Assembly (NCBI GenBank): GCA_044342325.1
Contig: JBIIPZ010000043.1
Coordinates: 1-21,360 of the forward strand
Length of the DNA stretch: 21,360 nucleotides
From: Terrimicrobiaceae bacterium
GTDB lineage: Bacteria > Verrucomicrobiota > Verrucomicrobiia > Chthoniobacterales > Terrimicrobiaceae
Direction: 5' to 3'
In this document: positions 1-21,360 of the stretch, one piece after another
Layout of the letters: each line of letters begins with the position of its first letter
Position numbering within the stretch: the stretch's first letter is position 1
Notes under the pieces: model-generated
The model's database searches: none
What the model was told of the DNA's origin: nothing
What the model saw: only the letters and a program-made list of their open reading frames with translations
Translations under genes and position numbers: made by a program

Positions 1-103
1 CATCCAGTGCGATGAAGAGTTGCGAGACGACTTCCATGAGAGAGCCATAGGCTATTTCCAAGAAGTGCCCGAAATCGGCGTCGGAATTCCGCCCCGAGCC
101 TTC
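1..103 (-). pseudogene. Four-helix-bundle (23S rRNA IVP-like) gene, 3' part, running off the window edge
   Basis: Manual translation from 103 down gives EGSGRNSDADFGHFLEIAYGSLMEVVSQLFIALD, the typical second half of this family; it continues the fragment at 381-533. Confidence 0.85.
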
Positions 104-380
104 CCTCTGGCGCGTAGCTAGCAGTGCTATTCCACAAGCCATTTTTGTCTTTTACCTCTGGATTTTTTCAATTGCCGTTCGAAATATCTTGCCTGCTCTC
201 TGGTTGGAAATTGCTCAATTTTGAGTTCACTCCAAGGTCCATCGCAAGCGGTAGAATGGACGGCATTTTTGTTGTGCAGATGGAGTCGCCTCGAAAAATC
301 GCTCGTTTGTCCGATGTAAATTCGTCCAGACTGATTGCGGATGGCATAGACACAAAACATCAGGCACCTACGGGGCGGAG
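104..380 (-). mobile_element. 277-bp insertion carrying a GIY-YIG gene, splitting the four-helix-bundle gene between ...SSNIA and EGSG...
   Basis: Removing 104-380 rejoins ATC GCG|GAA GGC and restores the conserved NIAEG motif in frame. Confidence 0.8.
127..360 (-). CDS. Small GIY-YIG nuclease family protein
   Basis: VYAI...IYIGQTSDFSRRL..HN...GPW...A..FE..LK matches the stand-alone GIY-YIG pattern. Confidence 0.85.
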   Translation of the reverse strand: MFCVYAIRNQSGRIYIGQTSDFSRRLHLHNKNAVHSTACDGPWSELKIEQFPTREQARYFERQLKKSRGKRQKWLVE

Positions 381-533
381 CGCGATGTTTGAACTAACCG
401 ACGTCGATGCCCGCCGGATTTGTGGTAGGAGCGCGAACTGCTCTTCCTTGGGAAATTTGCGGCTGACAGCATAGACTTGCCGATTGAACTGACGGGCGAG
501 TTGCCATGCCTCGATGCGCTCGAACCGAAATTC
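381..533 (-). pseudogene. Four-helix-bundle gene, 5' part (no in-frame ATG found)
   Basis: Manual translation EFRFERIEAWQLARQFNRQVYAVSRKFPKEEQFALLPQIRRASTSVSSNIA; the upstream frame is open to a TAA at 609-611 without an ATG. Confidence 0.8.
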
Positions 534-546
534 CCGCCTGCTTGCT

Positions 547-574
547 CTCGTCCCTCGACGCTCGTCCCTCGTCG
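547..574. repeat. Degenerate 7-bp tandem repeat, about 4 units (CTCGTCC/CTCGACG)
   Basis: ctcgtcc ctcgacg ctcgtcc ctcgtcg at the 5' end of the four-helix-bundle gene. Confidence 0.8.
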
Positions 575-663
575 CCTGCTTTGCTACATCACTAATTATT
601 TGACATAATTAACAGAATTTCAAAATTTTATAGGAACACCCTTAAATTCACCCAGAAAACCAT

Positions 664-861
664 TCAACTTGCGAGGGCGTAGTCGATGGCTTTGGGGTTA
701 TCGACCCTTTTGCTGGCATTGAGGATTTCAAGTCCGACAATATTTCCTTCGATATCATAATCTAAAATAACGCCGGGCTTGGCTTCGTCGCTTTCTTCCA
801 CCGCTGCATCGCTCAAAATGATCGTGAGCGCATCAACTTCGGGATCATAGGTTACTTTCAT
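664..861 (-). CDS. DUF2283 family protein (putative antitoxin)
   Basis: MKVTYDPEVDALTI...GVILDYD..GNIVGLEILNASK is the characteristic pattern; overlaps the upstream partner by ATGA. Confidence 0.9.
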   Translation of the reverse strand: MKVTYDPEVDALTIILSDAAVEESDEAKPGVILDYDIEGNIVGLEILNASKRVDNPKAIDYALAS

Positions 862-1121
862 ATTTTCCAGTATTTTTTGATTTTTGATGTTCGATAAATT
901 GTCACGATATTTTTAGGATTCGCGGCGTCGTTGATAATCGCTCGCAAGAGACCTGGCTTGCCATTCTTCGTGCTCAGGCATTGGTAGCACACAAGTCCTC
1001 CATGCGCTTCCACTATTTGGTCCGGATGGTTCATGAGCGATTCGACCTGCTCAAGAGAAATTTGACGCCGAGCCATTTCCTCAACGGCATGCTTGGAGAT
1101 AGTGAAGTTCAAACCCAGCAA
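858..1121 (-). CDS. DUF4258 family protein (putative toxin partner of DUF2283)
   Basis: ISKHAVEEMARRQI...IVTIYRTSKIKKYW; this family is commonly paired with DUF2283. Start codon uncertain. Confidence 0.8.
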   Translation of the reverse strand: MLGLNFTISKHAVEEMARRQISLEQVESLMNHPDQIVEAHGGLVCYQCLSTKNGKPGLLRAIINDAANPKNIVTIYRTSKIKKYWKI

Positions 1122-1161
1122 TTTTTTACTCGTGACCCGCTACAGCCGACTCCGTCGGCTT

Positions 1162-1242
1162 CCCATACCAAAGCGACTTCTTCAGCGACCGACAGAATTT
1201 CTTCGAAACGCCTTCGACTCGGACTAGGACTTCGTCGTCCGA
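1162..1242 (-). pseudogene. Truncated Wzt N-terminus, second subfamily (no ATG)
   Basis: Manual translation SDDEVLVRVEGVSKKFCRSLKKSLWYG, a recognisable N-terminus of polysaccharide ABC ATP-binding proteins; ends at the hairpin 1144-1160. Confidence 0.75.
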
Positions 1243-1244
1243 GT

Positions 1245-1292
1245 GAGTAACGGGTGGCGGGTAACGGGTGGCGGGTGAAGAAGTAACGGGTG
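1245..1292. repeat. Degenerate 7-bp repeat tract (GTAACGG/GTGGCGG on +)
   Basis: gagtaacgggtggcgggtaacgggtggcgggtgaagaagtaacgggtg. Confidence 0.8.
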
Positions 1293-1293
1293 C

Positions 1294-1515
1294 CTAGTTT
1301 GTTGCCAGGGCTTTCGATCGGACTTGGATAATGGAGGCGAGCGCCCGCAATGAATCATTCACCGATTTTGAGTCCGGAAATGCTTCCGCGATATTGGGCT
1401 CCAACAAAATCAAATTCGTGCCTTGCTTGTAGAGCTTGGTGTATTTGCCTTTGACACCGGAGCTGAAATCATACTCGGCGAGCATCGTTTCCTTTTTAGC
1501 TTTTGGCTTTTTCAT
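1294..1515 (-). CDS. BrnA-like antitoxin
   Basis: MLAEYDFSSGVKGKY...LEPNIAEAFPDSKSVNDSLRAL; overlaps the BrnT gene. Confidence 0.8.
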   Translation of the reverse strand: MKKPKAKKETMLAEYDFSSGVKGKYTKLYKQGTNLILLEPNIAEAFPDSKSVNDSLRALASIIQVRSKALATN

Positions 1516-1780
1516 ATTGCTTTCTTTCTTTACGGCTTGCTGGCCGCGCGCTGGTGATTCTCAAATGGTTGCCTCTTTCCGTATGGATAACAATAAGCAA
1601 ACGCGCATTTTGTGACATTCCCATGGTAATGAATCTAGGTTCTTTTTGCGAATGCTTGAAGTCCGGGATGGTGATCGATTGCTCATCTCCAAAGATTGTG
1701 CCTGCTTCGGTGAATGCAACTCCATGTTTGATGGCATTTGCGGTCGCTTTATTATCATCCCACTCGAAAATTAGGCCCAT
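1496..1780 (-). CDS. brnT: BrnT family toxin (DUF497)
   Basis: FEWDDNKATANAIKHGVAF.EA..IF.D...HS..EPRF...RITSARPASRKERKQYE; ATG at 1780. Confidence 0.92.
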   Translation of the reverse strand: MGLIFEWDDNKATANAIKHGVAFTEAGTIFGDEQSITIPDFKHSQKEPRFITMGMSQNARLLIVIHTERGNHLRITSARPASRKERKQYEKAKS

Positions 1781-1788
1781 GGAGTTTT

Positions 1789-1830
1789 TTGCCAAATCTG
1801 CAAGTCTTCAAAGTTTTCTGCAAATCCCAT
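1789..1830 (-). pseudogene. 14-codon 5' stub of a four-helix-bundle gene, near-identical to the start of 3901-4260
   Basis: Encodes MGFAENFEDLQIWQ, then runs out of frame into brnT. Confidence 0.9.
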
Positions 1831-1860
1831 ACTAGTTACCGGTTACGCGTTACCCGCAAC
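1831..1860. repeat. Degenerate 7-bp repeat tract (GTAACNN on -) before the four-helix-bundle stub
   Basis: actagttaccggttacgcgttacccgcaac, paralleling 4261-4290. Confidence 0.75.
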
Positions 1861-1944
1861 ATCGCTCCAAGCGAGAAGTTCATTTTCTCTCATTTTTGAC
1901 AGAACTCACTTCTGCGGAATGCGATCCCATTCGAGCTTTGATCT

Positions 1945-2196
1945 TCAATCGGCAAGGCTGATATCGACCACCATCACTTTGCGCACTGGAGAATCCACCC
2001 AGTAGGTGATGGCGTATTTGCCGACAATTTTGATCTGAAGTTCCCGCAGCGTAGCATCTTTTTCCACAAAGTCACCGAGTTGGTCTGGTTGACGCTTGAG
2101 GCTTTCTGGGAATTCGAATATTAACCGTCTTTGCAAACCTGCCCTCGGCACAACTCCCTGCAGAAGGTCCGAGTGCACAAAAACCTCATAGTTCAT
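1945..2196 (-). CDS. RelE/ParE-like toxin (putative)
   Basis: 83 aa, MNYEVFV...VGKYAITYWVD..VRKVMVVDI resembles the RelE C-terminal pattern; TGATG overlap with the upstream gene. Confidence 0.6.
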   Translation of the reverse strand: MNYEVFVHSDLLQGVVPRAGLQRRLIFEFPESLKRQPDQLGDFVEKDATLRELQIKIVGKYAITYWVDSPVRKVMVVDISLAD

Positions 2197-2399
2197 CAGG
2201 CGCCTTGGCCCTTGGTTCGAATTGCGAAGTCTTCCAAGCTGACCCAATTTCTCTCGTCGCGATCCTGCACTCGGCGTTCTAGAGACGAGGACTCCTGAGA
2301 ATTATTCTTGCGCCACAAGCTGAACAGCAAAGCGGATAACTCTTTCTGCTCTTTGAAGGACAGTGCAACTACTTCTTTTTTTAATTCCTCATAGCTCAT
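2196..2399 (-). CDS. Putative addiction-module antitoxin
   Basis: 67 aa, MSYEELKKEVVALSFKEQKELSALL...WVSLEDF; coupled to the RelE-like gene. Confidence 0.6.
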   Translation of the reverse strand: MSYEELKKEVVALSFKEQKELSALLFSLWRKNNSQESSSLERRVQDRDERNWVSLEDFAIRTKGQGA

Positions 2400-2502
2400 A
2401 ATCTTTAATATCTCTGATTGGTTTTTTATTTCAAATCGAATTTTGCCAAAGCATTTTTTTGGGAATTGCGCGTCGCCGACGGCCAAGACTTTTATCCGAG
2501 GA

Positions 2503-2672
2503 ATTCACATCATGAGCCAGCGACCCCGCCCCCACTTCCCCGAGACGGTAGAGCTTGTGACCCACGCAGTGGGGAACCTGCGCGGGAGACTACCGAATGT
2601 AGCTTTTAGGGTGAGACGCCGAGGGCAAGGCGCGAATCAAATGTTTTCAACGCGAATTACAGTGTCGGACAT
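2503..2672 (-). pseudogene. Truncated wzt 5' end interrupted by a palindromic element
   Basis: MSDTVIRVENI [insert ~2560-2640] KLYRLGEVGAGSLAHDVN; homology then stops. Confidence 0.9.
2560..2640 (+). mobile_element. Palindromic ~81-bp insertion element, degenerate copy
   Basis: Closely matches 7597-7679 (ACCCA...GCGCGGGAGACTACCGAA...GTGAGACGCCGAGGGCAAGGCGCGAATCAA), with damaged hairpins. Confidence 0.8.
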
Positions 2673-2721
2673 AGGGCGGAAGAAGTAGCGTGTGGCGAGG
2701 GGCGAGGCTGGCGGTCGCGCC

Positions 2722-2916
2722 TCAGGCTGCGGCCAATACTTTCGAATCGATCAAATGGGCCAGGGCACTCACCAATTGGTTCTTTTGCTTAACAATAGAT
2801 TGTCCGTGATGGACTTTCTTCTCCAAGCAGATGCCCAGAGTTGCTTCACTCACGCGGATCAGTCGATTTCCCTCGGCCAAGCGGGTCATTTCGATTTTTA
2901 GGTTTTCGATTTTCAT
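2722..2916 (-). CDS. Small hypothetical protein, partner of 2921-3277
   Basis: 64-aa ORF with ATG 4 bp after the upstream stop; no family recognised. Confidence 0.6.
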   Translation of the reverse strand: MKIENLKIEMTRLAEGNRLIRVSEATLGICLEKKVHHGQSIVKQKNQLVSALAHLIDSKVLAAA

Positions 2917-2920
2917 AAGG

Positions 2921-3277
2921 TTAAAATCCCATTTTTTCAATCCAACTCAACATAATTTCTGGCGTTGGGTATCCATACTGCAGATAAGCCTCTTGAGCCA
3001 ATTTTTCAAATCCCGATTCATTCAACTCCATGACGGATTCCGGTGGTTCATCCAACGCGACAGCAAGAGACTCCAAAACTTCATGATAAATCGAGATGCC
3101 TACCTCCCTCTCGTTCAAATCGCTGGAAATCTGAATCGTGATTCGCTTTCCTTCAATAATGGCTTTCGCGAGCGCAGGTCTGCCGATCGGATCGAGCATT
3201 TTTCCCTCAACCCCGACAATCTCCGAAATGAAGTGCCCGGATGGAAAATTGAGATTCGCAAAAGCCTCAAAGTTCAT
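2921..3277 (-). CDS. Hypothetical protein with a HExxE (zincin/ImmA-IrrE-like) motif
   Basis: ISIYHEVLE preceded by ITIQISSDLNERE; ATGA overlap with the upstream ORF. Confidence 0.65.
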   Translation of the reverse strand: MNFEAFANLNFPSGHFISEIVGVEGKMLDPIGRPALAKAIIEGKRITIQISSDLNEREVGISIYHEVLESLAVALDEPPESVMELNESGFEKLAQEAYLQYGYPTPEIMLSWIEKMGF

Positions 3278-3543
3278 TTCGTGTCCTCCACCCGAATCAC
3301 CACATCACGATCACTCATCCCCCCCCAACTTGAAGTCACAGATTGTGATTTCAAGTTTGAGACCTCCTCGGCCGTGAGTTGAAACATGAAGCTGCTTGGA
3401 AATCTTGCAGGGTTTCGTTTAACCGCTTGATTCAAAGCGCGTGTTTCAACGCCGTAAATCTCAGCAAGGTCCGAAGCGAGCATAACCTTCTCACCCCTTA
3501 TGGAGTGAATTCGGCTTTGGAGCAGTTGTAATTCTTGCGACAT
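3274..3543 (-). CDS. Truncated ORF6N-domain protein fused in frame to a wzt start
   Basis: IRGEKVMLASDLAEIYGVETRALNQAVKRNPARFP..FMFQLTAEE...SSWGG is ORF6N, cut before the usual PYAFTE segment and followed by MSDRDVVIRVE. Confidence 0.85.
   Translation of the reverse strand: MSQELQLLQSRIHSIRGEKVMLASDLAEIYGVETRALNQAVKRNPARFPSSFMFQLTAEEVSNLKSQSVTSSWGGMSDRDVVIRVEDTK
3285..3318 (-). pseudogene. 11-codon wzt 5' stub (MSDRDVVIRVE)
   Basis: 31/34 nt identical to the start at 6894; all three differences are synonymous third positions. Confidence 0.9.
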
Positions 3544-3550
3544 TTTAGTC

Positions 3551-3578
3551 AAAAAGCAAGTTGCATCATTTGCTTTTT
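3551..3578. promoter_or_regulatory. Inverted repeat, possible operator upstream of the ORF6N gene
   Basis: AAAAAGCAA-N10-TTGCTTTTT ending 7 bp before the ATG at 3543. Confidence 0.4.
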
Positions 3579-3588
3579 ATCCGAAGTG

Positions 3589-3678
3589 ATTTACATCATG
3601 CGCGGGCGACCCAGTCCCCACCTAACCGAGACGGTAGAGCTTGCATAAATTTTCAACGCGAATAACGGTGTCGGACAT
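3589..3678 (-). pseudogene. Truncated wzt 5' end with a nonsense codon
   Basis: MSDTVIRVENLCKLYRLG*VGTGSPAHDVN. Confidence 0.9.
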
Positions 3679-3701
3679 GGGAAGAGGCGAAGAAGTAACG
3701 G

Positions 3702-3774
3702 GTGGCGAGTGGCGAGTGGCGAGTGGCGAGTGGCGAGTGGCGAGTGGCGAGTGGCGAGTGGCGAGTGGCGAGTG
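3702..3774. repeat. Perfect tandem repeat (GTGGCGA)x10 plus GTG
   Basis: Ten exact units counted from 3702 to 3771; degenerate units continue to about 3822. Confidence 0.97.
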
Positions 3775-3900
3775 CGGAGGCGCCTGCGGCGCTTGTAGCG
3801 GGTAACTGGTGGCGGGTGGCGAGATTTCCGCCTTCGGCGGATTGCTTTTGACCATTAACCCGCAACTCGCTACTCGTTACCGCCAGCTTTGCTGGCGCGG

Positions 3901-4260
3901 TTATTGTTGCGAGCGCAATTTTGAGGCGAGTGCACCGATCGATTTGGAGAGGTCTTTGTATTCGGAGCGTAGTCGCTCGGCAGCAGATTGGCAAAGGTAG
4001 GAGCGATCTTCAGCAAGATAGAGCATGGAGCGAACTTCGCCGGATGAGCCTTTTGAAGGGTCCAGAAAGTGTGCAAAGTCTTTCTTCGTCCGTCGCTCAA
4101 AGCCTTCCGCTATGTTATTCATGACCGAGACAGACGCTCGCTGAATTTGGCTACGGAATTCGAAATCGCGGATTTTCTCAAAGGCGTCGTAAATCTCATT
4201 GGTCAAAACGCGTGAACGTTGCCAAATTTGCAAGTCTTCAAAATTTTCCGCAAATCCCAT
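3901..4260 (-). CDS. Four-helix-bundle protein (23S rRNA IVP-like, TIGR02436 type)
   Basis: FEDLQIWQ...DFEFRSQIQRASVSVMNNIAEGFERRTKKDFAHFL..SKGSSGEVRSMLYLAED. Confidence 0.95.
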   Translation of the reverse strand: MGFAENFEDLQIWQRSRVLTNEIYDAFEKIRDFEFRSQIQRASVSVMNNIAEGFERRTKKDFAHFLDPSKGSSGEVRSMLYLAEDRSYLCQSAAERLRSEYKDLSKSIGALASKLRSQQ

Positions 4261-4307
4261 ACTCGTTACCAGTTACTCGTAACTCGCTACAGCCGACTCC
4301 GTCGGCT
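4261..4307. repeat. Degenerate 7-bp tract plus the AGCCGAC-TCC-GTCGGCT hairpin; block shared with 1127-1160
   Basis: TTACTCGT(A/G)AC(T/C)CGCTACAGCCGACTCCGTCGGCTT occurs at both sites. Confidence 0.85.
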
Positions 4308-4383
4308 TTAGTGTTCATTTTCTCTCATTTTCGCGAAATTGCTTCGCGATCAACTTTTTTAAGAATTTCAGAATGTCTGCTTT

Positions 4384-5061
4384 TTAAAATCCAAATCTTT
4401 CGAAAATTTCACTCCCGGGCTTACCTACAACCACATCGATCGGAAACAACTTGCCGGTGAAGTCGCGCAAGATGTTTTTGAGATTTGCATCCAAGACCAT
4501 CAAATCGAGTTCCTTGTTATAGAATGCCGCGACATCGGCGACGGAGCTTTTTTGAAACCCGAGCGACTCGAAGTATTCAACCACATCGGCTTCCGTAACG
4601 TCGGCCAAATCGCCGCTTTCGGCAATCCATGGTTGTGAAGTGACGATGCGGACATTACCTTCGGTGGCGAGGATGCCTTGGAGGAGTATATTGTCGCCAA
4701 AGATTTGGTTGTGATGAATGAGGCGCTGAAGATATTCGCTTGGTAGCGCGCTTTGGCCTTCACCGATCAAGGAGTGCCCGAACCGGCCGTCTCGCGTGAC
4801 CTTGATGGCACATTGGCTGAATTGATCAAAAAAGACCTCGTGCTCGGCACCGGATGAAACCGGCTTGAATTTCTGCAAGAAATCTTCGCTCAGGCAGTAG
4901 CCAGATCGTGTGGCCCACTCCGCGAAGATGACGACTTCGTGTTGGAAACTCCATCGCCGCGAGCGTCCACCCGGCGGCACTGCTCCAAGGCTTTCTCGTA
5001 GGAAGTCCAGGGCTGATTGCAGCGGGCTTTCCGGGTTTCCTCGGCTTTTTTCAGAATCCAT
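4384..5061 (-). CDS. Putative kinase of the polyvalent-protein type (Kinase-PolyVal-like)
   Basis: Motifs SGAEHEV, AIKVT, EYLQRL..HNQIFGD, VTSQPWI, DANLKN, FPID; ATG at 5061 preferred. Confidence 0.7.
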   Translation of the reverse strand: MDSEKSRGNPESPLQSALDFLRESLGAVPPGGRSRRWSFQHEVVIFAEWATRSGYCLSEDFLQKFKPVSSGAEHEVFFDQFSQCAIKVTRDGRFGHSLIGEGQSALPSEYLQRLIHHNQIFGDNILLQGILATEGNVRIVTSQPWIAESGDLADVTEADVVEYFESLGFQKSSVADVAAFYNKELDLMVLDANLKNILRDFTGKLFPIDVVVGKPGSEIFERFGF

Positions 5062-5090
5062 TCGATTGAAAGTTTCATAGGACAACAATA

Positions 5091-5121
5091 TTGACTATGC
5101 GATGGGGACTATGGTTGTCAA
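5091..5121 (-). promoter_or_regulatory. Possible promoter/operator for the kinase gene
   Basis: TTGACA on the minus strand; TTGAC...GTCAA inverted ends enclosing two GACTATG direct repeats. Confidence 0.35.
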
Positions 5122-5181
5122 CCTTTGGCTCTGAGCATGGCTGGCGACATCCTTCATTTTGCGCAGGCATTTTTTTTGGAA

Positions 5182-5208
5182 TTCAACGCGAATTACGGTT
5201 TCAGACAT
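5182..5208 (-). pseudogene. 9-codon wzt 5' stub (MSETVIRVE)
   Basis: ATGTCTGAAACCGTAATTCGCGTTGAA matches the starts at 2672, 3678 and 7711; preceded by a heptamer tract. Confidence 0.85.
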
Positions 5209-5215
5209 GGGAAGT

Positions 5216-5247
5216 AGAGTCGAGGGACGAGGGGCGAGAGTCGAGGG
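5216..5247. repeat. Degenerate 7-bp tract (GAGTCGA/GGGACGA on +)
   Basis: gagtcga gggacga ggggcga gagtcga ggg. Confidence 0.8.
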
Positions 5248-5278
5248 CTGGCGGAAGGTGTGGAGTTGCCAAACCGCG

Positions 5279-5617
5279 TCAGGATGCTGTGTATTTTTTT
5301 AGAAGGCCGCCGAGTTCTACTGCATCGCGGCTTGCGATTCCCCAAATCAAATTCGTATCAACTCCAAAATAGTCATGCACAATACGATGCCTCAATCCAA
5401 CAATCCGGGGCCATGGAATGTCTGGATAGAGTTTACGCGCTTCATCATCCATTTGCCGTGCCGCTTCCCCCACTATTTCCAAGTTGCGGGTCACAGCATC
5501 GATGGTTTTTTGATCATTCAAAAAGGTATCCGCATCCATTCCCTGGATGTAGGCGGAAATCCGTTCTAATGCTGTGTAGATGTCTTGAACGAGAATAGCT
5601 GTATCCCTTTTAGGCAT
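5279..5617 (-). CDS. HEPN/DUF86 ribonuclease toxin (HepT-like)
   Basis: DAVTRNLEIVGEAA...IPW..IVGLRHRIVHDYFGVD..LIW with an RX4H motif. Confidence 0.93.
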   Translation of the reverse strand: MPKRDTAILVQDIYTALERISAYIQGMDADTFLNDQKTIDAVTRNLEIVGEAARQMDDEARKLYPDIPWPRIVGLRHRIVHDYFGVDTNLIWGIASRDAVELGGLLKKYTAS

Positions 5618-5897
5618 AAGTTACATCCGGTTCGATCGTCTTCCATCTGGCGGGGTCGATGGCTCTCCGTGAAACAACATCAACAGGCACGCCAAAGGCT
5701 TGTTCGATCTCCGTGGCCAAATCAACAAATTGCAAACCTATTGAAGGATCCATATCTACGAGGACATCGACATCACTGTCGGGTCGCGCCTCGTTTCTCG
5801 CCATGGAACCGAAAATTCCGAGCTTGTGGACTTTATATCTTTTCCCCAAATCGGGCTTCAAACGCCCTAGAATCGATAGCGCAATGGATCGGTTCAT
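5610..5897 (-). CDS. Minimal nucleotidyltransferase antitoxin (MntA-like)
   Basis: LGIFGSMARNEARPDSDVDVLVD...VDVVS; paired with DUF86. Confidence 0.93.
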   Translation of the reverse strand: MNRSIALSILGRLKPDLGKRYKVHKLGIFGSMARNEARPDSDVDVLVDMDPSIGLQFVDLATEIEQAFGVPVDVVSRRAIDPARWKTIEPDVTYA

Positions 5898-6055
5898 TTC
5901 TTAATATCGGCGATTGAATACTCGGGTTCATCATCGCCATAACTCATGGCAAAATTTTTGAGGGCAACATCTGTCCATTCCCTGTTTTCACGAGCTTCTT
6001 CTTGTCGCCCTAGAGCAAATTGGACAAACCAGTCAGTGAGTTTTATCGCGCTCAT
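5894..6055 (-). CDS. 53-aa antitoxin-like small protein, not in the ORF track
   Basis: Manual translation MSAIKLTDWFVQFALGRQEEARENREWTDVALKNFAMSYGDDEPEYSIADIKK; ATGA overlap with the MNT start. Confidence 0.6.
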   Translation of the reverse strand: MSAIKLTDWFVQFALGRQEEARENREWTDVALKNFAMSYGDDEPEYSIADIKK

Positions 6056-6130
6056 AATTTGAAATTAGTGTTTGATGAACTGAGATTCAATGCTTTTTCG
6101 TGAGCCCTAGCACGGAGCCATTGATGGGAA

Positions 6131-6165
6131 GAGGCGTCGAGCGTCCAGGGCCGAGAGTCGAGAGC
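6131..6165. repeat. Degenerate 7-bp tract of the GAGTCGA family
   Basis: gcgtcga gcgtcca gggccga gagtcga gag. Confidence 0.7.
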
Positions 6166-6187
6166 ATCCGGTTAAAATGGGATTGAA

Positions 6188-6220
6188 CCCAGCCCCATTA
6201 TGCCCAATCAGTCCCAGGCA
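6188..6220 (-). pseudogene. Isolated Wzt Walker-A fragment (CLGLIGHNGAG)
   Basis: Matches the GECLGLIGHNGAGKST segment of Wzt proteins, cut before KST. Confidence 0.7.
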
Positions 6221-6306
6221 TTGATGCCGTCTCCTCCCGGAGTCCGGCACCTTGGTTGCACCAAGGCATTTCTTCGAAATCTCTTTTTCGGACCGTCCCA
6301 GGTTCC

Positions 6307-6894
6307 TCAATTCCCCGCGGCGTAGTTCGAAGCTGACGTCCTTGACGGCGAAGAACTCGCCGTCCCGAAGCGAAGCTTCGGGAGTAACGAGTCCAGAAGA
6401 AGATTTCTTACCACACCCAGGCGGCTGGGCGGCTGGGCGGCCGCTCGGGAGACTGCCGAAGGCAGCCCCGCAGGGGCGAGACGAGAGGGATCGAGCGAGT
6501 CAAATTTCACGGATTCAGAATCTGAACCAGTTTGGTCCCCGGAAGCGCGGGAGTCATTCGCGGAGCGAATGGAAGCGAGTTTTTCGGAGTCCATCTGCAA
6601 GCCTGCTTGCGAGTGGCCTTCCAAAAACTCCGCCGAATCAGCACGCTGATTCCCGCCCGCGCCAACCTCGGTGCTCTCTGTGTCCTCTGTGGTTAAATTT
6701 TTCTTGGAGCTCGCCTGCTTCGCAGGCTTCGTCCGATCATTCACCTCCCCGATCTTGAGATACGGATCCTCCTTCCCACGAAGCCGGTGCCACCAGCGGT
6801 TCACATCATGCGCCAGCGAACCCGTCCCCACTTCACCGAGGCGGTAGAGCTTGGAGATGCCCTCCACCCGAATTACAACATCCCGATCACTCAT
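6307..6894 (-). pseudogene. Longest wzt 5' stub (56 codons, 6727-6894), continuing as a repeat-derived open frame
   Basis: MSDRDVVIRVEGISKLYRLGEVGTGSLAHDVNRWWHRLRGKEDPYLKIGEVNDRTK is a typical Wzt N-terminus; no WAL..V.F, Walker B or ABC signature follows. Confidence 0.9.
6415..6503 (+). mobile_element. Palindromic insertion element, divergent copy
   Basis: ACCCAGGC...CGGGAGA CTGCC-GAA-GGCAG CCCC-GCA-GGGG CGAGACG...GCGAGTCAA. Confidence 0.75.
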
Positions 6895-7514
6895 TTTCCG
6901 CGCTTGATGACATGTTTGAACTTGAGAACCGCGAAATTCAACTCGATTGAAGTCTCAGTGTCGCTCGTGTAGAGTTCGTCCTCGAACAGTTCGGAAACCA
7001 GTTCGCCGCTGCGTTGCAGCAGTGGCTTTTGAGCGGCTTCTTCCTTTGTGGCCGATAATGTCGTGATTGTCCGCGAAAGCTCGCGGATTTTTGCAAAAGT
7101 TTGCCGACCTCGCGCCCGCTCGTGTCGCCCTGCGGGCTGCCGAAAGGGCAGGCTTCCCCGCGCCATCCCAAGGCGCCGGGGTTCGATGATCGTGAATGTC
7201 GCTTCCGTGGCTTGCGGGCTTTTCAGGATTGTTGCCAGCATGTAGAGCCCCTTTTCAGGAAAGGCTGTAGGGGGTTTCACTTTGCCACCCCGTTTTGAAG
7301 TCGAAAATTTCGACTTCAAACCAACCCACTCATCTTTTGATATTTGTATGAGGTATCCTTCGGGAAATTTCTCTGGATTGTTTTTGACAGCTTCGTTGAT
7401 TCGTTTGGTTTCCACTCCATAGATCAACGCCACATCTTGATCCAAGAGCACTTTCTGACCTCGTATTTCCAAGATGCTTTCTTGGATTATTTTTACATCA
7501 AGCGGCTTATTCAT
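6891..7514 (-). CDS. ORF6N-domain protein with a 27-aa in-frame insertion
   Basis: IRGQKVLLDQDVALIYGVETKRINEAVKNNPEKFPEGY...EKGLYMLATILKS...IIE[insert]TFAKIRELSR...IELNFAVLKFKH. Confidence 0.9.
   Translation of the reverse strand: MNKPLDVKIIQESILEIRGQKVLLDQDVALIYGVETKRINEAVKNNPEKFPEGYLIQISKDEWVGLKSKFSTSKRGGKVKPPTAFPEKGLYMLATILKSPQATEATFTIIEPRRLGMARGSLPFRQPAGRHERARGRQTFAKIRELSRTITTLSATKEEAAQKPLLQRSGELVSELFEDELYTSDTETSIELNFAVLKFKHVIKRGK
7101..7181 (-). mobile_element. Palindromic 81-bp element inserted in frame in the ORF6N gene
   Basis: On -: CCCCGGC..TTGGGA..GCGCGGGGAAGC CTGCC-CTTTC-GGCAG CCC-GCA-GGG CGACACG...GGCAA; GC-rich within an AT-rich gene. Confidence 0.8.
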
Positions 7515-7579
7515 ATTAGGATTATTTTGATTTTTCCTGGCCTTTACCCACCCACACTGGCGATGAGGTGGGGCATGGC

Positions 7580-7711
7580 AAGGCGGTAGAACTTGGACCC
7601 AGGCAAGGTTGGGAACCTGCGCGGGAGACTACCGAAGGTAGCCCGTAGGGTGAGACGCCGAGGGCAAGGCGCGAATCAAATGTTTTCAACGCGAATAACG
7701 GTGTCGGACAT
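7580..7711 (-). pseudogene. Truncated wzt 5' end interrupted by a palindromic element
   Basis: MSDTVIRVENI [insert] SKFYRL; removing the insert restores ATT TCC AAG. Confidence 0.9.
7597..7679 (+). mobile_element. Palindromic ~83-bp insertion element
   Basis: ACCCAGGC..TTGGGA..GCGCGGGAGA CTACC-GAA-GGTAG CCC-GTA-GGG TGAGACG...GCGAATCAA. Confidence 0.85.
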
Positions 7712-7765
7712 AGAGCGGAAGAAGTAGCGTGGGCGAGTGGCGGATTACTGCAAAGAGAAACTTTT

Positions 7766-8284
7766 TTATTTAATCCCAAGACCCTTAGCCCAATTCAACC
7801 ATGTTTGTGTCAAGCCATGGTGCTTTAGAATTTCCGTGAATTTGGGCAACTGAAAATCTTGCAGTTCATAAAGATAGACCACACGAGCTCGATCTTTGGG
7901 GCGCCCTACTGTGAGAGCGATGGCCGCCAAGTATTCAGGTGTCATGACCCGAATGGTATGTCCATCCCACTGCAAGACATCTGCGTTATTGACAGCCTCA
8001 ATCTCAAGCTCGCTGGATGCCGCCAGAAACTGCACTGGCATGCCGTGGATAACAATGCCTTCTTCGTCAAATTCGGAGAAGCCCAACTCGGAAAGCTTTT
8101 TGAAAATAGGTTCCAAGCTGACTAAAAACGAGCCTTCCGGAACATTCAAAAAGCAAAAAACATCGATGTCCCGGGTAGCCAGCGGTTCTCCATGAAAACC
8201 TGCAGCTGTTGCTCCGCCTATTGCGTATTTCCCAACAACACCTGCATTGAGAAGCTGCTCTAAAACATCACAAACCTTTTGCAT
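7766..8284 (-). CDS. Nucleotidyltransferase-fold protein
   Basis: YAIGGATAAGFHGEPLATRDIDVF (GG...DxD) and C-terminal GRPKD. Confidence 0.8.
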   Translation of the reverse strand: MQKVCDVLEQLLNAGVVGKYAIGGATAAGFHGEPLATRDIDVFCFLNVPEGSFLVSLEPIFKKLSELGFSEFDEEGIVIHGMPVQFLAASSELEIEAVNNADVLQWDGHTIRVMTPEYLAAIALTVGRPKDRARVVYLYELQDFQLPKFTEILKHHGLTQTWLNWAKGLGIK

Positions 8285-8468
8285 GTCGCTTGATTTTCTC
8301 TAATTCCAATGTCTCTAAAATTGTTTGCCCCAAAAGCGCTACTTTTTCACCGATGGGCAGATTTCTTTGTTTTTGCCTCCACATGGTTTTTTCACGCAAC
8401 CACAAAAGCCCTTCGGAGTTGCATAGCGAATGAGCCGCAATGTTTCGATTTTTGATTTTTTTCTCCAT
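8268..8468 (-). CDS. Small hypothetical protein, partner of the nucleotidyltransferase
   Basis: 66 aa, basic, contains LPIGEKV; overlaps the downstream gene by 17 bp. Confidence 0.6.
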   Translation of the reverse strand: MEKKIKNRNIAAHSLCNSEGLLWLREKTMWRQKQRNLPIGEKVALLGQTILETLELEKIKRHAKGL

Positions 8469-8499
8469 TGAAAACAAGGCTTTGAGGCAAAGGCCCAAC

Positions 8500-9363
8500 C
8501 TACACAGTGTCCATGAAGGTGCGCTCGACTTTTTTGAACATGACGATGCCGAGGAAAAGCAGCACGGCAGTAATGGCAGCGGCGATTCCGAGGCCTTGCC
8601 ATGGGATTGCGCCGCCGAGGAAGATGGCGCGGAAGCTCTCGATGACGGGGGCCATGGGGTTGAAATTCATGAGGAAAGCGTATTTTTCAGGAACTATGCT
8701 GGCCGGGTAGATGATGGGGGTGGCATACATGGCGAGTTGGACTCCGAAACCGACGAGGAACGTGAAATCGCGGTATTTTGTAGTGAGCGAGGAGATGATG
8801 ATACCAGCACCGAGGCCGAGCAAGGCCATGATTCCAAGAAGGATGGGAGCAAGGAGGAAAACCATAGGCCAATCGGTATGGAGATCGGCTCCTTTGATGG
8901 AGTAGAAAGCGAGAAACGCAAAAAAGAGGAGAAATTGGATGCCAAACTGGATGAGGTTTGAAATGACAATCGAAAGCGGCGTGACGAGTCTGGGAAAGTA
9001 GACTTTGCCGAAGATGCCGGCATTCGCCACAAAGGTGGAGGAGGTTTTTGTGAGGCAGGTGGAAAAGTAGTTCCACGGAGTAATGCCGGCGAGGTAGAAA
9101 AGCATGGGAGGAAGGCCATTGGTGGGCAACTTAGCCAGACCACTGAAGATCACTGTGAAAATGAGGGTGGTCAGGATGGGTTGGACAAAAAACCAGAGTG
9201 GGCCAAGGACGGTTTGCTTGTAAACGGAGACAAAGTCCCGCCGCACGAACATCCAAAGCAGATCGCGGTAGTGCCAGACATCGCGGAGCTGCAAATCCCA
9301 CCAGCGTGTGGTGGGGTTGAGCACCATGTCCCAATTTTCGTTTTCGGTGTTGGAGGATGTCAT
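8500..9363 (-). CDS. wzm: Polysaccharide ABC exporter permease (ABC-2 type)
   Basis: LRDVWHYRDLLWMFVRRDFVSVYKQTVLGPLWFFVQP...KVYFPRL...KYRD...YATPIIYP...FKKVERTFMDTV; ATG at 9363 chosen because it lies downstream of the regulator stop. Confidence 0.95.
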   Translation of the reverse strand: MTSSNTENENWDMVLNPTTRWWDLQLRDVWHYRDLLWMFVRRDFVSVYKQTVLGPLWFFVQPILTTLIFTVIFSGLAKLPTNGLPPMLFYLAGITPWNYFSTCLTKTSSTFVANAGIFGKVYFPRLVTPLSIVISNLIQFGIQFLLFFAFLAFYSIKGADLHTDWPMVFLLAPILLGIMALLGLGAGIIISSLTTKYRDFTFLVGFGVQLAMYATPIIYPASIVPEKYAFLMNFNPMAPVIESFRAIFLGGAIPWQGLGIAAAITAVLLFLGIVMFKKVERTFMDTV

Positions 9364-9394
9364 AAGGTGTTGGATTGCGTGAAGAAAAGGCGAC

Positions 9395-9967
9395 TCAGAA
9401 TTTGCCGGCGAGGACTTTGATGAGGGGGAGGGCTTTTCCAAAAAACTTATACCAGCCGGCGATCTGGCCGAGGCGGGATTTTTCGAAGTGGGCGGTGGGA
9501 GAGGCCGGGTCGATACTGGATTCGAGGACGCTCAGGCGGCTGGGGCCGTTTTCGAGGTGGGGATCGATGCGGTCGCGGAGGTAGCCGCTGGCGAGCTTGC
9601 GCAGGCTGGTCTCGGCGGTGAAGTGTTCTTTTCGGATGCCAGGCAGGTAAACTTGGTTCACGGCACCGAGTGAACGGAGCCAGCGCAGGCCTTCACTTGC
9701 GGATCCGCGACTAAGTTGCAGGCGGGTCTGCACATCGTCGAGCGAGAGAGGTTCGGGCGTGCTGAAGAGGAGGCCGTAGATTTCACCGATGGAACGGGGC
9801 AGCGAGAGGGCTCCGAAGACATGGATAAAAAGTGCGACGGACTGGAGCTGAAAGGCGCTGAGTGGAGGTGGCGGCGATATCTGGAGATTCCCTCTCCGTG
9901 CAGATTGGGAGCTTTTTACAGACAAGCTGCCGCCCTTGGTAAAAGGGGTGTCTTTTACCGGCGGCAT
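9395..9967 (-). CDS. GbsR/MarR family transcriptional regulator (start uncertain)
   Basis: LPRSIGEIYGLLF.TPEPLSLDDV..RLQLSRGSASEGLRWLRSLGAV....RKEHF.AE winged helix. Confidence 0.85.
   Translation of the reverse strand: MPPVKDTPFTKGGSLSVKSSQSARRGNLQISPPPPLSAFQLQSVALFIHVFGALSLPRSIGEIYGLLFSTPEPLSLDDVQTRLQLSRGSASEGLRWLRSLGAVNQVYLPGIRKEHFTAETSLRKLASGYLRDRIDPHLENGPSRLSVLESSIDPASPTAHFEKSRLGQIAGWYKFFGKALPLIKVLAGKF
9938..9959. promoter_or_regulatory. Inverted repeat, candidate operator
   Basis: GGTAAAAG-N6-CTTTTACC at the head of the regulator-wzm operon. Confidence 0.45.
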
Positions 9968-10076
9968 GGTAAGAATATTGTTTTCCACGAGCCTCTGTGA
10001 GAGGGGATGACGAGGGGAAACCTCGCTCAACTGCAATTTTGTTCAAGTTTTTTTGAACAAAATTTTAGGGGATTTT

Positions 10077-10724
10077 TCAGGGGGTGGTGTTTTTTTCTTC
10101 TTCAACGACTTCGGGGGCGACGGCGCGGAGGGCTTTTTGTGCGGCGCGGGTGATCCAGACGGTGACGGCGATGGTGAAGGCGAGCTCGAGGGCGTAGAGT
10201 GCCCAGGCCCACGGGCCTTGGTTGATGTCGCCTTTGGCAGCGGCGCCGATGACCGCCCCGCTATAGGAATAGGCGGCACTAATTGGCAGGAAGCCCACCC
10301 AAGAGGCGACGATGTAACGCCAGAAATTGATTCGCGAGAGGCCGAAGGCGCAGCTCACAAGGCTGTGCGGCAGGATGGGTGAAATGCGGGTGAGGATGAT
10401 CATTCGCCAAGCATCCTTGGTGGCGACATGGTTGAGGGCGTGGAATTTTTTGCTCTTAGCGAAGCGGCGCTCCATCCAGCCTCGCAGGAGGTAGCGGGTG
10501 GAGAGGAAATTTGCGAGCGCACCGCCGATGGAGGCCACGGAGACAAGCAGCGTGCCGCCCCAGAATCCATACACCGCACCAGCACCGAAGCTCAGAACAG
10601 AGCCGGGCAGGAAAAGCACACAAGACAGCGTGTAGAGAATGACAAACCAAATCCAGCCGACGGGACCGGTTTGCTCGATCCAGACCATCGCTTCGCGGGT
10701 CCAGGCTGTCCATTGATCAAGCAT
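10077..10724 (-). CDS. TVP38/TMEM64 (VTT/DedA-related) membrane protein
   Basis: FLPGSVLSFGAGAVYGFWGG...ILTRISPILP...FGLSRI.FWRY..ASWVGFLP. Confidence 0.9.
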   Translation of the reverse strand: MLDQWTAWTREAMVWIEQTGPVGWIWFVILYTLSCVLFLPGSVLSFGAGAVYGFWGGTLLVSVASIGGALANFLSTRYLLRGWMERRFAKSKKFHALNHVATKDAWRMIILTRISPILPHSLVSCAFGLSRINFWRYIVASWVGFLPISAAYSYSGAVIGAAAKGDINQGPWAWALYALELAFTIAVTVWITRAAQKALRAVAPEVVEEEKNTTP

Positions 10725-10785
10725 GGGAAAGGGGCGCAAACACGCATCCTGCGGGCGAAGGCAGCGATGAGGATGGGGCGGCGAC

Positions 10786-10810
10786 ACTGAAAACTGAAAA
10801 CTGAAAACTG
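10786..10810. repeat. (ACTGAAA)x3.5 heptamer repeat
   Basis: actgaaa actgaaa actgaaa actg between gatB and the TVP38 gene. Confidence 0.85.
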
Positions 10811-10871
10811 CACGCCCTAGTTGTTTCGAAATCCAGCGTGCATGCGCCCGGGACGGACGCGCCCCCTTTTT

Positions 10872-12329
10872 TTAACACGAGAGTTTTTTCTCCAGAATCT
10901 CGCCGGCGAGGGCGGGGTTGGCTTTGCCTTTGGAGAGTTTCATGACTTGGCCTTTGAGGAAATTGAGAGCGGAGACCTTGCCTGCCTTGAAATCGGCTAC
11001 AGGGCCTGGATTGGCGGCGATGGCTTGATCGACGAAGATCTCGATGGCGCCGGTGTCGCTTTCCTGCTTGAGGCCTTTTTCCTCGACGATGGTGGCGGCG
11101 GATTTTCCCGTGCTGAACATTTCGGCGAAGACTTCCTTGCCCTGTTTGGAGTTGATGGCGCCGGAGTCGATGAGATTCACGAGTTCGTCGAGGGCGTGCG
11201 GTGCAACGGGACACTCGGCGATTCCGACGGAGGCTGATGAAATCGCGCTCTGGAGGTCGTTGAGAATCCAGTTGGCAACATTCTTGGGCTTCTTGGCGCC
11301 GCGCGCGGCAGTTTCGAAATACGAAGCGAGAGCGAGGTCGTTCGCGAGCACAGAGGCATCGTAATCGCTCACGCCGAATTCGCTGACGAAGCGGGCGCGT
11401 TTTTCCCACGGCAACTCGGGCTTGCGAGCCCGGGCGGCTTCGACGAGGGAGGCGGTTTTTACTGGAAGAAGATCGGGGTCGGGGAAGTAGCGGTAGTCGT
11501 GCGCGCTTTCCTTGATGCGCATGAGGGTTGTCTCGCCTCGGGTGTCGTCCCAGCGGCGGGTTTCCTGCTGGAGCGTGGCACCACCGCGAAGGGCTTCGAT
11601 CTGGCGGGGAATCTCGAAGGCGAGAGCGCGGCGGACGCCGGAGATGGAGTTGAGATTTTTCACCTCGATTTTGGTGCCGTATTTTTCAGTTCCTACGGGA
11701 CGGACCGAGACATTGACATCGCAGCGGAGCTGGCCTTTCTCCATGTCGGCGTCGCTGATACCGCCGTAGATCATGACCTGCTGCAGCACGGTGAGGTAAG
11801 CAAAGGCCTCTTCGGGCGAGGAAATATCGGGCTCGCCGACGATTTCGAGCAATGGCGTGCCGGCGCGGTTGAAGTCGATGCCGGTGGCGGTTTCCATGTG
11901 GAAGCTCTTGGCGACATCCTCCTCGATATGGATGCGGACGAGACGGATATTTTTATCCTTTGTGGCGATGCTTTTTTGGGCGTCCTTCGGATACGCGAGA
12001 TCGTGGAGAGGAACGGTGCCGCCGAGGCAGAAGGGCAGATCGTATTGGCTGATCTGGTAGTTCTTCGGCATATCTGGGTAGAAATAGTTTTTGCGGTCGA
12101 ACTTGCAGACCGGCCCGATCTCGCAGCCCAGCATGAGGCCTGCGAGCGCGGTGAGCTTGAGAGCCTCTTCGTTCATGACAGGCAGGGCACCGGGCATGCC
12201 GAGGCAGACCGGGCAGACATTGGTATTCGGCTCGGCGCCGTATTCCACCGCGCAGGAGCAAAACATCTTGCTGCGGGTTTTGAGCTGAACATGGACTTCG
12301 AGGCCGATGGTGGCGATGTAATCTGTCAT
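10872..12329 (-). CDS. gatB: Asp/Glu-tRNA amidotransferase subunit B
   Basis: IGLEVHVQLKTRSKMFC, FDRKNYFYPDMPKNYQISQ, DFNRAGTPLLEIV, LRCDVNVS, DYRYFPDPDL. Confidence 0.99.
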   Translation of the reverse strand: MTDYIATIGLEVHVQLKTRSKMFCSCAVEYGAEPNTNVCPVCLGMPGALPVMNEEALKLTALAGLMLGCEIGPVCKFDRKNYFYPDMPKNYQISQYDLPFCLGGTVPLHDLAYPKDAQKSIATKDKNIRLVRIHIEEDVAKSFHMETATGIDFNRAGTPLLEIVGEPDISSPEEAFAYLTVLQQVMIYGGISDADMEKGQLRCDVNVSVRPVGTEKYGTKIEVKNLNSISGVRRALAFEIPRQIEALRGGATLQQETRRWDDTRGETTLMRIKESAHDYRYFPDPDLLPVKTASLVEAARARKPELPWEKRARFVSEFGVSDYDASVLANDLALASYFETAARGAKKPKNVANWILNDLQSAISSASVGIAECPVAPHALDELVNLIDSGAINSKQGKEVFAEMFSTGKSAATIVEEKGLKQESDTGAIEIFVDQAIAANPGPVADFKAGKVSALNFLKGQVMKLSKGKANPALAGEILEKKLSC

Positions 12330-13189
12330 GGTGTCTTTTTGGAAGAGGTGGGATTTTGCTTCGGTGGCATGGCGTAATCGAGAGCTTTTTCGAGATCGAG
12401 TGCCATGATGAGCTTTTGCAACGAAGGATCGGTGGCGGCATTCAGAACCGTGCGGCTCTGGATGAGTGCGATGAAATTTTTATTCTCCGCCGATTGCACC
12501 ACGACGGGATCCTGCATCAAGGCCTGAATGCGTGGGTGAGTGACGATTTCCTGCACGCCGGGATAATCGAGAAAACGCAAGAGCGCGTCTTGGTTTTTCG
12601 TCAACTGCCCAATGCGGGTAATGTTCTCGTAGGCTTGTGAAGGGAGAATGTCGACAGACTCCACAATCTCACCGACGGGGCCCATTTCGAGGGAATCCTT
12701 GAGCATGGCAAATGTGCGGGCCGAAGCGGGGGCGTCCTGGGATTTTTGCCCGGCCATGCCGGATTTCGCAACGGCGCCCGAAGTGCGTATGATGGAGACC
12801 GCTCCCCAGAGAATGAAGAGGCCGGTGAGAAGTCCGAAAATGGCGCCACCGGCTCCAAAGGTCCAACGGACGAGACCGGGGGGCTGGTGCGAGGTTCGTT
12901 TAAAAAGGACAGCGCCGAGGAAGAGGCAGACACCGAGTGTGACGAGAGCCACAGCGCCTCCAGCAATCAATCCCGCCAAGAATGCGAGACCAGGCAAAAC
13001 CAGGCCGATGACAGCTCCAACGGTCTGCCCCACCAGCATGCCGAGGAGGCCCGAAGCGACGAAGGCACCGAAATGCAGCCCCCCGCGAATGAGCCCACGC
13101 CGCCAGCCGGCGTAGATTTCCCAGAGCATGAAAACGGCCGCGCTGTAGAGCAGGACATTCTGCCAAAATGGAGAGCCGAGGTCGGACAT
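12326..13189 (-). CDS. CvpA family membrane protein
   Basis: YAGWRRGLIR motif, four TM segments, FGAGGAIFGLLTG; overlaps the gatB start. Confidence 0.7.
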   Translation of the reverse strand: MSDLGSPFWQNVLLYSAAVFMLWEIYAGWRRGLIRGGLHFGAFVASGLLGMLVGQTVGAVIGLVLPGLAFLAGLIAGGAVALVTLGVCLFLGAVLFKRTSHQPPGLVRWTFGAGGAIFGLLTGLFILWGAVSIIRTSGAVAKSGMAGQKSQDAPASARTFAMLKDSLEMGPVGEIVESVDILPSQAYENITRIGQLTKNQDALLRFLDYPGVQEIVTHPRIQALMQDPVVVQSAENKNFIALIQSRTVLNAATDPSLQKLIMALDLEKALDYAMPPKQNPTSSKKTP

Positions 13190-13199
13190 GCCTAGATAA

Positions 13200-14291
13200 C
13201 TACCTCGGCAGGCAATCTTGAGCGCGCTGGCGCAGGGCGTGATCCACGAGCACCAGAGCGGTCATGGCCTCGACCATTACAACCGCACGCGGCAAGACGC
13301 AGGGGTCGTGGCGACCGCGCGCGGCGAGAGTGGACTCCTCGCCGGAGGTGGTGACAGTGGCCTGCGGTTTTGAAATGGTGGCGGTCGGTTTGAATGCGAC
13401 ACGGAACAGGAGCGGCTCGCCGTTGCTGATGCCGCCTTGCACGCCGCCCGAGCGGTTTGAAGTCGTATGAACTGCACCATCGCGGAGTGTGTAGGGATCG
13501 TTGTGTTCCAAGCCGGTGAGAAGCGTTCCTGCAAATCCGGAGCCCACTTCAAAGCCCTTCGTTGCCGGCAGGCTGAGCATGGCTTTTGCGAGATCCGCCT
13601 CGAGGCGATCGAAGACTGGCTCACCAAGCCCGACTGGCATCCCTCGCACAATAGCATCGATCAAACCTCCAACGCTGTTCCCCTCGCTGCGGATTTTTTT
13701 GATTCGCGCAATCATGGCCTCTGCCGCATGGGCGTCCGGGCAACGAACTGGGTTGGATTCAATGGATGCCATGGTCACAGAGGCGGTATCGACCTGCGAC
13801 TCGATATCATGGATGCGTGAAACCCAGGCGAGGATTTCAATTTCGGGAAAAAGAACCTTCAAAACCTTCTTGGCAACGGCAGCAGCGGCTACACGACCGA
13901 TGGTCTCCCTCGCCGAGGAGCGTCCCCCACCCTCCCAATTGCGGACTCCGTATTTCGACTGGTAGGTAAAATCAGCGTGCGACGGGCGGAAGTGCGTCTG
14001 CATCTCGCTGTAGGCCTCTGGGCGAGCGTCGGTGTTCGGAACAAAAATCGAGATCGGGGTTCCCAGAGTGACGCCGCGAAACACGCCGGAGAGGATCTTG
14101 CAAGTATCCTCCTCCTTTCGAGGAGTAACGATGTCGCTCTGCCCCGGGCGGCGTCGGTCGAGATCGGGCTGGATGTCTGCCTCGGCGAGCGGGAGGCGCG
14201 GAGGACATCCATCGATCACAACACCTACTCCACCGCCGTGCGACTCACCCCAAGTAGAGATACGAAATAAAGTTCCAAAATTGCTAGCCAT
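13200..14291 (-). CDS. aroC: Chorismate synthase
   Basis: [42 protein letters not shown]. Confidence 0.99.
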
Positions 14292-14358
14292 CTTGCGCTA
14301 CAAAAAACCAGAAGGCAGGCGGGGGATCACGCGAATAATTGCAGGGGAGGATCGAAAG

Positions 14359-14434
14359 TGGGGTGATCGACGGGACTCGAACCCGCAACAGCCAGGACCA
14401 CAACCTGGAGCTCTGCCATTGAGCTACGACCACC
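14359..14434 (-). tRNA. tRNA-His(GTG)
   Basis: Cloverleaf GTGGTCG...CGATCAC with G-1, anticodon GTG, GGTTCGAGTCC T-arm and encoded CCA. Confidence 0.97.
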
Positions 14435-14497
14435 ATATTGAAACCCAAGGCGAGGGTTACATTGCAGGACAAAAAATCGATGGATGCGGGGATTTTG

Positions 14498-15235
14498 TCA
14501 ATGCAGATCTTGGCCTAAACACTGGCGCAAAATTTTCGCCAACTCAATCGCTGCCCACTGACCAGGCACATTGGGAGCGTGCAGCCAACCGTAATTCAAG
14601 ACGGACCCGCAATTTGCCAAAAGAACGCGAGAGGACATTCCAAGCGGCCCCATGCCCATGACTGCTAGTGGCAGTCGGGTGATGGAAAATAAATCCAGCA
14701 AGCGAGCGACATCAACTGGACTGGCCGTGTGGGCTGCGATTTTTACGGCGTCGGCGCCGCAGTCCTCAGCCTGCCGGATGACTTCCCTCAAGCGCGCAGA
14801 GGAAGGTGTTTTTTTGAAATCGTGGAATGAGGCGAGCACGGGCACTCGGGAGTCTTTGGCTTTTTGAACGACGCTCTGCAGGGAAACAAGCGAGCGCACT
14901 TCGATATCCACGATCGCAGCCACAGGAAGAAGTGATGAGAGCGCGTCTCGCCGAGCTGCGGATGACATCGAGTTTTTACCGCCTTCAATGGAGTGCCGTG
15001 CGGTGATGATCCATGGGAATTTGGCATTCGGGATCGCACGGCCAAGGCAATCGGCACGCCACTCGAGAAAATCGACCTCGCCATCAGGCAAGCGCGCCGC
15101 TTTGTGGGAGGCTTCGGGGGAATCCACAATCCCAACCACCGCTCCGGGCTTGAAGACCGAAACTATGGTGTTGCGTTTGGGCTTGGCACTCGTATCTGTT
15201 GCGAGTCGGCCAGTGCCGCGGGACTTGGTTGACAT
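14498..15235 (-). CDS. aroD: Type I 3-dehydroquinate dehydratase (start uncertain)
   Basis: DFLEWRAD, ITAR..IEGG, VDIE, ASFHDFKKTP, ADAVKIA, MGMGPLG..SR, PGQ. Confidence 0.9.
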   Translation of the reverse strand: MSTKSRGTGRLATDTSAKPKRNTIVSVFKPGAVVGIVDSPEASHKAARLPDGEVDFLEWRADCLGRAIPNAKFPWIITARHSIEGGKNSMSSAARRDALSSLLPVAAIVDIEVRSLVSLQSVVQKAKDSRVPVLASFHDFKKTPSSARLREVIRQAEDCGADAVKIAAHTASPVDVARLLDLFSITRLPLAVMGMGPLGMSSRVLLANCGSVLNYGWLHAPNVPGQWAAIELAKILRQCLGQDLH

Positions 15236-15244
15236 ATTCCCTTC

Positions 15245-16636
15245 ATGCTTGCTCAACGCAACGAAATCAATCTGCAACTCCTCAAGGTGTGCGACGCCGC
15301 TCTTCTCGGCCTCACATTCTGGTTCGCCCATTTTTTGCGTTACCACCGCGTGATTGTCTTGGACCGCATCGTCGAGATCGACCCATTCTCGAGCTTCGTA
15401 TGGATGCTTGCTGTCATAATACCCTTCGCGCCATTTTTCCTAGAGACGCAGGGCTTTTATAATCATCCGCAGGAGAAAACCGCATGGCGTTCCATGCAGA
15501 AGATTACCATGGCGGGAATATGGCTTTTCGTCCTTCTTGGCGCTGCTGTGATTTTCCTCAGGCTGGAGGTGCCCAGCCGCTCGGTGCTCATATTGTTCGC
15601 ATTGTTTGCGCCCTGTGTTTTGCTCCTGCGCGGGAAGTTGGAAATCGCGAACTACCATCGCAAAGTGCGGGCCGGAAAAGTCGGCGAGCGAATCATTCTG
15701 GCCGGCGAACCAGCCTGTATGGACTCAATGGTGGCAAGCCTCACACCAGTTCAAAAAATGGAGATGATCGTCGTAGATCGCATCGATCTCACTTCGGGAG
15801 CCATGGAAGACTTTGTTTCATCCCTTCACAAACACTCGGTGGGGCGAGTGATTCTCGCCTTCAAAAACATGGATTTGGGCAAAGCCCAAAGCGCCATCGA
15901 AGCCTGCGAAGCCGAGGGCGTCGACGCCTGGTTGAGCACGGAATTCATCCCGACATCGATTGCCAAGCCGGCTTTCTCCTCGCTTGGCATGCGCTCGATG
16001 CTCGTCTTTCGAAGCAAGCCTTCGGCCCAGTGGGGTCTCTTTTTTAAAAACCTCATCGACCGGGTTGGGGCTTTCATCGGTTTGGTTTTTCTTGCCCCAC
16101 TCCTGCTCTTAGTCGCCGCAGCTATCAAGATCACCTCACCGGGCCCGGCCTTGTTCCGGCAGTCCCGCGCCGGTCTTCACGGCGCACCATTTGAAATGTG
16201 GAAATTCCGCACCATGCACGCCGATGCGGAGCAGCAGAAAGCCGAACTACAGGCATTCAATGAAATGAAGGGGCCTGTTTTCAAAATGCAGGATGATCCA
16301 AGGATCACACCTCTTGGACGCTTCCTGCGCCACACAAGTATCGATGAGTTTCCGCAGCTTGTGAATGTGCTGCGCGGCCAGATGAGCCTCGTCGGCCCTC
16401 GTCCGCTGCCGATTTACGAAGTGGAAAAGTTTGAACAGACCGTCCATCGTCGCCGCCTCAGCATGAAGCCTGGACTGACCTGCCTGTGGCAAATCAGAGG
16501 CCGCAACACGGTGGTGGATTTTTCCGACTGGGTGCGGATGGACCTCGAATACATCGACAATTGGTCTCTCTTTCTCGACGCCTACATTATCTTGAGAACC
16601 ATTCCATCCGTGCTTCTGGGAATCGGGGCACGCTGA
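15245..16636 (+). CDS. Exopolysaccharide polyprenyl glycosylphosphotransferase (WcaJ/WbaP-like sugar transferase)
   Basis: N-terminal TMs; KFRTM, DDPRIT..GRFLR.TSIDEFPQLVNVLRGQMSLVGPRP, KPGLT..WQ, DLEYIDNWS. Confidence 0.95.
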   Translation: MLAQRNEINLQLLKVCDAALLGLTFWFAHFLRYHRVIVLDRIVEIDPFSSFVWMLAVIIPFAPFFLETQGFYNHPQEKTAWRSMQKITMAGIWLFVLLGAAVIFLRLEVPSRSVLILFALFAPCVLLLRGKLEIANYHRKVRAGKVGERIILAGEPACMDSMVASLTPVQKMEMIVVDRIDLTSGAMEDFVSSLHKHSVGRVILAFKNMDLGKAQSAIEACEAEGVDAWLSTEFIPTSIAKPAFSSLGMRSMLVFRSKPSAQWGLFFKNLIDRVGAFIGLVFLAPLLLLVAAAIKITSPGPALFRQSRAGLHGAPFEMWKFRTMHADAEQQKAELQAFNEMKGPVFKMQDDPRITPLGRFLRHTSIDEFPQLVNVLRGQMSLVGPRPLPIYEVEKFEQTVHRRRLSMKPGLTCLWQIRGRNTVVDFSDWVRMDLEYIDNWSLFLDAYIILRTIPSVLLGIGAR

Positions 16637-16640
16637 CGCC

Positions 16641-17411
16641 ATGAAAATTCCGCGCGAGCTTATGGACTGCGGAGCCGAGACGGCAATTGTGCTCGGCTCG
16701 GGCTTGGGCCTATTTGCAAACAGCCTTCCGGAGATTTTCTCGATTGAATACGGAGCAATCGAGGGCCTACCAACTTCTGGAGTCCCCGGTCACGCCGGGC
16801 GATTCCTTGTGACGAAACTTCACGGCCGCCCACTCCTGATCGCGCAGGGCCGAGTGCACCTTTATGAGGGATGGAGCGCTCAGGATGTCGTTAAAAACAT
16901 CCAACTCATGCATGCCATCGGAATCAAAAAACTCCTCCTCACGAATGCCGCCGGCACGATTAACAACGCCTTTGAACTTGGCACCTGGATGATGCTCAGC
17001 GACCACATCAACCTGCTCGGGGCCTCGCCTCTGCGGGGTGGGCCAAACTTCATCGACATGTCAGAAGTTTACAGCCTGCGCCTGCGCCGTGTATTTCAAG
17101 ATGTTGCCAAGGATGCCAGACTCCCCCTCCACGAAGGTGTTTACGCCGCCGTTCAGGGCCCGCAATTTGAAACTCCTGCCGAAATCCGCATGTTAAGGGC
17201 GATTGGTGCGGATGCGGTGGGGATGTCCACCGTTCCCGAAGCTATCCAAGCGCGTGCGCTCGGCATGGAGGTCGCGGGTTTTTCCTGCCTCACAAACTGG
17301 GCAGCCGGCCTATCCCCTGCCGCGCTTTCGCATGACGATGTGAGCACCGTCGGCAATGAAACTGCCGGACAACTGGTCGAACTGCTGCTTCGAGCTTTCC
17401 CACAAATTTAA
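16641..17411 (+). CDS. punA: Purine nucleoside phosphorylase (trimeric type)
   Basis: IVLGSGLG, VPGHAG, QGRVHLYEG, TNAAG, GPQFETPAE, GADAVGMSTVPE, TNWAAG. Confidence 0.95.
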   Translation: MKIPRELMDCGAETAIVLGSGLGLFANSLPEIFSIEYGAIEGLPTSGVPGHAGRFLVTKLHGRPLLIAQGRVHLYEGWSAQDVVKNIQLMHAIGIKKLLLTNAAGTINNAFELGTWMMLSDHINLLGASPLRGGPNFIDMSEVYSLRLRRVFQDVAKDARLPLHEGVYAAVQGPQFETPAEIRMLRAIGADAVGMSTVPEAIQARALGMEVAGFSCLTNWAAGLSPAALSHDDVSTVGNETAGQLVELLLRAFPQI

Positions 17412-17413
17412 AC

Positions 17414-20242
17414 TTACCGGCCAAGGATCGCCTGAAATTCGGGATCATTCCTCACAGTGTCAAACTCTGTGGATTTTGTGAAAGCCTCCCGCATGGGCAA
17501 CCCGCCTTTCTCAACGGCTGCGCGAGCCGCTGCAAAAAACTCCTCCTTCTTGCGATTGCGCAGAGCCGCGCGAGCGAGAGCAAGCTGGTTCTCTGCGACA
17601 TCGGGCTCCACAGCTACGAGAGCCTTTGCGGCAGCCAGCTCAGATTCGGGCAAACTGCCCGCTTCACCGTATTCCACAGCCACCCTTAAAAAGGCCGCAT
17701 CCTTTGCGAGCAGGGGGATGGAATTTCCCAGCAAATCGGAGACCTTGTTCGTATCCCCAACGGATGCGTAAAGTTCGAGAAGCTTCTGCACATCGGCCAC
17801 GCTTGCCGGCTGCTTGGCCACAGCATCCTCTCCGGCCGCGATAGAGCCTTGAAGCTCCTTTCGCTTCTCCGCGATGAAATACATCTGCCAGAGACCAATA
17901 TTGTTCGGATCCAAGTCAAGCGCTGGCTGCAGCATGGCCAGCACGCCATCGAAATCGCCACGATCCCAAAGCATGCTATTGAGGGCATTGAGGCTCTCGC
18001 CATTGCCCTGCCACAGTTCGAGCGCCTGCCTATAGGTCCGCTCAGCCTCGGCATCCATTTTGCGATGCCGGTAGAGATTTCCCGTCGAGGCCCGCAGCTT
18101 CGAGAACGAGCGCTGAGCATCGTAGTCTTTCGCGTATTCGGGATTGCCCTTGAGCTTCTTCACATAGGCATCCCAAAACTCAAAGTCCTTCCGCACAACA
18201 TCGGCAGGCAGTTCATTCAGAGGCTCTCTATTGATGCGATAGACCAGCCCATGCGGCTCGGCATGGTCATAGGACCACTCCATCGAAAAACTCTCCTCCA
18301 CAAAAAACTCATGCGCATCGCGATTTTTTTCCCAGATGAGCCTCGTCACTACGCTATGCGGCAATGATGGATCCACAGCCCCCTTCTCCATCGACGCCTC
18401 CATCTCTTTAGAAACGGCATCATTGATTTCCTGTTCCGTTGGAAAAACAAGCGGCTTCTCTGGATAAGCCTCCGCCCGTCCGAGCCAGCGTTCAAAGGCA
18501 TTCTTCGGCTGCGGCCGATCCGCGCCGTAATGATCCGCCAGATACTTCCGGTAGAGCGGCTCCCCCACCCCGTTTTGAGTGATGATATACAAATCCCGCC
18601 TGTCGAAGTCGGGATCGCGCTTTACGCCGGGAGGCTGCGTGCTTTCGCCCAGAATCATGTAGGTCGGCACGAAACGACCAGGATCTGTTCCACCCAGCAC
18701 CACACTTCCGCGCGGCAGGTCCTTCAACATATCATGCCCGAAATCCCAGCCGAACCACCGTCCACGCTGGCTGCATCCATCGTAGTTGAAAAACAAAGGC
18801 CAGAGTGGCAGTGCCAGCATTCCGTAGCGCATCCAAGCAAGCCTTGGCAGCCGCGAGCAGAACCACAACGCACCTGCCATGAAACCCAAGCCCGCAAGCA
18901 AAGCGAAAATGAGATTCGTGTAAGTGTGATACGGCATCTGCAGCCACCAACCACCCACATCCGTCTGTGCACCATCCGCCACCGGTTGCAAAATCGCTGC
19001 CAGCACAAATGCGATTTCGAGCACATAAATCCAAGTCCGGGCGGCAACATCCTTTAGCCGCAACACCACCAGCAACGCCGCGAAATACGCCAGCACTCCA
19101 AGCGGAGTGAAGCTCCGCCCCAGTTGGAGCCAGAAAAAGCCAACCCATTCCTGCAATTGCGCCAGCAGACCCTTTGCAGGCGGAGCCATGCCCGGCTGGG
19201 GCGCTCCATTTTGCGATGAGGAAACAGGCGCTGTTCCCATCAATTTTCCCAGCGAGCGAAGGCTCTGCTGCGTGAGACTGCCGCCATATTGCGAGCGGTT
19301 GAACGAAAAAAAGAACCCCTCCGCCGTGCTCGTGTAGGCCCAGTTCATCGGTGGATTCGTCGACGACGCAAGTGGCATGTAGGCATACGGCAGCAAGCCC
19401 AACGCCACCACAAAAGGCAGATACGCCACCAACCGCCACTCCACCCGCATCCGCCGCACCGCCACCAGCAAGGCAAAGCCAGCCATCACACAATAGAAAA
19501 ACCGGATCGCCGTCTTCAGCACAGGAGCCTCGCCCGAGAGAATCGCAAACCCCAAATAGGCCACCAGCACCGTCATTGCACCCGCCACGACCAAGTCCCA
19601 AAAAATCCCACGGCGAACGAGCAGCACCACCAAAAAAGGCAACGGAGCCAACGCCACGCTGAGCTGGTGATTACTGAACGACAACGCCAGCAGAAAAAAC
19701 GGCAGCATCAGCAGCCACAAACTCTCCGGGCGCCGCAACCATACATACAGCGAAGCCAGATAAAACCCGATCAGCAGCGCATGCAGCGTGTAAACTTCCG
19801 CGATCACCGCCTGCGACCACATCGAAGCGCTGAACGCAAAAAGCAAAGCCACCATCAGCGAAACCACCGCATTCAGTCCCCGCCAACGCGCCACCTGCAC
19901 GCCCATCATCCATCGCGTGGAACTCGAAAAAAGCATCGCCAACAGACCCGTTGCCAAAGCCCCGCAAAAGCCGCTGAACAGGTTGATCTCCCAAGCCGCA
20001 TTCCCAAATGGCAAAAGCTGGAAAAGCCATGCCAACAGCGTCCAGAGCGGATATCCCGTCGGATGCGGCACACCGAAATGCTGCGCCGCCACCACAAACT
20101 CCCCCGAGTCCAACAGCGTCACATTCGGAGCCGCTGTCCAAAAATAAACAACCCCCGCGACAAAGGCCGCGACGACTCCGACCATCCAATCCGCCCGCGT
20201 CCAAATTCGCTCCGCACGCGGCATCTCATCCATCTCACTCAT
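17414..20242 (-). CDS. DUF2723 (TMEM260-like putative glycosyltransferase) membrane protein with C-terminal TPR-like repeats
   Basis: APNVTLLDSGEF.......GVPHPTGYPLW, WSQAVIAEVY, NPPMNW, many TM segments. Confidence 0.88.
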   Translation of the reverse strand: MSEMDEMPRAERIWTRADWMVGVVAAFVAGVVYFWTAAPNVTLLDSGEFVVAAQHFGVPHPTGYPLWTLLAWLFQLLPFGNAAWEINLFSGFCGALATGLLAMLFSSSTRWMMGVQVARWRGLNAVVSLMVALLFAFSASMWSQAVIAEVYTLHALLIGFYLASLYVWLRRPESLWLLMLPFFLLALSFSNHQLSVALAPLPFLVVLLVRRGIFWDLVVAGAMTVLVAYLGFAILSGEAPVLKTAIRFFYCVMAGFALLVAVRRMRVEWRLVAYLPFVVALGLLPYAYMPLASSTNPPMNWAYTSTAEGFFFSFNRSQYGGSLTQQSLRSLGKLMGTAPVSSSQNGAPQPGMAPPAKGLLAQLQEWVGFFWLQLGRSFTPLGVLAYFAALLVVLRLKDVAARTWIYVLEIAFVLAAILQPVADGAQTDVGGWWLQMPYHTYTNLIFALLAGLGFMAGALWFCSRLPRLAWMRYGMLALPLWPLFFNYDGCSQRGRWFGWDFGHDMLKDLPRGSVVLGGTDPGRFVPTYMILGESTQPPGVKRDPDFDRRDLYIITQNGVGEPLYRKYLADHYGADRPQPKNAFERWLGRAEAYPEKPLVFPTEQEINDAVSKEMEASMEKGAVDPSLPHSVVTRLIWEKNRDAHEFFVEESFSMEWSYDHAEPHGLVYRINREPLNELPADVVRKDFEFWDAYVKKLKGNPEYAKDYDAQRSFSKLRASTGNLYRHRKMDAEAERTYRQALELWQGNGESLNALNSMLWDRGDFDGVLAMLQPALDLDPNNIGLWQMYFIAEKRKELQGSIAAGEDAVAKQPASVADVQKLLELYASVGDTNKVSDLLGNSIPLLAKDAAFLRVAVEYGEAGSLPESELAAAKALVAVEPDVAENQLALARAALRNRKKEEFFAAARAAVEKGGLPMREAFTKSTEFDTVRNDPEFQAILGR

Positions 20243-20359
20243 CCCGGCACCCTACCCAATCAAACGCTCCAAGCCACCGCGAAAATCGTGCCGCACTTGC
20301 CGCCACCGCCACCGCATGCTAACACATCTCCATCGGCCCTGCGCCGCCACACGCCAATT

Positions 20360-20432
20360 GCGCCCGTAGCTCAGTGGATAGAGCACCGGTCTTCTAAACC
20401 GATGGTCGCTGGTTCGATCCCAGCCGGGCGCG
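20360..20432 (+). tRNA. tRNA-Arg(TCT)
   Basis: GCGCCCG...CGGGCGC acceptor stem, anticodon loop CT-TCT-AA, GGTTCGATCCC; CCA not encoded. Confidence 0.95.
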
Positions 20433-20538
20433 CATCCTCTCAATCCCGTTTTAAAGCGCTCTGTGCGCGGTCTTCAGACCTCCACATCACCCCACTTCGG
20501 AAGCGAACGGCGGATTTCGGGTTTTTTTGAACCCCTTT

Positions 20539-20790
20539 TTACTGCTTAGCGTAATTGAGCATGAAATAAACCCCAGCCAGCACCAACCCGGTAATAGTTA
20601 TTCCAAGAGTAATGAGTTTTTGAGTCAGGCGATTTTCCAAATCGGAAATTTCTGCTCGAATCGTGTGGTCGAGGTATTCCTTGGTAACAAGGTCGCCCTC
20701 ACGCTCCTCAACCACAGTTACAATTGCTTCTGCTTGAGTTTCGCTGAGTCCCGCTTCGCGCAAGGATTTGAGACTGGCAATGGCGTTCAT
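20539..20790 (-). CDS. DUF1640/CCDC90-like small coiled-coil membrane protein
   Basis: LREAGLSETQAEAIV...DLVTKEYL...EISDLENRL plus a C-terminal TM helix. Confidence 0.75.
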   Translation of the reverse strand: MNAIASLKSLREAGLSETQAEAIVTVVEEREGDLVTKEYLDHTIRAEISDLENRLTQKLITLGITITGLVLAGVYFMLNYAKQ

Positions 20791-20893
20791 TCTGGAAAAA
20801 AGGTGCGCCGGAAATTTTCGCAAGTCAAGAAACTCTGCTTGTGAAAAGGGCGAATATTCCGAAACCGCCATAAGCCAACACGCAAATAAAAAA

Positions 20894-20965
20894 TGGGCAG
20901 TGAGGGGATCGAACCCCCGACCAATAGTGTGTAAAACTACCGCTCTACCGCTGAGCTAACTGCCC
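20894..20965 (-). tRNA. tRNA-Val(TAC)
   Basis: GGGCAGT...ACTGCCC acceptor stem, anticodon loop TT-TAC-AC, GGTTCGATCCC; CCA not encoded. Confidence 0.95.
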
Positions 20966-21360
20966 CGAAAAAAACAGCCGATAAACCAATTTCTGATTCG
21001 TTGATGGTAAAGTTTGAAACGCCCTACTGCAATATTTTTCGCTCCTAAAAACAACTCGGAGTGAATTTGGACCTCATGAACGTGACTGAGATGAGTCGAC
21101 CACTAAGTGAGAGATTTTCTCGCCTTGGCAAGAAGGAGGCTGATTGGAAGCAAAAGCCTTTTCTCAAAAGGATGCAGACTTTCCTCGATACCTTGCGAAG
21201 TCAAAGGGAAAAACCGAGAAAGGATAAAAAAGTTCTAAGTAACTCCACCCTCCAAGCAGCACGGGAGTGTAAAGATTCGTCTGTAAAAGTCCGCACGAGG
21301 CATTGGACAGCCGCACTGGCAACCGATGGAGCGTAGCGGAATCGGCTGCCAGTGCGGCGG

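Follow-up and report, generated by a model that had tools for sequence, protein, structure and literature searches.

The wzm-wzt interval contains a stack of cassettes

The window, a 21,360-nt stretch of a Terrimicrobiaceae metagenome assembly that is 86% complete, contains wzm and, downstream of it, a series of small genes that are all co-oriented with wzm (Table 1). Between wzm and wzt lies a long, reshuffled stack of cassettes, every one joined to a broken wzt piece; this array is real, and larger than the preliminary description of this DNA had it. Seven wzt-type starts on the minus strand (7711, 6894, 5208, 3678, 3318, 2672 and about 1242) and a wzt scrap at 6188-6220, all listed in that description, were confirmed; the scrap (CLGLIGHNGAG) is of the second wzt paralog. 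The open frames of the stubs are, in order from 7711 to 1242, 11, 195, 37, 18, 14, 11 and 38 codons long, and about 9-56 codons of each match wzt. The 1242 copy, which lacks a start codon, is of the second paralog (KKFCRSLKKSLWYG type). Newly recognized were internal wzt scraps (6371-6310, 6190-6167, 6126-6093, 5181-5136, and 2489-2440) and the 3' end of a wzm paralog (about 7596-7544). Also new were an ~80-bp hairpin element in three copies, the 5' stub of a four-helix-bundle gene (1830-1785), and another gene of this type, which is split by a GIY-YIG gene and ends on contig C4.

Table 1. Features of the wzm-wzt array in the window
Feature	Position	Strand	Evidence
MarR/GbsR-like regulator, upstream of wzm	9395..9931	-	weak NF047500 match, below cut-off
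wzm (paralog 1), ABC-2 membrane subunit, borders the array upstream	8500..9363	-	PF01061, E 1e-17
65-aa ORF and 172-aa nucleotidyltransferase (NTase)-like gene, resident first cargo after wzm1	7766..8465	-	atlas lead DUF2204, score 0.98
wzt1 start stub, MSDTVIRVENI followed by a stop	7680..7711	-	sequence
~80-bp hairpin element, reverse insertion in wzt start, source of the stop codon	7597..7681	+	nhmmer E 3e-14
wzt1 KLYRL joined to wzm paralog 2 3' end at a 14-nt word common to intact alleles	7544..7596	-	
ORF6N gene, in-frame repeat insertion near 7178-7103	6891..7514	-	PF10543; split alignments
Longest dead wzt copy, paralog-1 N-terminus then paralog-2 ABC pieces, break after LTKK	6093..6894	-	
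53-aa ORF, MNT and HEPN (HepT-like) genes	5279..6055	-	PF01909, PF01934
Collapsed wzt1 copy: 9 start codons and FQKKCL..KMKDVA of the ABC domain end	5136..5208	-	
Kinase-PolyVal gene	4384..5088	-	PF18762, E 3e-13
Four-helix-bundle (23S IVP/TIGR02436) gene and upstream heptamer arm	3901..4308	-	profile matches; inverted heptamer arms
wzt1 repeat-linker piece, heptamer run, wzt1 stub from 3678, break after HDVN	3585..3896	-	
ORF6N with 3' truncation, fused to 12-codon wzt1 start (3318-3285)	3285..3552	-	
HExxE protein (IrrE-like lead) and 64-aa partner	2722..3277	-	atlas lead
wzt1 start, reverse hairpin element (2642-2558), codons to HDVN, then LAVGD..KKC.GK piece	2440..2672	-	
67-aa and 83-aa gene pair, TA-like in size and arrangement	1945..2399	-	Pfam: no family match
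Four-helix-bundle 5' stub (16 codons), BrnT, putative BrnA	1294..1830	-	PF04365
wzt paralog-2 stub without start, break after KKSLWYG	1162..1242	-	
DUF4258 and DUF2283 pair	664..1121	-	Pfam
Second four-helix-bundle gene, split by GIY-YIG gene (360-127), runs off contig	1..610	-	

Dead wzt copies have collapsed by short-homology deletions and collected hairpin elements, and some are chimeras of paralogs 1 and 2. The longest one consists of 56 paralog-1 codons, a repeat-built linker, and paralog-2 ABC pieces with insertions and deletions between them; the stop of the preceding ORF6N gene overlaps its start. Joins of wzt to a wzm 3' end were present in the window and in genome G012, joins of wzt to marR occurred in 3 genomes, and marR-wzm blocks were also captured inside arrays, with a second MarR/GbsR-like copy on C4 and inside the G048, G043, and G044 arrays.

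The cargo consists mostly of toxin-antitoxin (TA)-type pairs or a four-helix-bundle gene. Most of the previously proposed cargo list was borne out by Pfam (GIY-YIG, DUF2283, DUF4258, BrnT, two ORF6N, 23S_rRNA_IVP, Kinase-PolyVal, HepT-like, and NTP_transf_2). The 172-aa NTase and the HExxE protein were identified by atlas leads only, and neither BrnA nor the 67-aa/83-aa pair, earlier called RelE-like, matched a family in Pfam or a further family profile search. PADLOC returned candidate PDC families only, and Rfam gave nothing at E<=1 on positions 1-9000. The promoter scan predicted 8 promoters versus 7.3 expected, so cargo promoters were not demonstrated, with three minus-strand matches preceding cargo.

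The array occurs in a group of lake bacteria. Loci from 24 genomes in the genus were examined, and 18 of these genomes had dead wzt pieces. The arrays measure 8 to 27 kb, and in 7 complete loci intact wzt was the last element, as had been predicted for the far end. The prediction that the array extends past the left edge also held, since the neighbouring contig C4 continues it and ends inside a dead wzt copy; neither a Wzt_C search nor tblastn/blastn queries with both intact paralogs found the expected intact wzt in the 86%-complete assembly. As a control, 80 distant wzt loci were inspected: wzm was present in 77, with a gap of <100 bp in 58 of those, and a stub-like match was seen in 1/80, indicating that the wzt-stub array is not a chance feature. 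Other local repeats, inspected on 12 contigs, were REP-like or intragenic, with no similar gene-start arrays or gene stubs, and no description of wzt-stub arrays was found in the open-access literature searched. A reverse transcriptase is encoded on a separate contig of the genome, and no link to the array was noticed.

Breaks in wzt are inherited with the downstream cargo

We compared 43 junctions from 18 arrays. Cross-genome pairs with the same cargo had a common wzt break in 27 of 33 cases (the remaining 6 did not), versus 41 of 754 pairs with different cargo (0/2000 permutations). The break is inherited with its downstream cargo, base-exact across genomes, and the earlier claim that each insertion makes a new one was not supported. 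The KKSLWYG break of the 1242 stub was base-exact in 4/4 genomes, and the 67-aa/83-aa pair was preceded by an identical break in 5/5. The break of the 2440..2672 copy and the HDVN-to-ORF6N junction (3585..3896) were each common to 4 other genomes, the LTKK break upstream of the MNT/HEPN unit to G011 and G048, and the junctions of the truncated ORF6N with its 12-codon wzt1 start to G044 and G048; the wzt1-to-wzm-paralog-2 join recurred in G010 and G048, and the junction of the hairpin element at 7597..7681 in 5 other genomes. The link between upstream cargo and wzt start type was weak (23/34 versus 321/895; 3/2000 permutations), with start classes that were partly mis-called.

The order of units varied. 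The NTase held the first-cargo position in G008, G010, G043, and G048 alike. The cargo that followed it across the dead wzt was different in each of 4 genomes, and the 64-aa gene was followed by 5 different cargoes depending on the genome. A common break per cargo combined with shuffled order defines the unit as a wzt arm with a fixed break, the cargo, and a wzt start. Relatives differ by whole units of cargo plus fresh wzt start, as anticipated, but the block boundaries agreed less well: of 216 shared-block ends, 78 had a wzt coding piece <=15 nt away, with 38.9 expected, and 138 did not, so other repeats and deletions also shape the array. All compared genomes are different species, and therefore include no parent-daughter pair; neither a recombination event nor an intermediate was seen. 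The HExxE and 64-aa unit had 91-97% identical copies in G010, G044, and G048, and cargo was closer between genomes than wzm or marR (in G010, 90-95% versus 78% and 71%). By these identities, cargo crosses species boundaries.

Recurrence of junctions also bears on whether the contig is a chimera of co-occurring strains joined at wzt repeats. The sequence does come from a metagenome, contigs often end inside such arrays, and 15 of the 30 window junctions were unseen in other genomes. However, the other 15 recurred elsewhere, as did multi-stub blocks of ~1 kb at 93-97%; sequencing runs from two studies, one of which may be the source sample, contained 0.93 and 0.91 of sampled words; and an assembler does not invent stops, insertions, and deletions within stubs. 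Such a chimera is therefore extremely unlikely. RNA runs shared 0.09-0.23 of the sampled words, values without evidential weight.

The preliminary description, whose interpretation was partly supported overall, had proposed polar accretion, in which a dedicated insertion mechanism re-targets the 5' end of the resident wzt each time and the oldest units lie near wzm. The terminal position of intact wzt, the co-oriented, cassette-like cargo, and the integron integrase and other tyrosine recombinases encoded in the genome would fit this scheme. The strict polarity was not supported: no age gradient was detected in four arrays (Spearman rho -0.14, n=15; +0.13, n=12; -0.20, n=6; +0.26, n=6; all p>0.6), and unit 7711-6503, first in the window, matched at 97% identity the unit with intact wzt that comes last in G048. 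Anchoring at the gene start was not supported either: the breaks have no motif in common and are scattered over both paralogs, anywhere between codon ~12 and the ABC-domain end. No integrase or transposase was detected among 30 window ORFs (22 + 8) scanned against Pfam, in agreement with the earlier reading. The IntI gene is not beside the array but on contig C30, with its own cassettes, as a true integron. A strict attC pattern found 0 sites and was uninformative because it missed true sites; a model built from the genome's own attC sites replaced it and detected 7 sites at E<0.001, all on contigs other than C4 and C5, and none in 31 oriented loci. Polar accretion was thus largely refuted as stated, and we regard it as improbable.

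Dead wzt pieces derive from many donors

Dead pieces differed from intact alleles at 715/3003 third codon positions and 71/3022 second positions, and terminal wzt copies showed the same bias (218/865 versus 21/866). Dead pieces diverge like functional alleles and therefore come from many donors. Tandem duplication of wzm-cargo-wzt within a genome, with later decay and independent cassette insertions, would explain the repeated units in G048 and G043, such as three four-helix-bundle copies and two add74 units. As the main source it is very unlikely, in that copies within one genome differ by 5-15% with synonymous bias, two paralog families are mixed, and cargo crosses species. A tree of 23 stub N-termini (126 nt) was uninformative, with 15/20 inner branches open. 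No remnants of Wzt C-domains or glycosyltransferases were found in the arrays of 11 loci, where the few matches were repeat DNA; because C-domains diverge, this was a weak test.

Hairpin elements and repeat-armed genes

Another possibility is that the hairpin element, with a GNA loop, or heptamer/nonamer arms, together with an enzyme acting in trans (a Y1/HUH transposase or the four-helix-bundle protein), makes the breaks and moves the units, homology being secondary. Of 63 element matches, 61 were within 120 nt of a wzt piece, a count biased by a model seeded from array copies. Several insertion sites coincided with breaks (LTGRE, LTKKE), the genome encodes 3 Y1 transposases, and repeat arms flank four-helix-bundle genes. 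Against this, most break junctions had no element, 8/13 genomic copies lay outside arrays, and folding of the whole element was weak (median z -1.2). We consider this explanation unlikely. The gene at 4260-3901 (TIGR02436) sits between inverted heptamer arms in the manner of an IVS-type four-helix-bundle cassette, a label that fits this cargo alone. Repeat-armed four-helix-bundle genes were present in 5/13 long wzm-wzt gaps of distant bacteria, as single insertions without wzt stubs. Such cassettes are likely raw material and not the stacking mechanism.

A recombination model for the array

With a probability of roughly two in three, we propose that modules of a wzt piece with a fixed break, small cargo, and a wzt start were built and moved as follows. 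Single cassettes would insert at the wzm/wzt junction, as they do sporadically elsewhere. DNA from another strain would then undergo homologous recombination on its downstream side, within or past the conserved ABC domain of wzt, and an illegitimate join would link its upstream end to the interior of the resident wzt. The junctions suggest a product that consists of a stub, donor cargo, and a new wzt start, in some cases together with the donor's wzm end or its entire marR-wzm block. The module was thus most likely first formed by an illegitimate join, and its exchange most likely proceeds by homologous recombination inside wzt. In this best-supported step, the finished module would move, by double crossover or as a circle, through out-of-register homologous exchange involving any of the wzt pieces, so that the break goes with the cargo and order is shuffled, with an intact wzt always remaining beside the glycan cluster. 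Dead copies would meanwhile shrink by short-homology deletions and gather hairpin elements, as is seen. TA-pair addiction probably slows cargo loss.

RecA, ComEC, and DprA are present in the genome; ComEC and DprA also matched in 10-11/14 control genomes and therefore do not demonstrate competence. Some wzt arms are 20-35 bp, short for RecA, which speaks against the model, and the model does not account for why the arrays carry so many hairpin elements. The probable driver of these exchanges is replacement of the surface-glycan cluster that lies downstream, with the wzt ABC domain as crossover zone. In one pair of intact wzt, the ABC domains were 95-100% alike and the C-domains 10-20%; of the intact wzt scanned, both copies had PF00005 and one had PF14524. 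In one genome, G048, glycosyl- and methyltransferases lie downstream of wzt.

Integron cassette arrays consist of small co-oriented cassettes, many of them TA pairs, that are shuffled between genomes. The wzt array likewise has co-oriented single-gene or TA cassettes but no attC or adjacent IntI, and its boundaries are wzt pieces. One tentative and rather doubtful extension is an integrase-free counterpart of the integron, in which dead wzt would be kept and refreshed as handles for a lineage-wide TA/defence library, every glycan swap would reshuffle defence cargo, and the GNA-hairpin element or four-helix-bundle proteins would promote exchange and silence potentially poisonous truncated Wzt.

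As described by Jackson et al. (2009, PMC2935791), rhs C-terminal displacement arrays are strings of fragments of variable length beside one intact gene, with gain proposed through homologous recombination in the conserved core and circles, without an integrase. The sequence signatures of the wzt array would fit a gain of this kind. Compared with that account, anchor-gene fragments are similarly repeated beside one intact copy (in relatives, not in the own assembly), but here they are found upstream and stem from the 5'/ABC portion of a gene for a housekeeping exporter, the cargo is unrelated TA-type genes instead of alternative tips of the same protein, and two paralog families are mixed where rhs arrays keep one clade. 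Wzt is not a polymorphic toxin with tip and immunity cargo. For effector-immunity arrays of the Vibrio cholerae T6SS, Kirchberger et al. (2017, PMC5361080) propose serial addition by homology-facilitated illegitimate recombination, leaving remnants and needing no integrase, as here. There, the anchor is upstream and older genes are displaced downstream, whereas wzt remnants accumulate upstream in shuffled order, and different species draw on the same fixed break-cargo modules. The wzt array may operate as Rhs/T6SS displacement arrays do, but in mirror image, bordering a swappable glycan cluster. Additive flexible genomic islands are described (PMC5217437, PMC10872708) as growing by site-specific insertions with tRNA-end repeats. 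The wzt array resembles flexible islands in bordering a glycan cluster seemingly swapped by homologous recombination and in cassette growth with target-gene repeats; unlike in additive islands, the repeats are variable-length protein-gene pieces, no integrase is linked, and the nearest tRNAs are at least 5.9 kb away. By this analogy, the wzt locus would be an additive array sitting on one arm of a replacement island.

Together, these results point to cassette arrays that are assembled, and reshuffled between species, without an integrase or att site, fragments of an ordinary transporter gene being the apparent handles. They would connect TA-type cargo with the crossover zone at which surface glycans are swapped, in many aquatic bacteria the principal locus of phage evasion. 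Since fixed break-cargo junctions are heritable markers, homology-facilitated illegitimate recombination, which is rarely observed, and its later reuse by ordinary recombination may be testable in natural populations with long reads.

A mixed array of dead wzt copies and cargo

The window spans the whole of contig C5, and the genome it belongs to is 86% complete at 2.9 Mb; the sequencing runs matching it were lake and freshwater metagenomes. Atlas taxa and the top genome hits point to Verrucomicrobiota as the probable lineage. The array is preceded upstream by housekeeping genes, gatB and aroC among them, a MarR-like gene, and wzm. We re-mapped the array using intact wzt genes from relatives as the reference. 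All seven wzt stubs and the Walker-A scrap listed in the preliminary description were found, and two wzt paralogs proved to be intermixed. Of the cargo identities proposed there, Pfam matches were obtained for ten genes, but the "RelE-like" pair and BrnA went unconfirmed; the NTase and HExxE names were based on atlas leads.

Coordinates of features in the window, elsewhere in its genome (G000), and in loci of two relatives (G010, G048) and a genome of another family (G078)
Location	Feature	Observation
1-8468	Array	All cargo on minus strand, as wzm
7711	wzt stub
~7596	wzt stub-wzm junction	Stub runs into second wzm 3' end at a 14-nt word common to intact alleles
7178-7103	ORF6N gene	In-frame ~27-codon repeat insertion; G010 copy without it
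6894	wzt stub	Paralog-1 start, then ABC pieces from paralog-2
6310-6222	Second insertion type, 90 bp	Found at the KRGE/RRGE site in both wzt paralogs; G007 and G048 carry it too
6188-6220	Walker-A scrap
5208	wzt stub	Sequence skips to ABC domain end
3678	wzt stub
3318	wzt stub
2672	wzt stub	Sequence skips to ABC domain end
~1242	wzt stub
1-610	Four-helix-bundle gene	Interrupted by GIY-YIG gene with short flanks; three G048 copies unbroken, one 100% identical across last 104 bp
20539-20871	Low-GC 110-aa DUF1640/CCDC90-like ORF	Flanked by tRNA-Arg and tRNA-Val
G000:C30:1-2977	True integron	IntI with N-terminal extension, three cassettes, long attC sites
G000:C52:28958-29408	GxxExxY (PDDEXK_3) gene	Nonamer repeats
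L032:485-1930 (G010)	Intact wzt	N-terminus/ABC linker of 50-100 residues
L051:13954-15513 (G048)	Intact wzt	N-terminus/ABC linker of 50-100 residues
L157:6869-10754 (G078)	Exporter locus	wzm1, truncated wzt, then complete second wzm-wzt pair of other paralog

Dead wzt copies in relatives and distant controls

Loci were obtained for 24 of the 41 genomes of the genus, the own genome counted. At least one dead wzt piece was present in 18 of the 24; with the queries used, none was found in G001, G013, G014, G015, G022, and G050. Fifteen dead copies extended across ~26 kb in G048, and 12 were carried by G043 as far as its contig end. A complete wzt was seen as the last wzt copy in seven loci (G005, G007, G008, G010, G023, G045, and G048). 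The placement of an intact wzt at the far end, proposed earlier, was therefore borne out in relatives, whereas no intact wzt was found anywhere in the own assembly (86% complete). A truncated wzt ahead of an intact copy was also seen for other wzt paralogs within the genus and in G078, G270, and G284, which belong to a different family. The G078 locus appears to be a minimal example of whole-exporter capture inside wzt.

The control set comprised 80 distant wzt loci, mostly from Bacteroidota, with wzm located in 77. The wzm-wzt gap was below 100 bp in 58 of these, 100-300 bp in 6, and longer in 13, five of which held a single four-helix-bundle gene. A stub-like match, 31 nt long, was obtained in 1/80 control loci.

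Each break belongs to its cargo

In 18 mapped arrays, the same wzt break preceded the same cargo. With breaks named by the last wzt residues before the cargo, KKC.GK preceded a 67/83-aa pair in 5/5 genomes, KKSLWYG preceded DUF4258 in 4/4, and GCAR preceded marR in three of the four genomes scored. Among 43 junctions, with gaps >180 nt and IS cargo left out, the break was shared by 27/33 cross-genome same-cargo pairs versus 41/754 others, which was matched in none of 2000 permutations; because kin share ancestry, this sharing reflects inheritance and not independent events. The gene upstream of a dead wzt copy varied freely among genomes. Neighbors are therefore switched within wzt, each break being a property of its cargo. 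No motif common to the breaks was found. Of 216 shared-block ends, only 78 were no more than 15 nt away from a coding piece of wzt against 38.9 expected, a count that speaks against a pure wzt-handle picture and in which ends are not independent and the linker, wzm ends, and four-helix-bundle stubs are left uncounted. Recombination steps would build and move the units.

Polarity and the origin of dead copies

The preliminary description had placed the oldest units near wzm. Two results gave this polarity no support: retained wzt length did not follow position in four arrays, and the first unit of the array matched the last, intact-wzt unit of G048 with 97.4% identity across 1210 bp.

Over alignable pieces of at least 36 nt, dead pieces showed differences to intact references at 23.8% of third codon positions but at 2.3% of second ones, as terminal copies did (25.2% and 2.4%). 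This allele-like pattern indicated that dead pieces are recent or refreshed parts of diverse functional alleles and not old duplicates. Between genomes, cargo similarity exceeded that of wzm or marR. The intact wzt genes of G010 and G048 shared 95-100% in the ABC domain and 10-20% in the C-terminal domain, and a glycan cluster lay downstream of wzt in G048; this domain contrast and cluster would fit wzt being a crossover zone for glycan swaps. In these two genes the linker differs between the alleles, and its reading frame runs through repeat DNA made up of arrays of inverted heptamers, nonamers, and the hairpin element described below. RecA, ComEC, and DprA are encoded in the own genome and are compatible with transformation, although they do not demonstrate it.

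Integron sites and repeat elements

Besides its integron, the own genome has attC sites on contigs C11, C18, C46, and C71, and a model of its attC sites gave seven genome matches at E<0.001. With the model of the C30 sites, no attC was found in the arrays, so the absence of attC noted earlier held.

An ~80-bp element was scattered through dead wzt copies, beginning near ACC, finishing near TCAA, and recurring at the same sites. It kept the reading frame in 12 of 22 measured insertions and bore mini-hairpins; of 43 CCC-loop-GGG matches, 33 had a GNA loop, and folding of the whole element was weak. Thirteen copies were present in the own genome, five of them in the array, and no Rfam match was obtained. 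Our guess is a mobile REP/MITE-like element acting via a Y1 transposase.

The GxxExxY gene on C52 is flanked by genes that resemble purQ and purL in their sequence motifs. Several REP-like repeat families clustered on C9, C19, C70, C74, and C78, in some cases surrounding TA-like genes and ORFs of very great length. The own genome encodes three Y1 transposases.

Continuation past the left edge

Two parts of one G048 four-helix-bundle gene, 30 bp apart, were matched by the closing bases of C5 (100%) and the opening bases of C4 (98.5%). C4 contained a further wzt stub, marR, a second wzm, a Phd/PIN-type pair, and another stub, consistent with the earlier proposal that the array runs on past the left edge. 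Contiguity of the array is judged here from the assembly, from junction recurrence (15 of 30 window junctions recurred in other genomes and 15 did not), and from the word content of runs, sampled window words being present at >90% in runs of two studies.

Relation to known systems

No description of wzt-stub arrays was found in searches of an open-access library. Among described systems, Rhs displacement arrays (PMC2935791) and the T6SS immunity arrays of V. cholerae (PMC5361080) come nearest. The wzt array operates like a mirror image of them, yet is no member, having a glycan exporter as anchor, remnants upstream, and unrelated cargo. It also combines features of additive and replacement islands (PMC5217437, PMC10872708). 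We infer that the array is connected to glycan swapping and that retention of its cargo may be driven by TA.

Follow-up and report, generated by a model that had tools for sequence, protein, structure and literature searches.

Truncated copies of wzt among toxin–antitoxin and defence genes at a wzm locus of Terrimicrobiaceae

The wzm locus and its setting

How have wzm and wzt, normally adjacent genes, come to be pushed apart by toxin–antitoxin (TA) and defence genes in a freshwater lineage of Verrucomicrobia (Terrimicrobiaceae), with pieces of wzt itself lying among the intervening genes? The window, i.e., the whole stretch of 21,360 nucleotides analysed, contains 3' of wzm an array of about 12 co-oriented cargo modules with seven fragments of the front of wzt between them. 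In the preliminary description each unit was proposed to bring in cargo and a fresh wzt start and to leave the displaced working start behind as a stub, in polar growth from wzm by a gene-start-anchored accretion system. The observation was confirmed and its interpretation partly supported. The reading adopted here, whose chances are put at about even, is that of a hypervariable TA/defence islet between wzm and wzt, built and reshuffled by general recombination and not by a dedicated integrase. All the sequences are contigs of metagenome-assembled genomes (MAGs) obtained from short reads of mixed populations; relatives are designated by L and a number.

The wzm gene codes for the ABC-2 permease of a polysaccharide exporter (Pfam ABC2_membrane, E 1.6e-17) and shows 85–95% identity to the loci of Terrimicrobiaceae and Spartobacteria MAGs. 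Its real start lies probably downstream of the listed TTG, since the homology of relatives begins near 9351. The array is bordered by GatB, AroC, and other core genes on one side and by a strain-variable locus on the other. The adjacency of wzm and wzt is the baseline state: of 31 loci examined in more distant relatives, 17 have a single wzt start at most 156 nt from the wzm stop, and a second start is seen in none of the 31.

Anatomy of the array

The features of the array, from wzm onwards, are the following.

8500–9441, minus strand: wzm, intact
7766–8498, minus strand: cargo 1, a 76-aa ORF and a 172-aa NTase-like protein
7560–7741, minus strand: wzt fragment 1, native 5' leader, codons 1–11, an 81-nt repeat element, codons 12–18
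6891–7514, minus strand: cargo 2, ORF6N-domain protein type A, 207 aa (Pfam ORF6N, E 6.5e-29; PADLOC PDC-S05, E 8.3e-70)
6107–6894, minus strand: wzt fragment 2, a pseudogene comprising a type-1 front piece and a type-2-like scrap
5279–6055, minus strand: cargo 3, a 53-aa ORF and an MNT nucleotidyltransferase/HepT (HEPN) TA pair (Pfam NTP_transf_2, HepT-like; PADLOC PDC-S09)
5100–5260, minus strand: wzt fragment 3, heptamer leader (5216–5248), codons 1–9 (5182–5208), residues 303–321 (5128–5184)
3901–5088, minus strand: cargo 4, a Kinase-PolyVal-like protein (4384–5088) and a four-helix-bundle protein (3901–4260) (Pfam, TIGR02436)
3583–3800, minus strand: wzt fragment 4, ten CTCGCCA heptamers (3702–3774), leader, codons 1–34 with an in-frame stop
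3274–3552, minus strand: cargo 5 remnant, ORF6N type B, residues 1–78 of 172 (Pfam ORF6N, E 1.5e-25)
3277–3318, minus strand: wzt fragment 5, 12 codons of the MSDRDVV allele, fused to the ORF6N type B remnant
2722–3277, minus strand: cargo 6, two ORFs of 118 and 72 aa ("HExxE pair"), conserved with L007 and L010
2436–2716, minus strand: wzt fragment 6, leader, codons 1–11, repeat element, codons 15–32, residues 295–313 (2436–2492)
1945–2396, minus strand: cargo 7, two small ORFs of 66 and 84 aa ("RelE-like pair")
1789–1937, minus strand: stub of a four-helix-bundle gene, upstream region and 16 codons, fused to BrnT (repeat families D8, D17)
1294–1795, minus strand: cargo 8, BrnT toxin (Pfam BrnT_toxin, E 8.9e-26) and presumed BrnA
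1163–1293, minus strand: wzt fragment 7, heptamer leader and about 27 codons of a type-2 wzt start, ATG absent
664–1121, minus strand: cargo 9, DUF4258 and DUF2283 pair (Pfam)
2–630, minus strand: second four-helix-bundle gene (type b; Pfam), split by a 276-nt insertion (105–380)

All seven wzt starts reported earlier lie on the minus strand at the positions given for them. A 27-nt start motif, with up to three mismatches, occurs at 7711, 5208, 3678, and 2672, and a 34-nt start motif of a second allele at 6894 and 3318 (four and two occurrences, respectively, against none expected in either case; 100 shuffles for the 27-nt motif). A tblastn search with the 56-codon copy gave E values of 1.6e-35 for the 6894 copy, 1.7e-9 for the 3678 copy, and 6.8e-7 for the distal part of the 2672 copy, with weak matches at 3318 (0.044) and 1242 (0.084).

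The fragments, described as short stubs, are indeed front pieces of wzt, but three of them are longer copies. The 6894 copy retains about 158 codons (6430–6894, residues 1–158 of a type-1 wzt including a clade-specific linker; tblastn with P0030, an intact Wzt of the clade, 81%, E 9e-75), joined to a scrap of a second, paralogous wzt (6167–6412; tblastn with P0030, 35%, E 2.8e-5). This scrap is nucleotide-binding, type-2-like, and frameshifted, and it contains the Walker A motif reported at 6188–6220. The 5208 and 2672 copies are internally deleted front pieces, as residues 303–321 and 295–313, respectively, are also retained; their source is the conserved front two-thirds of wzt. The 1242 copy derives from the paralogous transporter wzm2/wzt2 present in L007–L009, and is 97% identical to L007 8627–8725, located upstream of wzm there. 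The repeat element of fragment 1 (7598–7678) is in frame but has a TGA at its start; that of fragment 6 is matched at 2572–2639, and fragment 6 itself belongs to repeat family D4 (124 nt, 94%).

Break points in wzt fall at codons 9, 12, 18, 33–34, about 158, 313, and about 321 in the window and extend to about 332 in L010, so that the gene start is not the sole site, as had been supposed; the start of a four-helix-bundle gene, also duplicated (1789–1937 vs 4219–4331), and the second transporter are involved too. Such variation argues against a single recombination core. All the fragments come from the front of the gene: 109 queries with the rear domain of wzt gave no match in the window or in L001–L010, and only distant loci with intact genes were matched. 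Among 66 intact Wzt proteins of the clade, column identity is 0.85–0.99 at residues 1–60 and 161–320 and drops to 0.17–0.36 past residue 340 or so; the ends of the long fragments, at residues 313, about 321–325, and 332, coincide with the end of the homology. The fragments represent several allele types, and the same start variants are found in the intact genes.

Most of the proposed cargo labels are backed by Pfam (ORF6N twice, MNT/HepT, Kinase-PolyVal, 23S_rRNA_IVP, BrnT, DUF4258, DUF2283, GIY-YIG, and, outside the cargo, ABC2_membrane). The HExxE and RelE-like pairs have no family match in Pfam, NCBIfam, or PADLOC, the former giving a weak atlas lead to IrrE/M78, and the presumed BrnA partner of BrnT has none in Pfam. 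Cargo 1 likewise has no Pfam, NCBIfam, or PADLOC match, and its NTase label is solely a lead from a language-model atlas (DUF2204 nucleotidyltransferase clusters, score 0.98). The left edge of the window falls inside the repeated type b four-helix-bundle gene, whose insertion carries a 77-aa GIY-YIG ORF (127–360); window segments 630–381 and 104–3 are contiguous in L007 at 16695, i.e., without the insertion.

Arrays in related genomes

Homologous arrays, with common junctions and with differing content and order, are found on contigs of related Terrimicrobiaceae MAGs. At E ≤ 1e-5 there are two wzt front fragments in L004, three in L007, four in L008, and two in L010, besides weaker ones. The segment from wzm to the first stub is 81–91% identical over 1.7 kb in L005, L008, and L010, where, as in the window, cargo 1 adjoins wzm (in L007 it is partly present, as judged by synteny); window 3642–2684 is 94% identical to L007 over 963 nt, and the RelE-like block is 87% identical in L001, L007, and L008. 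In the window and these three relatives wzt residues 295–313 always precede the RelE-like pair, the end of fragment 4 is a junction common to L004, L007, and L010, and a complete ORF6N type B gene is found in L004.

As the preliminary description anticipated, the arrays differ by blocks, whose ends often lie in wzt fragments. Synteny end points form 25 clusters. Wzt-derived segments, with a 25% share of the array, contain 11 of them (binomial p 0.03), or 14 when the four-helix-bundle repeats are included (p 0.006); the enrichment in wzt segments is modest and stems partly from matches between the repeats themselves. An exact break at the wzm stop occurs in four relatives, and others lie inside cargo genes (8083, 3394, 1721), hence the wzt fragments are not the sole exchange points. 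Growth has not been simply polar from wzm, as the genomes differ in the order of their cassettes. In L007, from which window 7581–3642 is missing, one stub is a hybrid: its front is that of the 7711 copy, its rear that of the 3678 copy. The nearer L007 match of the 7711 stub is not its positional counterpart (91.6%) but the stub at 13180 (95.4%), an outcome expected of gene conversion.

The idea that each unit joins cargo to a fresh wzt start holds for both ORF6N units, in which a displaced stub of 18 or 33–34 codons is followed by cargo and then by a new wzt start, which belongs to a different allele and overlaps the stop codon of the cargo (in cargo 2, at the ATG at 6894). Not all stubs are working starts that were displaced: the 7711 and 2672 copies carry the same disabling insertion of 79–81 nt at the same codon, so dead stubs have themselves been copied or converted.

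No complete wzt was found in the window or inside the array of any relative, followed to the contig end or through a 10-kb flank. The longest copy within the arrays, in L010, stops at about residue 332, with opposite-strand genes next to it. In L006 cargo is followed by a wzt whose reading frame stays open for 228 codons, until the contig ends, and which is 98% identical to a full-length protein. The L007 contig probably carries an intact gene with the allele type of the 6894 copy.

Origin of the array

Where the surface-sugar locus, which varies between strains, begins, the front two-thirds of wzt is the most conserved DNA, and duplicative events may have had their right end inside it. Candidate events are the single-crossover insertion of a circle bearing cargo and a wzt front piece, unequal exchange, and homology-anchored illegitimate joining of incoming DNA; each would yield two copies of wzt, the upstream one cut down to a front piece and the downstream one complete. 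Events breaking the sole complete wzt would be lost through selection for a working exporter, which would explain the build-up of front pieces only. TA cargo may resist replacement, so that cassettes would pile up, possibly expressed by read-through, while recombination and gene conversion between fragments would delete, duplicate, and reorder them; neutral internal deletions and insertions of small repeat elements would reduce the fragments to stubs. Homologous recombination alone leaves the origin of the first fragment–cargo junctions unexplained. In Campbell-type insertion–duplication, a circle with a 5' gene fragment gives, by one crossover, a truncated 5' copy, the insert, and the complete gene, which is the unit structure seen here. 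To our knowledge this integration, a tool of suicide-plasmid genetics, is documented in the laboratory, in plasmids, and in islands, but not as a way in which cassette arrays are built serially in nature; here no circles were observed.

The absence of a complete wzt from the arrays, the stops, frameshifts, and repeat-element insertions in the stubs, the insertion common to two of them, and the IS3, IS4, and IS630-like insertions and two wzm1 copies of L008 could also mean that wzt was lost and that the locus is a neutral junkyard of duplications, IS, small repeats, and selfish TA genes with no link to the exporter. This is considered unlikely, as wzm is intact and conserved, the 66 intact clade Wzt proteins lie in part on contigs of up to 101 kb, one probably on that of L007, the open wzt of L006 follows cargo, and random decay would leave rear pieces too. 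Somewhat less probable still are tandem miniature integrative elements, site-specific for the wzt 5' end and supplying a surrogate start, with the integrase acting in trans or deleted. The stub and other-allele start of the ORF6N units fit them and resemble IMEVchUSA3, which gives dusA a new promoter and a 35-residue N-terminus (61% identity); SXT/R391 integrates in the prfC 5' end. Both leave a displaced native 5' stub on one side and keep the target whole by a diverged N-terminal piece. However, those elements are tens of kb in size, with a tyrosine integrase beside the site and one crossover core, whereas the present units have only 0.5–1.5 kb and variable break points, and dead stubs were copied. 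As previously noted, no integrase or transposase was found among the window ORFs; a tyrosine or serine recombinase was likewise found neither among the 25 array and flanking ORFs and 10 right-hand ORFs of the window nor among the 92 + 48 array ORFs of relatives.

A new cassette-capture system, using the wzt start or the heptamer leader as the attachment site and an unrecognised recombinase (the candidate being one of the recurrent small proteins, e.g., ORF6N), has a very low probability. The cassettes are co-oriented without convincing internal terminators, heptamer arrays lie directly upstream of most stubs, and ORF6N recurs beside wzt starts in the window, L004, L007, and L010. Against this, the heptamers are a general feature of the lineage, as they also occur beside ordinary sugar genes in L039 and inside the wzt linker, ORF6N matches a defence-candidate family (PDC-S05), and the junction positions are irregular. 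ORF6N is a DNA-binding domain for which we know of no catalytic activity. Nothing favours such a dedicated system over general recombination. A chimeric contig, with reads of coexisting strains joined at repeats, is hardly credible: many related contigs do end at or near repeats (the window itself, L003 inside a stub, L009 and L040 inside wzm), but the same junctions recur in independent MAGs under different isolate names and no exact dispersed repeat of the array is longer than 51 nt.

Comparison with known arrays

General recombination, the proposed builder of the islet, has a counterpart in the orphan arrays of the polymorphic toxin loci Rhs and CdiA, where homologous recombination swaps, displaces, and re-fuses modules, while cargo pairs stay together. 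The fragments of Rhs and CdiA-CT/CdiI orphan cassettes are reported to keep, likewise, a conserved stretch of the main gene (PMC3967940). The polarity is reversed, with front pieces upstream of the main gene here and rear tips downstream of it there, and the cargo here has no functional connection with the gene that is fragmented. Similarities to sedentary chromosomal integrons and to CALIN, i.e., integrase-less clusters of attC sites, lie in the formation of long, co-oriented, strain-variable arrays of small, mostly promoterless, TA-rich cassettes; in contrast, the present array has no IntI, its inter-cassette repeats are pieces of a neighbouring gene, and, in agreement with the lack of attC noted earlier, attC-like RYYYAAC...GTTRRRY pairs numbered 0 in the window against 1.5 expected. 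No report of serial target-gene fragments between cassettes was found in the literature searched, nor are they described for defence islands. With TA and defence islands that occupy recombination hotspots next to variable surface-polysaccharide loci the array shares the clustering of TA and candidate defence genes (PDC-S05, PDC-S09) at a border of core and variable regions.

Gene content around wzm

The window originates from an organism related to freshwater Terrimicrobiaceae (Verrucomicrobiota). Its Wzm protein shares 85–95% identity with those of ten MAG loci (L001–L010), whose MAGs are named Terrimicrobiaceae, Spartobacteria, Verrucomicrobia or Chthoniobacter.

8500–9441, minus strand: wzm, the permease gene of a polysaccharide ABC exporter
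1–8498, minus strand: array of wzt fragments and cargo genes
9.5–21.4 kb: core genes (DedA-like, GatB, CvpA, chorismate synthase, dehydroquinase, sugar transferase) and three tRNAs

wzm codes for an ABC-2 permease (ABC2_membrane, E = 1.6e-17), and all credible genes downstream of it, from 8498 down to 1, lie on the minus strand. A complete ATPase gene (ABC_tran plus Wzt_C) is absent from the window, which contains front fragments of wzt only; complete Wzt proteins of 500–545 aa are encoded elsewhere in the clade. As listed, the wzm ORF begins with an N-terminal extension of 30 codons (9351–9441) that the relatives lack. In L007, L008, and L009, it is the end of the regulator region further upstream that corresponds to this extension; the true start is therefore probably located near 9363. 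An Rfam search of the whole window (E ≤ 1) returned the three tRNAs and one sub-threshold match overlapping a tRNA, and nothing in the array.

Fragments of wzt in the array

All seven wzt starts listed in the preliminary description are found in the window. A 27-nt start motif is located at 7711, 5208, 3678, and 2672; another motif, of 34 nt and from a second allele, marks the copies at 6894 and 3318. Zero chance matches are expected for either. The fragments were measured against P0030, one of the intact Wzt proteins of the clade (500–545 aa), in which a low-complexity linker of ca. 100 residues follows residue 56. The 6894 copy corresponds to P0030 residues 1–158 (81%) and is followed, at 6412–6167, by a frameshifted scrap similar to another ATPase, a paralogue. 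Residues 303–321 are retained in the 5208 copy as well, and residues 295–313 in the 2672 copy; both are front halves with an internal deletion. The start of a four-helix-bundle gene is likewise repeated as a stub. Neither the window nor any of the arrays examined shows a complete wzt. The break points lie at codons 9, 12, 18, 33–34, ca. 158, 313, ca. 321, and 332, and this variation disfavours a single recombination core; no constant crossover core, as in prfC/dusA-type elements, is found in the range from codon 9 to 332.

The fragment at 1242 is a piece of the paralogue wzt2. In three of the relatives, the wzt2 gene set (wzm2, a Phd/PIN pair, and a fragmented wzt2) is situated just upstream of wzm:

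L007, 6968–9471: wzm2 block; wzm2 (285 aa) codes for an ABC-2 permease
L008, 7548–9958: wzm2 block
L009, 7923–9996: wzm2 block

The block represents a split of like kind in the paralogous exporter. Its gene order is wzm2, the Phd/PIN pair, and the type-2 wzt, the last with the same repeat element as the wzt stubs; it lies between a regulator gene and wzm1, and it is absent from the window.

The repeat element, of 81 nt (79 nt), is inserted at the same codon in the 7711 and 2672 copies and in four stubs of L005, L007, and L010.

7598–7678 and 2572–2639, minus strand: repeat element (72–90 nt), with a related copy at 6428–6503

Dead stubs with the shared repeat element have been copied or converted too. 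Not every stub is a displaced working start. The stubs were compared with intact genes by allele class and linker type, each stub being 27–100 nt long and thus too short for a robust tree.

Copies of the repeat element also occur in L001, L005, and L007–L010, in both orientations, and in the sequence examined only within wzt-derived DNA. Its length is often a multiple of three, and it is read in frame in long ORFs of L008 (15838) and L010 (15580), as well as in the linker of the intact Wzt proteins P0028 and P0048. Such read-through resembles that of the palindromic elements of Rickettsia, which occur in frame. The central hairpin is conserved and shows compensatory variants, CTACC/GGTAG vs CTGCC/GGCAG; folding z-scores of −0.6 to −2.8 for six copies were unconvincing for a structured RNA. 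A similar hairpin is found in an extra 35-aa stretch (ca. 7076–7181) of the window ORF6N gene.

Comparison with related loci

Adjacency of wzm and wzt is found in more distant relatives. In the more distant loci (L011–L041, n = 31), exactly one wzt start is present in 23. Its distance from the wzm stop is at most 156 nt in 17 of them, 291 and 543 nt in two, and 1.2–6.6 kb in four, where long ORFs fill the interval and, on reading of their sequences, resemble genes of sugar-metabolism enzymes. Eight have no wzt match, owing to the contig end in six cases, and multiple starts are found in none of the 31. In L019, L024, L026, and L031, the insertions that separate wzm from wzt were rejected as the same phenomenon; they comprise no stubs and have long ORFs, which on reading look like genes of sugar-metabolism enzymes.

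Multi-fragment arrays are found in the close clade only, with two wzt starts at E ≤ 1e-5 in L004, three in L007, four in L008, and two in L010, and further starts visible at the DNA level. Seven of the ten closest loci have less than 2 kb of sequence after wzm, and in two of these seven the contig stops with the final bases that match wzm; the L003 contig ends inside a wzt stub. If the recombination reading given below holds, it may explain the contig breaks just after wzm in this abundant freshwater clade.

Comparison with these relatives revealed homologous arrays with shared junctions but different content and order. The window and L007 share a junction block (stub, truncated ORF6N, stub, HExxE pair; 94% over 963 nt), the first cassette is common to the window, L005, L008, and L010, and the RelE-like block to the window, L001, L007, and L008. 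Cassette order is not conserved across genomes: in the window, the RelE-like pair comes before BrnTA and DUF4258, and in L007 and L008 after both. On the upstream side of its regulator gene, L008 also has a second wzm1 copy (2006–6900; 81% DNA identity to the window). This copy is accompanied by a separate series of wzt fragments, a ParE module, and a transposase gene of IS630-like type; whole wzm-plus-fragment units have thus been repeated as well. In the L010 array, a SEKEN-rich repetitive stretch (ORFs 19019–19633), comprising a 21-nt tandem repeat of 3.4 copies (TRF; 19384–19454), lies beside an ImmA/IrrE-like and XRE pair on the opposite strand.

Cargo genes

The cargo labels of the preliminary description were confirmed in part. 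Pfam families were assigned to ORF6N (two copies), MNT/HepT, Kinase-PolyVal, the four-helix-bundle protein, BrnT, DUF4258, DUF2283, and GIY-YIG, whereas the HExxE pair, the RelE-like pair, and BrnA have no family match; the NTase label is an atlas lead only. Among PADLOC defence candidates, the ORF6N protein corresponds to PDC-S05 (E = 8e-70) and MNT to PDC-S09. BrnT, HepT/MNT, DUF4258/DUF2283, PDC-S05, and PDC-S09 adjoin one another in the window, and by this family content the array is a candidate type II toxin–antitoxin/defence island. The arrays of the close relatives are similarly rich in toxin–antitoxin families (ParE, PIN, BrnT, DUF4258/DUF2283, TumE, and others). As in integrons, the cassettes are small, co-oriented, and often toxin–antitoxin pairs, all of the cargo being on the minus strand. 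A promoter scan gave 8 promoter-like sites vs 7.3 expected by chance, and a scan for minus-strand terminators between the cassettes yielded none that was convincing.

At the far end of the array, a four-helix-bundle gene (2–630) of the 23S rRNA IVP family is split by a 276-nt insertion (105–380), located exactly in the conserved NIAEG motif and comprising the GIY-YIG ORF (77 aa), which shows a weak NCBIfam match to a group I intron endonuclease (E = 3e-4). The insertion looks like that of a free-standing homing-type nuclease. L007 contains two uninterrupted copies of the four-helix-bundle gene.

Search for a recombinase and attachment sites

No Phage_integrase or other recombinase gene was detected among 25 ORFs of the array and its flanks in the window, 10 ORFs of the right-hand part (9.5–21.4 kb), or 140 array ORFs of the relatives; integrase and resolvase genes were not found in the window or the relatives' arrays, of which L008 has IS transposases only. 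Among the ORFs scanned there is no IntI gene next to the array, nor an element-encoded integrase gene beside an att site. In CALIN elements, IntI is absent by definition. A scan of positions 1–8500 on both strands for attC box pairs (RYYYAAC...GTTRRRY, 30–130 nt apart), a crude test, gave 0 pairs vs 1.5 expected from shuffles, and no recurrent inverted repeats were found at the cassette boundaries. The earlier statement that neither integrase nor attC is visible is borne out by the ORF scans and the crude box scan.

Polarity of the fragments and conservation of Wzt

When 109 queries from the rear domain of Wzt were run against all loci, none matched in the window or in L001–L010, and the same queries did find the intact wzt genes of the distant loci; all wzt pieces in ca. 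50 kb of arrays therefore derive from the front two-thirds of the gene. In 66 intact Wzt proteins of the clade, per-column identity is 0.85–0.99 in the front two-thirds outside the linker, and drops to 0.17–0.36 past ca. residue 340. The longest fragments end at residue 313 (before the RelE-like pair), at ca. 321–325 (before the kinase gene in the window and FitA/PIN in L006), and at 332 (L010), i.e., where allelic homology ends. The linker (residues ca. 57–160 in P0030 numbering, ca. 100 residues) has no counterpart in more distant Verrucomicrobia; it is of at least two sequence types, and their free combination with N-terminal alleles indicates that the clade wzt has recombined internally.

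Origin of the array

It was proposed previously that each event brings in cargo together with a fresh wzt start, displacing a stub upstream, with an intact wzt beyond the left edge. Both ORF6N units fit this proposal, each comprising a stub, cargo, and a new start allele. The two ORF6N types, whose identity is ca. 40% by eye, each come after a displaced wzt stub, of 18 codons in one case and of 33–34 codons in the other. Behind both, a wzt start of another allele (MSDRDVV...) overlaps the ORF6N stop codon in the sequence ATGA. This order of ORF6N and new wzt start is seen in the window (6894, 3318), L004, and L007. The new start may correspond to the surrogate 5′ coding end with which prfC/dusA-type elements restore their target gene; the wzt so restored is not complete in any copy examined. 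The MSDRDVV allele and the other stub alleles occur in intact Wzt proteins. Two of these reach upstream into the same leader as follows the NTase cassette in the window, so the order NTase, leader, complete wzt exists in other strains. In L006, a wzt rear-of-front remnant is followed by FitA/PIN, the leader, and a wzt open for 228 codons to the contig end. The intact wzt coding for P0030 (520 aa) probably lies beyond the L007 array, since the P0030-bearing contig and the L007 contig (JBIJAV010000014.1) are both 74,233 nt long; a module of ORF6N or ParE is predicted to adjoin its ATG.

Several observations point to recombination between fragments. A hybrid stub of L007 combines the front of the 7711 copy, including the repeat element, with the rear of the 3678 copy and its junction, and the 4 kb separating these copies in the window are absent from L007. 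In L010, copies of a stub-plus-ORF6N segment lie on either side of a PIN module. The 7711 stub is 95.4% identical to a non-positional stub of L007 vs 91.6% to the positional one. Synteny end points form 25 clusters. Eleven of these are located in wzt-derived DNA, which constitutes 25% of the array (p = 0.03); with the four-helix-bundle repeats counted too, the number is 14 (p = 0.006). The other 11 lie outside both, including four loci breaking exactly at the wzm stop.

We consider the chances about even that the array arose through duplicative general recombination, with the conserved front of wzt as its anchor. The recombination products would then be filtered by selection for a complete exporter, the toxin–antitoxin cargo would resist replacement, and the wzt fragments would decay through deletion. 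If this reading holds, general recombination alone would suffice for the origin and dynamics of gene-cassette arrays, with a conserved gene piece standing in for an attachment site; searches for defence and toxin–antitoxin reservoirs would extend past integrons and integrase-bearing islands, and such reservoirs would be linked to surface-polysaccharide loci under phage selection. Should the locus merely be decaying, the finding would be an ordinary pseudogene graveyard. It is a tentative and rather doubtful extension of the recombination reading that the locus is a recombinase-free platform, the wzt front being a portable homology site at which toxin–antitoxin and defence cassettes between wzm and wzt would be captured, kept, reshuffled, and co-transcribed, exporter selection leading to front-only accretion and cassette addiction acting as an upward ratchet. 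Such a platform would be a natural serial insertion-duplication doing the integron's job without integrase or attC. Literature searches returned no description of a wzt-fragment array. The closest known systems are the prfC/dusA integrative elements, which bring a substitute start for the gene they enter, and the orphan cassette arrays found at Rhs and CDI loci; the wzt array differs from them in unit size, in the lack of an integrase, and in polarity.

Tandem heptamer arrays

Tandem heptamer arrays are located directly upstream of start codons:

Window, 3702–3774, 5216–5248, 1247–1277, 547–575, and 10786–10810: tandem heptamer arrays
L007, 12997–13174: tandem heptamer array
L039, 12.6–18.1 kb: tandem heptamer arrays

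The units are CTCGCCA, CCCTCGA, CCCGTTA/CCCGCCA, and ACTGAAA, in up to 16 copies (L007), and one array inside wzt codes for part of the linker. The inverted heptamer arrays on either side of BrnTA were rejected as possible cassette ends, because they belong to the leaders of neighbouring genes and because the arrays of L039, some of them inverted, flank ordinary sugar genes. The heptamer arrays of the window, L007, and L039 are comparable to the TAACTGA repeats that precede start codons in Beggiatoaceae, Cyanobacteria, and Bacteroidetes (PMC4679880).
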